A stretch of 64,000 nucleotides of DNA from a bacterium UBP13_UBA5359 (GTDB lineage Bacteria > UBP13 > UBA5359). Position numbers and translations under genes: made by a program. Each line of letters begins with the position of its first letter. The stretch's first letter is position 1. Below the pieces are notes generated by a model. The model made no database searches and was not told the origin of the DNA. It saw only the letters and a list, made by a program, of their open reading frames with translations. Positions 1 through 64,000 of this stretch are shown piece by piece. The stretch covers positions 1 to 64,000 of the forward strand of contig DHPR01000013.1 in NCBI GenBank assembly GCA_002410925.1, written 5' to 3'.

Positions 1-78
1 CGTGAAATAGGACCCGGCGATACCGTCGTCATTAAGATACGCGGAGGCAGGCTGGAAGTGGTAAAAAAGACTTCGTAA
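1..78 (+). CDS. 3' end of a gene, probably Clp ATPase (ClpC) C-terminus; partial
   Basis: Frame 1 reads REIGPGDTVVIKIRGGRLEVVKKTS*, resembling the GDTVxV terminal strand of ClpC/ClpB. clpC normally lies upstream of the PIN/TRAM-ispD-ispF cluster. Confidence 0.55.
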   Translation, partial: REIGPGDTVVIKIRGGRLEVVKKTS

Positions 79-107
79 TTCTTGCCGAGGATATCTGAAA
101 GTTTCTC

Positions 108-132
108 GAAAGCCGCATTACACGCGGCTTTC
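108..132 (+). terminator. Stem-loop after the partial clpC-like gene
   Basis: GAAAGCCGC (108-116) / GCGGCTTTC (124-132), a perfect 9-bp inverted repeat. Confidence 0.55.
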
Positions 133-159
133 AGGCATATTGGATTATCCAAAACAGGT

Positions 160-188
160 TTGACGCACTTGCAGCGGTATGCTACTAT
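160..188 (+). promoter_or_regulatory. SigA/sigma70-type promoter
   Basis: TTGACG-17 nt-TACTAT with extended TG, followed by an AGGAGG SD before 224. Confidence 0.6.
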
Positions 189-223
189 ATCTTTAATTTG
201 AATGGAAAGGAGGTGCTAAAATA

Positions 224-1339
224 TTGGCAGCAAGATTCTTTAGATTGATATGCGTTATAATAGGCAGCATTTTAGGATATTATGTAGGCAGTTTCTATAG
301 CGAAGCCCATTCTGTCAACCTCAAGGTAGATATACTTAATTTTATCGGCCTCATGGCCGTTATGGCCATGATAGCTTATCTTGTGGCTCCGGTAATCTAC
401 CGTGCTTTGAGCTCTTGCAATCGCAGCATCAGCCGGACGGTAAGATCTCTGTCACCGCGCACGGTGGCGCTGGGAGTGGTCGGTCTTATAATAGGATTAA
501 TCATCGCCAATTTGACGATATTGCCGTTGGTTCTTATTACTAAAAGCGGCATAGCTCTCTTGGTATTGAGTTGTGCCGTTCTGGGCTATCTGGGAGCGGT
601 CATTGCTATAAGCCTGGGGCAGACCAAAATTGATAATCCTCTTTTTAATACCGTTTCCAATGATAGCAGCGGCGGTATAAAGCTTCTGGATACGAGCGTG
701 ATTATCGACGGCAGAATAGCAGATCTGGCGAAAACAGGTTTCGTAGAAGGGGCTATACTCATACCCAGGTTTGTGCTTGAGGAGCTGCATCATATATCGG
801 ATTCACCGGATGCTTTAAAGAGGAACAGAGGCCGGCGAGGGCTCGATGTTCTTAATCGTTTACAGAAAGAGCTGGAAGCAACGGTAGAGGTTTATGAGAC
901 GGATATAGAGGGCGACGAAGTCGATGCCAAGCTGGTAAAGCTGGGCAAGCTGATGGGCGCCAAGGTTATAACTAACGATTATAATCTCAATAAGGTGGCG
1001 GAGTTCGAGGGTGTGCAGGTTCTGAATATCAACGAACTGGCCAATGCAGTCAAGCCGGTTGTTTTGCCCGGTGAAGATATAACCGTTGCCCTTATAAAGG
1101 AAGGCAAAGATCCTGATCAAGCTATCGGCTATCTGGATGACGGCACGATGATCGTTGTCGAAGATGGCAAGCGTCTGATAGGAGAGACGGTGCCGGTAGA
1201 GGTTACCAGCACTTTGCAGACGGCTGCAGGCAAGATGATCTTTGCCCGTCCCAGAGAACGGACAGACCTGGAGGTGACCGTTTTTGATAACAACGGCGGT
1301 AGTACCCGCAGCCGGTTCAGGAAGAAGAATGGGAAATAG
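224..1339 (+). CDS. yacL: PIN/TRAM domain membrane protein (YacL family)
   Basis: N-terminal TM helices; PIN motif LLDTSVIIDGR; TNDYNLNKVA; TRAM region GYLDDGTMIVVEDG...QTAAGKMIFA; upstream of ispD. Confidence 0.92.
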   Translation: MAARFFRLICVIIGSILGYYVGSFYSEAHSVNLKVDILNFIGLMAVMAMIAYLVAPVIYRALSSCNRSISRTVRSLSPRTVALGVVGLIIGLIIANLTILPLVLITKSGIALLVLSCAVLGYLGAVIAISLGQTKIDNPLFNTVSNDSSGGIKLLDTSVIIDGRIADLAKTGFVEGAILIPRFVLEELHHISDSPDALKRNRGRRGLDVLNRLQKELEATVEVYETDIEGDEVDAKLVKLGKLMGAKVITNDYNLNKVAEFEGVQVLNINELANAVKPVVLPGEDITVALIKEGKDPDQAIGYLDDGTMIVVEDGKRLIGETVPVEVTSTLQTAAGKMIFARPRERTDLEVTVFDNNGGSTRSRFRKKNGK

Positions 1340-1988
1340 AGCTAAGCCGTTGCTCGATATCGGTGGAATCCCGATCGTAATCCATACTCTTAAGGCTCTT
1401 CTGGGATCCGGGAAAATAGATAATGCGCTAATCGTCTGTAGAGAGGCAGAGATGTCACTCTACAGACGTTTGCTTGTTAAGCACGGTTTCGGCAGTGTCG
1501 GGATAACAGCCGGCGGCGCCGAGCGCCAGAGTTCGGTTTTCAACGGCTTGAAGCAATTGCGAGGGGCAACGAAGAGGGTATTGATTCATGATGCCGTTCG
1601 TCCCTTCATCGATAATGCCATGCTGGACAGAGTGATTGAGCCGCTATCGCGCTATGCCGGCGTAGTTGCCGGTGTTCCGCTCAAGGATACCGTTAAAGAG
1701 GTTGCCGCCGATGGTGAAATTCTGTCCACCCCTCCCCGTGAATATCTTTGGGCTGTTCAAACACCGCAGGCCTTTGATTTTAAGACGATATATGAATCCC
1801 ATGAATTAGCCCGGCAGGATAATTATTCAGGAACCGATGATGCCGTTTTACTGGAAAGACGGGAAATACCGGTTCTAATGGTGCAGGGCTCATATGAGAA
1901 TATTAAATTGACGACAGCGGAGGATATCCTTCTGGCAGAGATGCTGTTAAAAATGCGGAATGCGGATTGCAAATTGCAGGCAACTTAA
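1284..1988 (+). CDS. ispD: 2-C-methyl-D-erythritol 4-phosphate cytidylyltransferase
   Basis: PAAGSGRRMG, GGAERQSSV, IHDAVRPF, QTPQAF, TDDA, NIKLTT motifs. Confidence 0.95.
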   Translation: MITTAVVPAAGSGRRMGNRAKPLLDIGGIPIVIHTLKALLGSGKIDNALIVCREAEMSLYRRLLVKHGFGSVGITAGGAERQSSVFNGLKQLRGATKRVLIHDAVRPFIDNAMLDRVIEPLSRYAGVVAGVPLKDTVKEVAADGEILSTPPREYLWAVQTPQAFDFKTIYESHELARQDNYSGTDDAVLLERREIPVLMVQGSYENIKLTTAEDILLAEMLLKMRNADCKLQAT

Positions 1989-2097
1989 GTTTGCAGCCCA
2001 ACATCTGCTTGGGATGTGAGAAGAATTGCAGGACGAAGAGCGAAGCTTGAAATTAACAACCGATAATCAACAACCGGCAACTCTCTTTAAAGGGCAT

Positions 2098-2577
2098 ATG
2101 CCCAGGGTAGGCATGGGGTATGACAGCCATAGGCTGGTTGCAGAGCGCCCGTTAATTCTTGGAGGCATTACCGTTCCCCATGCTATGGGTTTACAGGGGC
2201 ATTCAGATGCAGATGTACTGCTCCATGCCCTGATAGATGCTCTGCTGGGTGCTGCCGGAGAGGGTGACATCGGGAGACTCTTTCCCGATACCGATCCACG
2301 CTGGCTTGGCGCCGACAGTGCCGATCTATTGTTGCAGGTACGCTCGTCGATAGAAGAACGCGGTTTTCATCTGGTCAATGCCGATATGACGGTGATTGCA
2401 CAGGCACCACGGCTGGCTCCTTATATTCCTCATATGCGCCAACGCATTGCCGAGATTATGATGACGGATACAGAAAATATAAATATAAAGGCAAAGACTG
2501 CCGAAGGCATGGGACCTATCGGTAATGGTGAAGGCATGGAGGCCTATGCGATTGTTCTGATAGAACGCTCCGGATGA
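2098..2577 (+). CDS. ispF: 2-C-methyl-D-erythritol 2,4-cyclodiphosphate synthase
   Basis: RVGMGYDSH, GHSDADVLLHA, GDIGRLFPD, NIKAKTAEGMG; start moved to the in-frame ATG at 2098. Confidence 0.95.
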   Translation: MPRVGMGYDSHRLVAERPLILGGITVPHAMGLQGHSDADVLLHALIDALLGAAGEGDIGRLFPDTDPRWLGADSADLLLQVRSSIEERGFHLVNADMTVIAQAPRLAPYIPHMRQRIAEIMMTDTENINIKAKTAEGMGPIGNGEGMEAYAIVLIERSG

Positions 2578-2649
2578 CCGGAGGCCGTTCTTCAGGTTCG
2601 GCTCTTAACATAGTAAAGAGGCTTGAGCATATAAAAAAAGGAGGTAAGG

Positions 2650-3237
2650 TTGATGCAGATTGTAATCAAGGGAAGAAATATGGAGATGACCAGTGCCTTA
2701 AGAGAGTATGCCGAAAGAAAGGTGCGTCCTCTGGAACGTCTTTTTGGCAATATCATGGAAGTACAGGTTATTATGAGCATCAACAAAAATCCCAGCGTAG
2801 AGCGTAATCAGGATGTGGAGTTATCTGCTCTGGTCAACGGTGTCTTTATGGGAGTGGAGGAGCATGATAACGATATGTACAGAGCCATCGATAAAGCGGT
2901 TGATAAGCTTAGCCGCCAGGTGAGCAAATATAAGGAAAGAATACAGGAAAAGGCTGATATGAAGTATACCCAGGCCATGAGTATGGCTGAGGAGATGCTG
3001 GAGGACAGGAAGGAAGAAAAGGAAAAGGAAGAGGAAGAGGAGGAGTTACAGGCTCGGCCGCAGCAGATAGTAAAGCGCAAGAGCTTTCTGCTGAAACCGA
3101 TGTTTCCTGAAGATGCCGCCATTCAGATGGAAGAACTCGGCCATGCCTTCTTTGTCTTTCGTAATGCCGAGACAGAGAGCATAAACGTTATTTATAGGCG
3201 TCGGGATGGTGATTATGGTCTGATCGAAACCCGGTAA
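2650..3237 (+). CDS. hpf: Long ribosome hibernation promoting factor (HPF/RaiA)
   Basis: IKGRNMEMTSALREYAERKV, DMYRAIDKAVDKL, C-terminal KPMFPEDAAIQMEELGHAFFVFRN...YRRRDGDYGLIE. Confidence 0.93.
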   Translation: MMQIVIKGRNMEMTSALREYAERKVRPLERLFGNIMEVQVIMSINKNPSVERNQDVELSALVNGVFMGVEEHDNDMYRAIDKAVDKLSRQVSKYKERIQEKADMKYTQAMSMAEEMLEDRKEEKEKEEEEEELQARPQQIVKRKSFLLKPMFPEDAAIQMEELGHAFFVFRNAETESINVIYRRRDGDYGLIETR

Positions 3238-3241
3238 GGTC

Positions 3242-4174
3242 ATGATACTCACCATCACCTTGAATCCTGCCCTGGATAAAACTCTCCTGATCGATAGTCT
3301 GAAAGTGCATGATACCAACCGCATCAGATCGCTGGAGATTGATCCCGGTGGCAAAGGTATAAATGTTTCGCGATTGCTGAAGGAGCTAGGCATCTCAACT
3401 GTGGCATCCGGATTTATTGGAGGAGATGCCGGGCGGTATATCGAGAGCTCTCTGCATCGGCAGGCTATAAGGACGGAGTTTGTTGAAATAAAGGGCGTTA
3501 CTCGTACCAACATAGCTATAGTTGAGGAAGAGATAGAGGCGCCGCCTACAACCTTTAATGAAGCCGGCCCCGATATTTCAGCTGTAGAATTGGAGGAGCT
3601 GGAGCGCCGGTTGAGCACTTTGATGCATGAGGCCGATATGGTAGCTATAGGGGGCAGCCTGCCTCCGGGCGTTCCCCGGGAAATTTATGCTCGTTTTATC
3701 AGATTAGCTGCCGATTGCCAGGCCATGACCGTGCTGGATGCCGAAGGAGCCCCTTTCGATTTGGGAGTGGAGGCCGGCCCTGCCATGATTAAGCCTAACC
3801 TGCGGGAGGCAGAGCGCATAACAGGCAGAAGGCTAAAGAGTGAGAGCGATATTCTTCTTGCTGCCAGGGAGCTGCAACGCCGAGGAGTGGAAATAGTGGT
3901 TATTTCGATGGGTGCAGAAGGGGCTGTCGCCGTCGACGATAAGGCATGGAAAGCTACGCCGCCGCGAGTAGAATCCTTTAGTACCATTGGATCGGGGGAT
4001 TCCATGATTGCCGGCATTTTGTACGGATTGATGCGCGGTGAAACTTTTGCTGAAGCATTGTCCTGGGGAAGTGCTGCAGGAGCAGCCACTGCCGCTACAC
4101 CGGGAACGGCATTGGGCAGCCTGGAGGATATACGCAAGCTGAAACCTGCTGTAAAGGTGGAAAGGATAGAATAG
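3242..4174 (+). CDS. 1-phosphofructokinase family hexose kinase (PfkB)
   Basis: TITLNPALD, PGGKGINVS, IKPN, STIGSGDSMIAG PfkB signatures. Confidence 0.9.
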   Translation: MILTITLNPALDKTLLIDSLKVHDTNRIRSLEIDPGGKGINVSRLLKELGISTVASGFIGGDAGRYIESSLHRQAIRTEFVEIKGVTRTNIAIVEEEIEAPPTTFNEAGPDISAVELEELERRLSTLMHEADMVAIGGSLPPGVPREIYARFIRLAADCQAMTVLDAEGAPFDLGVEAGPAMIKPNLREAERITGRRLKSESDILLAARELQRRGVEIVVISMGAEGAVAVDDKAWKATPPRVESFSTIGSGDSMIAGILYGLMRGETFAEALSWGSAAGAATAATPGTALGSLEDIRKLKPAVKVERIE

Positions 4175-4283
4175 CTCAAGTGAGCGGAATTCAAAGCAAC
4201 TTAAAGCGGCTTAATATAATCTGCTTTGGTCATCTGGGGCTCTGAATTCTTCTTATTCGAGCAGTCGATATTGGAGAGAGATT

Positions 4284-5804
4284 ATGAAAACCGATAAACA
4301 AATTATAAACGTGAAGCATAATTATCAAAGAGTGAGGGTGCGTTTTGCACCGGCGCCGACAGGTTATCTGCATGTAGGCAGCGTCAGAACCGCTCTTTTC
4401 AACTGGTTGTTCGCCAGAGCCAACGATGGAGATATGATTCTCAGAATAGAAGATACGGATATAGAAAGATCCGCCGCCGTCTATGAAGAAGATATTCTGG
4501 CAGGTTTACGATGGCTGGGGCTGGACTGGGACGAGGGACCCGATATAGGGGGAACACATGTACCGTATCGACAATCTGAGCGTGGCGATCTTTATACCCG
4601 CCGGGCAATGGACTTGATAGAGCGCGGAGAAGCATATTATTGCTTCTGTAGTGAGGAAGAACTCGCTGCTCGGCGAGAGGCTATGCTAGCTGCCGGCAAG
4701 ACGCCGCGCTATGACAATTCTTGCCGGGCACTGAGCCGCAAAGAGGTGGAGCGTCGCTTGAATGAGGGTTCTGTTCCGGCTGTACGCTATCGGGTGGAGC
4801 CGTCTAAAGAGCAGGATGCGGAATATGGGATACTAAATAATGAATATCATGAATGTGTGGTAAAAGATCTGATAAAGGGAGAGGTCAGCTTCCGCCTGGA
4901 TGAAATAGGTGATTTTATTATCATGAAATCCGGTCTTAAACCGGCATTTATCTTCGCCGGCGTGGTGGATGACGCCCTGATGGGTATAACTCATGTCGTC
5001 AGAGGAGAGGATCACCTTTCCAATACACCGCGACAAATACTTCTTTACAGGGCATTGGGCTTTGGGTTGCCTCAGTTTGCGCATATACCTCTCATTCTTG
5101 GTCCGGATCGCTCCAAGCTGAGCAAGCGGCATGGAGCAACTTCCGTTATTCAATTCCGCGAAGAGGGGTATCTGCCGGAAGCCTTTTTTAATTATCTCTC
5201 TTTGTTGGGATGGTCTCCGTCGGAGACGGACCTGGAAATACTCCCTCGCCAAAGGGTGGTTGAGGATTTCAGTTTGGAACGTATCTCCAGTAGCCCGGCT
5301 GTTTTTGATACGGATAAGCTGAAATGGATGAACGGGCAATATATAAAGCAGGCTCCGGCACATTGTCTGCTGAAATTAGCGCTGCCTTATCTGCATCAGG
5401 CCGGGCTGATGGCAGCCGATGACAGTCAGTTCACGGAGGAGTGGCTGTTGGAAGTGGTGGAACTGGTGCGTACCTCCATCGATCTTATCAGCCGGATACC
5501 GGATGAAGTTTCCTTCCTCTTTACCGCTATGCCGGAGATGACGGCTGAGGCTGAAGAGATTCTGGCCGTAGAAGCATCCAGAACGGCCCTTAATGCCTGC
5601 ATAAGCGCCTTCGCAAGACATGAAGAGTTACAATATGATATTATAAAGTCTGATTTGGATGACATCGTTGCTGCTACCGGTCTGAAGAAGAGACAACTTT
5701 TTCAGCCACTCAGGGCGGCTTTGACCGGGCGCGTGCACGGTCCGGAATTGGTGCGTATCATCGCCCTTCTGGGACGTGACCGCGTGCTGCAGCGGCTGAA
5801 ATAA
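4284..5804 (+). CDS. gltX: Glutamate--tRNA ligase
   Basis: RFAPAPTGYLHVGS (HIGH), LRIEDTD, Zn-knuckle CFCS...YDNSC, RGEDH, KLSKR. Confidence 0.96.
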   Translation: MKTDKQIINVKHNYQRVRVRFAPAPTGYLHVGSVRTALFNWLFARANDGDMILRIEDTDIERSAAVYEEDILAGLRWLGLDWDEGPDIGGTHVPYRQSERGDLYTRRAMDLIERGEAYYCFCSEEELAARREAMLAAGKTPRYDNSCRALSRKEVERRLNEGSVPAVRYRVEPSKEQDAEYGILNNEYHECVVKDLIKGEVSFRLDEIGDFIIMKSGLKPAFIFAGVVDDALMGITHVVRGEDHLSNTPRQILLYRALGFGLPQFAHIPLILGPDRSKLSKRHGATSVIQFREEGYLPEAFFNYLSLLGWSPSETDLEILPRQRVVEDFSLERISSSPAVFDTDKLKWMNGQYIKQAPAHCLLKLALPYLHQAGLMAADDSQFTEEWLLEVVELVRTSIDLISRIPDEVSFLFTAMPEMTAEAEEILAVEASRTALNACISAFARHEELQYDIIKSDLDDIVAATGLKKRQLFQPLRAALTGRVHGPELVRIIALLGRDRVLQRLK

Positions 5805-5855
5805 GAGGATAGGGATGCTGACCCCTAAAATAAAGCATGGAAAGTAAAGAAGGGA

Positions 5856-6554
5856 GTGAAGACGATGCTGGATACTATAAAAGCTGATATACAGGCGGTT
5901 TTTGAACGTGATCCCGCCGCCCGCAATATTATAGAAGTGTTGACCTATCCAGGTCTGCACGCCATACTCTGGCATCGAATTGCTCATCGCCTCTGGCGTT
6001 GGCGTATGCCGTTGATCCCTCGCCTGATATCACAGGTATCCCGTCTCTTTACGGGTATAGAGATACATCCGGGGGCCGTTATCGGCCGCAGTTTCTTCGT
6101 AGACCATGGTATGGGTACCGTTATCGGTGAAACTACCGAGATAGGAGATAATGTAACCCTTTACCAGGGTGTCACTCTGGGTGGAACCGGTAAGGAGAAG
6201 GGAAAACGCCATCCCACCATAGGTAATAATGTCATGATCAGCACCGGGGCCAAAGTTCTAGGCTCCATAACCGTAGGCGATAATGCCAAGGTGGGAGCCA
6301 ATGCTGTAGTTGTCAAGCCTGTACCGGCTAATTGCACCGTGGTCGGTGTTCCCGGCCGCGTAGTAGTGCAGGGAGGCAGGCGAGTTGTTGAAGCCCTGGA
6401 GCATGGCAATCTACCGGATCCGGAAGCGCAGATGCTTCATTGCCTATTGAAGAAGATAGAAGCTTTGGAGCACCGTATAGAAGCTTTGCAGAATGAAAGA
6501 GAGAGGCCTGCTCTGTCATATAATGACGAGCAAGAGCATAAAGCCAATAAATAA
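5856..6554 (+). CDS. cysE: Serine O-acetyltransferase
   Basis: [42 protein letters not shown] hexapeptide repeats. Confidence 0.95.
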
Positions 6555-6656
6555 GGGCTGAAATTTCAAACTTGCAGGTAAATGGGCATGGATCTCTGAG
6601 CCTTGGCGCCCGGTCTGCAAAGATGCCTGAATATATAAATACTGAGGAGGTGGCCG

Positions 6657-8084
6657 ATGCCACTGCGTCTTTATAACACTATGGCCGGGCGGAAAGAGGA
6701 GTTAGTGCCCGCTCATCCAGGTTCTGTTTCCATGTATGTATGCGGTGTGACACCGTATGATTATTCCCATTTGGGGCATGCCCGCGCCTATGTAACGTTC
6801 GACGTGGTAAAGCGTTATTTACAGCATTCAGGGTATGAAGTCTACCATGTTCAGAATTTTACTGATATCGACGACAAGATCATCAAGCGTGCGGCGCAGG
6901 AGGGCACGGATGCCGGCACACTGGCACAGCGCTATATAGATGCCTATTTTGAGGATATGGATGCTTTAGGAATTATCAGAGCATCCGTCTATCCCCGAGT
7001 TACAGAGCATATCGACGCCGTGGTGGAGATGGTAGCCGTACTGCAGCAGAAGGGGTATGCCTATGAGGTGGATGGCGACGTTTATTTTGACGTGGCGCGT
7101 TTTAAAGGATATGGTGCTCTGTCCGGCAGAGATCTGGAAGAAATGAGGGCTGGGGCCCGGATAGAGATCAATGAACTCAAGCGCAGCCCTCTGGATTTTG
7201 TTCTTTGGAAGAGGTCCAAGGATGGCGAGCCTGCCTGGCAGAGCCCCTGGGGGCCAGGGCGCCCCGGCTGGCATATAGAATGCTCCGCTATGTCGCTCAA
7301 ATATCTTGGCTGCGGTTTCGATATTCACGGCGGAGGGCAGGATCTTATCTTTCCGCACCATGAAAATGAAATCGCTCAGTCCGAGGCATATGCCGGCTGC
7401 AGTCCCTTTGCTCGTTATTGGATGCATAATGGCTTTGTCACCATAGACAGAGAGAAGATGTCCAAATCACTGGGCAATTTCTTCACCGTGCGCCAGATAC
7501 TGGAGCAATATGAGGCGGAGGTGGTACGCTACTATCTTGTCTCCGTCCACTACCGTAGCCCCATAGATTTCAGCGATGAGCGCCTGGAAGAGGCCAAGCG
7601 GGCTCTGGAGCGTTTGCGTCAGACCAGAGACAGCCTGACCCGGACACTGAGGCAGGGCGGGCTGCAGGAAGGCAGCCCGGAGGACGCCCGTTTAGAGCGA
7701 TTGACCGCACTGCAGGCGGACTTTGACATTGCTATGGACGATGATTTCAATACCGCCGGCGCTTTGGCGGCACTGCACAGCCTGGCCGGTGAGGCCAACC
7801 GTCTTATGGCCGATCCCGGCCTGGCCGGAATGACCGGAGCAGGGACTCTCTTGCAGAGCCTGCTGGACGGCCTGCATCACATGGGCGATCTGCTGGGCAT
7901 ACTGCGTGAGGAGACCGGCCTGACCGGCATGACGGAAGAGTTGATGGACCTGCTGATAGAGGTCAGGAAGGAACTCCGCTCACGCAAGCTCTGGGATCTC
8001 TCCGATCTGTTGCGTGACCGCCTGCAAGGAATCGGCATCACTCTGGAGGACCGGCCGGAAGGCACCACCTGGAGGAAAGCCTGA
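6657..8084 (+). CDS. cysS: Cysteine--tRNA ligase
   Basis: MYVCGVTPY, HLGHAR, PGWHIECSAM, FPHHENE, KMSKSLGN. Confidence 0.97.
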   Translation: MPLRLYNTMAGRKEELVPAHPGSVSMYVCGVTPYDYSHLGHARAYVTFDVVKRYLQHSGYEVYHVQNFTDIDDKIIKRAAQEGTDAGTLAQRYIDAYFEDMDALGIIRASVYPRVTEHIDAVVEMVAVLQQKGYAYEVDGDVYFDVARFKGYGALSGRDLEEMRAGARIEINELKRSPLDFVLWKRSKDGEPAWQSPWGPGRPGWHIECSAMSLKYLGCGFDIHGGGQDLIFPHHENEIAQSEAYAGCSPFARYWMHNGFVTIDREKMSKSLGNFFTVRQILEQYEAEVVRYYLVSVHYRSPIDFSDERLEEAKRALERLRQTRDSLTRTLRQGGLQEGSPEDARLERLTALQADFDIAMDDDFNTAGALAALHSLAGEANRLMADPGLAGMTGAGTLLQSLLDGLHHMGDLLGILREETGLTGMTEELMDLLIEVRKELRSRKLWDLSDLLRDRLQGIGITLEDRPEGTTWRKA

Positions 8085-8085
8085 G

Positions 8086-8817
8086 ATGAACTACGCAGCC
8101 GGGCGCAATGCCGTCAATGAGGCTCTGAAGGCAGGACATGCCATAGAGAAGATATTGGTTGCCAAAGGCTCCCTGAGAGGGGAGCCTTTCCATCGCCTGG
8201 TAGAAGAGGCCCGGCAGGCAGGAACCTATGTGCAGGAGACGGATCGCGCTAAACTGGATGAGATTACCCCTCGGCATCAGGGCGTTATCGCTATTCTGGC
8301 AGCCTGGGATTATACCGAACTGGACGATATCCTGGCCCGCGCCGGCAAGAGCGGACGTCGGCCGTTGCTGGTGATCCTGGACGAAGTCAATGACCCCGGC
8401 AATCTGGGCGCCGTTATGCGCTCTGCCGAGGCCGCCGGCGCCGACGGCATCATTATCCCTAAGCGCCGCTCCGCAGGCTTGACGGCGGCGGTGGCCAGAA
8501 GCTCGGCCGGAGCCATCGAGTATATGCCGGTAGCCCGTGTCAACAATCTGGTAGCGGCTATGCGCCGTATCAAGGAGGCCGGCATCTGGATAGCCGGCGC
8601 CGAGGCAGACGCCCCGTCTCTCTACTATCAGGCTGATTTCAATATACCGCTGGCCCTGGTCCTGGGCGGCGAATCTAAGGGGTTGGGACGCCTGGTTCGG
8701 CAAGAGTGTGATCTTCTGGTTCATATCCCCCTGCTGGGGCGCATATCCTCTCTCAATGTCTCGGCCGCAGCCGCGGTCCTGCTCTTCGAAGCCGTCAGGC
8801 AACGCTCGCTTCGGTAA
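8086..8817 (+). CDS. rlmB: 23S rRNA (Gm2251) 2'-O-methyltransferase, TrmH family
   Basis: GRNAVNEAL, HQGVIA, DPGNLGAVMRSA, LGGESKGL, SLNVSAAA; start at ATG 8086 just after the cysS stop. Confidence 0.93.
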   Translation: MNYAAGRNAVNEALKAGHAIEKILVAKGSLRGEPFHRLVEEARQAGTYVQETDRAKLDEITPRHQGVIAILAAWDYTELDDILARAGKSGRRPLLVILDEVNDPGNLGAVMRSAEAAGADGIIIPKRRSAGLTAAVARSSAGAIEYMPVARVNNLVAAMRRIKEAGIWIAGAEADAPSLYYQADFNIPLALVLGGESKGLGRLVRQECDLLVHIPLLGRISSLNVSAAAAVLLFEAVRQRSLR

Positions 8818-8841
8818 GATTGCGACCGCTGAAAATCCCTA

Positions 8842-8870
8842 TTGACCATTGCTTCTCGTAAGCATATAAT
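8842..8870 (+). promoter_or_regulatory. SigA-type promoter of sigH
   Basis: TTGACC-17 nt-TATAAT. Confidence 0.7.
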
Positions 8871-9033
8871 AGGAATGTAGGCTTTTTACTTAAAAAGTTA
8901 TACAAAAGCTGATCAGGGTGACAAGCACTTATTTTGTTAAGCATGATATTGCAGGCCCATACACCCGGGGGAAGCAGAGCCATAGCCATTATGTCATATT
9001 TTTATGTAATATTCTCCGGGGAGGGCGGTACAT

Positions 9034-9693
9034 TTGATCGGCACATTACAATCCGTTCGTCCAGCGTATCAGACTATGGTGGATGAGGAGGTCGTTTTAC
9101 AGGCGCGTGAAGGTAATCAGCAGGCGGCAGAGCACCTGATTCGTAAATATAAAAATTATATCAGAGGCAAAGCTAAAACCTACTTTCTGCTGGGAGCCGA
9201 TAGCGACGATATTATTCAGGAAGGCATGATAGGTCTCTATAAAGCCATCAGAGATTACAAGGAGGAGAGAGCTGTTTCCTTTAAGGTTTTTGCCGAAATA
9301 TGTGTAACTCGGCAGATAATTACGGCTATTAAGGCAGCTACTCGTCAGAAGCATAGCTTTCTTAATTCCTATGTATCTTTGAATAAGCCTATCAATGACG
9401 AGAACAGCGACGGGGCTACAATGGCTTCCTTCTTTGTGGGGAAAGAACAGGATCCGCAGGAGGTGGTTATACAACAGCTGATGCTGCGTAATCTTCAGGA
9501 GCGTATTCGAACCAGCTTAAGCCCTTTTGAGATGGATGTGCTTACGCTATATCTGGAGTGTAAATCATACAGCCAGATAGCCGAGACCCTCGACAGGCCG
9601 GTTAAATCCGTGGATAACGCATTGCAGCGTATCAAACGCAAGCTGGGCCGGGAGATCCTGGAAAGTGAGGAGCAGATAGAAGAAGCTGTATAA
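9034..9693 (+). CDS. sigH: RNA polymerase sigma factor SigH
   Basis: YFLLGADSDDIIQEGMIGLYKAIRDY, RQIITAIKAATRQKH..LNSYVSL, KSVDNALQRIKRKL; canonical position after rlmB. Confidence 0.93.
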   Translation: MIGTLQSVRPAYQTMVDEEVVLQAREGNQQAAEHLIRKYKNYIRGKAKTYFLLGADSDDIIQEGMIGLYKAIRDYKEERAVSFKVFAEICVTRQIITAIKAATRQKHSFLNSYVSLNKPINDENSDGATMASFFVGKEQDPQEVVIQQLMLRNLQERIRTSLSPFEMDVLTLYLECKSYSQIAETLDRPVKSVDNALQRIKRKLGREILESEEQIEEAV

Positions 9694-9782
9694 AGTGATT
9701 GATGCAACTCTGCCACAGGTAGTCAAAACGATCTAAATAGTGTAAAATAAAGGACTGTCGGCATAAGACGACAGCCGTTTTC

Positions 9783-9808
9783 TCAGGCGGCCTTTAAAGG
9801 CCGCCTGA
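9783..9808. terminator. Perfect 26-bp palindrome between sigH and iorA (terminator or operator)
   Basis: TCAGGCGGCCTTTAAAGGCCGCCTGA is its own reverse complement; no long U-tract follows. Confidence 0.5.
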
Positions 9809-9854
9809 ATGTTATTATGTCCGGCGGCAAATTGTATGTGAGGAAGGTTATACC

Positions 9855-11621
9855 GTGAAGAAGCTTCTATCAGGCAATGAGGCTATTGCTCGTGGAGCCT
9901 GGGAGGGTGGAGCGAGAGTGGCCTCGGCCTATCCAGGAACCCCCAGTACCGAGATTATGGAGAAGATTGCAACCTATCCGGAGATTTACTCGGAATGGGC
10001 GCCAAACGAAAAAGTTGCTATGGAAGTAGCGCTGGGAGGTTCCTTTGGCGGAGTCAGAGCGCTGGTCTCCATGAAGCATGTAGGTCTTAACGTAGCCGCG
10101 GATCCCCTCTTCACCGCCGCTTATACCGGCGTTAACGGAGGCCTGGTGATTATAACCGCCGATGATCCCGGCATGCACAGTTCCCAGAATGAACAGGACA
10201 ACCGGCATTATGCCAGAGCAGCTAAAGTGCCTATGCTGGATCCCTCTGACAGCGCTGAAGCCAGAGAGTTTACCATGGCTGCCTTGGATGCAAGCGAGAA
10301 TTTTGATACACCCGTGCTGTTGCGCACCACCACCCGTATTTCTCATGGAAAATCTGTGGTGAAGACGGCAGAGCCATTGCCGCTGCGCCAGCCCGGTTTT
10401 CAGCCGAATAAAGCTAAATATGTCATGATACCTGCCTATGGCAAACGCCGCCATCTGGCGGTAGAGGAGCGTTTGAAGCGCCTGGCAGAGTTTGCCGAGG
10501 CTACAGCACTCAATAGAACGGAGTGGGCTGACACCTCCATTGGTATTATCACTTCCGGCATAGCCTATCAGTATGTCAAAGAGGTCGCTCCTCATGCATC
10601 AGTGCTGAAGCTGGGCCTTATCTGGCCATTGCCGGCTGCTATGATCAAAGAGTTTGCAGCCGGGGTAGATCGTCTTTATGTGGTGGAGGAACTTGATCCT
10701 TTTCTTGAAGAACAGATCAAGGCATTGGGGATATCCCTGACAGGCAAAGAAGCCTTCCCTGTTACCGGTGAGCTGAACCCCGAGCTGGTCAGAAAAGGGC
10801 TGAGGCTGGGCGAAACTGAAACTGGAAGCGCCGAAGCAGAGATGGTCAAGGCCATCGATTTACCGATGCGAGCGCCCGCTATGTGCTCCGGCTGTCCGCA
10901 CAGAGGCCTCTTTTATACTTTGAAAAAGCTCAAGTTGGTAGTTGCAGGCGATATCGGCTGCTATACTCTGGCTGTAGGCAAGCCATTGGAGGCTATTGAC
11001 ACCTGTGTTTGTATGGGAGCCAGTATCGGCGGCGCTATGGGCATGGAGAGGGCCGGAGTGGAAGGCGTTATAAGCGTCCTTGGAGATTCCACTTTTATCC
11101 ATTCCGGTATAACAGGTCTGATAAATATGGTCTATAACGGCAGCCATGGCACAGTAGTGGTGCTGGATAATCGTATTACCGCTATGACAGGACGCCAACA
11201 GAATGCAGCCAGCGGCAAGCGAATATCTGGCGATGAGGCGCCTGCTTTGGATATACCGCAGCTTTGCCGAGCCCTGGGCGTCAATGACATTCATGTGGTG
11301 GATCCCTATGATTTGCAGGCTGTGGAGAAGGCCGTTCGGGCTGCTGTGGATCATCCAGGCGTTTCTGTAGTGATCACCCGGCGTCCCTGTCTGTTGATAG
11401 ATAAAAAGGCACGCCGTCAGCCCGTTCGTCTGGACAACGAAGCCTGCCGAGGCTGTGGACTCTGCCTGAAACTCGGTTGTCCCGCTATAGAAAAGGTTCC
11501 CGGCGAGGGATGCAAAACCGGTATCAGAATCAATGAGACTCTCTGTATCGGTTGTGGTCTTTGCAATCAGATCTGCCCCAGTCGGGCTATAACGGTAGAG
11601 CGGGAGGAGAAGCGGTTATGA
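9855..11621 (+). CDS. iorA: Indolepyruvate:ferredoxin oxidoreductase alpha subunit
   Basis: GNEAIARG, YPGTPSTE, NEKVAME, MKHVGLNVAAD, CSGCPHR, GDIGCY, C-terminal 2x[4Fe-4S] motifs. Confidence 0.95.
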   Translation: MKKLLSGNEAIARGAWEGGARVASAYPGTPSTEIMEKIATYPEIYSEWAPNEKVAMEVALGGSFGGVRALVSMKHVGLNVAADPLFTAAYTGVNGGLVIITADDPGMHSSQNEQDNRHYARAAKVPMLDPSDSAEAREFTMAALDASENFDTPVLLRTTTRISHGKSVVKTAEPLPLRQPGFQPNKAKYVMIPAYGKRRHLAVEERLKRLAEFAEATALNRTEWADTSIGIITSGIAYQYVKEVAPHASVLKLGLIWPLPAAMIKEFAAGVDRLYVVEELDPFLEEQIKALGISLTGKEAFPVTGELNPELVRKGLRLGETETGSAEAEMVKAIDLPMRAPAMCSGCPHRGLFYTLKKLKLVVAGDIGCYTLAVGKPLEAIDTCVCMGASIGGAMGMERAGVEGVISVLGDSTFIHSGITGLINMVYNGSHGTVVVLDNRITAMTGRQQNAASGKRISGDEAPALDIPQLCRALGVNDIHVVDPYDLQAVEKAVRAAVDHPGVSVVITRRPCLLIDKKARRQPVRLDNEACRGCGLCLKLGCPAIEKVPGEGCKTGIRINETLCIGCGLCNQICPSRAITVEREEKRL

Positions 11622-12208
11622 GTAAGGTTAGCAACATTACATTTGCAGGCGTAGGCGGACAAGGCATTCTGCTGGCCTCCGATATGACTGCCAACGTGTT
11701 GATCTCAGCCGGTTATGACGTTAAGCAGAGTGAAATACATGGTATGTCCCAGCGAGGCGGCAGTGTTGTCAGCGATTTACGCTTTGGTCGGAAGGTTTAT
11801 TCACCGCTTATTCCTAAAGGAGAAACGGATATATTGATAGCCTTTGAGCGCTTGGAGGGGTTGCGCTCTATACCTCTGCTGCGTCCGGGCGGCATAGCAG
11901 TGGTCAGCGATGAAATCATTCTACCCGTGGGCTGTTCCGCCACGGATTATCCGGCAGATGCTCTGGAGCGTATAGCCGCCGAAGCCGGCGAGGCCATAAT
12001 AGTGAATGCAACCGAAACGGCAGTTAGGGCTGGAAACGCACGGGCGGCCAACATGGTGCTAATGGGTATTCTCTCCTGCTTGCTGCAGGTGAAAGAGAAT
12101 ATCTGGCTGTCCGCCATCCGTGAACGTTTCAACGGTAAGATATTTGAAATCAACGAAAAGGCCTTTAACCTGGGGCGAGAACATCAGGTTATGGCTGTGA
12201 CGAGGTGA
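11618..12208 (+). CDS. iorB: Indolepyruvate:ferredoxin oxidoreductase beta subunit
   Basis: GVGGQG, SEIHGMSQRGGSV; ATG 11618 overlaps the iorA stop (ATGA). Confidence 0.93.
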   Translation: MSKVSNITFAGVGGQGILLASDMTANVLISAGYDVKQSEIHGMSQRGGSVVSDLRFGRKVYSPLIPKGETDILIAFERLEGLRSIPLLRPGGIAVVSDEIILPVGCSATDYPADALERIAAEAGEAIIVNATETAVRAGNARAANMVLMGILSCLLQVKENIWLSAIRERFNGKIFEINEKAFNLGREHQVMAVTR

Positions 12209-12212
12209 AAGC

Positions 12213-12629
12213 ATGCATACCAGAGAACTCTCCGTATTCGTAGAAAATAAGGCCGGCCGGCTGGCGGTGTTGACGAAATTGTTGGGCCAGGCCGGAATAA
12301 ATATTCGCGGTTTCTCTGTGGCTGACATGTCCGATTACGGTATAGTCCGTCTCATAGTGGACAAGCCCGACGAGGCTGCTGCTCTGCTGCGTGACCGCAG
12401 TTTTATTGTTCGTGAGAGCAATTTGATATGTATACGTGTTCCCGATCAGCCGGGCGGATTGAGTTCCATACTCAACATGCTCTCCGCATCGGATATAAAC
12501 GTGGAATATATGTATGCTATCGTGGATACCCTGATAGTCTTCAACGTAGAGAACCCTGATCAGGCAGAAAGCCTGCTGCTGGAGAGCGGGGTGAAAGTGG
12601 TCTCCGGACCCGAGGTATACTCACTGTAA
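12213..12629 (+). CDS. Tandem ACT-domain protein (paaK/ior-associated)
   Basis: LSVFVENKAGRL...GIVRLIVD...PDQPGGL...INVEYMYA. Confidence 0.9.
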   Translation: MHTRELSVFVENKAGRLAVLTKLLGQAGINIRGFSVADMSDYGIVRLIVDKPDEAAALLRDRSFIVRESNLICIRVPDQPGGLSSILNMLSASDINVEYMYAIVDTLIVFNVENPDQAESLLLESGVKVVSGPEVYSL

Positions 12630-12642
12630 AGGGAGGCAGAAC

Positions 12643-14118
12643 GTGAAAATAGCCATTATCCTGATCTATGCCATAGGAATGCTGGCAATAGGCTTTATCG
12701 GCCGCAACAAATCTAAAAGTACCAAGGAGTTCTTTCTCTGCGATCGCAATGTGGGGCCCTGGGTATCGGCTTTTGCCTATGGCACCGCTTATTTCTCCGC
12801 GGTGCTCTTTATCGGTTACGCCGGCAAGCAGGGCTGGGGCTACGGTATCCATACCATGTGGATAGTTATAGGCAATGCCATGCTGGGAAGCTGGCTCGCC
12901 TGGAAGCTGCTGGCTGCCAGAACTCGCGATATGACTATCCGCTTGGGAGCCATTACTATGCCGGAGTTTCTGGAAGGCCGATATGGCAGCCGGACGCTCA
13001 AAATATTGGCTGCAACGATCATCTTCATCTTTCTGGTTCCATATACGGCTGCTGTTTATATGGGGCTGAGTTACCTCTTTGAAATGACCTTGCAAATACA
13101 ATATATCCATGCTCTGATCTTTATGGCCGCTTTGACCGGCTGCTATCTGATAATGGGCGGCTATTATGCCCTTACTCTGACGGATTTCGTTCAGGGGCTG
13201 GTGATGCTGATAGGCGTAATTGTCATGGTTACCGCTTTGGTGGGGCAACAGGGAGGGCTTATACATGCCACTCAGAGCCTGATGAACCCTGAGTTTGCGC
13301 CCGGGCTTAAGGAAGCCGGAGCTATTCCCGGCTGGTTGACGCTATTATCGCTGGTATTTGTTACCAGTTTCGGCCCGTGGGGCATGCCCCAGATGGTGCA
13401 GAAATTCTATGCTATTAAAAGCCGTGACGCCATCAAGCCCGCCACTATAGTAGTTACGTTGTTTTCTCTGATAATTGCTTTTGGCGCTTACTATACCGGA
13501 GCATTGACCCATCTCTTTTACGCTGTTCCTCCGGCCAATCTTGATAATCTGATGCCCCTATTTCTAACTCAATTTGCACCGCCCTGGATCACTCTGCTGA
13601 TAATGATGCTGGTCCTGGCAGCCTCGATGTCCACGCTTTCATCGCTGGTTCTGGTTTCAGCTTCGGCTGTGGCCGTCGATATTTACGCCGGTAACGGCAA
13701 GCGTTCCGACAGATCTACAGTCGCCCTGATGCGGCTGCTGTGCGCCGGCTTTGTTGTTCTCTCCTGTGTGCTGGCTTTGAAGCAGCCGGCTGTTATTGCC
13801 GATCTGATGATAATCGCCTGGGGTACCGTAGCCGGCTCCTTTCTGGCACCGTATATCTACGGCCTTTTCTGGCGGCGAGCCAACACGGCCGGGGCATTTG
13901 CCGGACTTATTACCGGTCTTTTTACCTCCGTCTTTCTCTATATCAAGCTGGGCAAGCCCGGCATACCGTTGGCGGGAACTATAGCCATTCTCTTACCCTT
14001 GGCGGTTATGCCTTTGGTAACAATATTGACCAGGCCGATGCCGCAGGAGCATACGGAGCGCGTTTACGGCGAAGTCGGGCAGCCGGTGGCCGAGAAGCAG
14101 GCTGTGGCCGAGGCATGA
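12643..14118 (+). CDS. Sodium:solute symporter family transporter
   Basis: About 13 TM helices; GPWVSAFAYGTAYFSAV, TMPEFLEGRY, TDFVQG, WGMPQMVQKFY, AASMSTLSS. Confidence 0.9.
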   Translation: MKIAIILIYAIGMLAIGFIGRNKSKSTKEFFLCDRNVGPWVSAFAYGTAYFSAVLFIGYAGKQGWGYGIHTMWIVIGNAMLGSWLAWKLLAARTRDMTIRLGAITMPEFLEGRYGSRTLKILAATIIFIFLVPYTAAVYMGLSYLFEMTLQIQYIHALIFMAALTGCYLIMGGYYALTLTDFVQGLVMLIGVIVMVTALVGQQGGLIHATQSLMNPEFAPGLKEAGAIPGWLTLLSLVFVTSFGPWGMPQMVQKFYAIKSRDAIKPATIVVTLFSLIIAFGAYYTGALTHLFYAVPPANLDNLMPLFLTQFAPPWITLLIMMLVLAASMSTLSSLVLVSASAVAVDIYAGNGKRSDRSTVALMRLLCAGFVVLSCVLALKQPAVIADLMIIAWGTVAGSFLAPYIYGLFWRRANTAGAFAGLITGLFTSVFLYIKLGKPGIPLAGTIAILLPLAVMPLVTILTRPMPQEHTERVYGEVGQPVAEKQAVAEA

Positions 14119-14192
14119 TGCTTCTTACAGCCGGGAAAGGAGCCGAGGCTCCCTTCCAAAATAATATTATAGAATAGAAGAAGGTAATTTCA

Positions 14193-15500
14193 GTGAAGAT
14201 GAAGATTTGGGACAGACGACGTGAATGCGCCCGTCGCGAGGAAATAGATGAATTGCAACGCCGGAATCTGGCTCACACCTTAAAATGGGCTTATGATAAT
14301 GTAGCGATGTATCGACACCGGATGGATAAAGCCGGTTTCGATCCCACTGCATTCAAGTGTCCGGATGATCTGCGCCGTTTGCCCTTTACCACCAAACAGG
14401 ATTTGCGGGATAATTATCCATTTGGGCTTTTTGCCGTTCCCAAGGATAAGCTGGTACGCATCCACTCTTCCTCCGGTACCACAGGCAAGCCGACCGTGGT
14501 TGGCTATACCAGGCGTGACCTTAGAACATGGTCCGAACTGGTAGCCAGAATGGTTACTGCTGCCGGAGTTACCCATCGTGATACCATTCAGATATCGTTC
14601 GGTTATGGACTCTTTACCGGTGGTTTCGGGCTGCATTATGGAATGGAGCGGGTGGGCGCATCCGTCGTTCCGGTTTCCAGCGGCAACACTCAGCGCCAAT
14701 TGATGATTATGCAGGATTTCGGCACTACCGCTTTAGTGAGCACTCCTTCTTACGCTATGTATATGGCCGAAACTCTGGCCGAAGCCGGTATAGATCCTGC
14801 CGGTCTCGAACTGCGTTACGGCCTTTTTGGATCCGAACCCTGGTCAGAGGAAATGCGAACCGAGTTGGAGCACAAATGGAATATTACCGCCACCGATAAC
14901 TATGGCTTAAGCGAAATCATGGGGCCCGGCGTCTCCGGTGAATGTCTGCTAAAGCAGGGTATGCATCTGGCCGAGGACCATTTTTTCTTTGAAATCATCG
15001 ATCCCAAAACCGAAGAGCCTTTGCCGGCAGGTGAAGAGGGAGAATTGGTTATAACTACCCTTACCAAAGAAGCCTTACCTGTTATTCGCTACCGCACCCG
15101 CGACATTACCCGAATAATTACTGACCCCTGCCCCTGCGGACGCACGCTATATCGTATGACCAGAGTTGTGGGGCGTACCGACGATATGCTTATCATTCGC
15201 GGCGTTAACGTTTTCCCCTCGCAGGTGGAGAGCGTGCTGCTGGAGATAGAAGGCACTCAGCCGCACTATCAGCTGGTAGTGGACAGGCAGGGGCAACTGG
15301 ATACCCTGGAAGTTTGGGTGGAGGTATCCGATAATCTCTTCTTCAATGAGATGAAGCGGATGCATGAACTGAGTGAGACCATACGTTCTCGCATAGAGAG
15401 TGTACTCGGCTTGAACGTCAAGATCAAGCTGGTGGAGCCCAGGAGCCTGGCTCGAAGCGAAGGCAAGGCCAAACGCGTTCTGGATATGCGGAAGAAGTAG
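14193..15500 (+). CDS. paaK: Phenylacetate--CoA ligase
   Basis: [58 protein letters not shown]. Confidence 0.93.
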
Positions 15501-15625
15501 GCAGGCACTCTCTCATAGCTTGATACTAGAAGCCTGTCTTTCACAAGAAGCTTAAATTGCCGGCTGCGAGAAGGCGCTGAGGAGCCCAAATCGTTAAACC
15601 TGCGGCTCAGTGAAGGAACTATTGC

Positions 15626-16471
15626 ATGAGAGAAGAGAGAGAGAACAGAAAAAAAGCAGAGATCCATCCTCACAATAGACTCAATGATCTGGACGGTGCG
15701 GCATGGCTCTTCTTTACTAAATCTGTCATATCCACCGCTTATAACAGTACCTACGGACATAAACTGCGCCGCCGTCACGGCGCCAACAAGCCCCCTCAGC
15801 TTATGCGTGAATTGATAGAATTCTTTACCAAGCCCGGCGAATCTATCTTGGATCCCTTTGCCGGTGTGGGAGGAACCCTTATAGGTGCCTCCATCTGCCG
15901 GCCTCTTCGTCGTGCTATAGGCATAGAGATCAACCCGGAATGGCTGGATATCTACCATCGCGTCTGTGAGCAAGAAGAACTGGTGGAGCAAGAGACCATC
16001 TGTGATGATTGCCGCATTGCCATGGCCGCTATGCCCGATGAGAGCTTCGATTTTATTGCCACCGATCCTCCTTACAGCATCCATCTTCCAAAAACCATGT
16101 GCCATCGTAATTTCGAGTGGGCTACCCGCCGCTCCGATTACAACATGCGTTCTGAGGAGGAGGGAGACCTGGCCAATCTGAAGAGCTATAGCGACTTTCT
16201 GAAGGCCATGAGCGAAATGCTGGCACACTGCCGCCGTCTGCTGCGATGCGGCCGTTATATGGCCCTGATAGTACGCAACAGCTATCAGGATGGACGCTAC
16301 ATCATGGTGCATGCCGATCTGGCTGCCCGGGCTGCAGAGGCCGGGTTGATTCTCAAAGGAGAGAAGGTTTGGTATCAGGCCGGATCCAAGCTTCGTCCCT
16401 ACGGTTATCCCCACGTCTACGTTCCCAATATAGCTCATCAGCATATTCTGATTCTGCGCCGGGAAGATTGA
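15626..16471 (+). CDS. Orphan amino-(N6A/N4C) DNA methyltransferase
   Basis: HGANKPP (motif X-like), LDPFAGVGGT (motif I), GIEIN (II), TDPPY (IV), HQHILILR. Confidence 0.8.
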   Translation: MREERENRKKAEIHPHNRLNDLDGAAWLFFTKSVISTAYNSTYGHKLRRRHGANKPPQLMRELIEFFTKPGESILDPFAGVGGTLIGASICRPLRRAIGIEINPEWLDIYHRVCEQEELVEQETICDDCRIAMAAMPDESFDFIATDPPYSIHLPKTMCHRNFEWATRRSDYNMRSEEEGDLANLKSYSDFLKAMSEMLAHCRRLLRCGRYMALIVRNSYQDGRYIMVHADLAARAAEAGLILKGEKVWYQAGSKLRPYGYPHVYVPNIAHQHILILRRED

Positions 16472-16497
16472 CATAAGCCCATTCTCTTTGATAGAAT
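16468..16497 (+). promoter_or_regulatory. SigA-type promoter of tRNA-Thr
   Basis: TTGACA-18 nt-TAGAAT with TG extension. Confidence 0.55.
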
Positions 16498-16528
16498 CAT
16501 AATGCTTAAAACATATTTTCCACAGCGG

Positions 16529-16604
16529 GCCGACGTAGCTCAATTGGCAGAGCAGCTGATTTGTAATCAGCAGGTTGCGGGTTCAAGTCCCATCGTCGGC
16601 TCCA
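16529..16604 (+). tRNA. tRNA-Thr (anticodon UGU)
   Basis: 76 nt: GCCGACG acceptor stem, D-arm GCTC..GAGC, anticodon stem GCTGA/TCAGC with loop TTTGTAA, GGTTCAAGTCC T-arm, encoded CCA. Confidence 0.97.
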
Positions 16605-16623
16605 TTTTTTTGCTCTTTTTATG

Positions 16624-16656
16624 CGGGTTTCGGGGTTTTCCCGGAACCTGTTTTTT
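16624..16656 (+). terminator. Intrinsic terminator after tRNA-Thr
   Basis: CGGGTTTCGGG / CCCGGAACCTG stem followed by TTTTTT. Confidence 0.75.
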
Positions 16657-16740
16657 ATTACGGGAGCAACGGCGGAAGCAAATAGGCGCTTTTGCTGTAG
16701 GGCAGCAAGCGCCGACAGCCACAGCAATGCCGGAAGATGA

Positions 16741-16769
16741 TTGACAAATCTTTATCTGAAGACTAAACT
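16741..16769 (+). promoter_or_regulatory. SigA-type promoter, implying a near-leaderless mRNA for the GHMP kinase
   Basis: TTGACA-17 nt-TAAACT ending 9 nt before ATG 16779; no SD present. Confidence 0.5.
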
Positions 16770-16778
16770 GACTGATAT

Positions 16779-18668
16779 ATGAGCGAATACCTGGATTTAA
16801 ATATAAAAGCATTGCCGGCAAGCGAGTTAATACGTATTCTGGAGAGCGGTAATCCGAAACTGGACCAATATCTCTGTGATCAAGTCTATGCCAGCTCCAG
16901 CCGCGAATATCTGAGCCGCCAGAGAGCGCGTTTAGCAGAAACGGTAAAGTTTCATCTGCGCCGGGTAGGGGACAAGCCTACCTGGTTGCTCAGAGTTCCT
17001 GGTAGACTGAATGCCTTTCTGGAGTATCTGGATATGTGCGCCGGAGACCATATGTCGACAACCATAGATGGTGATATCCCGGCAGCTCTCTCTCCGCGGG
17101 AAGATGATATTATCAGTGCAGCCAATATCAATCCACTCTTTCCGCCAGAGGATATATCCATCGGTGCCGAATTCGAGCGTTTTACCGCTGAGCCGCTGGA
17201 GAAGCATTCGCCTGGTATGGAGGATACCTGGGATAACAGAACTAAAATCCTGCCTTATTTTGGAAGACGCAAGGGCAATTGGCTTAATTACGTTCTCAGC
17301 CCTTATCTTAGAACCATGTGGGCTCAGCCCGGGGAGCCGCTCAGAGGAGGGGATATCTCCTTCGGCACGGCGACTCTACCCTTTCGGGCAGGAGTCAGCT
17401 CCTCCTCAGCCATTGTAGTCTTGTCATTTCTAGCGCTATCTATCTGCAATCGCCGGCGTATGGCACAGCTTACCCTGACCGACGCCTGCAAGTTACTGGG
17501 CGAGGCGGAATGGTATGTGGGCACCCATGGCGGAGCCAACGATCAGACCACTATTCTCTGTAACCGTCCCAACAGCGTCCTTTACAATCGCCATTCACGC
17601 GAACAGCTGGAATCCACACCCTTGCCCTTTCTTAACGGTGTCCACGTAGTGCTGGCTAATTCTCTATGGGAAGTCAACAAATCGTTGAACGGCAATCAAA
17701 GCTTCAATATGCGCAAAGGATGGATGGAGATTGGAGATGAAGTTCTACGCCTCATTATTGCCGCTGTTACCGAAGCTATTGCCGCCGGCAAGGCATCCGG
17801 TAGCGGCTGGGTATCATCCGTTTTAAAAGAGAAGCTGGGGTTCGATTTTGTACCCGAACTACCGCTTTTGGAAGATAATCCCGAGCTCTGGGAGAAGATC
17901 AAGGCCAATTACAGAAAATTCGGCAGCCTTGAAGAGAGCATTTTAGGGATACCCGGTAAAGCTGTCAATGAGCTTATCATGACTTTACCGGTAAAGGTTA
18001 CCGTGGACGATGCCGCCAGGTTGCTTGGCAAAGAGCGGGACATTATCGAGAAGTTATATACTCGTCCCAGGCGGGTTATCGGCGGTTATCATATCCGTAC
18101 CACCGCTAGATTCTTTCATAGAGAAAACATTATCGGCAGGAATCTGGAGCGTATATTTCTGGAAGCGGAAGAGAGGGTAACATCCGGTGAAATCTCCGTC
18201 GATTCTCAGGAGTACGACGCCTATCGCAGGCAGGTCGGTGGTATGATCGATCATTTACAGCATACTCTCTGTTTTGATTTTCGTGTTTCTAACAGCCAGT
18301 TGGATAGATTGCTGAGCATTGCTCGTCGGTGCCCCGGTTATCTGGGCGGCAAACTTACCGGCGCCGGTAAGGGCGGCTGCGTTTCTATTCTGGTAAGGGA
18401 AGCCGAATCGGAAACAATGTGCCGTTATCTGGATCGTGAATATTACGGTAAGCCGGCTAATTTTGAAGAATATCGCCAAATACTGGAGGATTCACTGCGT
18501 TACTTTCATGATGACGACTTTGAGCGCTCCTCTGCTGAAGAGCGCTTACGCAACCTTGAAAAGGCATTGCAGTCCATAGAGGATCAACGGCGTGTTGTTA
18601 CCTTTAGCCGCGGTGCTTCCATTCTTGACCTGCAAAAAGCAGATAATATATCCCTTCCGCAGCTATAA
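16779..18668 (+). CDS. GHMP kinase superfamily protein (galactokinase-like, divergent, enlarged)
   Basis: PGRLNAFLEYLD (cf. GalK PGRVNLIGEHTD), PFRAGVSSSSA (P-loop), GGANDQ (cf. CGIMDQ), GGKLTGAGKGGC (cf. GARMTGAGFGGC). Confidence 0.8.
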   Translation: MSEYLDLNIKALPASELIRILESGNPKLDQYLCDQVYASSSREYLSRQRARLAETVKFHLRRVGDKPTWLLRVPGRLNAFLEYLDMCAGDHMSTTIDGDIPAALSPREDDIISAANINPLFPPEDISIGAEFERFTAEPLEKHSPGMEDTWDNRTKILPYFGRRKGNWLNYVLSPYLRTMWAQPGEPLRGGDISFGTATLPFRAGVSSSSAIVVLSFLALSICNRRRMAQLTLTDACKLLGEAEWYVGTHGGANDQTTILCNRPNSVLYNRHSREQLESTPLPFLNGVHVVLANSLWEVNKSLNGNQSFNMRKGWMEIGDEVLRLIIAAVTEAIAAGKASGSGWVSSVLKEKLGFDFVPELPLLEDNPELWEKIKANYRKFGSLEESILGIPGKAVNELIMTLPVKVTVDDAARLLGKERDIIEKLYTRPRRVIGGYHIRTTARFFHRENIIGRNLERIFLEAEERVTSGEISVDSQEYDAYRRQVGGMIDHLQHTLCFDFRVSNSQLDRLLSIARRCPGYLGGKLTGAGKGGCVSILVREAESETMCRYLDREYYGKPANFEEYRQILEDSLRYFHDDDFERSSAEERLRNLEKALQSIEDQRRVVTFSRGASILDLQKADNISLPQL

Positions 18669-18843
18669 CCGGCGTCTCTATAACGATAATTCGCCAGGGA
18701 AGAAGTACGGCCAGGCCGAAGCATGATAGAATACCCAGAGCAGCCCATATTCCGGCACCTACGATAGCCCCCAAGCCTATGCCGACGGCATCAATCAAAT
18801 TGAGAGTTCACTTCGAAGCGATATCGGAAGATCTTCTTTTCAC
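18604..18843 (-). pseudogene. APC-family amino-acid permease remnant (internal deletion plus stop)
   Basis: GTG 18843 reads MKRRSSDIASK*TLNLIDAVGIGLGAIVGAGIW (APC TM1 signature GxxIGAGIF), fused directly to a C-terminal-like ALGILSCFGLAVLLPW helix. Confidence 0.7.
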
Positions 18844-18921
18844 AGGATACGGAGAATCACCTTGAATTATGAATTGCTCTATGCTCTTATATCCTTTATA
18901 TCCTTCTGATTTTATTCTTCA

Positions 18922-18951
18922 GCAGGGAAAGAGGGGCACCGTGTCGAAATT
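18922..18951 (+). promoter_or_regulatory. SigH-like promoter upstream of the htrA-like gene
   Basis: GCAGGGAAA-12 nt-GTCGAAATT versus B. subtilis SigH consensus RNAGGAWWW-11/12-RNNGAATWW. Confidence 0.35.
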
Positions 18952-19068
18952 CAATCGTAACTAACCATAGAAGAGTTTTCATCCGATTGCAATAAATGTA
19001 AACGCTCAGAGCTACTCCATACAAATGGAATAGACCATGAATCTATAAAGCGGAGGGGAGAAATCAAA

Positions 19069-21141
19069 TTGTTTAAATGCAGTTATCGCCTCATCATTAT
19101 ACTTTTATTCGCGCTGTTATGGCCGTTGTCTCCATCAGCTTTTGTCGCTGCGGAAGATATTGCCAGGCTATCTGTCGATACACAGCAGCAAGCTGTGGAG
19201 GCAGCTATTGCCAGGGTAAAACCTGCATTGGTACGTATTCATGTGGTATCGGCAACCTATTATAGAGGGCGTGAAGAGAAGGTTGAGAGCTATGGCAGCG
19301 GAGTCATTGTTTCGGAAGATGGATATGTGGTAACCAATCATCATGTGGCCGGCAACGCCAGGTATATAAGCTGTACCATGGCTGACAGGGAGGAGATAGA
19401 TGCCGAATTGGTAGGGACTGATCCGCAGACCGATATAGCTGTAATTCGTCTTTGCCCGGATAAGCCTAAACGCTTTCCTTTTGCTCTTTTCGGTGATTCA
19501 GCAAAGGTCAAAGTGGGCGATATTGTTCTAGCCATGGGAAGTCCCCTGGCCTTCTCACAATCCGTTACCAGAGGTGTGGTCAGTAATACCGAGCTCACCA
19601 TGTCCGATATGTTTAATGAGATGCTTGAGCTCGATGGAGAAGATGTCGGTTCGATTGTTGTTTGGATAGCGCATGACGCTGATATTTACGGCGGTAATTC
19701 CGGCGGACCGCTGGTGAATTTGGAAGGTAAGATTATAGGTATAAACGAAATCAGTGTTGGTTTGGGAGGAGCCATACCGGGCAACCTGGCATCCGAAATA
19801 GCCGCCGGGTTGATCTCAGAGGGACGGGTGCGCCGAAGCTGGCTGGGAATTAGCGTGCAGCCTCTGCTGAAGAGCTCAACGGAGAGGAGGGGGGTATTGA
19901 TTTCCGACGTCATGCAGGGATCGCCGGCGCATAAAGCCGGCGTTCAATCCGGCGATATATTAGTTAAGCTTGGTAAACAGCCGGTAGATGTTCGCTTCAG
20001 AGAAGAGATGCCCGCTTTTAATCGTTGTGTGGCGGCTCTGGAGATAGGCAAAGAGATCGAAATGACTCTTATTCGGCAGGAGAAGGAATTATCTTTGAGT
20101 GTGATTGCAGAAGAGCGTCCTTCCACAATGGAAAGGGTAAGGGAAGAGAAGATATGGGGTATATGCGCCTGCGATATAACGCCGATGCGAGCCCGGCGAA
20201 TAGGACGCAGCTCCCTTTCCGGTGTGCTGGTAAAATCGGTACGCACCGGCAGCCCCTGCGATAATGCCAAGCCCTCTCTGGAAGTTGATGATATTATAGT
20301 ATCGGTTGCCGGTAAACCTGTTGCTACAGTCGATGAATTGGCCGGCATAACTGAAGAATTATTAAAGGGCGAGACGGAGCAGATATCCGTGCTGGTAGAG
20401 TTTGAGCGTAAAGAGAGTAATTATTTGACAGTGGTTAAAATAGGCCCGGATGATTCCCGTGATCAGGGGTTAGAAGTAGTTAAGGCCTGGGTGCCGGCAG
20501 GGATACAGGTATTGACTGTAGATATGGCGTCCGCGCTGGGGTTGGAAGGAAAGAGAGGCGCTCGTATAGTTCAGGTGTATCCCGGCAGCAATGCGGAAAA
20601 AGCCGGACTCAAGGTGGGAGATATAATTGTAGCTCTGGACGGGCAGCCTATCGAGGCCACCCGGCAAGAGGATATTGAGGTCTTACCTACCATGATAAGG
20701 CAATACAGGATAGGCAGCGTTGTAGAATTAACAGTGCTGCGTAATGCCAGGCAACTGGCACTGCAGATGAAGCTGCCGGCTGCTCCTAAGCCTGCACGCG
20801 AGATGGATAGGTATCGTTGCGAAGATTATGATTTTTCCGTCCGTGGCATAGCCTTTATGGACAGAATAAAAGAGGGCTGGTCTGAAAAGCAGACGGGAGT
20901 CATTGCCGAGGCCGTTGATGATGGCGGATGGGCCTCTCTGGGAGGCCTGGTTTCAGGCGATTTGATCCGTGCCGTAGGCGGATATGTTGTTAATGATGTA
21001 GCCGGATTCGAAAGGATTATGCAACAGGTTATGGCAGAGAGCAGCCGAACGATCGCTGTTCAGGTGGAACGGAAGCGCCAGAATATATACCTCGAGTTGC
21101 AGGCGGCAAAAAACCGAAAGCGGTGTCCGAATAATCGTTAA
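19069..21141 (+). CDS. HtrA/DegP-family serine protease with about 4 PDZ domains, secreted
   Basis: Signal peptide; triad TNHHV / DPQTDIAV / GNSGGP; repeated PDZ motifs (GSPAHKAGVQSGDIL, GSNAEKAGLKVGDII, GGLVSGDLI). Confidence 0.88.
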   Translation: MFKCSYRLIIILLFALLWPLSPSAFVAAEDIARLSVDTQQQAVEAAIARVKPALVRIHVVSATYYRGREEKVESYGSGVIVSEDGYVVTNHHVAGNARYISCTMADREEIDAELVGTDPQTDIAVIRLCPDKPKRFPFALFGDSAKVKVGDIVLAMGSPLAFSQSVTRGVVSNTELTMSDMFNEMLELDGEDVGSIVVWIAHDADIYGGNSGGPLVNLEGKIIGINEISVGLGGAIPGNLASEIAAGLISEGRVRRSWLGISVQPLLKSSTERRGVLISDVMQGSPAHKAGVQSGDILVKLGKQPVDVRFREEMPAFNRCVAALEIGKEIEMTLIRQEKELSLSVIAEERPSTMERVREEKIWGICACDITPMRARRIGRSSLSGVLVKSVRTGSPCDNAKPSLEVDDIIVSVAGKPVATVDELAGITEELLKGETEQISVLVEFERKESNYLTVVKIGPDDSRDQGLEVVKAWVPAGIQVLTVDMASALGLEGKRGARIVQVYPGSNAEKAGLKVGDIIVALDGQPIEATRQEDIEVLPTMIRQYRIGSVVELTVLRNARQLALQMKLPAAPKPAREMDRYRCEDYDFSVRGIAFMDRIKEGWSEKQTGVIAEAVDDGGWASLGGLVSGDLIRAVGGYVVNDVAGFERIMQQVMAESSRTIAVQVERKRQNIYLELQAAKNRKRCPNNR

Positions 21142-21190
21142 TAATGAATAATATCCTAATATCGTTGGAGATTCGAAAAGGAGGCTTTCT

Positions 21191-21997
21191 GTGTCGATAC
21201 GTAATACGAGTATATTTATGGTCTTGGTATGCTTCTTCTCCGTTCTCTTTGCAGCTTTACCGGTAGAGAGCGATGATGCCTCTCTTTGCAGGGAGATTAT
21301 CCTTAAAAATCAGTCTGCCGTGGTAACTCTGGAAGTTGTGGCGGTCAATAGAGTAAGCATGTTCGGTGAGGAGCGTAAGAGTGAGAACAAGAGCGAGGCT
21401 ACAGGCATGATTATCGATCCTTCCGGGCTTATTGTAAGCTCTCTGGCGATGATCAATCCATCCGAGTTTTTCAGCGAAATCTTCTCTTCCATCTCTGCAG
21501 AGGGCGATATCAAGCAGAGCGGAGAGATTACCGGTCTGAAAATTTTGCTGCCCGGCGGCCAAGAAATTCCCGCCAGAGTAGTGTTACGTGATAGAGATCT
21601 CGACTTGGTTTTTATCAGTCCGCTGAAAAAGCCGGATAAGCCTCTGCCGTTTATGGATCTGAATCAGATATCAGCGCCCGCTCTTCTTGACCAGGTGCTC
21701 TTGCTGGGTCGTTTAGGCGTGGTGGCGAACCGTACCATTTGTGTCGATCTCTGTCGGGTTAGAGCCATAATTGAGAGGCCCCGTACTTTTTTTGTGTTGA
21801 ATGACGCCAATAATTACGGGGGGCCTGCCTTTACAACCGATGGCAAGTTGCTTGGTATTACAACCATACGCAAGCTTCCCCAGGGAGCCGTTTCCTCATC
21901 AGGCATGGGTAATAATATCCTTCCGGTAGTTCTGCCGGTTGCAGATGTAGCGGAAGTTGCCAGGGAAGCTCTGGCAGCAATAAAGAAGAAACGGTAG
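21191..21997 (+). CDS. Secreted trypsin-like (S1C) fold protein lacking catalytic His/Ser
   Basis: ATGMIIDPSGLIVSS, ARVVLRDRDLDL, YGGPAFTTDGKLLGI align with the HtrA protease domain; no PDZ. Confidence 0.7.
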   Translation: MSIRNTSIFMVLVCFFSVLFAALPVESDDASLCREIILKNQSAVVTLEVVAVNRVSMFGEERKSENKSEATGMIIDPSGLIVSSLAMINPSEFFSEIFSSISAEGDIKQSGEITGLKILLPGGQEIPARVVLRDRDLDLVFISPLKKPDKPLPFMDLNQISAPALLDQVLLLGRLGVVANRTICVDLCRVRAIIERPRTFFVLNDANNYGGPAFTTDGKLLGITTIRKLPQGAVSSSGMGNNILPVVLPVADVAEVAREALAAIKKKR

Positions 21998-22066
21998 GCT
22001 CAGGCTCGTTACTTAAGCCAAGGCGCATAGGCCTTTGCAAACAAGCTTGGATATCCTGGGCCTTTA

Positions 22067-22807
22067 CTATCTTATCATCAGATTTAAAGCAGCCAGAAGA
22101 GCCAATATCTGCGCTGCCTGGATAAATCTCTTCTCCGGGATGCGTTTCAGAATGACTATGCCGATAACGGCACCGGCAGCTACCACCGGGAAGAGCAGCA
22201 GGTTGAATGACAAAGAACCGCTGTTTATCAAGCCCAGCTTGAGGCTGAAAGGCACTTTAAACCAGTTTAGCAAGAAGAAATACCAGGCGCCTGTTCCTAT
22301 AAATTCCATTTTTGGCAGGCGCATGGCCAGCAAGTAGATAATCATGATAGGCCCGGCAGCATTGGCCAGCATAGTAGTAATGCCTGCTGCCAGGCCCATC
22401 AGGCAGGCGAAACTCCATTCGTTAGGAATATCCCTTTGCATACTATATTTTTCTCGCCAGAAGTTGATTCCCAGCATAACGAGCGTTATGGCTCCGATTA
22501 TAGGCTTAAGCTGTTGATCCTCTATTTTACCCATTATAAGATAACCGCAGATTATGCCTGCGGCAGCCCATGGGATAAGACGTATCAAGTGTGTCCAAAG
22601 AGCCCTTCTGCGATAATAAACTACTGCGAAGGCATCAGCAAATATAAGCATGGGCAATACTATGCCGGTGGAAATGCGGGCAGGAAAGACGTTTGCCATA
22701 AGCGGCACAGCCAATATTCCCAGACCGGGCAAGGCTGTTTTAGATAAGCCGAAAATTAGAGCGCTGGCTATGGCCGCAGTCCACTGAATAAAAGATAGAT
22801 TGTACAT
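22067..22807 (-). CDS. TauE/SafE (DUF81) family membrane protein
   Basis: GLSKTALPGLG, AGITTMLANAAGP, FIGTGAWYFF; about 8 TM; start moved to ATG 22807. Confidence 0.85.
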   Translation of the reverse strand: MYNLSFIQWTAAIASALIFGLSKTALPGLGILAVPLMANVFPARISTGIVLPMLIFADAFAVVYYRRRALWTHLIRLIPWAAAGIICGYLIMGKIEDQQLKPIIGAITLVMLGINFWREKYSMQRDIPNEWSFACLMGLAAGITTMLANAAGPIMIIYLLAMRLPKMEFIGTGAWYFFLLNWFKVPFSLKLGLINSGSLSFNLLLFPVVAAGAVIGIVILKRIPEKRFIQAAQILALLAALNLMIR

Positions 22808-22983
22808 GGTCGGCAGGGTTCCTTCCTGTAGGATAAGCGCCTTGATTATACCACCTGCGGGCAGATCATTACATACCTGTGTGCATAATGCACGCAGTGA
22901 TAGCGGATGTTTATTTCCTCTTAACCAGGGTAAAGATTGATTGGATCGGTTACATGAGAAACTCAGCCTGCGATGTGAGGAAT

Positions 22984-23940
22984 ATGACACTCTGCTTAAA
23001 ACGCTTGTTGAAACGCCAACTATACAGTATCATAACCTTGCAGGACGAATGGTCTATAGGTATCTACTCGGGCAATTCTCCCCTCTCTCTGAGTCCGTGC
23101 AGTAATCTAAAAAACCCTGTTCTTACGGTAGCCGATATTACTGATATACCGGCCGCAGCTGTAGCAGATCCCTTTGTTCTTCGCAGAAATGAAGGTTGGT
23201 ACCTCTTTTTTGAAGTTGTAAATGCCGATAATGGACGAGGATCTATCGGTTATGCTGTCAGTGATGACGGATATAGCTGGAGGTACGGGCGTATCGTCCT
23301 GGAGGAACCCTTTCACCTTTCATATCCTTATGTTTTTGAGTGGGATGGCCTATATTATATGTTACCTGAAGCCTCTGCTTCAGGCTCTCTCAGGCTTTAT
23401 AAAGCAACAGATTTCCCTGAAAAATGGGTCTTTGCAGGTAATTTGAAAGAAGGAAATTTTGTCGATCCGTGTATATTTTTACACGATAAGAGATGGTGGC
23501 TGCTGACATCGACAGGATGGAAGGACAGGATAGATATCCTCTGTCTCTTTTATGCAGATCGGCCTACAGGACCATGGCATGAGCATCCTCAAAATCCCTT
23601 TGTCCGCGCCGATAGAAGATTCTGCAGATGCGGAGGTAGAATCACATTTGTGGACGGCCGCATCATACGCTACGTTCAGGATGATTATCCTACTTACGGT
23701 TATCAGGTTTGGGCCTTTGAGATAACCGAATTATCCATCTCCCGATATGCCGAAAGGCCTCTTGCGGCCAAGCCGGTTATCGGCGGTAACGGCAGAGGGT
23801 GGAACGCTGAAGGCATGCATAACATCGACCCCTATCGCCTCGGTAAGGATAACTGGCTGGCATTTGTCGATGGCTACAGAGTGGTCAGACCGGGCAGGCT
23901 TTATACTCCTTTGCTAAAAGAGATGCAAAATGTCTGGTAA
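22984..23940 (+). CDS. GH43-like beta-propeller protein (GINT1 N-terminal-like), polysaccharide-locus associated
   Basis: VADPF, YLFFE, HLSYPYVFE, YMLPE, FVDP, RCGG, GMHNID motifs; ATG 22984 has a GAGG SD. Confidence 0.7.
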   Translation: MTLCLKRLLKRQLYSIITLQDEWSIGIYSGNSPLSLSPCSNLKNPVLTVADITDIPAAAVADPFVLRRNEGWYLFFEVVNADNGRGSIGYAVSDDGYSWRYGRIVLEEPFHLSYPYVFEWDGLYYMLPEASASGSLRLYKATDFPEKWVFAGNLKEGNFVDPCIFLHDKRWWLLTSTGWKDRIDILCLFYADRPTGPWHEHPQNPFVRADRRFCRCGGRITFVDGRIIRYVQDDYPTYGYQVWAFEITELSISRYAERPLAAKPVIGGNGRGWNAEGMHNIDPYRLGKDNWLAFVDGYRVVRPGRLYTPLLKEMQNVW

Positions 23941-25075
23941 CAGGGTTCTCATCATCAATTTATGCTCGGCCGATTATCCGGGCGGAGTAGAGCGGGTTCT
24001 GGCGTCAATTGAAGCTCTTCTTGCCCAGGTCGGATATAAGGTAGATTGGCTGGTGGAAGAAGCACTTTCCCCCAGACAGATCCTTCTTCTCGCTATCCTA
24101 TCCTGGCTAAGGCTTAAAGAATTTGCAATCAATATAATGTTTGCTCACAAGCTTAGCCGATGCGGAGAGTATGCCGCCATTATAACAAACGGTTTTTACG
24201 GTACGCATATCAAACGCAAATGCTGTATACATATCTATCACGGTACGGTGGCCGGCTATAGAAGAGCAGTGGCGAGTCGTCTCTCTTTTTTTAGTCATCT
24301 ACGTCTGCGATCCATGGAGATACTGGAGCGTTTCAGCGGCCGCGGTAAAATAGTAGTGGCCGTATCCGAGCACTGTGCTAAGGAGCTCAAGCGATATTAT
24401 GGGCTCAGCGCGTCGCATATCATAGAGAATGCCGTTGATACCTCTTTCTTTACCCCCGTTTCCGATAAAGAGCGTAAGATGAACAGGCAAAGTCTCTTTG
24501 AATCGGATGCGCCGGTGATCATTTTCGTCGGTCGGGTTGAATATGCCAAAGGCGCCGATATTCTCAATGAGATTATTTATCTGTCACAGAAAAAATATAA
24601 TTTCCTGATATGTGCCGGTGAGTTGGAAGAGGTCTATAGAATAAGGGATGCCTCAAATGTGATTTATATGCTGGGATTGAATCCGGCAGCAATGAAAACC
24701 GCATACGGGTCCGCAGATGTTTTTCTGTTGCCCAGCCGATATGAAGGATACGGGCTGGCTGTTGCCGAGGCTTTGTCTGCCGGTATTCCGGTAGTGGGAA
24801 GCAAGGTGGGGCTGATGGCGGATATTCACAAAAGCAATCCCGTGATCGGACACTATATTCTGGATAGGGATGCCGATCTCTCTGAATATCTCCAGCGAAT
24901 AGATGAAGCCGTTGCAGATCGAGAACGGCTGTCGCTTCTTTCCAGAGAGTATATTCTGCAGCTCCATGATCCGGAGCTTTACAGCAAGAGATGGCAGCAG
25001 ATAGTCTTTGATTTGAATAAGTCAAATATAGCTGATAATAGCCCTGAATTTACCGTTTTCTTCCCGAGGGATTGA
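23930..25075 (+). CDS. Glycosyltransferase family 4
   Basis: GGVER, IENAVD, FVGRVEYAKG, PSRYEGYGLAVAEA (E-x7-E). Confidence 0.9.
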   Translation: MSGNRVLIINLCSADYPGGVERVLASIEALLAQVGYKVDWLVEEALSPRQILLLAILSWLRLKEFAINIMFAHKLSRCGEYAAIITNGFYGTHIKRKCCIHIYHGTVAGYRRAVASRLSFFSHLRLRSMEILERFSGRGKIVVAVSEHCAKELKRYYGLSASHIIENAVDTSFFTPVSDKERKMNRQSLFESDAPVIIFVGRVEYAKGADILNEIIYLSQKKYNFLICAGELEEVYRIRDASNVIYMLGLNPAAMKTAYGSADVFLLPSRYEGYGLAVAEALSAGIPVVGSKVGLMADIHKSNPVIGHYILDRDADLSEYLQRIDEAVADRERLSLLSREYILQLHDPELYSKRWQQIVFDLNKSNIADNSPEFTVFFPRD

Positions 25076-26419
25076 ATGCAACTCGCGAATGTTAAGGGTG
25101 ATGTTCTGTCCCAGCATATCCTCTATATTTCTTTCGATAATGCTTCCAAGATTCTTTTCATATCCGAAAGAGGGCACGATATTGATAGTGAATGATGAAG
25201 CATTCGTCCTTATGAGTTGAGCCGCCAGGACTCCCGGCAGGCTGGACAGCATATGATAGAGAGCAGTATTAATGCATCCTCCCTCGCCGATAATCATATC
25301 TTCATAACGGCTGACGCTATCCTGCAATGGTGGCAATGTATCCCGTCCGCAGGGGCAGCTTTTTTCCGCCCAGGCAGCCATATCGCCGCTACGATATCGT
25401 ATGAATATTTGATTAACGTTGGCAAAGCCGGTGACCACCATCTCACCGGTTTCACCTTTTTTCGTCGGGCTTCCGTCCGGCCTGAGTATCTCCACTAAAC
25501 CGAAATCCGGATTGATATGCAGGGTGCCGTATTCACATTCAGTTGCCAGAGCGCAGTTCTCCGAGCTGCCGTATTCCTGAATGACTCTGGTGCGAAAGAT
25601 ACTCTCCATGATGGGACGCATGGAGTGTTCAAGTCGCTCCCCACTGGCAATTATAGCTTTAGGAGCATGCACTTCAAGCTGAAATTCATTTATCAATTGT
25701 GCCAGAAAGTAATGCCCGGAAGAATATCCCATCATGATCGAAGGCTTGAAATCATTTAATTTATCCGCAAAAGCCTTCGCATTATCTGAATTGATATGAA
25801 AAGCTGAAAGATAGAGCTGCTGTTCCCAGCGGTTGTGTCTCCAGAAAGGCGGATAGGAGTTATTGGCTGAAACTACCTTGCGTCCTCCTATTACCGTCCG
25901 GGGTTGATGATAGCTCACATTAGCCCATCTGAGCGAGCGTGCCTCTCTGACCCCTCCGGTATGCTGGTGCATAGCGGCATCCACATAAATCCTGATACGT
26001 TTGCCGGCGGTGCCGCTGGTATAAATATGAAAAAAAAGGCCGGGTTTCCGTCTGGCCTCTTCTGTGAGCAGGATATCAGGATCGTTGTGCACTACGGCTT
26101 TCTCCAGCAAGGGCAGTTTTTTGAGATCGCCGCTTGTAAAGGTATCTAGCATATGTGCGGTAATGCCGTATTCGCTAAAGATGCGACGATAATAGGGCAC
26201 GCTGATATAGGCCAGCTTCAATTGCCGGCGCAGCCTGTCTTCCACAAAATCCGTCATTCTGTCGGCCGGCCATCTCTCACGCTCAGAATACTCTCGCTGC
26301 ATCCTTTCGAAGACCGGTCCGAATCTTTGCCGTGCCTGATACCATCCAAAGAGATCTATTCCATATTGTTGCAAGTTTACCGGTAACAAGCGAAAGAACT
26401 GATGAAAATGTTCATTCAT
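25022..26419 (-). CDS. CapK-like / phenylacetate-CoA ligase-family adenylating enzyme (polysaccharide modification)
   Basis: VPYYR, LPLLEK, TSGTAG, EYGSSE, IRYRSGD, CPCGR, GKFR; the usual TSGxTG and G-R-x-x-D motifs are slightly degenerate. Confidence 0.78.
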   Translation of the reverse strand: MNEHFHQFFRLLPVNLQQYGIDLFGWYQARQRFGPVFERMQREYSERERWPADRMTDFVEDRLRRQLKLAYISVPYYRRIFSEYGITAHMLDTFTSGDLKKLPLLEKAVVHNDPDILLTEEARRKPGLFFHIYTSGTAGKRIRIYVDAAMHQHTGGVREARSLRWANVSYHQPRTVIGGRKVVSANNSYPPFWRHNRWEQQLYLSAFHINSDNAKAFADKLNDFKPSIMMGYSSGHYFLAQLINEFQLEVHAPKAIIASGERLEHSMRPIMESIFRTRVIQEYGSSENCALATECEYGTLHINPDFGLVEILRPDGSPTKKGETGEMVVTGFANVNQIFIRYRSGDMAAWAEKSCPCGRDTLPPLQDSVSRYEDMIIGEGGCINTALYHMLSSLPGVLAAQLIRTNASSFTINIVPSFGYEKNLGSIIERNIEDMLGQNITLNIRELHSIPREENGKFRAIISYI

Positions 26420-26589
26420 AAATCACGGCTCCTTGTATAAAGGATTATAGAGATTACCTCTTTTCATAATTCGTCCGATTGCTGCATAATACATTTTCTA
26501 TACTCTTTTCTTTATCAAACATAGAAACTCTGCTCTCGCAATCAGCATTATTTATACCCATGTCGTCACAATCATTATCACCCGATATA

Positions 26590-27948
26590 TCAATCATTCT
26601 TTTGCCTGCCGTATAACGCTGCCGCTTTCAGACGATAGGTATTGATCAAACTGCGTTCCTCCTTTGAAATGAGCTCAAAGCGCCATTTGAGCAGCGAACG
26701 GGTGATTACATACCATGCACTGGCAGCTGCAGTAACCGCGTATACACTGATATTGGCCAGTGCCGTTCCCATAGCTCCCCATCCCCAGGCGAGCAGACTG
26801 TAAGCCATAAGGCCAAAGATTATCGACGGCACGGAGACTTTGATAAAAGCTTCTTTAATATTCCCTTTTACCAAAATCAAAGACTGAAAGGGCCTGGTGA
26901 TGTTCAGGAAGACGACACCGATATTCATCAACAGGGCGTAAGTAAAGATGATATTCTTATCACCGTGCGGCAGTATATAATCGAGAAGAGTCTTGCCTGA
27001 TAGCATGAAGATGGCAAGTTGCAGAAGGCTGAGCACAAAACTATATTTGACTGAATGGTTAACAAGCAGATCTGCATCGCTATGACCATATCTCTTAATG
27101 AAGACGGTAACCACGCTGGATATGAGCGCAGGGACAATAAGAAAGATGCTGGTCAATTTAAGAGCTACCGTATAATTGCCTGCATCGTGATAAGATGCAA
27201 ATATGCCCAGGATAAAGGTATCGACCATCAATATGGTATCGTATGAACTCTTGTTAAGATAATTCCAGACGGCAAATCCGGCAAAGCCACGGCGGATAAG
27301 AGGATATGCTTCTTTCCAGGGCAGCAAATGCACGTGAAAAGATTTTACAAGCAACAATGTCCAGAGATAAAATCCCAACGCAGAATTGATCGTCAATATC
27401 AGCATATACAGCATAAGGCTCGGTCGGTAATAGAGAATGATTAAAGCGATGATGGAAAGCAAGCCCAGCAAGAAATTTACCGTAAAAACCAGGCGCTGCC
27501 TCAGGTCGACGGAAAAGAAGCTGCGTGAAATATCCATACCGGCAGTGAGAGCAAAGCTGATCGTCTGGCCCGATATGGCAATCAATACCAGCATACTACC
27601 TTTATGATAAGACATGAAGATACCTGATATAATTGCGACCGCCAGCATTGCCAGGCTCTGCAGCAGCCAGAAATAGTATGCGGCCGAGAAATATTCCGAT
27701 TGCCGGCCGGAGGAATCATCACGGTAGATAATACTGATAAATGAGAACTCCAAAAAGCCCAGAATGGCCAGGAAGCCTTCAGCAATACCGATTATTCCTA
27801 TGATATCCAGGTCCAGCCAGCGGGCCAGCAGAACAAAGGTAATTACGCGGAAGGCTTTGTTGCTCAATATATCGGCAAATTTATAAGCGGTGACTTGCAG
27901 TAGTTTCTGATGCATGCTGCCTCTCATAACGGAATCATTAACAATCAT
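26590..27948 (-). CDS. Polysaccharide flippase (Wzx/MOP family)
   Basis: About 12 TM; LLARWL, DTFILGIF...AGNYTVALKL, WGAMGTALA. Confidence 0.82.
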   Translation of the reverse strand: MIVNDSVMRGSMHQKLLQVTAYKFADILSNKAFRVITFVLLARWLDLDIIGIIGIAEGFLAILGFLEFSFISIIYRDDSSGRQSEYFSAAYYFWLLQSLAMLAVAIISGIFMSYHKGSMLVLIAISGQTISFALTAGMDISRSFFSVDLRQRLVFTVNFLLGLLSIIALIILYYRPSLMLYMLILTINSALGFYLWTLLLVKSFHVHLLPWKEAYPLIRRGFAGFAVWNYLNKSSYDTILMVDTFILGIFASYHDAGNYTVALKLTSIFLIVPALISSVVTVFIKRYGHSDADLLVNHSVKYSFVLSLLQLAIFMLSGKTLLDYILPHGDKNIIFTYALLMNIGVVFLNITRPFQSLILVKGNIKEAFIKVSVPSIIFGLMAYSLLAWGWGAMGTALANISVYAVTAAASAWYVITRSLLKWRFELISKEERSLINTYRLKAAALYGRQKND

Positions 27949-27979
27949 AGCTGCGCATTTTCTGTGCCGATAATTAAGA

Positions 27980-28009
27980 AAAGGAGAAAGGAACTATTAT
28001 GTCGAATTA
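27980..28009 (+). promoter_or_regulatory. SigH-like promoter
   Basis: AAAGGAGAA-12 nt-GTCGAATTA. Confidence 0.5.
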
Positions 28010-28027
28010 GTATTGAGAAATTATGAG

Positions 28028-28115
28028 TTGTGCAGGGCCGCAAGCGATTTAGTTAGCCGTTATACGGCATCGCTTGTTCGACTTAGTCGAGGGGAGGCAG
28101 TCCTGGCCCTGCCAA
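28028..28115 (+). ncRNA. Candidate structured 5' leader RNA (multi-stem junction), family not recognised
   Basis: P1 GCAGGGCC/GGCCCTGC; P2 CAAGCGAT/ATCGCTTG enclosing GCCGT/ACGGC; P3 TCGAC/GTCGA; P4 GGGA/TCCT. Confidence 0.45.
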
Positions 28116-28137
28116 TGCAGCTTTTAACTTTGGGAGA

Positions 28138-28938
28138 TTGGTTGTGCACAAAATCAAGATAATACTGTTGCTGCTTTTCCCTTTGCTTTTTTGCAACCAA
28201 TCGCCGTTACAAGCCGATCCTGCTTATAATATCAGGATTTATAAAATTCAGCACATAGTCAGGATGAAGATCGGCGAAGATAAGGCTCTATGCGACGGTA
28301 AGGCCGTGTCATTGGCTGCCGCTTCCTTTAATCTCAACGGTGTATCTTATATATCTCTTCGGGCAGCCGCCTATTTGGCAAAGGCGCAGATAAACTGGAA
28401 TAATCAGGCACGACAAGCAGAAATATCCTTTGTTGACAGATGGAGATTAAGGAAAACCCTTTATTTTCTCCCTGACGACGACCGAGCTTTTTGGGGGATT
28501 GCTTCGGCTGATATATACTCCGAGCAAATGGGCTATCCATCTATTCTCCAGCAGGGCAGGCTCTTCGTGCCCGCCAGGTATCTATCGCTCTTGTTGGGCA
28601 GAAACCTGCACTATTACAATAGAGAGATTATCTTTTATTGGAATGAGAGCAAGGCGGAAATTATCGATATCCTCGACAAGACGGATAAGGGAGATGTCCA
28701 GCTATCCATGCTCTATGCCGCAGGAGTAAATAACCCCGATCTGGTTGTCTGGCATGGCGCATCCGGACAGGGAGTATTGAAATGTGATACAGCCGCCGCC
28801 GAATATGCCGTCATAAATGGAAAGAGATACACCTGCTTCAGGCCCATCCTGCAACTTGAACCGGGGGCCAATACATTTGAAATTTTTGCCGAGCACATCT
28901 CTACCGGCATCTCCTTCACAATAAACTACGAAAAATAA
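28138..28938 (+). CDS. Secreted copper-amine-oxidase N-terminal (stalk) domain protein
   Basis: Signal peptide; two stalk-like repeats NGVSYISLRAAA...INWN and GRLFVPARYLS. Confidence 0.7.
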   Translation: MVVHKIKIILLLLFPLLFCNQSPLQADPAYNIRIYKIQHIVRMKIGEDKALCDGKAVSLAAASFNLNGVSYISLRAAAYLAKAQINWNNQARQAEISFVDRWRLRKTLYFLPDDDRAFWGIASADIYSEQMGYPSILQQGRLFVPARYLSLLLGRNLHYYNREIIFYWNESKAEIIDILDKTDKGDVQLSMLYAAGVNNPDLVVWHGASGQGVLKCDTAAAEYAVINGKRYTCFRPILQLEPGANTFEIFAEHISTGISFTINYEK

Positions 28939-29001
28939 GAGGTCAGGTCTACGCCTTTGACTCTTTTGGACAAAAGTGTCAAGGGCGTAGATCCGATCCC
29001 C
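28939..29001. repeat. Long imperfect palindrome (REP/REPIN-like element)
   Basis: GAGGTCAGGTCTACGCCTTTGACTCTTTTG ... CAAAAGTGTCAAGGGCGTAGATCCGATCCCC, about 30-bp arms. Confidence 0.65.
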
Positions 29002-29013
29002 CTCCTTTCACAA

Positions 29014-29039
29014 GTTTATCTTTGCTCCAACTCGGGTAT
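29014..29039 (+). promoter_or_regulatory. SigB-type promoter upstream of the kinase-activator-rpoN operon
   Basis: GTTTAT-14 nt-GGGTAT versus SigB consensus GTTTAA-12/14-GGGWAW. Confidence 0.6.
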
Positions 29040-29051
29040 AAATAGGATAGT

Positions 29052-29074
29052 CAATGGCAATAATCATGCCATTG
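29052..29074. promoter_or_regulatory. Inverted repeat forming sigma54 -24/-12 motifs on both strands
   Basis: CAATGGCA-7-TGCCATTG; + strand TGGCAATAATCATGC, - strand TGGCATGATTATTGC; both are GG-N10-GC. Confidence 0.5.
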
Positions 29075-29154
29075 TATTCTTCACGTATATAAGATTGAAA
29101 GAAGGGTGAAGGCCCGGTCGGGAAGATATTCATGATCCGGACTCCTGAGGGGCA

Positions 29155-31710
29155 ATGATGTACTTGGATGTAAGTAATTTGAAAAGAGCGGGAGAGCGGC
29201 ATATGCCGTCCGATATATGCTTTGAAATTCTGGCAGCCGTTGAACAGATAAGCACACTCCCGGATCCTGAGCGAATAATAGCAATTCTGCAGGAATGGAT
29301 AGAACGGCTGACTCCAGCTTCGGGCATATCGATTTATCGTCTTGATTGCAGAGGCGCAATAGAGAATATCTTTCGTTGGGGAGAAACGCCGAAGAATGGT
29401 GATATGGTTAGCCTGGATGTAGTTGTCGGAGAGATAACCAGAGGATATGTCCATATATATTTTCCCGCAGAGAGAGGCTCTATCCATATCGATTCTCAGG
29501 CCAAAGAGATACTGATGCCTCTGATCCGGCAGGCCTTTCGGGCTTTGGAGAATATGGCGCTGCTGGAGAATTGCGAGCAGCGCTTGAACGAGCTGAATAC
29601 CATTTATGAGGCCAGCCGTGTAATCAGTGCCTCTCCTGACCTCGACAGAGTGGTCTCCTTTCTTATGGGCTTGGCAGGCAAGATTCTCAATTGTGATAGC
29701 GGGCTGGCATTGCTTTTGGATGAAAAAGCACGCCGGCTTACTCTTGAATATGTTCAGGGAGAGGTGGCATCCTTTGCTTCCGGCCTGGAAAAGCTTCTTG
29801 GGGAGGAGCTCTACCTTCAGGTTGAAGAACTGCCCCATCCATTCGTATATGATGCCGCCAGTGCGGAGAATCGTTTTGATGCTCTGCACAAGGCCTGCCC
29901 CTGGTTGAAAAGCTATGTGGCACTGCCGCTGCGAGCTGAAGGGAAAAATATAGGCTTGCTGATATTGGCTGCATCCACCGGGGTGGCGTATCCGCCGGAG
30001 CTGATACGCCTGCTAACCATATTATCTGCTCAGGCAGCAGTGATATTGAAGAATGCTCTTTCCTACAAGCGTGCCGTGGAGCAAAAAACTCTGGAGTTAT
30101 CGACGCTCTATTATGCTTCAGCCAGATTGAGCTCAGCCTCCAATGCCGAGGAAGCCAATCATGTCATTCTGGATATAATAAGCGGTGTCGTTAAATATGA
30201 TGAGAGCTTTATCTATGTTTACGATAATATCAATGAGAGGTTGATACTCAATGCTTCACGAACAGCAACCGATCCTCCATACCGGATTATCGATTGCGCT
30301 GATCAGGATAATGCCTATGCCTGGGCCTTTCACGAAGGAAAAGCAGTAATTTTCAGCGATACTGCCAGAGAAAAGCTATCCAAAGACCTGGCGGAGAAGA
30401 GAGAAATGCGGTCAGCCATAGTGATACCGCTGGTAGTGGAGCACAGAGCTATAGGTATTCTGGCTGTCCAGAGCCGTGAGCCCGCTGTTTATACGGAGGA
30501 TCATGCCCGCATGCTTTCAATTATCGCCTCTCAGGCAGCGGCCACATATAAATCGTTGGAAGTGCTGGATACTCTAACCAGCTATACGGTGAACATACTT
30601 CGCAGTATTGCTTCGGGAGTGGTTACGGTGGATACCGAGGGGCGCATAAGCCTCTGGAATGCTGCCATGGAAAAGTTTACGCGCCTGGGACGACGTAAGG
30701 TTCTGGGTGGAAGTCTTATGGATGTCATGGGAGGAATAGATGCCGAAGCCTGCCGGCGTATAGACGAGGTGAAGCGCCAGGTAATGCGCTATGGAAGAAC
30801 GATACGGGGATACGAGATATCTCTGCCCGGAAAAAAAGGAGAGCTTACCTTTAATCTGAATTGTTCCCGTTTGAAAAGCAGTTCCGGTGAGATTCTAGGA
30901 GTAGTTCTGGTATTTGAAAATATAACCGAACGCAAGGCTATAGAGGGCCAGGTTCGCAGAGTAAGCCAGCTGGCAGCTATAGGGCAGCTGGCTGCCAACG
31001 TAGCGCATGAGATAAGGAATCCTCTCAGCGCTATCAAAGGTGCCGCTCAATATCTTCAAAGTGAATTAGGAGAGCAATCCATCTTCTCAGAATTCAGCGC
31101 TATCATTAGCCAGGAAACGGACAGGCTTAACAGAGTAATTACAGACTTTCTCACCTTTGCCAGGCCCAATCCGCCCAATTTGCGTCGTTATGATCTCAAT
31201 GAGGTATTAGGACGTTGCCTGAATCTCCTGGCTGCAGAGATAGAGCAAAGAGAGATCAAAGCAAAAATACGTCTTTCCGGCAAGCTGCCGGAAATATACA
31301 TAGATAGCGATCACCTGGAGCAGGTCTTCCTTAACCTTCTGATCAACGCTCTGCAAGCGATGCAGAACGGAGGAACGCTGACCGTATCCAGTGCTCTGAC
31401 CCGCGATAGAGAGGAAACCGGCGGCGGCGGTTATATACGAGTAGATATAAGAGATAGCGGCTGCGGTATCGCCCGGGATGATCTGGATAAGATATTCGTT
31501 CCCTTTTTTACTACCAAGAGTGGTGGCAGCGGGCTCGGACTTTCTATAGTACATCAGATAGTGGAAAGCCACGGAGGCTTTATTCGTATCAGCAGCCGCG
31601 CCGATTACGGCAGCATCTTCAGCATATATATCCCGTGCAGAACCAGAGAAGAGGCGGAAGAGTTAATGCGAAGCTGCCGAAATGTCGGTAGTCCGCAGTT
31701 GACAAGATAG
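29155..31710 (+). CDS. Cytoplasmic multi-GAF/PAS sensor histidine kinase
   Basis: GAF motifs (SYVALPL...IGLL, SAIVIPLVVEHRAIGIL), PAS (GVVTVD..WNAAME), H-box AHEIRNPL, N/G1/F/G2 boxes; no TM. Confidence 0.92.
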   Translation: MMYLDVSNLKRAGERHMPSDICFEILAAVEQISTLPDPERIIAILQEWIERLTPASGISIYRLDCRGAIENIFRWGETPKNGDMVSLDVVVGEITRGYVHIYFPAERGSIHIDSQAKEILMPLIRQAFRALENMALLENCEQRLNELNTIYEASRVISASPDLDRVVSFLMGLAGKILNCDSGLALLLDEKARRLTLEYVQGEVASFASGLEKLLGEELYLQVEELPHPFVYDAASAENRFDALHKACPWLKSYVALPLRAEGKNIGLLILAASTGVAYPPELIRLLTILSAQAAVILKNALSYKRAVEQKTLELSTLYYASARLSSASNAEEANHVILDIISGVVKYDESFIYVYDNINERLILNASRTATDPPYRIIDCADQDNAYAWAFHEGKAVIFSDTAREKLSKDLAEKREMRSAIVIPLVVEHRAIGILAVQSREPAVYTEDHARMLSIIASQAAATYKSLEVLDTLTSYTVNILRSIASGVVTVDTEGRISLWNAAMEKFTRLGRRKVLGGSLMDVMGGIDAEACRRIDEVKRQVMRYGRTIRGYEISLPGKKGELTFNLNCSRLKSSSGEILGVVLVFENITERKAIEGQVRRVSQLAAIGQLAANVAHEIRNPLSAIKGAAQYLQSELGEQSIFSEFSAIISQETDRLNRVITDFLTFARPNPPNLRRYDLNEVLGRCLNLLAAEIEQREIKAKIRLSGKLPEIYIDSDHLEQVFLNLLINALQAMQNGGTLTVSSALTRDREETGGGGYIRVDIRDSGCGIARDDLDKIFVPFFTTKSGGSGLGLSIVHQIVESHGGFIRISSRADYGSIFSIYIPCRTREEAEELMRSCRNVGSPQLTR

Positions 31711-31722
31711 AGGAGGAGCAAT

Positions 31723-32946
31723 ATGGCCAAAGAGCAACAATCAAAAGTACTCATTGTCGACGATGAACCCAATATAAGACATATACTCGGCGCTATCTTA
31801 CGCAAAGACGGATATGCTGTGCAATCAGCGGATAATGGCGAAGGAGCATTGAAACTTCTTGAAGAAGAAGCTTTCGATCTGATCATAACTGATCTGGTCA
31901 TGCCCCAGATGGGCGGGATCGATCTGCTGCATGAAATTCAACAGCGCAGGCCCGGTACGTCCGTAGTTATTATGACGGCTTACGGTACTATTAAAACAGC
32001 CGTTGAAGCTATGAAGATGGGAGCGAGAGATTATATCACCAAGCCCTTTGAAATGGATGAGGTTAAGATTGTAGCTCGAAACGCACTTAATATGGCCGGC
32101 CTGGTCAAAGAGAACCGGATTCTCAAACAGGAATTAGGCCGGCGCTGTGCCTGTGACGAAATGATCGGAGATAGCCGTGCCATGGCCGAAATAACGGATA
32201 TGATAGAAAAGGTGGCTAAAAGTCGGGCTACCGTACTGATTAGCGGCGAAAGCGGCACCGGTAAGGAATTAGTGGCCAGAGCCATACATCGTAATAGCCG
32301 GCGGTCCGGCAATCCATTTATCGCCGTTAATTGCGCTGCACTTTCCAACGATCTGTTGGAGAGCGAACTATTCGGCCATGAAAAGGGCGCCTTTACGGGG
32401 GCTATGGCGCAAAAGCCGGGCAGATTCGAACTGGCGGATGGAGGTACTCTCTTTCTGGATGAAGTAGGAGAGATCAGCCCTGCGCTCCAGGTAAAGCTTT
32501 TGCGTATACTTCAGGAACGCGAATTCGAGAGGGTGGGAGGTACAAAGACTATAAAAGTAGATATAAGGCTTATAGCAGCCACCAATCGTGATCTGGAGGA
32601 GGCGGTAAAGAAGAACGACTTTCGTGAAGATCTATATTATCGTCTTAAGGTTATAGAGATGCATACTCCTTCGCTTAGAGAGCGCATTGAGGATATTCCC
32701 ATGCTGGCAGAACATTTTCTCAAACGTTTTTCACATGAGAACGGTAAAAAGCTGAGAGAAATAAGCAGCGAGGCGACCAATCTCTGTCAAAGCTATAGTT
32801 GGCCAGGCAATATCAGAGAGTTGGAAAACGCTGTGGAATATGCCGTTATTATGGCCGATGAACGCTGTGAGGAATTGACGCCGGAGATGCTTCCTTTGAG
32901 CATACAGCTTGCTTTTAATCGTAAAGAGGATGAGGTGAAGGCATGA
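31723..32946 (+). CDS. Sigma54-dependent response regulator (REC + AAA+), no C-terminal HTH
   Basis: [49 protein letters not shown]; ends about 35 aa later with no Fis HTH. Confidence 0.92.
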
Positions 32947-34358
32947 GAGTTCAGCAGGCGACGAGGCAATCACAGAAAATAGATCCTAAAATAATAGCTA
33001 CCAGCGCCATTTTACAGCTCTCATCGTTAGAACTTACGCAGAAAATAGAGAGCGAACTTCAAGAGAATCCTGCACTGGAAGAGGAAAAAGAGAGCCTTTG
33101 CCCTAATTGTAATCAGCCTATGAAGAGCAGTATTTGTGAACACTGTGGCGCAGCTTCCGATGATAGGTCCAGTGCCGATAACCTGGTATGGGAACAATTC
33201 GGGTATTACTATGACGGGACAAACTATCATCATTACGAAGATCAGCACGACCCATTGTCAAGGTTGGAGGATGAGGTTTCACTGCAAGAACATTTGCAAC
33301 AATTGTTGCGCATCATCATCTCTAATGAAGATTATGTCATTGGCGATTTTTTGATCAGCAACATAGATGATAATGGATATTTACATTGCAGCCCGAGTGA
33401 GGTTGCAGAGAGACTGCGCTTGCCGGAAGAGAGGGTTAATGCAGTATTAAAGTCATTGCAGACGCTGGATCCTCCCGGTGTGGGTGCTCGCACTCCTCAG
33501 GAATGCCTTCTGTTGCAATTGGATTATCTGGCAGATAGAGGTATGGGAAATTCATTGGCTTATGCTATTGTCGAATCTTGTTTCTTTCAACTGGGAAACC
33601 ATCGTTACAAAGATATAGCCAGAGCTTTGGGTGTAAAGGTGGCCGAGGTCCAGAAAGCCGGCGATTTTATTCGAGATAATCTGAATCCTTATCCCGGCAG
33701 GCAGTTTCGCAGCTCATGGGATTTTCAGCCGGTATCCAGATCAAGCCTTACGCGGCCTGATGTTATTATTCGTTATGATGGAAAGGCATATACGGTGGAA
33801 GTTGTGGACGGACGGGACATAACGCTCAGGATCAATAAATTCTATCGCAATCTCTATCTGGATATGCAGAACAACAGAGAGAGTTATACTCAGGAGGAAA
33901 GAAAACATACCGCCGGCTATATCGAGAGAGCAGAATTGTTGATCAAAAATATTCATCAACGGCGGCAAACCATTCATGATATAACCAGCTGCATAATCGA
34001 TTTTCAATATAAATTTCTGGAAACAGGAGATAGATTGGATCTTATACCCCTAACTCGTACCAAAGTGGCCGCTACCCTGGGAACAGATGAATCCACTGTT
34101 AGCCGGGCGCTGACCAATAAATATGTGGAACTGCCCAGCCATCAGATAACCGATTATGATATCTTTTTTGATGCCTCACTCAGTATAAAGGAGATAATCA
34201 GGAAAATTATTACGGAGGAAGATCCATGCAATCCCATCAGCGATGAGGATATAAAGAAGAAGCTCTGCGGTATGGGCTGCGACATAGCACGCCGTACCGT
34301 GACTAAATACCGTGAGGAGATGGAGGTACTGTCATCTAATTTGAGGAGGCGTTACTGA
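32943..34358 (+). CDS. rpoN: RNA polymerase sigma-54 factor
   Basis: ILQLSSLEL...[35 protein letters not shown], RpoN box [14 protein letters not shown] overlap with the activator. Confidence 0.95.
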
Positions 34359-34403
34359 AGAAGCATAGAGCTGAGAAAAGAAAGAGCAAGGAGGAGAAAA
34401 GAG

Positions 34404-34907
34404 ATGGCTGAAAATAATGGCCATAACAAGAACAAGGAAAAGAGTAGGAGAAAGATGGCAGGCCGACCGGACAGCACTATCGAGGTGGATGAACTGCAGG
34501 CTCTCTCTACCGATGAGGCACGCCAGATGCTGGAGATATTGGGTACCGAGAACGCAGGTTATGAAGCAGACGACCCTGATATGTCCATCGAGGATGCCAG
34601 GCCGTACTTTCCTCCCCTGGAAGATCCTTACAGCCCACCTGCCGAGCGTGAGCTGCAGGATGAACCCGACATGACGGATCCTGCTTTTAGAAAAGAGGTT
34701 ACTCCCGATGACTACCTGGAAAAGAGGGTCAGATATGAACTGGAGCACAGCGCTCAGATTACTATGGATAATATAAGCGTATCCAGCAATCACGGCATAA
34801 TATTCCTTAATGGGAGGGCGGGCAGCCTTGAAGAGGCCGGAGAGGCAGAGGAGATAGCCGGCACAATTGAAGGCGTAAGAGAGGTAATAAGTAATTTGAA
34901 TTGGTGA
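34404..34907 (+). CDS. BON-domain protein with acidic N-terminal region
   Basis: C-terminal DDYLEKRVRYEL...ISVSSNHGIIFLNG...AEEIAGTIEGVREVISNL. Confidence 0.82.
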   Translation: MAENNGHNKNKEKSRRKMAGRPDSTIEVDELQALSTDEARQMLEILGTENAGYEADDPDMSIEDARPYFPPLEDPYSPPAERELQDEPDMTDPAFRKEVTPDDYLEKRVRYELEHSAQITMDNISVSSNHGIIFLNGRAGSLEEAGEAEEIAGTIEGVREVISNLNW

Positions 34908-34933
34908 ATATTTAGCCGGGAACTCTTAACGAT

Positions 34934-34962
34934 TTGATAACGTCTAAGCTGTGTAATATAAT
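34934..34962 (+). promoter_or_regulatory. SigA-type promoter
   Basis: TTGATA-17 nt-TATAAT. Confidence 0.55.
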
Positions 34963-35021
34963 GGCTGTATAAGTATATTAATAGAATAGCCATAAACATA
35001 TACAGCACCAACGGTGATTTT

Positions 35022-38000
35022 TTGAGAAGAGCCATAATTGCAGCCATAATGGCAATCACGATTATCTTTACAATCGCCTGCTTGATCTGGGTAAAAAGCA
35101 GAAGCCTTCCAACACTTATCAAGCAGGCGATTGTTTCTGAGCTTTCACGTAATTTGGATACGGCCGTCTTCGTTGGCGATGTTCAATTCGGAGGACCTTT
35201 TTCCATTCAGCTGGAAAATGTAGCCATAGCCGGTCGTAATCAAGAAGCCGGCACGGAGCCCTTTCTGCAAAGCGATGAAGTTGATGTGATACTCGATCCG
35301 CTGAGATATCTCTTTTCCGGCGGTAAACCCATAGATATCATAAGAGGATTGCATATCGGACGGCCGCAGGTCAGCTTGTCTCGGGTTTCCGATGGCGGAT
35401 GGAATATTCCTTTGCCGGTATCAGGCTCCGGCTCTGGTAGAAGATGGCCGGATATCGAAATAACGCTCCATAATGGAACTTTGGCGGTTGATGCAGCTGA
35501 AAGAGATAGCATGCTACCTGAGCGTATAACCGCCAATCTGGATAACGGCATCCTGAATTTGAACAAAAAAGAGCTCTCTTTCAACATAAATGCAGGGGTA
35601 ATCAGTGACGGCAGAGATAATAGGAATAGGGTGGTTTTAAAAGGCAGTTACGGTACAGCGGGCGGGTGTTTGCAAATGCAGTTTGATCAATTGCAGGCCG
35701 GCATATGGCGCCGAATGCTCTCTCGTTTTACCTCTGCAGATATAATCTCCGGCAGCCTTAGCGGGTATATAAATGCAGAACATAAATCCAATGCATGGAG
35801 GCTGAACAAGGGTTCTGTTAATTTATCCGATGCGCGTATATTACCTTATAAAGATGCTGCAGAAGTCATGATACGTCAGGCGAAATTGCGCCTGGATGAT
35901 AAAAACATTTATCTGCCTCGGACAGCCCTGCAATGGCTTGGTGAAACGGCCTATCTTTCCGGCAATATCGAAGATTACAGGCAGGCACGTAAGCTTGACT
36001 TGAAAATCGATGCCGATTCGACGAACTTAGCTCGATTGGCAGCCGCAGTAACGCAGGGTGATTTGCCCTGTATAGAGGGGCAGGGCACGGTCGGTATTCG
36101 AGTATCGGGTTCGCTATCCTCGCCACGCCTCTTCGGCTCAATTAAAAGCGATCGCATCAGTTATAATAAGGAGCGCTTACAAGATGTCAAGGCTGATTTT
36201 GCATGCTTAAATGGAGGCAGATACCTTCTCTCCGGTGAAGCACGTTATCTTGATGCGCCTATTAGCGGCCGTTTGACGGGCAAAAACGGTCGGCTTAGCT
36301 ATGTCGGACGGGTGAATAATCTGGAGGCCAGGCGCATACCCGCTTTGGCGCAGGCCGGCCTGGCCGGTATAGGTAGAGTATCTATGCATTTTCAAGGCCG
36401 CTCTGGGCATGAAAATTATTTACTGCAAGGCAAATTCTCGGGTGGTTCAGGAAATATAAAAGGATTCGGTTATAAATCCGTTACCGGCCGTTTCACTTCC
36501 AACGGCAATGGTATCAACCTGCAAGAGATGAAGTTCGGCACCGAGTTTGGAACGCTGGAGGCAAAGGCTATTATACATAAGGGGCGCTTCAATCTCTCTC
36601 TTCATGGCAGCGATCTCCAGCCCGGCAGAATATTGCCGCCGCAATTCAAGGGAATCAAAGCCAACATGAAGGCAGATATAAGAGGCCCCTCCTCCCGGGG
36701 CGGCATGGCGCTCACAGCCCATTTTAATTTCAGCCAAGGCATTTACGGAGTCAACTCTTTACATTTGACATTTCCTCAGACCTCTTCTTCAAAAGCTTGC
36801 GAGCGCAACTCCTTACGTTTGGCATTTTCCCAGCTCTTCTCTTCGGAAGAGAGCTCTCAACCCGTTCTACGTGCCGTTGTCAGCGGTCGGGAATTGATAT
36901 ATCAAGGTGTTCCGCTGGATAAGCTTGAAGCCGATCTAATATATAGCGAAGGCCAATTAAGAATTCCCAGCCTGATTGTAAAAGAGGCCGCCGGAGATTT
37001 AACCGCAACTGGAATAAGTGTGCCGGTGGCGCTTAAGAACGGCCGAATAAGCTTTGGCGGTCCTATTGCCGGAAAGATAGATGCGTCGCTTGTGGATATG
37101 ACAGCCTGGGGCTGGAAACGTTTAGCCAATTTCTCAGGACCGCTGAAAATTCATGGAAGCCTGAGCGGTAGCGTTGAGAATCCCATCTTATCCGGTAACA
37201 TTGCTCTTCCGAAAGGCTATCTGAATTTACAGGGGCTTGACATCAGTGCTTTGGCCTGCAATTTTACAGCTGACAGGGATAAAATTGATATAGCGAATCT
37301 GAAAGGAAAGATAGGGCAATTCGGTGGCGATTCATCTATTGCTTCTTACACCATAGGTAGCTTCAGCGGTGACGGTAACATATCATTGCAGAATTGGCAA
37401 CTGGATAAGCTGCATGGACGTTTGGCACTGACGGATGGACGTTTGGAGAGCCTGGCCTATCTAGTCGCTCCCTATTTTAAAAATATTTCGGGCGCTTTTT
37501 CGGGTGATATTTTTATTGCGGGAAAGGTATCTTCTCCTGCTATTATCGGAGATATTCGTCTGGCGGATGCCGGAGGCTATTTTGGCTCTCTGAAAACCCC
37601 TCTGGCGGGTGTGAACGGCCAGCTTCATTTGAGCGGCAATCAACTTGAAATAGTCCGGTTGAAAGGCATGATGGATAAGGGTACCTTTAATATAAGCGGT
37701 GATGTGGAATTAGAGGGTATCAAGCCTACTTTTTTGAAGTTGGCTGTAGCCTCCGATAATGCTCGTATCAATTACTCACCTTGCTTCGATGGGTTAGTCG
37801 CTTCTGAATTGCTTATCTCCGGCCCGGTAGCAGAACCGCTGATTGAAGGCAGCATCGGCATTACTAACAGCCGAGTCTCTCTGGCCGGCCTGAACGGTGC
37901 GGATAAGAGCTTTTTTCATCCGGAGCTTAATATCAAAGGCACCATGGGCCATGGCGTCGAGATCATTCTCTCAAAGATATCCGCTCCCGTAAAGGGAACG

Positions 38001-38105
38001 CTTGAAATCTCCGGCACACTGGAAGCGCCCCGGTTGGAACCCCGGAATATGGTGGCTGATTTCGGACTGTTTAAGATTCCTATTAAGAATATTTCGCTCT
38101 TCTAA
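35022..38105 (+). CDS. TamB/AsmA-like large beta-rich envelope protein
   Basis: N-terminal TM anchor; AsmA-like start; repeated GSLSSPRL / GSVENPILSG / GPVAEPLIEG / GTLEAPRL motifs. Confidence 0.78.
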   Translation: MRRAIIAAIMAITIIFTIACLIWVKSRSLPTLIKQAIVSELSRNLDTAVFVGDVQFGGPFSIQLENVAIAGRNQEAGTEPFLQSDEVDVILDPLRYLFSGGKPIDIIRGLHIGRPQVSLSRVSDGGWNIPLPVSGSGSGRRWPDIEITLHNGTLAVDAAERDSMLPERITANLDNGILNLNKKELSFNINAGVISDGRDNRNRVVLKGSYGTAGGCLQMQFDQLQAGIWRRMLSRFTSADIISGSLSGYINAEHKSNAWRLNKGSVNLSDARILPYKDAAEVMIRQAKLRLDDKNIYLPRTALQWLGETAYLSGNIEDYRQARKLDLKIDADSTNLARLAAAVTQGDLPCIEGQGTVGIRVSGSLSSPRLFGSIKSDRISYNKERLQDVKADFACLNGGRYLLSGEARYLDAPISGRLTGKNGRLSYVGRVNNLEARRIPALAQAGLAGIGRVSMHFQGRSGHENYLLQGKFSGGSGNIKGFGYKSVTGRFTSNGNGINLQEMKFGTEFGTLEAKAIIHKGRFNLSLHGSDLQPGRILPPQFKGIKANMKADIRGPSSRGGMALTAHFNFSQGIYGVNSLHLTFPQTSSSKACERNSLRLAFSQLFSSEESSQPVLRAVVSGRELIYQGVPLDKLEADLIYSEGQLRIPSLIVKEAAGDLTATGISVPVALKNGRISFGGPIAGKIDASLVDMTAWGWKRLANFSGPLKIHGSLSGSVENPILSGNIALPKGYLNLQGLDISALACNFTADRDKIDIANLKGKIGQFGGDSSIASYTIGSFSGDGNISLQNWQLDKLHGRLALTDGRLESLAYLVAPYFKNISGAFSGDIFIAGKVSSPAIIGDIRLADAGGYFGSLKTPLAGVNGQLHLSGNQLEIVRLKGMMDKGTFNISGDVELEGIKPTFLKLAVASDNARINYSPCFDGLVASELLISGPVAEPLIEGSIGITNSRVSLAGLNGADKSFFHPELNIKGTMGHGVEIILSKISAPVKGTLEISGTLEAPRLEPRNMVADFGLFKIPIKNISLF

Positions 38106-38250
38106 ACTTGCAAACGCACTCGAATCCCAAGCAACCGACTCCAACCCCAAGCAACCTACCCCAATCCTCCTGGCTCCTGGCTCCTGTCTCCTGACTCCTA
38201 AACTTGCAAACGCACTCGAATACTGAACAACCGCCCTCCACCCCAAACAG
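38102..38250. repeat. Intergenic repeat block: 24-bp direct repeat plus heptamer array
   Basis: CTAAACTTGCAAACGCACTCGAAT at 38102 and 38198; (CTCCTGN)x4 at 38167-38194. Confidence 0.8.
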
Positions 38251-38333
38251 CCTTGCAGCGCTCTATTTTTGGTCACGACGTGCTATAATGATACTATAAT
38301 TGAATCTTTGATCACTTCGGGAAGAGGGAAACC

Positions 38334-39725
38334 ATGCAGCTTCAATTCCACGGTGCCGCTCAGACGGTCACCGGCTCCATGCATCTCTTATCATTCAATG
38401 ATAAAAAGGTATTGTTGGATTGCGGCCTTTACCAGGGACGGCGCCAGGAAGCCCGAGAGCGTAACAGCAGCTTTCCCTTTGATTCTCGTCAGATAGATTG
38501 CTTGTTACTCTCACATGCCCACCTCGATCATTGCGGTAATATACCCTCACTGGTCAAGGCCGGTTTTGCCGGCAAGGTTTTCTGTACCCATGCTACCAGG
38601 GACCTGGCAATAGCCCTTCTCTTCGACAGTGCGCGTGTACAGATGGAGGATGCCCGATATTTGAATGCTCATCTTCCCGCAGACAGCCCGGAGGTCAAGC
38701 CGCTTTATGATACTAATGACGTGGCGGAATGTCTTGATAGCTTTGTCGGAGTGGATTACGACCGTAAGTTCTATCCTGTGCCCGGAATGGCAGCTGTTTT
38801 TCGTGATGCCGGGCATATATTGGGATCGGCTGCTATTGTCTGTGATATTGAGGAGGATGGAAGGAATAAATCTATCTGCTTTAGTGGTGATCTGGGACGC
38901 CCTCGTATGTTTATCTTGCGCGATCCGTACCAGGTAAAGAATGTCGATTATCTTATTTTGGAAAGCACTTACGGTTCCAGGCTTCATGAGCCCATAGAGA
39001 AGAGCAAGGAGATACTGCGACGACATATTGAAGAAATATATCGCAGCGGCGGCCGTATAATAGTGCCTGCCTTTGCCGTAGGGAGGACACAGACCCTTAT
39101 CTATATCCTCCACCATCTGTATAACGAGGGCGGAATACCCCATATACCGGTATTTGTGGATAGTCCCCTGGCCATGAATATCACCGCTATATTCTCCGAA
39201 TATCCGGAGTACTACAGTGAAGAAACTCGACGATTTATCGCTTCTTCCAATGAAAAGCCGTTCGGCTTCGGTTCCCTTACCTATATCAAGAGCGTAGCTG
39301 AATCCAAGGTGCTGAACGGATATCGTAAGCCATGTATAGTGATTGCTTCTTCGGGAATGTGTGAAGGCGGCAGGATACTTCACCATCTGCGCCATGGTAT
39401 AGGTAACCCTGATAATCTGGTGCTTATCACCGGCTTTGCGGCAGAGAACACTTTGGCAAGGCGCCTGATTGATGGAGAAAAGCAAGTTCCCATTCTTGGG
39501 GAAGAGCATACCGTGAAAGCCAGGATATCCGTTATGCAAGAGCTTAGCGCCCATGCCGACAGAAATAATCTGCTGGATTTTGTCGGGCGCATCGGTCCCT
39601 CCTTGCGCCGGATCTTTCTGGTGCATGGCGATTCCGATGCGCTGCAGGGGTTGTTCGATAGCCTTACCGATAATGCTCTGCATGATGTTGCCGTTCCTCT
39701 GCCGGGCGATACTTTTGATCTTTGA
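38334..39725 (+). CDS. MBL/beta-CASP metallo-hydrolase (RNase-like)
   Basis: DCGLYQG, SHAHLDH, AGHILGS, SGDLG, ESTYG, SGMCEGGRI.HHL, SAHAD, VHG. Confidence 0.92.
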   Translation: MQLQFHGAAQTVTGSMHLLSFNDKKVLLDCGLYQGRRQEARERNSSFPFDSRQIDCLLLSHAHLDHCGNIPSLVKAGFAGKVFCTHATRDLAIALLFDSARVQMEDARYLNAHLPADSPEVKPLYDTNDVAECLDSFVGVDYDRKFYPVPGMAAVFRDAGHILGSAAIVCDIEEDGRNKSICFSGDLGRPRMFILRDPYQVKNVDYLILESTYGSRLHEPIEKSKEILRRHIEEIYRSGGRIIVPAFAVGRTQTLIYILHHLYNEGGIPHIPVFVDSPLAMNITAIFSEYPEYYSEETRRFIASSNEKPFGFGSLTYIKSVAESKVLNGYRKPCIVIASSGMCEGGRILHHLRHGIGNPDNLVLITGFAAENTLARRLIDGEKQVPILGEEHTVKARISVMQELSAHADRNNLLDFVGRIGPSLRRIFLVHGDSDALQGLFDSLTDNALHDVAVPLPGDTFDL

Positions 39726-39869
39726 AGATACTCTTGCCGGGTAAAGCAGGCGGCCTGCTTCCTGTGCGGAATCTTTTTAAAGTCGTTTACAAAAGTTCCT
39801 GTAACGTAGTATAATTAGGCAGGCAGTTACTTGCGCAAGAAGAGGAGTATAAAGGAGAGGAGAAGGATT

Positions 39870-40733
39870 ATGTGTCAGGACAGCTATAATATGTTCGATG
39901 TCAGAGGTCGGATAGCCGTAGTAACCGGTGGGGGTGGGGTACTATGCCAACGTATGGCAAGCGACCTGGCTGCACAGGGAATGAAAATCGCCCTTCTCGA
40001 CCTTAGAAAGGATGCAGCTGAAGCAGCAGCAGCCCATATATGCAAAAATGGCGGCAGAGCCATAGGATTGGAATGCAACGTTCTGGAGCGTGATAGTCTG
40101 CAGCAGGTTTGTGATGAGGTTATCAAGGCCTTCGGGCGCATAGATGTTCTAATCAACGGCGCCGGCGGCAACAATCCTCGAGCTACAACTTCCAAGGAGA
40201 GACTCTTTCCGGAGGACCTGACGGCAGTTGCTGAAGAGCTAAAAACCTTCTTCGATCTCGATCCTCAGGGAGTGCAGTTCGTTTTTAATCTTAACTTCCT
40301 GGGAACATTGTTACCTACTCAGATATTCGGCCGGGTAATGGCAGAGCAGGAGAAGGGAATAGTAATTAATATCTCTTCCATGAATGCCTTTCGTCCATTG
40401 ACCAAAATACCCGCTTATTCTGCCGCCAAGGCAGCCATATCTAATTTTACACAGTGGCTGTCTACTCATATGGCGCCGGCAGGCATACGTGTCAATGCAA
40501 TAGCCCCCGGCTTCTTTTTGACGGATCAGAACAGGTTCCTCCTTACCGATGAAAAGAACGGCGATCTGACCGCCAGAGGCAATACCATCATTGCCCATAC
40601 ACCTATGGGACGTTTTGGAGAGCCGGAGGATCTTAGTGGAACGCTGTTATGGCTGGTATCGGATGCTTCGGCCTTTGTAACCGGAATAGTTGTTCCGGTT
40701 GACGGCGGTTTCTCTGCCTTCAGCGGTGTGTAA
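39870..40733 (+). CDS. uxuB: SDR oxidoreductase, D-mannonate oxidoreductase (fructuronate reductase)-like
   Basis: TGGGGVLC, NGAGGNNP, SSMNAFRPLTKIPAYSAAK, APGFFLTDQNR, HTPMGRFG, DGGFSAFSGV. Confidence 0.8.
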   Translation: MCQDSYNMFDVRGRIAVVTGGGGVLCQRMASDLAAQGMKIALLDLRKDAAEAAAAHICKNGGRAIGLECNVLERDSLQQVCDEVIKAFGRIDVLINGAGGNNPRATTSKERLFPEDLTAVAEELKTFFDLDPQGVQFVFNLNFLGTLLPTQIFGRVMAEQEKGIVINISSMNAFRPLTKIPAYSAAKAAISNFTQWLSTHMAPAGIRVNAIAPGFFLTDQNRFLLTDEKNGDLTARGNTIIAHTPMGRFGEPEDLSGTLLWLVSDASAFVTGIVVPVDGGFSAFSGV

Positions 40734-40776
40734 ATATAATTAATAGGCTAACAGGCTAATAATAGGAGATACAGAA

Positions 40777-42024
40777 GTGATTACAGGAGAAGGATATACC
40801 GATCGTTTTCTGACCGAAAATGAGATTACCGATATTGCCGCCAGGGCACTGGAAGGGGCTCGTCTGGAAGGGAAAAAACTGTTGCTGATAATACCGGATC
40901 ATACGCGCTCCGGGCCTATCGATATAATGTTCAAGGCTCTTTACCGGCTGTTGGCGGATAAGACTGTTACGTTTGATATACTGGTAGCTCTGGGAACACA
41001 TCCGCCCATGGCCATGGAGCAGATTTATCATCGAGTGGGCATCACCGCCGGTGAACATAAGGAGAAGTATTCCAAGGCGCGGTTCTTTAATCACCTCTGG
41101 AAGGATCCTGAGGCGTTGACAACAGTAGGCACTATTCCCGCCGGGAAGATTGAGGAAATCAGCGATGGTCTTTTCAGTATGCCTGTTAATATCGCCGTCA
41201 ACAAGATGGTAATGGATTATGATCATCTGATGATTGTCGGTCCGGTCTTCCCTCATGAGGTTGTAGGTTTCTCCGGAGGCAATAAGTATATCTTCCCCGG
41301 CATAGCCGGACAGGAGATCATTGACTTCTTTCACTGGCTGGGCGCGTTGATCACCAATCCTATGATTATCGGCAAAAAATATACTCCGGTGCGTGCCGTA
41401 GTGGATCTGGCTGTTTCCTATATACCGGTGCAACGTAGCGCCTTCTGTCTCGTGGTCAAGGGCAGCGATGCCGCCGGGCTGTATTACGGTGCTCCGGAAG
41501 ACGCCTGGTCGGCAGCAGCCGATCTTTCGGATAAGCTGCATATTACTTATAAGGATAAGCCTTATCATACGGTTCTATCCTGTGCTCCGGCTATGTATGA
41601 CGATCTCTGGACAGGCGGAAAATGTATGTATAAATTGGAGCCGGTAGTGGCCGATGGCGGCAAGCTTATCATCTATGCGCCTCATATAACGGAGATATCT
41701 TACACCCATGGCAGAGTATTGGATGAGATAGGCTACCATACACGCGATTATTACACCGCTCAATGGGAAGAGTTTAAATCTTATCCCTGGGGTGTGGTGG
41801 CGCACTCTACTCATGTCAGAGGTATCGGTGAATATGAGAACGGCATAGAAAAGCCCAGAGTGAAAGTTATACTGGCTACCGGTATACCTGAGGAGCGTTG
41901 CCGCAAGGTCAATCTGGGCTATATGGATCCGGCCGGCATCAGAGTAGAGGATTACATCGGTCGTGAGGATGAGGGCATACTCTATGTTCCCCAGGCCGGA
42001 GAGGTGTTGTACAGGCTGAGATGA
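40777..42024 (+). CDS. LarA-superfamily (DUF2088) epimerase/racemase; context suggests mannonate/gluconate 2-epimerase
   Basis: IPDHTRS, ALGTH, PHEVVGFSGGNK..FPG; lies between uxuB-like and gnd. Confidence 0.75.
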   Translation: MITGEGYTDRFLTENEITDIAARALEGARLEGKKLLLIIPDHTRSGPIDIMFKALYRLLADKTVTFDILVALGTHPPMAMEQIYHRVGITAGEHKEKYSKARFFNHLWKDPEALTTVGTIPAGKIEEISDGLFSMPVNIAVNKMVMDYDHLMIVGPVFPHEVVGFSGGNKYIFPGIAGQEIIDFFHWLGALITNPMIIGKKYTPVRAVVDLAVSYIPVQRSAFCLVVKGSDAAGLYYGAPEDAWSAAADLSDKLHITYKDKPYHTVLSCAPAMYDDLWTGGKCMYKLEPVVADGGKLIIYAPHITEISYTHGRVLDEIGYHTRDYYTAQWEEFKSYPWGVVAHSTHVRGIGEYENGIEKPRVKVILATGIPEERCRKVNLGYMDPAGIRVEDYIGREDEGILYVPQAGEVLYRLR

Positions 42025-42077
42025 TAGCCCGAATATACAAACGAACGCAAAAATAATTAAAAACGGGAGGCAAAAAG

Positions 42078-43493
42078 ATGTCAAAAGCGGATATAGGATT
42101 AATAGGATTGGCGGTTATGGGAGAGAACCTTGTTCTTAACATGGAGAGCAAGGGCTATACTGTAGCCGTTTACAATCGTACTCTTCAGAAAGTGGATGAT
42201 TTTCTGGCCGGCAATGCCAGGGGAAAGAAGATTATCGGCACTCATTCCATCCAGGAGCTGGTGGCGTCGCTAAAGACGCCTCGCAAGATAATGCTGATGG
42301 TTAAGGCCGGCTCTCCGGTTGACGATTTTATTAACATGATAATTCCCTATCTGGATAAAGGCGATATTATTATCGACGGCGGCAATTCATTCTTCAAGGA
42401 TACCATACGCCGCACAAAAGAATTAGAGGAGAAGGGCTTTCTCTTTATCGGCACCGGTGTCTCTGGTGGTGAAGAGGGTGCGCTGAAGGGCCCCAGCATC
42501 ATGCCCGGAGGCTCTTCGGCAGCCTGGCCGCATGTCAAGGATATCTTCCAGAAGATCTCCGCAAAGGTGTCCGATGGTTCGCCCTGCTGCCAGTGGGTGG
42601 GCAATGATGGAGCCGGGCATTTTGTCAAAATGGTACATAACGGCATAGAATACGGTGATATGCAGCTTATCTGCGAAGCTTACTATATCATGAAGAATGC
42701 TTTAGATATGACTGCCGATGAAATGCATGAAGTTTTTGCCGAGTGGAACAAGGGCGAACTTGATAGTTACCTTATAGAGATTACGCGAGATATCTTTGCC
42801 CGTAAGGATCAGGAAACAGGAGAGCCTCTGGTAGAGCTTATCATGGATACAGCCGGGCAGAAAGGCACCGGAAAATGGACCAGCCAAACAGCCCTTGATC
42901 TGGGCATAGCTGCGCCCACAATAGCTGAAGCCGTCTTTGCTCGCTGCATCTCCGCCATCAAGGATGAGAGAGTCGCAGCCTCCAAAGTTCTCAGTGGCCC
43001 TGACGGGAAGTATGAGGGCGACAGGGCAGCCTTTATCGAGGCTATCCGCCAGGCTCTTTATGCTTCCAAGATTTGCTCCTATGCTCAGGGCTACGCCATG
43101 ATGCGTGAAGCAGCCAGGGAATGGGGCTGGGAGCTTAACTTTGGCGATATTGCGCTGATGTGGAGAGGCGGCTGCATCATTCGAGCTCAATTTCTGCAGC
43201 ATATAAAGGATGCCTTTGATGCCGAACCCGGTCTGGCTAACCTGTTATTGGCACCATATTTTAAAGAGGCTGTTCAGAAAGCCCAGGCTAACTGGCGCCT
43301 GGTAATCAGCACGGCTACCAATCTGGGAATTCCCGTTCCGGCTTTTAGCTCCGCTCTGTCATATTATGACAGCTACAGGCGCGACAGATTGTCAGCCAAC
43401 CTGATTCAGGCCCAGCGAGATTACTTTGGTGCTCATACCTACAACAGAACGGATAAAGAGGGCGTTTTCCATACCGAGTGGCTTGAGAAATAA
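42078..43493 (+). CDS. gnd: 6-phosphogluconate dehydrogenase, NADP-dependent decarboxylating
   Basis: [51 protein letters not shown]. Confidence 0.97.
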
Positions 43494-43520
43494 GAGCGAA
43501 ATCTCTCGGAGTAAAAAGGA

Positions 43521-43558
43521 GCGAAAGGCGCCGGAGAGGATAACCCGGCGCCTTTCGT
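43521..43558 (+). terminator. Terminator after gnd
   Basis: GCGAAAGGCGCCGG / CCGGCGCCTTTCGT, 14-bp stem. Confidence 0.7.
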
Positions 43559-44066
43559 TACTCTTGGTATAGATAATTGTCCGATATACCACAATCTGGC
43601 ATTGATTTTGTCTGGTATACAGCATGACGGACGAAAGATGCTTTGGAGAACGTATCGATCGATGATACCGTATTGGAGGCAGAAGATATTGCATGCATAA
43701 GGAATAGTGTGAAGGCTCTGGATGCAGCAGAATAAAAGAGGAGTCAATGCCTGGTAAAGGTACCGTTGGAAGCGTTCAGGCGCGCCATGCAAGCCCTTTA
43801 AGTTGCTTTAATAGCATGAAAACTGTATAATTAACATTAATTCATTATGCTGTGCACTTAATTCGTGGGAGTGTAATAATGGTGCCTGAGAAAATTCCAT
43901 CAGAACCGAATCAAGCGACTGCAATAACTGCTTGCATTGCCGGTAAGCTCTTCTGTCGCATCTATAACGTTTGCACTCCTTTGTTTCTTATGCGTAAATC
44001 ATCATAATTATCCGTTACTTCAGGCATGCTTCGATCATTTAAGGTACTATTCAGGAGGGGTATGGT

Positions 44067-44648
44067 ATGAATATATTTTCTGCAATAAAAAAGGGCGATC
44101 GGCTGCACATAAGAAACTTGCTAATAGCTGATCCTGCGATAGCAAATTTAAGAAACAGCGATGGTTATAATTCAACACCATTGCATGAAGCCTCTTCTGT
44201 CGGCGATCTCGAAACAGTTAAACTTCTGCTTGAGAATAAGAGCGATATCAATGCTCAGGATAAGATGGGGTGGACACCGCTTCATGTTGCTGCCAACAAT
44301 GGGAATGTTGATATATGTCTGCTATTGATTGAAGCAGGCGCTGATTTAGAGGCCTCTGATGAACTGGGTTATACTCCTCTTCATGAGGCAGCCAGTTGGG
44401 GACATATAAATGTGGTCGAACTCTTATGTCAAAGAGATGCGAATCTCGACGCTATTGATAAAAAAGGCTGGACTCCTTTGCATTATGCTGCCAGCAAAGG
44501 GCGCTGCGCCATAGTGAAATCTTTGTTGGAGAATGGGGCTTCAATCGATATTTCCGATAACAGCGGCGAAACGCCTTTAAGCCTGGCATATAAAGGCGGG
44601 GTTATGAGTGTTGCCGGGATAATTGACGCTCATATCCAGAAGAAGTAG
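44067..44648 (+). CDS. Ankyrin-repeat protein
   Basis: Five 33-aa repeats TPLHEAS, TPLHVAA, TPLHEAA, TPLHYAA, TPLSLA. Confidence 0.93.
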   Translation: MNIFSAIKKGDRLHIRNLLIADPAIANLRNSDGYNSTPLHEASSVGDLETVKLLLENKSDINAQDKMGWTPLHVAANNGNVDICLLLIEAGADLEASDELGYTPLHEAASWGHINVVELLCQRDANLDAIDKKGWTPLHYAASKGRCAIVKSLLENGASIDISDNSGETPLSLAYKGGVMSVAGIIDAHIQKK

Positions 44649-44659
44649 AGGTCGGTCGA

Positions 44660-45466
44660 TTGCAGCCTTTATCTCGCAACGAAGCCAGGCGCCTTTGGAG
44701 GGCGATTATAGAATTTGATATGCTCGATAAAGGCGATCGGGTACTTATCGGACTTTCCGGCGGCAAAGATAGCCTCTATCTTGCACATCTACTGTCGGCT
44801 GTCCGGCGCTATGCTCCTATGCCTTTTGAATTAGCCGCCGTTACTCTGGATGTGGGCTTTGCCGAGGTGGATTATTCATCGCTTCATCGCTTCTGCAGCG
44901 CTCGCGAGATTCCATTTGAGCTGCTTTATCTGGATATGGCCAGGCATATACTGGAAGAGGGTAATCGCCAGGGTCCGTGTGCTGTTTGCGCCTATTTTCG
45001 TCGTGGCGCCCTTTGCCGCTATGCTGCTGAAAAGGGCTTTAATAAGCTGGCTTTAGCACATCACCATGATGATGCTGTGGAGACTTTTTTAATGAGCATA
45101 CTCTACTCCGGTCAGATCAAGGTCTTTGAGCCGGTTTCTCTGATGGAGCGTACCGGCATAACGGTAATCAGACCGCTAGCTTATTTCCGTGAGAGTAATA
45201 TCAAAGCATCGAATATTTTCAAGGAAATCATACCGTTGCATGCAGGCTGTCCTGTCTGTAAAGATACGCAGCGAGCCAGGGTCAAGGAGCTAATCAAGGA
45301 GTTAAGGCGGGAGAATCGTTCAATTTATGATAATCTTTCCGGTGCAATGCGTTACGGCAAGGCAATTACTCTATGGCCGGCAGAGCCCGGTAAGGGCGAG
45401 ATGTTGGAACGACATCGCAATTTCTATAACAAATACAAACACGATAGAGGATTGAGAAAGGGGTAA
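44660..45466 (+). CDS. ttcA: tRNA 2-thiocytidine biosynthesis TtcA-family protein
   Basis: PP-loop SGGKDS, CAVC..FRRG, AHHHDDAVET, IRPL, CP. Confidence 0.82.
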   Translation: MQPLSRNEARRLWRAIIEFDMLDKGDRVLIGLSGGKDSLYLAHLLSAVRRYAPMPFELAAVTLDVGFAEVDYSSLHRFCSAREIPFELLYLDMARHILEEGNRQGPCAVCAYFRRGALCRYAAEKGFNKLALAHHHDDAVETFLMSILYSGQIKVFEPVSLMERTGITVIRPLAYFRESNIKASNIFKEIIPLHAGCPVCKDTQRARVKELIKELRRENRSIYDNLSGAMRYGKAITLWPAEPGKGEMLERHRNFYNKYKHDRGLRKG

Positions 45467-45468
45467 TT

Positions 45469-46128
45469 ATGCGCGATTTACCGGTTTACAGGATCAAGCG
45501 CCTCAATGGAAGCATAAGCGTTGACGGCAGGCTGGATGAGCCGGCCTGGCAAGAGGCCGAGCCTATCGAACTGGTGCTGGCAGATGATGGCGGCAAGCCG
45601 TTACAGCAGACTATTGCCGGGATGCTCTGGGATGATGAGAAGCTTTACATTAGCTTCTGGTGCAAGGACAACGATATCTGGGGTACTATGGCGAAGCGGG
45701 ATGATCCCATATGCAGAGAAGAAGTGGTGGAAGTTTTTTTCAGTCCTCGGCAGGAGATCAATTCCTATTATGAGATAGAGGTCAGTCCGCTCAATGTCAT
45801 CTACGATTTAGTCATATTGAACGATTTAAGAGGACATATTGAGGCCTTGGATCAGTGGAACTGTAAGGGGCTGGAGACAGCCGTATATATCGAGGGTGAA
45901 GTCAACAAGCGAAATCTAAAGGATGAATACTGGTCTGTAGAGATGGCCATTCCTTTCAAGAGCATTTATATGGCCCATAGCATCCCACCCCTTCCCGGCG
46001 ACGAGTGGAGGCTCAATCTCTATCGCATCGATAGAGCCAGAGAAGTGGACGAATACAGTGCCTGGTCTCCACCCGGAAAGATCAATTTCCATATACCGCA
46101 AAGCTTTGGACGAGTAATATTTGACTAA
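45469..46128 (+). CDS. Carbohydrate-binding family 9-like protein
   Basis: VDGRLDEPAW, LWDDEKLY, EVVEVF, YYEIEVSP, WSVEMAIP, WRLNLYR, WSP, FH.P..FG. Confidence 0.85.
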   Translation: MRDLPVYRIKRLNGSISVDGRLDEPAWQEAEPIELVLADDGGKPLQQTIAGMLWDDEKLYISFWCKDNDIWGTMAKRDDPICREEVVEVFFSPRQEINSYYEIEVSPLNVIYDLVILNDLRGHIEALDQWNCKGLETAVYIEGEVNKRNLKDEYWSVEMAIPFKSIYMAHSIPPLPGDEWRLNLYRIDRAREVDEYSAWSPPGKINFHIPQSFGRVIFD

Positions 46129-46140
46129 ATATCAGCCAAG

Positions 46141-46169
46141 GCAGGAACGAGTATTCGCTTGTAGAATTA
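46141..46169 (+). promoter_or_regulatory. SigH-like promoter upstream of fprA
   Basis: GCAGGAACG-11 nt-GTAGAATTA. Confidence 0.5.
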
Positions 46170-46262
46170 ATAGTATTTGAACGCCGGCATGGATCGGCAT
46201 CCTCTATGTCTCTATGCTCCAGCGTTTGATTCATAAACACAAAGATAAGGAGGAGAGTTTTA

Positions 46263-47456
46263 ATGTTTGAGCCTGTAAAGATAGCGGATAATGTATATTG
46301 GGTTGGCGCCGTAGATTGGAACTGTCGCAGCTTTCACGGACATTCCTATTCTACGCATCGCGGCACTACCTATAATGCCTATCTTCTGAAGGGGGAAAAG
46401 AATGTGCTGGTGGATACGGTTTATGCTCCCTTTGCAGACGAAATGCTGAAGCGCATCAGCCGTGTAATCAACCCTTCCGATATCGATTATATCGTAGTCA
46501 ATCATGTGGAGCCTGATCATTCCGGGGCACTTCCAATTATATCCCAAATAGCTTCTCATGCAGAAATTTATTCAACAGCTAAAGCAGTAGAGGTTATATC
46601 CGCCTATTACCCTGATGTGCGTGTAGCAAAGAGAGTTAGAACGGGCGACGCACTTGATTTTGGCGGGCGCAAACTTATCTTTATCGAAGCTCCCATGCTG
46701 CATTGGCCGGAGAGCATGTTCTCCTATCTGCCGGACCAGGCGCTGCTTATGCCTAATGATGCCTTCGGCCAGCACATGGCCAGCGGCTTTCGCTTTGCCG
46801 ATGAGGTTGATCAGGGGTATTTAATGGAGGAAGCAGCCAAATATTATGCCAACATCCTGCTGCCCTACAGCAAGCTGGTGCTTAAAAAGATAGCCGAAAT
46901 TCAGCAGTTGAATATTCCTATCAAAATAATAGCTCCCAGCCATGGGCTGATATGGAGATACGAGCCAATGCAGATAGTGGAGGCTTACCTGCGCTGGTCT
47001 GCACAGGAGGCGAAGAGAATTATTGTAGTGGCTTACGATACGATGTGGCAGAGCACCGAGGCTATGGCTCTGGCTCTGACTGAAGGCATTGAAAGCACAG
47101 GAGCCGATGTCAGGCATTATAAATTGGGCCTTTCCGATTATAGCGATGTCATGCGTGATATACTGGAGGCTGCTGCAGTTGTTATCGGCTCCAGCACCAT
47201 CAATAACGGCGTTTTGCCTACGGTGATGCCCCTCTTGCATGAAATCAAAGGCTTACGTCCGGTTGGGCGCAAGGGACTGGCCTTTGGCTCTTACGGCTGG
47301 GGTGGCGGAGCAGTCAAAGAGATTGAGGAAATTCTGACGGCAGGGGGGATGGAGCTTTTTGAACCGGGATTGTCTGTTAAATGGCGCCCGCATGAGGATG
47401 AGCTTATCGCCTGTTTTGATGCCGGGAAAAGACTGGGAGGAGCTCTCGATAAATAA
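46263..47456 (+). CDS. fprA: Flavodiiron protein (FprA, O2/NO reductase)
   Basis: GTTYNAYL, NHVEPDHSG, LHWPES, DAFGQH, PSHG, flavodoxin TMWQSTE...FGSYGWGGGA. Confidence 0.93.
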   Translation: MFEPVKIADNVYWVGAVDWNCRSFHGHSYSTHRGTTYNAYLLKGEKNVLVDTVYAPFADEMLKRISRVINPSDIDYIVVNHVEPDHSGALPIISQIASHAEIYSTAKAVEVISAYYPDVRVAKRVRTGDALDFGGRKLIFIEAPMLHWPESMFSYLPDQALLMPNDAFGQHMASGFRFADEVDQGYLMEEAAKYYANILLPYSKLVLKKIAEIQQLNIPIKIIAPSHGLIWRYEPMQIVEAYLRWSAQEAKRIIVVAYDTMWQSTEAMALALTEGIESTGADVRHYKLGLSDYSDVMRDILEAAAVVIGSSTINNGVLPTVMPLLHEIKGLRPVGRKGLAFGSYGWGGGAVKEIEEILTAGGMELFEPGLSVKWRPHEDELIACFDAGKRLGGALDK

Positions 47457-47747
47457 TTATTATTGTAATTATTATTGCCTCTTTATCGGCGGCTGGAGGT
47501 TGACGTATGCCGTTCTTTTTGATATAAGTAATAAGATGAGTAAACGGTATATGCGGAAGGGGTAGAGATGACCGGCGAATTCAGTGTAATGAATTATAGC
47601 GATGAAAGAGTTGCCAAGCAGCTTAACACTGAAAAACGGCTGATGATTAAACATGTCACAAAACATGTTTTGATCAATGAAGAAATGCCCTGAAGCATAC
47701 AGGAACAGCGAGTGTGAGCGGCTCGTCAGGATCAATGATAAGAATAT

Positions 47748-47788
47748 AAAGGTCTCCTGTAACTACGGCGGGGGACCTTTTTATTTTT
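47748..47788 (+). terminator. Intrinsic terminator immediately upstream of pckA
   Basis: AAAGGTCTCCTGT / GCGGGGGACCTTT stem followed by TTATTTTT. Confidence 0.7.
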
Positions 47789-47819
47789 GACCATTATAAT
47801 TGAGGGAGGATGTAGTGAA

Positions 47820-49430
47820 ATGTCTACTCGACGTAATGAAACCATCGACCTGTCCTATTTAGGACTGGTCAATCCAGGCGGTATCTATCGTAATCTATCG
47901 GTTCCGATCTTAATCGAACAGGCGCTGGCCAGGGGAGAGGGAGAGCTTACCTCTACCGGAGCTCTCAGCGTCAGGACCGGTAAGTATACCGGACGTTCAC
48001 CTAATGACAAGTTTACCGTGGATGAACCCGCTGTTCACGATGAGATCGCCTGGGGCAAAGTCAATGTTCCTATAGCAGAGGAGAAGTTCGACCGCATATA
48101 TAATCGTATGATGACCTATCTGCAGGGGAAAGAGCTCTTTGTCTTTGACGGCTTTGTAGGCGCTGATCCCCAGTATCGCCTGCCGCTTAGAGCTGTTACC
48201 GAGCTGGCCTGGCATAATCTCTTTGCTCATCAGCTCTTTTTACGCCCGACAGCCGATGAGTTATCTGCTCATGTTCCGGAATTTACAGTCATATATGCTC
48301 CCGGCTTCAAGGCGGATCCCGAGCAAGACGGTACCAATTCAGAGGCCTTTATCATTCCCAACTTCAAGCGGCGGATAGTAATCATAGGCGGTACTCAGTA
48401 TGCCGGAGAGATGAAGAAATCCATCTTTACTGTTATGAACTATCTATTGCCCAGGCAGGGCGTATGCCCCATGCATTGTTCAGCCAACGTCGGGGTGAAG
48501 GGAGATGTAGCTCTTTTCTTTGGACTTTCAGGCACCGGCAAGACCACATTATCGGCCGACCCTGAGCGCAAGCTGATTGGCGACGATGAGCACGGCTGGT
48601 CAGACAACGGTATCTTCAACTTTGAAGGCGGATGTTATGCCAAGTGCATCAACCTTTCCCGTGAAAATGAGCCGCAAATCTGGGATGCCATACGTTATGG
48701 GTCTGTGCTGGAAAACGTCGTTGTGGAACCGAAGAACAGAGTTCCTGATTACGATTGTGCCATCCTTACCGAGAATACCCGGGCAGGCTACCCTGTGGAT
48801 TTCATCCCCAATGCCGTTATTCCCGGCGCCGGTGGACAGCCTAATGTTGTTGTCTTTCTGACAGCTGATGCATTTGGCGTTCTGCCCCCGGTATCTGAAT
48901 TGACCAGAGAGCAGGCCATGTACCATTTTCTCTCCGGTTATACCAGCAAGCTGGCCGGAACAGAGCGCGGCATAACAGAGCCGGAAGCCACCTTCTCTAC
49001 TTGCTTTGGCTCACCCTTCCTGCCTCTCTCTCCTATGATCTATGCTCGGCTTTTGGGAGAGAAGATCGAGAAATACAATACCAGAGTTTATCTTATCAAT
49101 ACCGGCTGGTCAGGTGGACCTTATGGAGTTGGACAGCGTATAAGCATCAAGCATACCAGAGCCATTGTGACCGCTGCTCTTAATGGCAGCCTGACCGGTG
49201 TAAGCTACAGGCAAGATCCTGTTTTCAATCTCAGAATACCTGAGGCCTGCCCCGGAGTGCCCGCCGAGGTGCTCAATCCCAGGAATACCTGGGAAGATAA
49301 GGATGCTTATGATAAGCAAGCTATCAAGCTGGCCAGACTCTTCATAGAGAACTTCAAGAAGTTCTCCGATGTGACCAGCGAGGTGGCAAATGCCGGACCC
49401 AGGGCAGGGGATATGGCTAACGCTTGCTGA
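47820..49430 (+). CDS. pckA: Phosphoenolpyruvate carboxykinase (ATP)
   Basis: [53 protein letters not shown] 47820 follows GGGAGG. Confidence 0.97.
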
Positions 49431-49459
49431 CTGTTGACATAGCCGGCATAGCTTTGTGC

Positions 49460-49503
49460 GCAAAGGCAGAGGGCGGGGATATATCCTCGCCCTCTGCCTT
49501 TGC
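49460..49503. terminator. Probably bidirectional terminator between the convergent pckA and esterase genes
   Basis: GCAAAGGCAGAGGGCGGGGAT / ATCCTCGCCCTCTGCCTTTGC, about 20-bp stem. Confidence 0.8.
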
Positions 49504-49572
49504 AGTTTCTCTCTCATATCATCTTTCACGATGAACTTCCAGTATAAAGAGTGCGATAAGTACCCGTCAAGA

Positions 49573-50538
49573 TTACAGCTTGCACATGAATTTGAACACT
49601 CTATCTGCAGACCACGGCAATCCTTCATGCCCAAAATCAGGATAGATTACCAGATTCTTTTTAGATGTTATCTTATTGTAGGCGGCAAATTGTGAAGATG
49701 GCGGGCAGATGGTATCCATCAAACCTGTGGTCATCATTACCTCAGCCCTGATACGCTTGGCCAGATGCTGATTGTCTATATAACCCAAACGGGTAAAAAT
49801 TTCATTCTTTTTCTCATGCAGAGGATCGAAATACCGAAAATATGTTCGCAGTTCATCATAAGCGCCTATATCCAGATCCATTTCCCAGATGCGCAGATAA
49901 TCACAGAGGAAGGGGAATATTGGGGCTGACAGCTTGATGCGCGGCTCCAGAGCAGTACAGGCCAGCGTTAATCCGCCTCCTTGAGATCCTCCCGTAACTC
50001 CTATTCTGTCGGGATCGACTTCCGGCATATTCATAACTATGCCGGCCAGTTGAGCGCAATCCAGGTAGATATTTCTAAAGAGCAACTTTTCAGGATTTTC
50101 ATTCAATCCGCGAATTATATGGCCTCTGAGCGTATTCCCCTTTGTACCTCCAACATCCTCCGATTTGCCGCCCTGGCCGCGACAATCCATAGAGGCTACG
50201 GAGAAACCCTGAGCCACAAAGTGCATCTTAGCTGTCCAATCACCACTGTTGCCTGAATATCCATGAAAAAGGAGGACGGCCGGATGGGGTTTCCCGGCTC
50301 CTTTGGGCCTCAGATATTGAGCATATATTCGAGCTCCGCCAACCCCGGTAAAGTGAAGATCAAAGCACTCGGCAAAGGCAGCACCGGTGTCGTGCGGGTG
50401 CATTTCCACCTGCGGGTCTATGGCTCTCATCTCAGCTAGGGAAGCATCCCAGAAGCGATCCATATCGGCCGGGCAGGGGTTTCGCCCCTCGTATTTCATA
50501 AGCTCTTCAATGGGCATATCTATTATAGGCATAACCAA
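49573..50538 (-). CDS. Acetyl xylan esterase / cephalosporin-C deacetylase (CE7)
   Basis: FHGY, RGQGG, GGSQGG nucleophile elbow, PFLCD, DTICPP, FGHE. Confidence 0.92.
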   Translation of the reverse strand: MVMPIIDMPIEELMKYEGRNPCPADMDRFWDASLAEMRAIDPQVEMHPHDTGAAFAECFDLHFTGVGGARIYAQYLRPKGAGKPHPAVLLFHGYSGNSGDWTAKMHFVAQGFSVASMDCRGQGGKSEDVGGTKGNTLRGHIIRGLNENPEKLLFRNIYLDCAQLAGIVMNMPEVDPDRIGVTGGSQGGGLTLACTALEPRIKLSAPIFPFLCDYLRIWEMDLDIGAYDELRTYFRYFDPLHEKKNEIFTRLGYIDNQHLAKRIRAEVMMTTGLMDTICPPSSQFAAYNKITSKKNLVIYPDFGHEGLPWSADRVFKFMCKL

Positions 50539-50623
50539 CCTCCATTATTTGCCGGCATTACGGCTCTATTATCACCACATTTTAACTCTTTATCCATATG
50601 CGATCAAGCGCATAAAGTGTTTT

Positions 50624-50648
50624 GTTTTTATATCTGCGTAACGGGTAT
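50624..50648 (+). promoter_or_regulatory. SigB-type promoter
   Basis: GTTTTT-13 nt-GGGTAT upstream of the PilZ-like and P-ATPase genes. Confidence 0.4.
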
Positions 50649-50677
50649 AAATAATTACATAGCTGAATATTAATGAG

Positions 50678-51097
50678 GTGATAATGATGCCGCTACCGGA
50701 TGGCGTATGTGCATTGCTGGCACGCATAGGATGTGAACCCAGGCGGAAGGAAGCTCGAAAAAAAGTCGGCAGCCTGCTTGCCAGCTATCGTCAGATAGAT
50801 ATTGCCAATCAGAGCCTTGATATGGATAGCAAAAATGCCGAAGTGGTGGAGCTGGGCATGAAAGGAATGAAAGTTGTTGTCGGACCGGAGATAAAAACGG
50901 GAGACTGGCTTGAACTCAGTCTCAATCTGCCTATGCATGTTGTTCCATTAATGCTGACAGTCGAGGTAATACATTTACATCATCTGCCGGGACAAAGCAA
51001 GCGCGGCATTGCCGGTATCAAGGTTCTGGAGAGCAGTAGCAGCGTATCAGAGAAGATCGGCGCCTTTTTGACGCAAGCATCTCGTAACAAAGGCTGA
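50678..51097 (+). CDS. PilZ-like domain protein
   Basis: RRKEAR (RxxxR) switch, beta-barrel pattern GMKV...GDWLELSLNLP...EVIH...AGIK; the D/NxSxxG motif is degenerate. Confidence 0.6.
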   Translation: MIMMPLPDGVCALLARIGCEPRRKEARKKVGSLLASYRQIDIANQSLDMDSKNAEVVELGMKGMKVVVGPEIKTGDWLELSLNLPMHVVPLMLTVEVIHLHHLPGQSKRGIAGIKVLESSSSVSEKIGAFLTQASRNKG

Positions 51098-51099
51098 CA

Positions 51100-53766
51100 A
51101 TGACAAATTGGCATTCCCTGCCGGCTAAGGAAGCAGCCGGTATTTTGGATACCGATCTTCAGGTCGGTCTCAGCCCGGATGAAGCATGCAGGCGGCTTGG
51201 TCGATATGGAGCCAACGAGCTAGAGCGCCGTCGTTCCAAGTCCGTTTTAACCATCCTTTTGCAACAATTTATGAGTCCCCTGATTTATATTCTTTTTGTC
51301 GCCGCAATAATTTCGCTGGCGCTTGGGCATATTATCGATGCAGAGGTAATTCTCTTTGTGGTACTGGCAAATGCTTTGATAGGAACTTTTCAGGAAGGCA
51401 AAGCGGTCAAGGCCATTGAGAGCCTGCGGCAACTTGCATCGCCGGAAGCTACGGTTATCAGGGGCGGAGAGCGCCGAAGGATCAGTGCGTCAAATTTGGT
51501 ACCGGGTGATCTTTTAGAAATTACGGCCGGCGACAAGATACCCGCGGATGTCAGGTTGATCGATACCGTCGGATTGAAAGTGAACGAATCGGCTTTAACC
51601 GGAGAATCGGATGCCGCAGATAAATTCAATCTTACCCTGCTGCAAGAGATAACTCTGGCGGATAGAGATAACATGGCTTATGCCGGTACGGTGGCTCTGG
51701 AAGGGCATGGCCGGGGATTGGTTACGGAAACCGGCATGAGAACCGAAGTAGGGCATATAGCAGCTCGTATAACGGGTGAAGAGCAGGTAAAGACCCCTTT
51801 ACAACGGCGCATAGCAGCCTTTGGCAATCTGCTTGTTCTGGCTGTTCCCAGCATAGGACTGCTAATAATAATTGCGGGTGTTCTTCGTGGCTTCCGGCTT
51901 CTCGAGATCTTTCTTGTTGCTGTCAGTCTGACCGTTTCCGCCATCCCTGAGGGGTTACCCGCAGTGATAACGGTTATCCTGGCCATGGGCATGAGACGAA
52001 TGGCAGAGCGTAAGGCGGTGGTACGCAAGCTTACGGCCGTTGAAGCACTGGGTACGACTACGGTAATTTGCAGTGACAAGACAGGAACGCTCACCAGAAA
52101 TGAGATGACTGTAACAGAGCTCTATACAGGCATAGTTCTGGATGTTACCGGCGCCGGCTATTCTACTGCCGGAGAGTTCATTTACAACGGGTATGCGGCT
52201 GATCTTGGAGAGAACATCTTCTTGCTTTTAAAGACGGCGGTACTGGCAAATGATGCTGAATTGAAGGCTGGCAGCGTTATCGGTGATCCTACTGAAGGCG
52301 CACTTCTGGTAGTATCCATCAAAGCCGGTGCGTTGCCCGGGGAGGTGCGTTCTTATAATCCCAGGATTGATGAGATACCTTTTAGTGCTGAACGGCGTTA
52401 TATGGCTACCTTAAATGATGATCTCATGGGCGGCAGATATATTTACGCCAAAGGATCCCCGGAGAGTGTGCTCTCTTTGTGCAACCATTTTATCGATCTG
52501 AACGGCAAAATCAAACCATTGAACAAAGCAGCTGAAAATAATTTTCTGAAACAGGCTGCCGATATGGCAGGCAGGGCATTACGGGTTCTGGGCTTTGCTT
52601 TTTCAGCGGCAGACGCAGACCAGGAAGCCATTGGAGATGAAATAAGCGGCCTGGTCTTTATAGGACTGGTAGGAATGATAGACCCGCCTCGGCCGGAGGC
52701 GATAGAGGCTGTTTCTATTGTCAGGCAGGCCGGTATCAGAGCGATCATGATAACCGGCGACCATAAGCTTACTGCTATGTCCATTGCCAGGCAGCTGGGA
52801 ATATATGATGAAGGCGATCTGGTGCTGGGAGGCCATGAGCTGGAGGAACTGACTGATGAATATCTGGAGAAAAAAGTCGGCGCCATATCTGTTTATGCCA
52901 GAGTCAGCCCGCTACAAAAGCTAAGAATAGTAAAGGCATGGCAGAAAAACGGAGCCGTTGTGGCCATGACCGGAGATGGCGTTAACGATGCTCCGGCCAT
53001 AAACAGAGCGGATATAGGCATAGCTATGGGTATCACAGGCACGGATGTAGCTAAGGAGGCCGCCAAAATAGTATTGCTGGACGATAATTTTGCTACCATA
53101 GAGGCCGCTGTGGAAGAAGGGCGCACTATATATACCAACCTTAAAAAGGTTATTCTTTATCTCTTCTCAACCAATCTGGGAGAGGTTGTAACCGTACTGG
53201 CCTCTGTATTGGCCGGATTGCCTTTGCCGCTGCTACCGGTCCAGATATTATGGATTAATCTGGCAACAGATGGCGTAGCAGTCATTCCACTTGGCCTGGA
53301 GCCGATGGAGAGGGGGGTGATGAAAGAGCCCCCGCGTGACCCTGAAGAAGGCCTTCTCACGGCTGAGATGCTGATTTTTATTATCTCCGTATCTCTGATA
53401 ATGGCCGCAGGCACCCTTCTGCTCTTCCATTCATATGCTTCAGGAGAAGATTTTGTCAGAGCCAGAACCGTAGCCTTTACAGCCATGGTAACATTCCAAC
53501 TTTTCAATGCCTTTAGCTGTAAATCGGTAAAAGAATCGGTCGTCAATCGTAATCTGCTGAACAACCGCTTCCTTATAGGGGCGGTTCTATTTGGTTTTAT
53601 CTTACAAATGGGCGCTCTTTATCTACCATTTGGCAACCGTATTTTCAAAACGGTACCGCTGGATGCACCGACTTTTTTGCTGACCATAGGCATTACCGCC
53701 TTGATAATTCCGGCGCTGGAAATTATCAAGCTATTATTTTTAAGAGAACAGCAGAGAGCTACATAA
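51100..53766 (+). CDS. P-type cation-transporting ATPase (type IIA, Ca2+-like)
   Basis: TGES, IPEGL, DKTGT, GDPTEGAL, KGSPE, MITGD, GDGVND, QILWINL.TD. Confidence 0.95.
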   Translation: MTNWHSLPAKEAAGILDTDLQVGLSPDEACRRLGRYGANELERRRSKSVLTILLQQFMSPLIYILFVAAIISLALGHIIDAEVILFVVLANALIGTFQEGKAVKAIESLRQLASPEATVIRGGERRRISASNLVPGDLLEITAGDKIPADVRLIDTVGLKVNESALTGESDAADKFNLTLLQEITLADRDNMAYAGTVALEGHGRGLVTETGMRTEVGHIAARITGEEQVKTPLQRRIAAFGNLLVLAVPSIGLLIIIAGVLRGFRLLEIFLVAVSLTVSAIPEGLPAVITVILAMGMRRMAERKAVVRKLTAVEALGTTTVICSDKTGTLTRNEMTVTELYTGIVLDVTGAGYSTAGEFIYNGYAADLGENIFLLLKTAVLANDAELKAGSVIGDPTEGALLVVSIKAGALPGEVRSYNPRIDEIPFSAERRYMATLNDDLMGGRYIYAKGSPESVLSLCNHFIDLNGKIKPLNKAAENNFLKQAADMAGRALRVLGFAFSAADADQEAIGDEISGLVFIGLVGMIDPPRPEAIEAVSIVRQAGIRAIMITGDHKLTAMSIARQLGIYDEGDLVLGGHELEELTDEYLEKKVGAISVYARVSPLQKLRIVKAWQKNGAVVAMTGDGVNDAPAINRADIGIAMGITGTDVAKEAAKIVLLDDNFATIEAAVEEGRTIYTNLKKVILYLFSTNLGEVVTVLASVLAGLPLPLLPVQILWINLATDGVAVIPLGLEPMERGVMKEPPRDPEEGLLTAEMLIFIISVSLIMAAGTLLLFHSYASGEDFVRARTVAFTAMVTFQLFNAFSCKSVKESVVNRNLLNNRFLIGAVLFGFILQMGALYLPFGNRIFKTVPLDAPTFLLTIGITALIIPALEIIKLLFLREQQRAT

Positions 53767-53780
53767 TCAGGAAGAGCCGC

Positions 53781-54125
53781 TTATTCAATGGTGCAAATAG
53801 CGCCAGGCCGCTTTATTTACAAAGTGACCGTTTCCATTGCCCTGAAAATATGCTTCATATACTCTGCCGCCAGATAGACCGTTGTTATATCCTGTCCTAC
53901 GGCTAGGTCCGGATTTTCAGCACCCAGAGATATAACGGCTGCTTTATCCTTCGCAGCCGGTGAAGGATAAATGGCGCCGCCGAGAAGACTCTTGAGCTGC
54001 TCTGTTTCAAGGACACCCGTATTATCCTAAAGCTTATGCGCCTGTCCAAAAAGACCCGGGCTCAATACCAGAGAATAAGGTTGAGAGCGGCCCGTATCTG
54101 CAGGAGCCGATATCGCGGCGACAAT
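53781..54125 (-). pseudogene. Family 1 encapsulin shell protein, C-terminal half, with two nonsense codons
   Basis: IVAAISAPADTGRSQPYSLVLSPGLFGQAHKL*DNTGVLETEQLKSLLGGAIYPSP...ENPDLAVGQDITTVYLAAEYMKHIFRAMETVTL*IKRPGAICTIE*; stops at 54029-27 and 53819-17. Confidence 0.85.
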
Positions 54126-54200
54126 CTGCCTGCAGTCATGGCCCCGGTTCCGGAGCCTGCTCTTCATCACTATTTGAAATATTCCCTTGCATGGCGAGAT

Positions 54201-54506
54201 CTATATATCTATTCCCGCCGCGCTTAGAATCTCGCTTATATCGCTATCCCTATCCGCCATCTTGGCAGCCTGAATAGGATCAAGCATCTCCAACAGTTTC
54301 ATAAACTCCGCTACGTGCTCTTTTTCCTCATCCCGAATATGTGCCAGCACAGCTTTAGCGCGCTCATCATCAGTGGCGTCAATGTGCGCCTGGTAGAGTG
54401 CTGCGGCATCGAGTTCAGCAGCAATATCCTGAGATATTGCTCTGGCCAGTTCATTCTTTTCCATCTTTCTTGCTACCAAGGTGCCAAAAGGATTGCTCAA
54501 GTCCAT
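54201..54506 (-). CDS. Encapsulin-associated ferritin-like protein (C-terminal linker and targeting peptide frameshifted)
   Basis: AAELDAAALYQAH...LAHIRDEEKEHVAEF ferroxidase half-site. Confidence 0.85.
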   Translation of the reverse strand: MDLSNPFGTLVARKMEKNELARAISQDIAAELDAAALYQAHIDATDDERAKAVLAHIRDEEKEHVAEFMKLLEMLDPIQAAKMADRDSDISEILSAAGIDI

Positions 54507-54533
54507 AGAGGTTAATCTCCCTTCATTTAATCA

Positions 54534-55574
54534 TTATTTTACTGCTTGAGTCGGTTTGATAACATTGCAAGGGTTGCCTGCAAAAAAGCAATTAATATTA
54601 TCGACAGTAGTATCGAGTATTCTTTTCAGCGCCTCCCTGCTGTAAAAGCCTATATGCGGGGTCATGACCACGTTACCCCGATGAAGGAGAGCGATGTTGG
54701 TTACCAGGACCTGCAGATCCTCGCGAGTCATCTGCCGGTCTATGACTTGCCACTCTTCCCGGATAGCCCTTTCTCCCTCATAAACATCCAGGCCGGCCCC
54801 AGCGATCGTTCCATTCTCCATAGCTTCGGCCAGGGCCTCTGTCTCCACCAGGCTGCCCCGGGCTGTATTTATCAATATGGCGCCGGGTTTGATCTGTTTG
54901 ATGGTATCCTTATTTATCATATGATAGGTGCTCTTGACCAGAGGAACATGCAGCGTAATTATGTCAGATTGTCCAAGCAATTCCGTTAGCGGTATATAAC
55001 GAAAGCCGAGCACTTCAGCAATAAGTTCATCAGGGCGGATATCATAGGCCAGGACATTCATGCCGAATCCTTTGGCAATGCGGATAACACGCAGACCTAT
55101 GTGGCCTATGCCTACCACCCCGATAGTTTTTCCCTGTAGATCAAAGCCCTGCAAACCCTTGGAGGAGAAATCCAGCTTGCTGACACGTTCTTCTGCAGAA
55201 ATGATCTTGCGTGACAGAGCCAGCAGCAGTGCAAAAGTATGTTCGGCTACAGTATTCTCGCCGTAGGCAGGAACATTGCAAACAGTGATTCCTCTGCTTT
55301 CGGCTGCTTCCAAATCTATATGGTCGACACCCGTTGATAAAGTGGCTATCAGTTTCAATTTCGGCATAGAGTCCATAACGGCCGCGGTTATTTCAGAATA
55401 GATAAATACTCCCATAACATTACTATCGATATAGCCCTCAGCCGGCACATCAGCAATGGTATCGAGAAAGAACAACAGGTCATAATCTTTCCCCAGGCAT
55501 GATTTCAGATATTCGACCTCTCTCTCTTCCACCTCAAAGAAGGCGACTTTTTGCTTTATTTGCTCTTTTTGCAT
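54534..55574 (-). CDS. D-isomer-specific 2-hydroxyacid dehydrogenase (D-lactate DH-like)
   Basis: TGVDHID, NVPAYG..VAEH, GIGHIG, LHVPL, INTARG, AGLDVYEGE, TPHIGF. Confidence 0.9.
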   Translation of the reverse strand: MQKEQIKQKVAFFEVEEREVEYLKSCLGKDYDLLFFLDTIADVPAEGYIDSNVMGVFIYSEITAAVMDSMPKLKLIATLSTGVDHIDLEAAESRGITVCNVPAYGENTVAEHTFALLLALSRKIISAEERVSKLDFSSKGLQGFDLQGKTIGVVGIGHIGLRVIRIAKGFGMNVLAYDIRPDELIAEVLGFRYIPLTELLGQSDIITLHVPLVKSTYHMINKDTIKQIKPGAILINTARGSLVETEALAEAMENGTIAGAGLDVYEGERAIREEWQVIDRQMTREDLQVLVTNIALLHRGNVVMTPHIGFYSREALKRILDTTVDNINCFFAGNPCNVIKPTQAVK

Positions 55575-55640
55575 CTCTCTACCCTCTGTAACCGGAAGAC
55601 CTTTCTATGGCCTTCCAATGGATCTCAACCTCAACCAACC

Positions 55641-55698
55641 CCACAAACGAGCTTAAATACTGAACAACCGCCCCCAACTCTCCTGACTCCTGTCTCCT
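55641..55698. repeat. Copy of the dispersed intergenic repeat
   Basis: CAAACGAGCTTAAATACTGAACAACCGCCC matches 38207-38236 at 26/30, followed by CTCCTGA CTCCTGT CTCCT. Confidence 0.7.
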
Positions 55699-55708
55699 TA
55701 CGAGCTAA

Positions 55709-55734
55709 TTACCCGCAAAAAGTATATCGTAAAC
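55709..55734 (-). promoter_or_regulatory. SigB-type promoter for the dehydrogenase-ferritin-encapsulin operon
   Basis: Minus strand GTTTAC-14 nt-GGGTAA. Confidence 0.6.
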
Positions 55735-55744
55735 GAATTTGCCC

Positions 55745-55770
55745 GTTTGATTTGTAATTTACCGGGGAAA
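55745..55770 (+). promoter_or_regulatory. SigB-type promoter for the small Cys-rich gene
   Basis: GTTTGA-14 nt-GGGAAA. Confidence 0.6.
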
Positions 55771-55817
55771 AACATTCTTGATGCGGCAAGCCGACCCAAA
55801 TACAGGAGGTGATTGCG

Positions 55818-55970
55818 ATGGCAGAAGAGAGAGAGGGAAAGGTAACCTGGTGCAGTGCTGTTGATTGCGGTTATAATGAGGATATGAAATGCGTTGCAGA
55901 TGGCGTGGCGGTCAATATGCATGTGGATCATGCAGATTGCGAGACCTATACCGAGAATACTCATATGTGA
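55818..55970 (+). CDS. Small Cys4 protein, DUF1540-like (50 aa; absent from the ORF track)
   Basis: AGGAGGTG SD; MAEEREGKVTWCSAVDCGYNEDMKCVADGVAVNMHVDHADCETYTENTHM, pattern C-x4-C-x-YN-x4-C-x-A...A-x-C-x-T-Y. Confidence 0.8.
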   Translation: MAEEREGKVTWCSAVDCGYNEDMKCVADGVAVNMHVDHADCETYTENTHM

Positions 55971-56110
55971 CCGTGGGGAACCTCCGGTAAGCTTGTATCG
56001 TCTAATCAGTAATATGGAATGATTTTGTGATGGAGATACAGAGGGAGAAAGAATCCGGTTGCGGAGGGTATGAAGCTTGAAATTATGCATTGAAGAGGGG
56101 GGCGATATAC

Positions 56111-56563
56111 TTGATAAGGCGATACATGGCGACATTTCTGGTTGCCGGCATAGCTGTTGTATTGATGATAGGAGGTATGGCCTCAGCCGATAAAGAGGGC
56201 ATGAGAACGGTAAGCAAGGGAAATTACTGCGCGATAGAGAAGAGAGAGCAACAGGTTATAAACAATGAGGCTGATTGGAATGCGCTGTGGGAAAGAATGA
56301 ATGCCGGCGTACTTCCTGTGCCGGAGCGCCCGGCGGTAAGCTTTGAGAAGGAGACGTTAATCGCTGTTTTTACAGGAGTACATAACTCAGGAGGATATAG
56401 TATCGAAATCACAGGAATGGAAAGCAGGGAGGCATTGACGACAATCGGCATCAGGGAAAAAACGCCTGCGGCAGATATGATGGTTTCCATGTCATTGACC
56501 AGTCCATATCATATAGTTGCTTTGCCCAAGCTCAGCGGGAAAATAGAGTTCAAGAAAAGCTGA
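56111..56563 (+). CDS. PrcB C-terminal domain protein, secreted
   Basis: Signal peptide; W..LW, PAVSFEKE.LIAVF.G...SGGYSIEI, SMSLTSPYHIVAL; TTG 56111 follows GAGGGGG. Confidence 0.8.
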   Translation: MIRRYMATFLVAGIAVVLMIGGMASADKEGMRTVSKGNYCAIEKREQQVINNEADWNALWERMNAGVLPVPERPAVSFEKETLIAVFTGVHNSGGYSIEITGMESREALTTIGIREKTPAADMMVSMSLTSPYHIVALPKLSGKIEFKKS

Positions 56564-56641
56564 TTTGATGCCGGCAGTGAAGAGAAGTTGGCTGATATTT
56601 TGTAGTAGCCATGGTATATCAATCCTCTAAGGAGGTTAGCC

Positions 56642-59278
56642 ATGGCTACTTTATTTAGGAAAAAAGATGCCAAAAAGCCGAGTTTATTACTTAAAATTCC
56701 CAACGTTTTCTTTTTATATATAATCCCGCTGCTTTTAGTTATACCGGGTATCTCGGGAGCGGAAATACCTGAGGATCGGGCTGAGATCAGGCGCAACTCG
56801 GAAAAGAGATATATAGAGGGCGAGGTTCTTATCAAGCTTAAAGGAGGTGGCGATCAAGCGATAAATGCGCTTAGCCGTCGTTATCGGGTATCTTCATCCT
56901 CCTCATCCAGGCAGGTAGGGCTGCATCGCGTCAAATTGACAGATGGCCTGAGTGTGCCCAAAGCAATCAAATTATTATCCAAAGATCCATCAGTGGAGTA
57001 TGCCGAGCCTAATTATGTGGCTCGAATATTCTCTGTTCCCAACGATACTTATTACAATTCCCAATGGTCCTTGCAAAACATAAAAGCCTCCAGGGGTTGG
57101 GATATCAGCGTCGGCAGCGTTGATATTAAAGTAGGCGTGGTTGATACCGGCGTACAGTATGATCACCCAGACCTGAAGGGACAGGTAATAAATGGTTATA
57201 ATTTTATCAATGAGAACAATCAGCCAATGGATGATCATGGCCACGGCACACATGTGGCCGGTATCATCGCCGCAGCTACCAATAACAATCTCGGTATTGC
57301 AGGGATAAACTGGAAGTGTAGCATAATTCCCGTCAAAGCACTTGATAGCGGAGGAGCCGGCAGCTACGAGAACATTATCAGAGGCGTAACTTATGCTGTA
57401 GATAATGGCGCCAGAGTTATAAATATGAGTCTTGGAGGGTATGCCTATTCTCAGGCACTCAAAGATGCCGTGGATTATGCTCTGAAGAGAAACTGTCTTG
57501 TAGTGGCGGCAGCCGGCAATGAATCCACCAGCCAGGTAAGCTATCCTGCCGGTTTCCCGGGCGTGATTGCCGTAGCCTCCACAGATCAATCGGATAATCG
57601 CTCCTATTTCTCCAATTATGGGCCTTATATCTCAGTGGCTGCGCCAGGCCAATCCATACTAAGCACCTTTATCGGTGGAGAATACAGGTATCTTTCAGGA
57701 ACATCCATGTCCACTCCGCATGTTGCCGGATTAGCAGCCCTGCTGCTATCCAGGAGTCCTTATCTGTCGCCGGCAGAGATCAAAGCCGTTATCGAGCAGA
57801 CGGCTGATGACCTCGGCACTCCCGGTCGTGATAATTTCTATGGCAGCGGGCGCATCAACATTACTAAGGCGCTGGAGGCTCTATCCATACCCGGAGATTT
57901 GTCACTGAGGTCTGTCATGCCGGATCAGGCTGTCCAGGATTCCTCTATCTATATCGAAGTGACCGGCAGCGGTTTTACCAACGCTGTTACGCTTTATTTG
58001 CTTTATGAAGATAAGCGGCTGGCTGCCAGTGATATAATCGTGTCAAGCCCCTTGAAGATGACAGCCAGGTTGAATTTAAAGGGTATCCCCACAGGCACCT
58101 GGGCATTGGAGGCAGTAGATGGTGCTAGCGGGAAGAGAGCAACACTGGCTGGGGCTTTGACCATCAGGAAAGATATGTCAATGGCGCCATCCGCCTGGCC
58201 GACAGAGAGTGGAGACAGATACAGACGCAACAGCACGGCCGCTTTCGCTGTTAACGGTAATCAGGCGGTTACGGTATACATTACTAACCTTCTTATGACC
58301 GAGCCTGTTATAGATATCGACGGTACCATATACATAACGCAGAGCGACAGGACGATTGCAGCTTTAGATTGCGACGGCAGGCTGAAATGGCGGAGCAATC
58401 TGGGTGCCCGGCCGTCAGGAACCCCCAGCATATCTGCCGGAGGGCTTATTTACGTTGGTACGGAGGATGGGCGGCTTCACGCCTTCAGTCGCAGCGGTGA
58501 TAAGATCTGGGCGACGAAGATTATTTCATATTCCGAAGATCTCTTCCCGCCGCAGCCGGTTGGAACAGCGCCCGGCATAGGTACCGACGGCACAATCTAT
58601 CTCGGTTCCGACGACTGGCATATTTACTGTCTCTCTTCGGATGGGAAGCCGCAATGGAGCTATCTTACCGGAGGTAAGGTCCGTTCATCTCCAGCTGTGG
58701 CTACGGATGGTACAATATACATAGGCTCTTCTGACTGGGGGCTATACGCCCTGCACCCGGACGGAACTTCTGTCTGGAAGACCAGCGTTTTGGGTTTTGA
58801 AATAGATGCGGCATATTTCACTTATGGACCTATATATGCCTCTCCCGTGCTTGGAGCAAATAGCATAATCTATCTGGCCTCATCCGACGGCTATATATAT
58901 GCTGTGGCACCCGATGGAGAGACTATCTGGGAAGATACGCTGGATGAACCTATTGTGGTGACGCCGGCACTGGATAGTAAAGGCAGGCTCTACGTGGCCA
59001 CCGCCAAAGGCAGCGTGACCGCCTTTAATCAGAGAGGAGAGAAGACCTGGCAGATCAAGCTGGGAGATGGAGAACTGGCATCCCCGGTTGTTACCGCTGA
59101 TAGTATACTCTATGCAGCAGATAGAAGAGGGATCATTTATGCACTTGCAGCGGAAACCGGAAAGTTATTGTGGAGAGAAACGCTATCGTCTTCACTGATA
59201 GGAAAAGGCCCCGCTGTAAATAATGACGGAGCCCTTTTGGCCGCTACGCTGAAAGGCCTCGTAAAAATCCCCAAATAA
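56642..59278 (+). CDS. Thermitase-like S8 serine peptidase with prodomain, Ig-like linker and PQQ-type beta-propeller
   Basis: VEYAEPNY prodomain; DTG / HGTHVAG / AAAGN / GTSMSTPHVAG; repeated DGTIY.GS.D..(I/L)Y.L..DG...W. Confidence 0.92.
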   Translation: MATLFRKKDAKKPSLLLKIPNVFFLYIIPLLLVIPGISGAEIPEDRAEIRRNSEKRYIEGEVLIKLKGGGDQAINALSRRYRVSSSSSSRQVGLHRVKLTDGLSVPKAIKLLSKDPSVEYAEPNYVARIFSVPNDTYYNSQWSLQNIKASRGWDISVGSVDIKVGVVDTGVQYDHPDLKGQVINGYNFINENNQPMDDHGHGTHVAGIIAAATNNNLGIAGINWKCSIIPVKALDSGGAGSYENIIRGVTYAVDNGARVINMSLGGYAYSQALKDAVDYALKRNCLVVAAAGNESTSQVSYPAGFPGVIAVASTDQSDNRSYFSNYGPYISVAAPGQSILSTFIGGEYRYLSGTSMSTPHVAGLAALLLSRSPYLSPAEIKAVIEQTADDLGTPGRDNFYGSGRINITKALEALSIPGDLSLRSVMPDQAVQDSSIYIEVTGSGFTNAVTLYLLYEDKRLAASDIIVSSPLKMTARLNLKGIPTGTWALEAVDGASGKRATLAGALTIRKDMSMAPSAWPTESGDRYRRNSTAAFAVNGNQAVTVYITNLLMTEPVIDIDGTIYITQSDRTIAALDCDGRLKWRSNLGARPSGTPSISAGGLIYVGTEDGRLHAFSRSGDKIWATKIISYSEDLFPPQPVGTAPGIGTDGTIYLGSDDWHIYCLSSDGKPQWSYLTGGKVRSSPAVATDGTIYIGSSDWGLYALHPDGTSVWKTSVLGFEIDAAYFTYGPIYASPVLGANSIIYLASSDGYIYAVAPDGETIWEDTLDEPIVVTPALDSKGRLYVATAKGSVTAFNQRGEKTWQIKLGDGELASPVVTADSILYAADRRGIIYALAAETGKLLWRETLSSSLIGKGPAVNNDGALLAATLKGLVKIPK

Positions 59279-59283
59279 TCGGC

Positions 59284-59345
59284 CCGCAATCGCACTCGAA
59301 TCCCAAGCAACCGACCCCGACCCCAACCCCAACCTCCTGTCTCCT
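59284..59345. repeat. Copy of the dispersed intergenic repeat
   Basis: GCAATCGCACTCGAATCCCAAGCAACCGAC matches 38110-38139 at 29/30, followed by CCCCRA hexamers and CTCCTGT. Confidence 0.75.
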
Positions 59346-59994
59346 ATCTATTCTCCTGCATTTCCCGCATGGCAGCAGCCAGCTTTTTCTGTTGTTCCGG
59401 AGTAAGGATTGCCGTGATCTTCTTTGCGCTCTCCTGATGCACAGCGTTGATCTTCTCGCGAAGAGCCTTGCGATCGTTATTCTTCTCTTTGCGCAAAGCA
59501 TTGATTTTATCTTCGCCTTCTCCGGCGATCTTCTCTATCTCTTTTATCTGCTTGTCGGATAATCCCAGGCTCTTCTCGAGCCGGCCGGTTATTACGGCTA
59601 TATTTACACCACTTGGCCTTATCCGTTCCCGCATTTCTCTCCTCTTAGCAGATAGCTTCTCTTTCTGCTCCGGAGTGAGAAGGGCATTGGTCTTTTCCCG
59701 CATGCTTCTGGATAAGCCCATTACTTTCTTTCTAGCTTCCTTTTTTGACAGACCGCTCTCCTGAATACCTTTTAATTCATCCGTAAATTCCTTACGTATC
59801 TGCTCCATTTTAGCCTTTTGATCCTCGGTCAGGTTTAGTTCATCATAGGCTCTTTCCATCCATTGCATAGGCTGCATATTCCAACCATGCTGCTTGTCGG
59901 GGCCGGCGGCAGGCTTATTGTCATCCGCAAAGGCTATTCCGGCCATACCTGACAGCAGCAGCAATACCGTTGTCAGCAGAATGAATCTTTTCAT
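59344..59994 (-). CDS. Spy/CpxP-like LTxxQ protein (double unit), secreted
   Basis: Signal peptide; LNLTEDQ...LLTPEQ and LGLSDKQ...ILTPEQ. Confidence 0.82.
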   Translation of the reverse strand: MKRFILLTTVLLLLSGMAGIAFADDNKPAAGPDKQHGWNMQPMQWMERAYDELNLTEDQKAKMEQIRKEFTDELKGIQESGLSKKEARKKVMGLSRSMREKTNALLTPEQKEKLSAKRREMRERIRPSGVNIAVITGRLEKSLGLSDKQIKEIEKIAGEGEDKINALRKEKNNDRKALREKINAVHQESAKKITAILTPEQQKKLAAAMREMQENR

Positions 59995-59998
59995 TATG

Positions 59999-60691
59999 TC
60001 ACGCCCTCCTTAAATAGGCCCCTTTTCTTTCCCGCTCTCGTCTGAACCCGGCATTCTTTCTGAGCTGCTCCAATTTTCTGTGCTGTTCAGGAGTCAGTAT
60101 CTTCATTATGCGTTCTTTGCTTTCATTTTGTATATTTTGGATCTTGTTTCGGATCATCCCGCGATTTTTTTCAGTGCCGCTGAGCAATATTCTGATCCTC
60201 TTATTGCTTTCATTGTTGATCTTTTCAATCTGCTTTATCTGATTAGCGGACAGCTTCAGCTCCTTGCGGAAGCGGAGGGCTGTTGCGCCTATGCCTTCGC
60301 CACGGTGGTTCCCACGCTTGCCGGCCTGCTTTATGGCGGCGGCTCTTATCTCCTGTTGCTTAGGTGTCAAAACACTGTTTATCTTGCTCTGCATCTCTTT
60401 ATTAAGATTGGTTAGCCTTTCCCGTTTCTGCTTGTCGCTCAGGTTGCTCTTGCGTATGCGCTCAGCTTTAATGGCAAAATCCTTACGAATCTCTTTAATT
60501 CTGGTCTTTTGCTTCTCTGTCAGATTCAGTTTGTCAAAGGCGCTCTCTCTTCGTTGCATAGGCTGCTGCACATTCCGACCAGGCCGCCCGGGAACAACCG
60601 GCCTCCTGTTATTGCCCGCAGCCAGAGCCAGGCCGGATATGCCCAACAAGAAGAAAGTGATTACCAATAGAATAGATTTTTTCATCTTCAT
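59999..60691 (-). CDS. Spy/CpxP-like LTxxQ protein (double unit), secreted, very basic
   Basis: Signal peptide; LNLTEKQ...VLTPKQ and LKLSANQ...ILTPEQ; paralogous to the neighbouring gene. Confidence 0.82.
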   Translation of the reverse strand: MKMKKSILLVITFFLLGISGLALAAGNNRRPVVPGRPGRNVQQPMQRRESAFDKLNLTEKQKTRIKEIRKDFAIKAERIRKSNLSDKQKRERLTNLNKEMQSKINSVLTPKQQEIRAAAIKQAGKRGNHRGEGIGATALRFRKELKLSANQIKQIEKINNESNKRIRILLSGTEKNRGMIRNKIQNIQNESKERIMKILTPEQHRKLEQLRKNAGFRRERERKGAYLRRA

Positions 60692-60717
60692 TCCTCCCAG
60701 CTATCTTTGCTGTACCG

Positions 60718-60746
60718 TATACGGAAATATAATATGGAAGGTTTCA
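60718..60746 (-). promoter_or_regulatory. ECF sigma-type promoter for the Spy-like pair
   Basis: Minus strand TGAAAC-17 nt-CGTATA (SigW/SigM-type), then a GGGAGG SD. Confidence 0.55.
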
Positions 60747-61610
60747 ACCGGAGCGTCGGCGAAATTCACGCGGCGTGACGCCAAAGCGTTTGCGGAACTG
60801 ACGAGAGAAGAAGTTGCTATCCGTAAAGCCTGTTTGAGATGCAATCTCCGTAATAGTTAAATCTGTATGGCGTAACAGGGCAGAGGCCCTCTCCAGGCGC
60901 CGGCGGATCACATACTCCATTGGCGATACTCCCAGAGCGGCACGAAAGATCCGGTGCAGGGTGCTGATCGATGCTCCGGCAATCCGGGCAAGCTGTTCCA
61001 GTGTCAGGAGCTCCGATGAGCGTTGTTCGATATGGCTCATAACTGCTCCCAGCTTGAGCCATTGCCACGATTCAGGGGTGGCGATGCCGGCATAGCGCCG
61101 TGATAGGAAGACAATGGTCTGAAAGAAGAGACTGACAGCCATTCCCTGATATCCAGGCTGATACCCATCGAGCTCTTCTGCTGTCTGTTCCAGGATGCGG
61201 CCGATCTCATCCAAATCAGTTTCGGACAGCGTGAGGTAGTGATGTGCAGAGCCGGACATACCCCTGATGCCAGGCTCCAGAGAGAAGAGCGCATGGTAAG
61301 CCGGAAGAGTATAAAGATCGCTTGCCGGCAAATTGAGCTTTGAGATATCGAATAATACATTATAGATTTCCAACTGCTTGCAATTCTCATAGGTGTGCTC
61401 GGAACCGCTCAATATTACAAAAACGTCTCCGGCAGCAATTGGATACTTCTTACCGTTTATGTTGTGCAGGCCATAGCCTGCCAGCACAACCACCAGTTCG
61501 CAGAAGTCATGGGTATGCATTTCAAGCCGATCATCGGCCCTTGTGCGAAAGACGGCCAAAGGCATTCCCGTTTTGGAAAAATATTCTTGTCCACGAAGAT
61601 GATAGACCAT
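60744..61610 (-). CDS. AraC-family regulator with cupin sensor (RhaR/RhaS-like)
   Basis: HTHDFCELVVV..G.G.H cupin; C-terminal ITEIASQTGFTDSNFFSRQFRKRFGVTPREFR. Confidence 0.9.
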   Translation of the reverse strand: MVYHLRGQEYFSKTGMPLAVFRTRADDRLEMHTHDFCELVVVLAGYGLHNINGKKYPIAAGDVFVILSGSEHTYENCKQLEIYNVLFDISKLNLPASDLYTLPAYHALFSLEPGIRGMSGSAHHYLTLSETDLDEIGRILEQTAEELDGYQPGYQGMAVSLFFQTIVFLSRRYAGIATPESWQWLKLGAVMSHIEQRSSELLTLEQLARIAGASISTLHRIFRAALGVSPMEYVIRRRLERASALLRHTDLTITEIASQTGFTDSNFFSRQFRKRFGVTPREFRRRSG

Positions 61611-61756
61611 GACAAGATAATGCTATTATTTGACCTGATTGTCAAGGTTATCGATATAAGAGACTGCTATTATAAGGCAAAAGCCTGAATGCAGGGGAGC
61701 AATGTCCGGATTCCGTAAGCGGCATTTTGCATTTCGCTTTTAAAACGGGGTTGACC

Positions 61757-62752
61757 ATGGATAATCGGAAACGGTTTCAACATATTTTCAACTTCCAGCC
61801 GGTAGACCGCCTGCCGAGATTGGAATGGGCTGCGTGGTGGGATAAGACCCTGGATCGGTGGCATGGGGAGGGGCTTCCGCGGGAGCTGCCGGCCGGAGAG
61901 AACCTGTTCCATTACTTTGCTCTGGATGATCATAGCCAGTGCTGGATCAGCCCCGGCGGGCCGTCCTGCCCGGTGCCTGCAAACTATGGCGGGCCGTTGA
62001 TTGCCGATAGAGCCGATTATCTGGCCATAAAGGAGCATCTCTATCCGGAAGCAGCCTTCGACGCTGCCGGCATAGAAGTCCGGGCTGCTGAGCAATGTAC
62101 AGGCAAAACGATTCTCTGGATCACGTTGGAGGGCTTCTTCTGGTGGCCCAGAAGGTTGTTCGGCATAGAGCCCCATATGTATGCCTTCTATGACCAGCCG
62201 GAATTGATGAAAGAGATCAATGAAGATCTGCTGGAGTTTTACTTCAAAGTCCTGGAAGAGTTCTGTGCCGTCTGCATCCCTGATTTCATGACCTTTGCCG
62301 AGGATATGACCTATAACCATGGCCCCATGCTTTCAGAGAGCCTCTTTGATGAATTCATAGCCCCCTATTATGCCCGCATAGTGCCCGTGCTCAAAGATCA
62401 CGGCATCCTTCCCTTCATCGATAGCGATGGTGATATAAGGGAGATAGTGCCGTGGTTTGAGAAATTGGGAACGGACGGCTTTCTGCCGCTGGAACGGCAG
62501 GCAGGGGTCGATATAGCGGAATTGCGTCGCGATCATCCGCAGCTGCGAATGATCGGCGGATTCGATAAGAGGGTGATGCATCTGGGTGAAGAGCATATGC
62601 GAATGGAGTTCGAACGGTTGCTGCCGGTGATGCGTCAGGGCGGTTATATACCCTCCGTAGATCACCAGACACCCCCGGAGGTATCGCTGAATCAGTATCG
62701 CCTTTATCTGCGCCTGCTGGAGGAGTATAGTATCAAAGCGGTCAAGCCATAA
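61757..62752 (+). CDS. Uroporphyrinogen decarboxylase (UroD/MtaA)-like family protein
   Basis: PVDRLP, FAEDM.Y..GPMLS...F.EFI.PYY, DSDGD, GGFDK, GGYIPSVDH..PPEV. Confidence 0.8.
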   Translation: MDNRKRFQHIFNFQPVDRLPRLEWAAWWDKTLDRWHGEGLPRELPAGENLFHYFALDDHSQCWISPGGPSCPVPANYGGPLIADRADYLAIKEHLYPEAAFDAAGIEVRAAEQCTGKTILWITLEGFFWWPRRLFGIEPHMYAFYDQPELMKEINEDLLEFYFKVLEEFCAVCIPDFMTFAEDMTYNHGPMLSESLFDEFIAPYYARIVPVLKDHGILPFIDSDGDIREIVPWFEKLGTDGFLPLERQAGVDIAELRRDHPQLRMIGGFDKRVMHLGEEHMRMEFERLLPVMRQGGYIPSVDHQTPPEVSLNQYRLYLRLLEEYSIKAVKP

Positions 62753-62850
62753 AAGAGAATGACGAAAAGTATGCTTTCTTCTATGAATCTATGTTGTGAA
62801 GTTATAAATATGGTAATCCTTTGAGGATAGATTATATGGAGGAACTATTG

Positions 62851-64000
62851 ATGAGTATGAGCAAATTGCAAAACCCTGCTCCGCTGTCGCGGCCGGCACC
62901 GTTCTGGAGTTGGAACGATAAACTGGATGAGGCCGAACTGCGCCGTCAGATACGGGAAATGGCGGCCAAGGGCTGGGGATCGTACTTCATGCATTCCCGT
63001 GTGGGATTGGTGACCCGGTATCTTTCAAACGAGTGGATGGCGCTGGTGAGCGCCTGCATCGATGAGGCCGAGAAAACGGGAACCTATGCCTGGCTCTATG
63101 ACGAAGACAAATGGCCCTCCGGCTTTGCCGGGGGAGCGGTGCCGGAGAGAGACGAGGCTTACCGGGGCAGAGCTTTGGTGCTGCTGAAAGAAGGCCGGCT
63201 TACCGAGAACGATATGCCGCTGGAAAGAATTACATATGGCGGAAATGATTATGAGATCTGTCTTAGGGCAGATTCCCTGGGAAATCTCTGGTTCAATGGC
63301 GCCTGCTATGTTGATCTGATGAACCCTGAGGCGGTAAGGCATTTCCTTGAATCTACGCATGAGAGGTATAAGGCCGCCTGTGGAGAGCATTTCGGCCGCA
63401 CCATTCCGGGAATATTCACCGATGAGCCATGCTACCTATGGCCAAAGCAAGCTCCGGCCGTCCCCTGGTCGGATTACCTGCCGGATTTCTTTCAGAAGAT
63501 GAAGGGTTATGATATCAGCCGGCATCTGGCTTCCCTCTTCTTCGAAACCGGTAATTACAAAAAGGTACGCTTTGACTTCTACGATGCCGCTACCGAGCTT
63601 TTCAAAGAGAGCTTCACCCGGCAGTATTATGAGTGGTGCCGGAAGAATAATCTTATTATGACCGGACATTTCATGTGCGAGGATACTCTCTGGGCTCAGA
63701 CCCAGTGGTCCGGAGATGTCATGAGCCATTATGAATATATGACCTGGCCGGGAATAGATAAGCTGGGACGCAATTTAGAGCAGGTCGTCACTGTCAAACA
63801 GGTATCCTCCGTTGTCGATCAATTAAAGAAAGAGCGTGCTTTCAGCGAAGCTTTCGGCTGTATGGGAGGCCAATGCAGCTTCTTCCATCGCAAATGGATT
63901 GGAGATTGGCAGGCAGCTTTAGGCATCAGCTTTGTCAACCACCATCTCTCACTTTACTCCATGCGGGGAGAGAGAAAGCGCGATTATCCGGCTAACCTTT
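62851..64000 (+). CDS. Glycoside hydrolase, GH106 (alpha-L-rhamnosidase)-like; partial, runs off the window
   Basis: RPAPFWSWNDKL, FMHSRVGL..YLS.EW, WLYDEDKWPSGFAGG, GIFTDEP, PGIDKL, HHLSLYSMRGERKRDYP; missing from the ORF track because it has no stop. Confidence 0.82.
   Translation, partial: MSMSKLQNPAPLSRPAPFWSWNDKLDEAELRRQIREMAAKGWGSYFMHSRVGLVTRYLSNEWMALVSACIDEAEKTGTYAWLYDEDKWPSGFAGGAVPERDEAYRGRALVLLKEGRLTENDMPLERITYGGNDYEICLRADSLGNLWFNGACYVDLMNPEAVRHFLESTHERYKAACGEHFGRTIPGIFTDEPCYLWPKQAPAVPWSDYLPDFFQKMKGYDISRHLASLFFETGNYKKVRFDFYDAATELFKESFTRQYYEWCRKNNLIMTGHFMCEDTLWAQTQWSGDVMSHYEYMTWPGIDKLGRNLEQVVTVKQVSSVVDQLKKERAFSEAFGCMGGQCSFFHRKWIGDWQAALGISFVNHHLSLYSMRGERKRDYPANL

Follow-up and report, generated by a model that had tools for sequence, protein, structure and literature searches.

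Four co-oriented genes within the analyzed window, a 64,000-nucleotide stretch from the bacterium UBP13_UBA5359, raise the question of whether a single transcription unit can contain a complete sigma-54 system and place every promoter of that system under one signal. The usual account of sigma-54 systems invokes many activators bound at enhancers, with separate promoters for each. A sequence-only reading of this stretch had proposed a self-contained switch composed of a kinase, an activator that lacks an HTH, RpoN, and a BON-domain protein, and did not recognize a SigB-to-sigma-54 cascade of this kind as described. Our analysis favors, with a probability of about 0.62, the interpretation that the operon constitutes the organism's entire sigma-54 system, which works like the chlamydial CtcB/CtcC/sigma-54 system and is driven by a sigmaB-type promoter. 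The HTH-less activator and the sigmaB-type promoter are retained from the earlier interpretation; the kind of activator is a described one, and the module is not unique to this organism.

Organization of the operon

The plus-strand genes encode, in order, a sensor histidine kinase (HK), a REC-AAA+ activator (RR), sigma-54 (rpoN), and a BON-domain protein (BON), and together span positions 29155–34907 (Table 1). The distances between them are 12 nt (HK-RR), −4 nt (RR-rpoN), and 45 nt (rpoN-BON). The stop codon of RR and the start codon of rpoN overlap in the tetranucleotide ATGA (GGCATGAGAG). These coordinates confirmed all of the sequence-level statements previously made about the four same-strand genes and the RR-rpoN overlap. 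A putative sigma-70-like promoter that precedes the next gene marks the predicted end of the transcription unit.

Table 1. Features of the sigma-54 operon, its surroundings, and the predicted sigma-54 promoters. Functions of genes downstream of the five sigma-54 promoters were assigned by Pfam.
Feature	Position	Strand	Detail
SigmaB-type promoter motif GTTTAT-N14-GGGTAT	29014..29039	+	GTTTAT 29014-29019, GGGTAT 29034-29039
Perfect palindrome AATGGCA-N7-TGCCATT	29053..29073	.	GG-N10-GC (sigma-54) geometry on both strands
HK, sensor histidine kinase	29155..31710	+	851 aa
RR, REC-AAA+ sigma-54 activator without DNA-binding domain	31723..32946	+	407 aa
rpoN, sigma-54	32943..34358	+	471 aa
Cys4 motif CPNC-N8-CEHC	33099..33146	+	RpoN residues 53-68, region I/region II boundary
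BON-domain protein	34404..34907	+	167 aa
Sigma-70-like promoter of next gene	34934..34962	+	TTGATA-17-TATAAT, 11/12; conserved in three species
TamB-like gene	35022-38105		gene after BON
Predicted sigma-54 promoter			before Wza/Wzc/Wzx/glycosyltransferase EPS-export operon; conserved in three species
Predicted sigma-54 promoter			before 899-aa secreted LRR/Ig-like protein; conserved in three species
Predicted sigma-54 promoter			before radical-SAM/SPASM enzyme; conserved in three species
Predicted sigma-54 promoter			before STAS-STAS-unknown-GAF/PP2C partner-switching operon; conserved in three species
Predicted sigma-54 promoter			before small protein without Pfam family; conserved in three species

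Components of the sigma-54 system

Pfam analysis divides RR into Response_reg, Sigma54_activat (PF00158; E = 4.2e-76), and AAA_lid_14 domains. The protein contains D57, the Walker A motif GESGTGK at residue 175, GAFTGA at residue 222, and the Walker B motif LFLDE at residue 243, which together identify it as a bacterial enhancer-binding protein by its AAA+ domain. GNIREL occupies residues 362–367 and is followed by 40 residues; the protein therefore ends 38 residues after the ten-residue stretch that had served as a landmark in the sequence-only reading. HTH_8 (PF02954) was found neither in RR at E ≤ 0.01 nor in the six translated frames of the whole genome, and the frames downstream of the RR stop encode rpoN alone, with no frameshifted HTH. 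RR is thus a type Ic activator (REC and AAA+ without a C-terminal HTH), the class to which CtcC and FlgR belong. Its end is not a private truncation: PF02954 is found in six of the 120 nearest homologues and is missing from the other 114, and in 93/120 the protein ends 20–49 residues after GN[IV]REL. The best NCBIfam match of RR is AtoC (516.9 bits, below the cut-off of 714), while the FlgR model reached 342 bits against a cut-off of 750.

In the genome, which is 98.4% complete, PF00158 has one strong match, RR, and PF04552 has one match, rpoN. Four further PF00158 matches (E = 2e-8 to 8e-4) fall in open frames of 434–869 amino acids and are read, by score and length alone, as other AAA+ proteins. 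The count of activators therefore leaves RR as the sole one beside a sole rpoN.

RpoN comprises the three Pfam domains of the family (AID, PF00309; CBD, PF04963; DBD, PF04552), scores 297.9 bits against TIGR02395 (cut-off 277.35), and carries the RpoN box ARRTVTKYR at residue 449. It accordingly possesses region I, the core-binding domain, and a DNA-binding domain with an RpoN box. It departs from the solved proteins in region II, which in those is acidic, unstructured, and free of cysteine. In an alignment with the solved sigma-54, the Cys4 motif falls where the acidic region II begins, so that region II opens with CPNC-N8-CEHC. This is a difference within the sigma-54 family and does not exclude the protein from it. 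The motif is present in 87/120 of the nearest RpoN homologues and in 0/27 RpoN proteins of other lineages. An AF2 model of RpoN shows moderate confidence at the Cys4 motif (pLDDT ~67), followed by a low-confidence or disordered stretch at residues 74–110.

In HK, an N-terminal region precedes two GAF domains, a PAS domain, HisKA with the H-box at residue 618, and HATPase_c. The claim that the kinase lacks a TM segment was borne out: the highest 19-residue Kyte-Doolittle mean is 1.78 and lies within the second GAF domain. HK is a cytoplasmic sensor predicted to phosphorylate Asp57 of RR; the phosphotransfer residues are present in both proteins (the H-box of HK and D57 of RR), and their adjacency is conserved. 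The BON protein contains a BON domain at residues 102–165 (PF04972; E = 1.7e-11), and its N-terminal half is acidic and only slightly hydrophobic. Its N-terminus is charged and its maximal 19-residue hydropathy is 0.62; neither a signal-peptide-like segment nor a lipobox was found, and the protein falls far below the cut-offs of the NCBIfam models for OsmY and DolP.

Conservation of the operon in relatives

A contig scan of genomes recovered the sister species G001 and G002 only. Operon order, ATGA overlap, and HTH-less end of the activator are conserved in both (95% and 88% identity, respectively), which places the HK-RR-rpoN synteny in two other species of the genus. BON lies 3' of rpoN in all three species, with a gap of ~240 nt of repeats in G002. 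The recurrence of arrangement, overlap, and promoter motif in two further species is more than chance.

Beyond the genus, those RR and RpoN homologues that bear names belong to Armatimonadota MAGs, with identities of 55–62% for RR and 40–47% for RpoN. The proteins of these Armatimonadota-type MAGs have the same length, lack HTH_8, and place Cys4 at the same position, and a homologous GAF/PAS kinase adjoins the activator in 24/30 related loci. Most of these genomes contain one activator; among 81 genomes of the phylum reached through G014, one activator match was found in 47, two in 13, three in four, and none in 17. The module is therefore not unique to the organism; across an entire phylum-level group it is the usual form. 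In other lineages, an activator adjoined rpoN within a 1.5-kb flank in 0/27 loci.

The related modules differ from the operon described here. Linked rpoN occurs mostly in the order rpoN-(HK)-RR or HK-REC-rpoN-RR, neither a sigmaB-type motif nor a BON gene was found at these loci, and the operon often lies behind a sigma-54 promoter. Twelve extended related loci contain seven strict TGGCAY-N5-TTGC sites, compared to ~0.3 expected, and 6/7 of these sites fall between genes of the module. Two are located ~80 nt before rpoN-HK-RR (L130 and L131) and one before REC-rpoN (L125).

The promoter and leader of the operon

The SigB promoter consensus of B. subtilis consists of GTTT(aa) at −35 and GGGTAT at −10, separated by a spacing of 12–15 nt. 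The motif upstream of HK has both elements at a spacing within this range. It is invariant in the three species (G000, G001, and G002), and its upstream flank is unalignable. Genome-wide, motifs of this class occur 72 times versus 15–26 times in shuffles, an enrichment of ~3-fold, and they are concentrated between genes (29–32 of the 72 are intergenic). They also precede genes typical of general stress, among them a RimK-like ligase with a KGG hydrophilin array as well as Usp-, YeaQ/GlsB-, BON-, and peroxiredoxin-like genes, the latter named from their N-terminal sequences.

A cognate SigB-like sigma factor and a partner-switching anti-sigma factor are both encoded in the genome. The sigma factor, encoded at C1:11968-12756, is of the SigB/F/G type (TIGR02980, 284.4 versus a cut-off of 234.35), the best match of its neighbor at C1:11539-11964 is the RsbW model (101 bits, below the cut-off of 145), and a STAS gene lies upstream of the pair. 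The SigB/RsbW-like pair, invariance in three species, and genome-wide enrichment between genes support the SigB-type promoter postulated by the sequence-only reading, and we propose that the operon is transcribed from a sigmaB-type general-stress promoter. No such motif was seen by eye before the sigB operon itself. With a strict pattern, none was found before the module in 12 related loci (genomes of 50–70% G+C), and the link to sigmaB is therefore at best genus-specific.

The leader contains a second element that the earlier reading did not mention, a perfect palindrome that begins 14 nt downstream of the sigmaB-type −10 and may add sigma-54 feedback to the circuit. It is invariant in the three species and occurs once in the genome. 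In a position weight matrix (PWM) built from five conserved promoters, its minus-strand reading TGGCAT-N5-TTGCC ranks 52 of 4.5 million positions and its plus-strand reading TGGCAA-N5-ATGCC ranks 1910, values that are partly circular because the matrix was trained on those five sites. The better-matching strand points away from the operon.

Three explanations of the palindrome bear on how the operon is controlled. The first, unlikely although it fares best, holds that the palindrome is unrelated to sigma-54 and serves as a repressor operator or a stabilizing 5' mRNA hairpin, in which case the rest of our interpretation stands. Perfect palindromes at promoters are usually operators, the first hairpin in the predicted fold of the leader is made by this one, and the shorter pattern TGGCA-N7-TGCCA has three copies in the genome, about the chance number estimated from base frequencies. 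Against this, the palindrome sits in the promoter of a sigma-54 operon, the modules of relatives are enriched in sigma-54 promoters, and the whole leader folds no better than shuffles (z = −1.6).

The second explanation, which we regard as improbable, is that sigma-54 itself mainly drives the operon through the palindrome, a positive autoregulation as in relatives; GTTTAT/GGGTAT would then be conserved for another reason or provide only a weak priming promoter. The invariance of the palindrome and its GG-N10-GC geometry on both strands are consistent with this, as are the canonical sigma-54 promoters directly upstream of the modules at L130, L131, and L125. However, the plus-strand reading that would serve the operon is weak, a purely self-dependent system would be unable to start, and the sigmaB-type motif is no less conserved and is one of an enriched set of intergenic motifs.

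Less probable again is negative feedback, in which the palindrome acts as a roadblock or antisense device. Sigma-54 holoenzyme bound to the minus-strand site would occupy +14 to +32 of the sigmaB-driven transcript and, once activated, would drive transcription backwards through the sigmaB promoter and lower expression of the operon. The better match of the minus strand agrees with such a device, as do L127 and L128, two loci of one family in which a canonical sigma-54 promoter before rpoN points backwards into the HK-REC gene. Yet these loci represent one lineage, the proposal is purely conjectural, no conserved minus-strand product was found, and a hairpin able to terminate antisense RNA is absent here in G001. 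Expression from the sigmaB-type promoter remains our preferred reading.

Comparison with known systems

The Borrelia burgdorferi Hk2/Rrp2-RpoN-RpoS cascade is a system in which sigma-54 turns on rpoS. As in the system described here, a single activator (PMC3162934) and sigma-54 are connected serially to a sigma factor of the stress type. The order is the opposite in our case: the sigma-54 operon lies behind a sigmaB-type promoter, and a predicted sigma-54 promoter lies ahead of the genes for an RsbV paralogue and a PP2C phosphatase.

The closest likeness is to Chlamydia trachomatis. According to the portions of the sources available, CtcB/CtcC/sigma-54 combines a two-component kinase with a REC-AAA+ activator that lacks a DNA-binding domain and controls a regulon of −24/−12 promoters rich in membrane and envelope proteins (PMC7482065); CtcC is the sole activator of its genome (PMC3162934). 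Both activators are AtoC-like, a likeness that comes from description and not from direct comparison with the CtcC sequence. The organism studied here differs in that it is a free-living environmental bacterium of another lineage, its kinase, activator, and rpoN form one translationally coupled operon, its sigma-54 carries a Cys4 motif, and a sigmaB-type promoter lies upstream. Helicobacter and Campylobacter FlgS/FlgR likewise pair a cytoplasmic kinase with a REC-AAA+ activator that works without enhancer binding, and FlgR is named among activators without a DNA-binding domain in the available text of PMC3162934. FlgR, in contrast, controls flagellar genes and is not encoded with rpoN; no flagellar Pfam domain was found among the genes that follow the five promoters predicted here. 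In H. pylori, the zinc-ribbon protein HP0958 is needed for accumulation of RpoN (PMC12316311, in part); that protein is separate from sigma-54, whereas the Cys4 motif here lies inside sigma-54 itself.

PMC7482065 and PMC3162934 cover CtcC, FlgR, and single-activator genomes, so an HTH-less activator that is the only one of its genome already belongs to a described class. The enhancer-free design is known from Chlamydia and Helicobacter; the present operon is a single-operon, Cys4, sigmaB-type-promoter variant of it. A search for Armatimonadota RpoN found no literature, and one for Armatimonadetes and sigma-54 found unrelated metagenome work only; "zinc ribbon" in the review PMC5095919 refers to TFIIB. 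In the literature searched, we did not find a conserved Cys4 at the region I/II boundary, next to the part remodeled by the activator, a general-stress promoter before rpoN, or sigma-54 control of an RsbV-like partner-switching module.

Predicted regulon and proposed mechanism

Five predicted −24/−12 promoters are conserved across the three species (Table 1). In the STAS-STAS/PP2C operon behind one of them, the STAS1 gene occupies C10:66687-67019 and the GAF-PP2C gene C10:67886-69601. Matches to the sigma-54 consensus at ≥10 of 11 positions are not enriched genome-wide (60 versus ~60 in Markov shuffles), and support for the regulon therefore comes from its conservation among no more than three species, all closely related. 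Directly upstream of the five sites, the DNA is unalignable or derives from different genes between species, and the five upstream regions contain no common k-mer beyond random controls. The absence of a DNA-binding domain from RR and of conserved upstream DNA from its predicted promoters leads us to infer that RR acts without an enhancer. The alternative that RR is not global and is recruited to certain −24/−12 sites by a DNA-binding partner or by the 40-residue tail that follows its AAA+ lid and is shared by the species of the genus is very unlikely given that no HTH_8 occurs anywhere in the genome, the five promoters have no conserved or common upstream DNA, and one activator with one sigma-54 leaves nothing to discriminate between.

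In the model that we favor, the SigB-like factor, when active, would lead to production of sigma-54, the activator, and the kinase, since the operon lies behind a sigmaB-type promoter. The GAF/PAS kinase would read a cytoplasmic signal and phosphorylate Asp57 of the activator. Lacking a DNA-binding domain, the activator would assemble in solution and act on every sigma-54 holoenzyme parked at a −24/−12 promoter, and one signal would consequently switch the whole regulon of at least five promoters, which covers EPS export, the LRR/Ig-like protein, the radical-SAM/SPASM enzyme, the STAS-STAS/PP2C operon, and the small protein. The palindrome probably allows sigma-54 holoenzyme to feed back on its own operon, with either sign.

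It is tempting to speculate further that the SigB-like factor and sigma-54 form a closed loop, a bistable switch that commits the cell to an encased, stress-resistant state, although we consider this improbable. The SigB-like factor would bring about production of the kinase, an activator that needs no enhancer, and a sigma-54 that binds zinc, and a second, cytoplasmic signal would cause sigma-54 to turn on exopolysaccharide export and surface proteins. Sigma-54 would also turn on a 47%-identical RsbV paralogue together with the GAF-PP2C phosphatase that belongs to it, which would act back on RsbW/SigB, and its holoenzyme would occupy the palindrome in the leader of its own operon. The Cys4 knuckle beside region I would render sigma-54 sensitive to zinc or redox, and the whole phylum-level group would have had this enhancer-free module with Cys4-sigma-54 as its ancestral sigma-54 design.

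A single activator blind to DNA would serve all sigma-54 promoters in this organism and, it appears, in the majority of genomes of a large group that has hardly been studied; in this organism the whole sigma-54 system is packed into one predicted transcription unit. The predicted targets in EPS export and at the surface fit the role of sigma-54 in EPS and the cell exterior published in PMC3162934. With one kinase, one activator, one sigma factor, and about five promoters, the system would offer a minimal complete regulon open to rebuilding in E. coli, and a surrogate assay in that host is described for the Chlamydia sigma-54 system in PMC7482065.

Several other sigma-54-like sites were rejected. 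Translation places the only perfect consensus match (C23:81753) inside a DNA-methylase-like gene, the window site at 54471-54486 within coding sequence, and C19:74809 and C40:191995 antisense to prepilin-like genes. Twelve more were coding or antisense to coding by the same measure (C7:2700, C13:234581, C40:231598, C3:18029, C4:13481, C13:394841, C23:75100, C23:82590, C16:3791, C35:6186, C13:181190, and C40:229789). The site at 28104-28119, before a CuAO_N-domain gene, is not conserved in G001. Further candidate sites include C40:262937 and C40:270806, which have TGGACTTGCTATAGAT in common, as well as C13:313734, C13:314279, C32:10012, and C13:420218.

Organization of the sigma-54 operon

The four genes of the operon are all co-oriented, in the order kinase (HK), response regulator (RR; the sigma-54 activator), rpoN and BON. 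HK and RR lie 12 nt apart, RR and rpoN overlap by 4 nt (ATGA), and 45 nt separate rpoN from BON, which bears out the sequence-only reading. As that reading had also proposed, domain searches and motif checks identify an activator with an intact REC domain and no HTH: it retains D57, Walker A, GAFTGA and Walker B and terminates 40 residues after GNIREL. Reading frames 3' of its stop contain rpoN alone and no frameshifted HTH, and a six-frame search of the whole genome for HTH_8 produced 0 matches. The kinase contains an H-box, and its claimed lack of a transmembrane segment stands; peak hydrophobicity falls within a GAF domain. The RpoN box is present in sigma-54.

Features of the operon, its leader and the candidate sigma-54 promoters (positions without prefix, window; C3, C4 etc., contigs of the source genome G000)
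Feature	Position	Strand	Description
Four-gene unit	29155-34907	+	HK, RR, rpoN, BON
Kinase			851 aa; two GAF domains, PAS, HisKA, HATPase_c
Response regulator			407 aa; REC, sigma-54 interaction AAA+ domain, AAA+ lid; HTH_8 absent
Sigma-54			471 aa; full set of three Pfam domains
BON-domain protein			167 aa
SigmaB-type motif GTTTAT-N14-GGGTAT	29014-29039		read from sequence
Palindrome AATGGCA-ATAATCA-TGCCATT	29053-29073		begins fourteen bases past sigmaB-type -10
TTTGGCACACTTCCTGCA	C3:15012-15029	-	before Wza-like exporter, Wzc-like kinase, Wzx-like flippase, two genes read as glycosyltransferases
TTTGGCATATATTTTGCC	C4:32607-32624	-	before 899-aa secreted LRR/Ig-like protein
TTTGGAATGATTTTTGCC	C22:12606-12623	+	before radical-SAM/SPASM protein
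TTTGGCTTTAAAATTGCA	C10:66559-66576	+	before STAS, STAS, 120-aa protein, GAF-SpoIIE(PP2C) phosphatase
TCTGGCATAAATTCTGCA	C36:11650-11667	-	before 135-aa paralogue of the C10 operon's 120-aa protein

In the source genome (2.25 Mb, 40 contigs, 98.4% complete), a count of sigma-54 activators, proposed earlier, gave one strong PF00158 match beside a single PF04552 match. Four weak PF00158 matches (E = 2e-8 to 8e-4; open frames of 434-869 aa) are read as other AAA+ proteins, judged by score and length. The operon is the entire sigma-54 system of the genome.

The TamB-like gene 3' of BON has its own sigma-70-like promoter, kept in three species. In the sister species G002, rpoN and BON are separated by ~240 nt of repeats. 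No BON gene lies beside the module in the relatives' loci examined, which indicates that BON is, by gene order, a genus-level addition.

Just 5' of the operon (22879-27948) lies a surface-glycan cluster. It encodes a GINT1_N-like transferase, a GT4 glycosyltransferase and an AMP-binding-like protein, as well as a multi-pass membrane protein of 452 aa that has no Pfam family. A long hairpin (GGTCTACGCC...GGCGTAGATCC; 28945-28998) 3' of the CuAO_N-domain gene looks like a small mobile repeat; it is absent there in the other sister species, G001, in which a similar hairpin is inserted 5' of the CuAO_N-domain gene (locus L007, ~2200-2250).

Conservation among relatives

The genus holds two other species; the remaining relatives compared are related at the 'same domain' level only. 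Both sister species retain the HK-RR-rpoN-BON order and the ATGA overlap, and their regulators (95% and 88% identity) likewise end without an HTH. This end is no private truncation, as PF02954 is also absent from 114 of the 120 nearest regulator homologues (53-100% identity); GN[IV]REL is followed by 20-49 residues in 93 of them. Named members of this set are MAGs of Armatimonadota, Armatimonadetes or Chthonomonadales.

In a phylum searched through genome G014, regulator matches number one in 47 of 81 genomes, two in 13, three in 4 and none in 17. The suggested HK-RR-rpoN synteny holds in both sister species. Of the best 30 loci in this phylum, 24 have a homologous kinase adjoining the regulator and 6 have rpoN there, ordered rpoN-(HK)-RR. 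Wider flanks of 12 related loci, six of them chosen for previously seen rpoN adjacency, contained rpoN in 7; one (L125), with the order HK-RR-REC-rpoN, matches the relative order of our operon. Outside these groups, an activator was found within 1.5 kb of rpoN in 0 of 27 loci.

A Cys4 motif in sigma-54

Residues 53-68 of sigma-54, immediately C-terminal of region I, form the motif CPNC-N8-CEHC, which aligns with the beginning of region II in solved sigma-54. In a review, region II is described as acidic, mostly dispensable and without predicted structure (PMC5095919). In an AF2 model, pLDDT is ~67 at the motif and <50 across residues 74-110. Each of the genus's three species has CxxC-N5-16-CxxC, as do 87/120 nearest RpoN homologues and three of the four regulator-linked RpoN proteins of the G014 phylum; among RpoN of other lineages, G014's own included, it occurs in 0/27. 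A literature search found no publication on a Cys4 motif in sigma-54.

Predicted sigmaB-type control

The claimed SigB-type promoter was partly upheld. The motif is identical in all three species, although the preceding DNA in G002 is unalignable, and the genome encodes a SigB/F/G-family sigma whose score exceeds the NCBIfam cut-off. Genes for a STAS protein and an RsbW-like kinase lie 5' of this sigma gene, preceded by a gene read from its sequence as YtxH-like. GTTT-N14-17-GGGTA[TA] has 72 genomic matches, and three Markov shuffles gave 15, 26 and 23; 29-32 of the 72 (two counts) fall outside long ORFs, in DNA that makes up 7.5-8.7% of the genome. A RimK-like ligase gene heading six KGG/GsiB-like hydrophilin genes (C10:76766-79635) stands 90 nt downstream of GTTTAGC...GGGTAT, which would place this array in the same predicted general-stress regulon. 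Other genes behind the motif resemble, by their N-terminal sequences, those of Usp, YeaQ/GlsB and a peroxiredoxin, as well as a second BON and two RNA-binding proteins of the RRM type. Together, motif conservation, the SigB-family sigma, the enrichment and the downstream genes make it likely that a sigmaB-type general-stress regulon exists and includes the sigma-54 operon. Against this, a search upstream of the module in 12 related loci found the motif in none.

The window contains one more sigmaB-type motif (50624-50648). A 139-aa ORF that has no Pfam family starts 29 nt after it and is followed by a P-type cation ATPase gene (51100-53766).

The leader palindrome

The palindrome, overlooked in the sequence-only reading, is invariant in three species and single-copy genome-wide, and may be an operator or mRNA hairpin. 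It also has GG-N10-GC spacing on either strand. Its minus strand (TGGCAT-N5-TTGCC) ranks 52 of 4.5 million positions with a matrix trained on the five candidate sigma-54 sites, and its plus strand 1910. In the 12 related loci, strict TGGCAY-N5-TTGC sites number seven versus ~0.3 expected by our own estimate. Six lie between module genes: two ~80 nt 5' of rpoN-HK-RR (one genus), one 5' of REC-rpoN, one directly 3' of the regulator gene, and two, reverse-oriented, immediately 5' of rpoN (one family). This clustering suggests that sigma-54 feedback on its own module is common in the group, and the palindrome is likely the counterpart of these intramodule sigma-54 sites.

Candidate sigma-54 regulon

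A plain consensus scan of the genome revealed no enrichment, and candidates were therefore checked for conservation in both sister species. Five are preserved in all three, next to upstream DNA that is unrelated or part of other genes; changes in G002 fall in the spacer or better the -24 element. Common 6-, 7- or 8-mers upstream of the five are no more frequent than in random sets, as predicted for an activator without DNA binding. This comparison fits, indirectly, an activator that would act without bound upstream DNA.

Matches at C19:74793-74809 and C40:191995-192011 were rejected, being antisense of conserved N-terminal coding sequence in prepilin-type genes, a source of false positives for -24/-12 scans in this lineage. 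TTAGGCTTGATTTTTGCA (C13:420201-420218, minus strand), intergenic and 88 nt before a 1407-aa ORF, could be a sixth promoter. The ~120-aa protein belongs to a set of four paralogues, 25-32% identical (C10:67564-67926, C36:11223-11630, C30:836-1192, C13:395153-395476); the two scanned have no Pfam family. Conserved candidate sigma-54 promoters precede two of the four, and a sigmaB-type motif precedes one.

STAS1, behind a candidate sigma-54 promoter, shares 47% identity with the sigB operon's RsbV-like protein and retains a phosphorylatable residue at the equivalent position. Searches by tblastn with the three STAS proteins (E <= 1e-3) detected no additional copy. The likeness makes possible a loop, which we infer only, in which sigmaB would drive sigma-54, and sigma-54 an RsbV paralogue and PP2C acting on sigmaB.

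Comparison with known systems

The activator resembles CtcC (Chlamydia) and FlgR (Helicobacter/Campylobacter) in having no domain for DNA binding, and is the sole activator as in Chlamydia, Borrelia and Lactobacillus plantarum (PMC3162934, PMC7482065). The first of these publications already ties exopolysaccharide and the cell exterior to sigma-54 (PMC3162934). What appears new is the fusion of kinase and activator with rpoN in one operon and the Cys4-bearing sigma-54, together with the predicted stress-type promoter, a partner-switching module under putative sigma-54 control, and an enhancer-free design as the probable rule across a large, unstudied group. The term Armatimonadota was not found in a 2025 sigma-54 regulon survey (PMC12316311). 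We regard the operon as a real, coherent sigma-54 system, the functional steps of which are predicted.

Other features of the genome

Heptamers in tandem (CTCCTGA, CTTCAGA and relatives) fill intergenic regions at locus L008 (40-125 and ~5500-5690), at C4:32640-32720 and on many G002 contigs, where one query stretch matched >20 places. Three paralogous sigma-70-family genes (219-248 aa; window 9034-9693, C37:31343-32017, C1:69674-70420) resemble, on reading, SigH/Spo0H-type factors. CRISPR-like repeat arrays are suggested at two contig ends (C7:29936-30418, C40:1-690) by translations in which peptide blocks recur at regular intervals.
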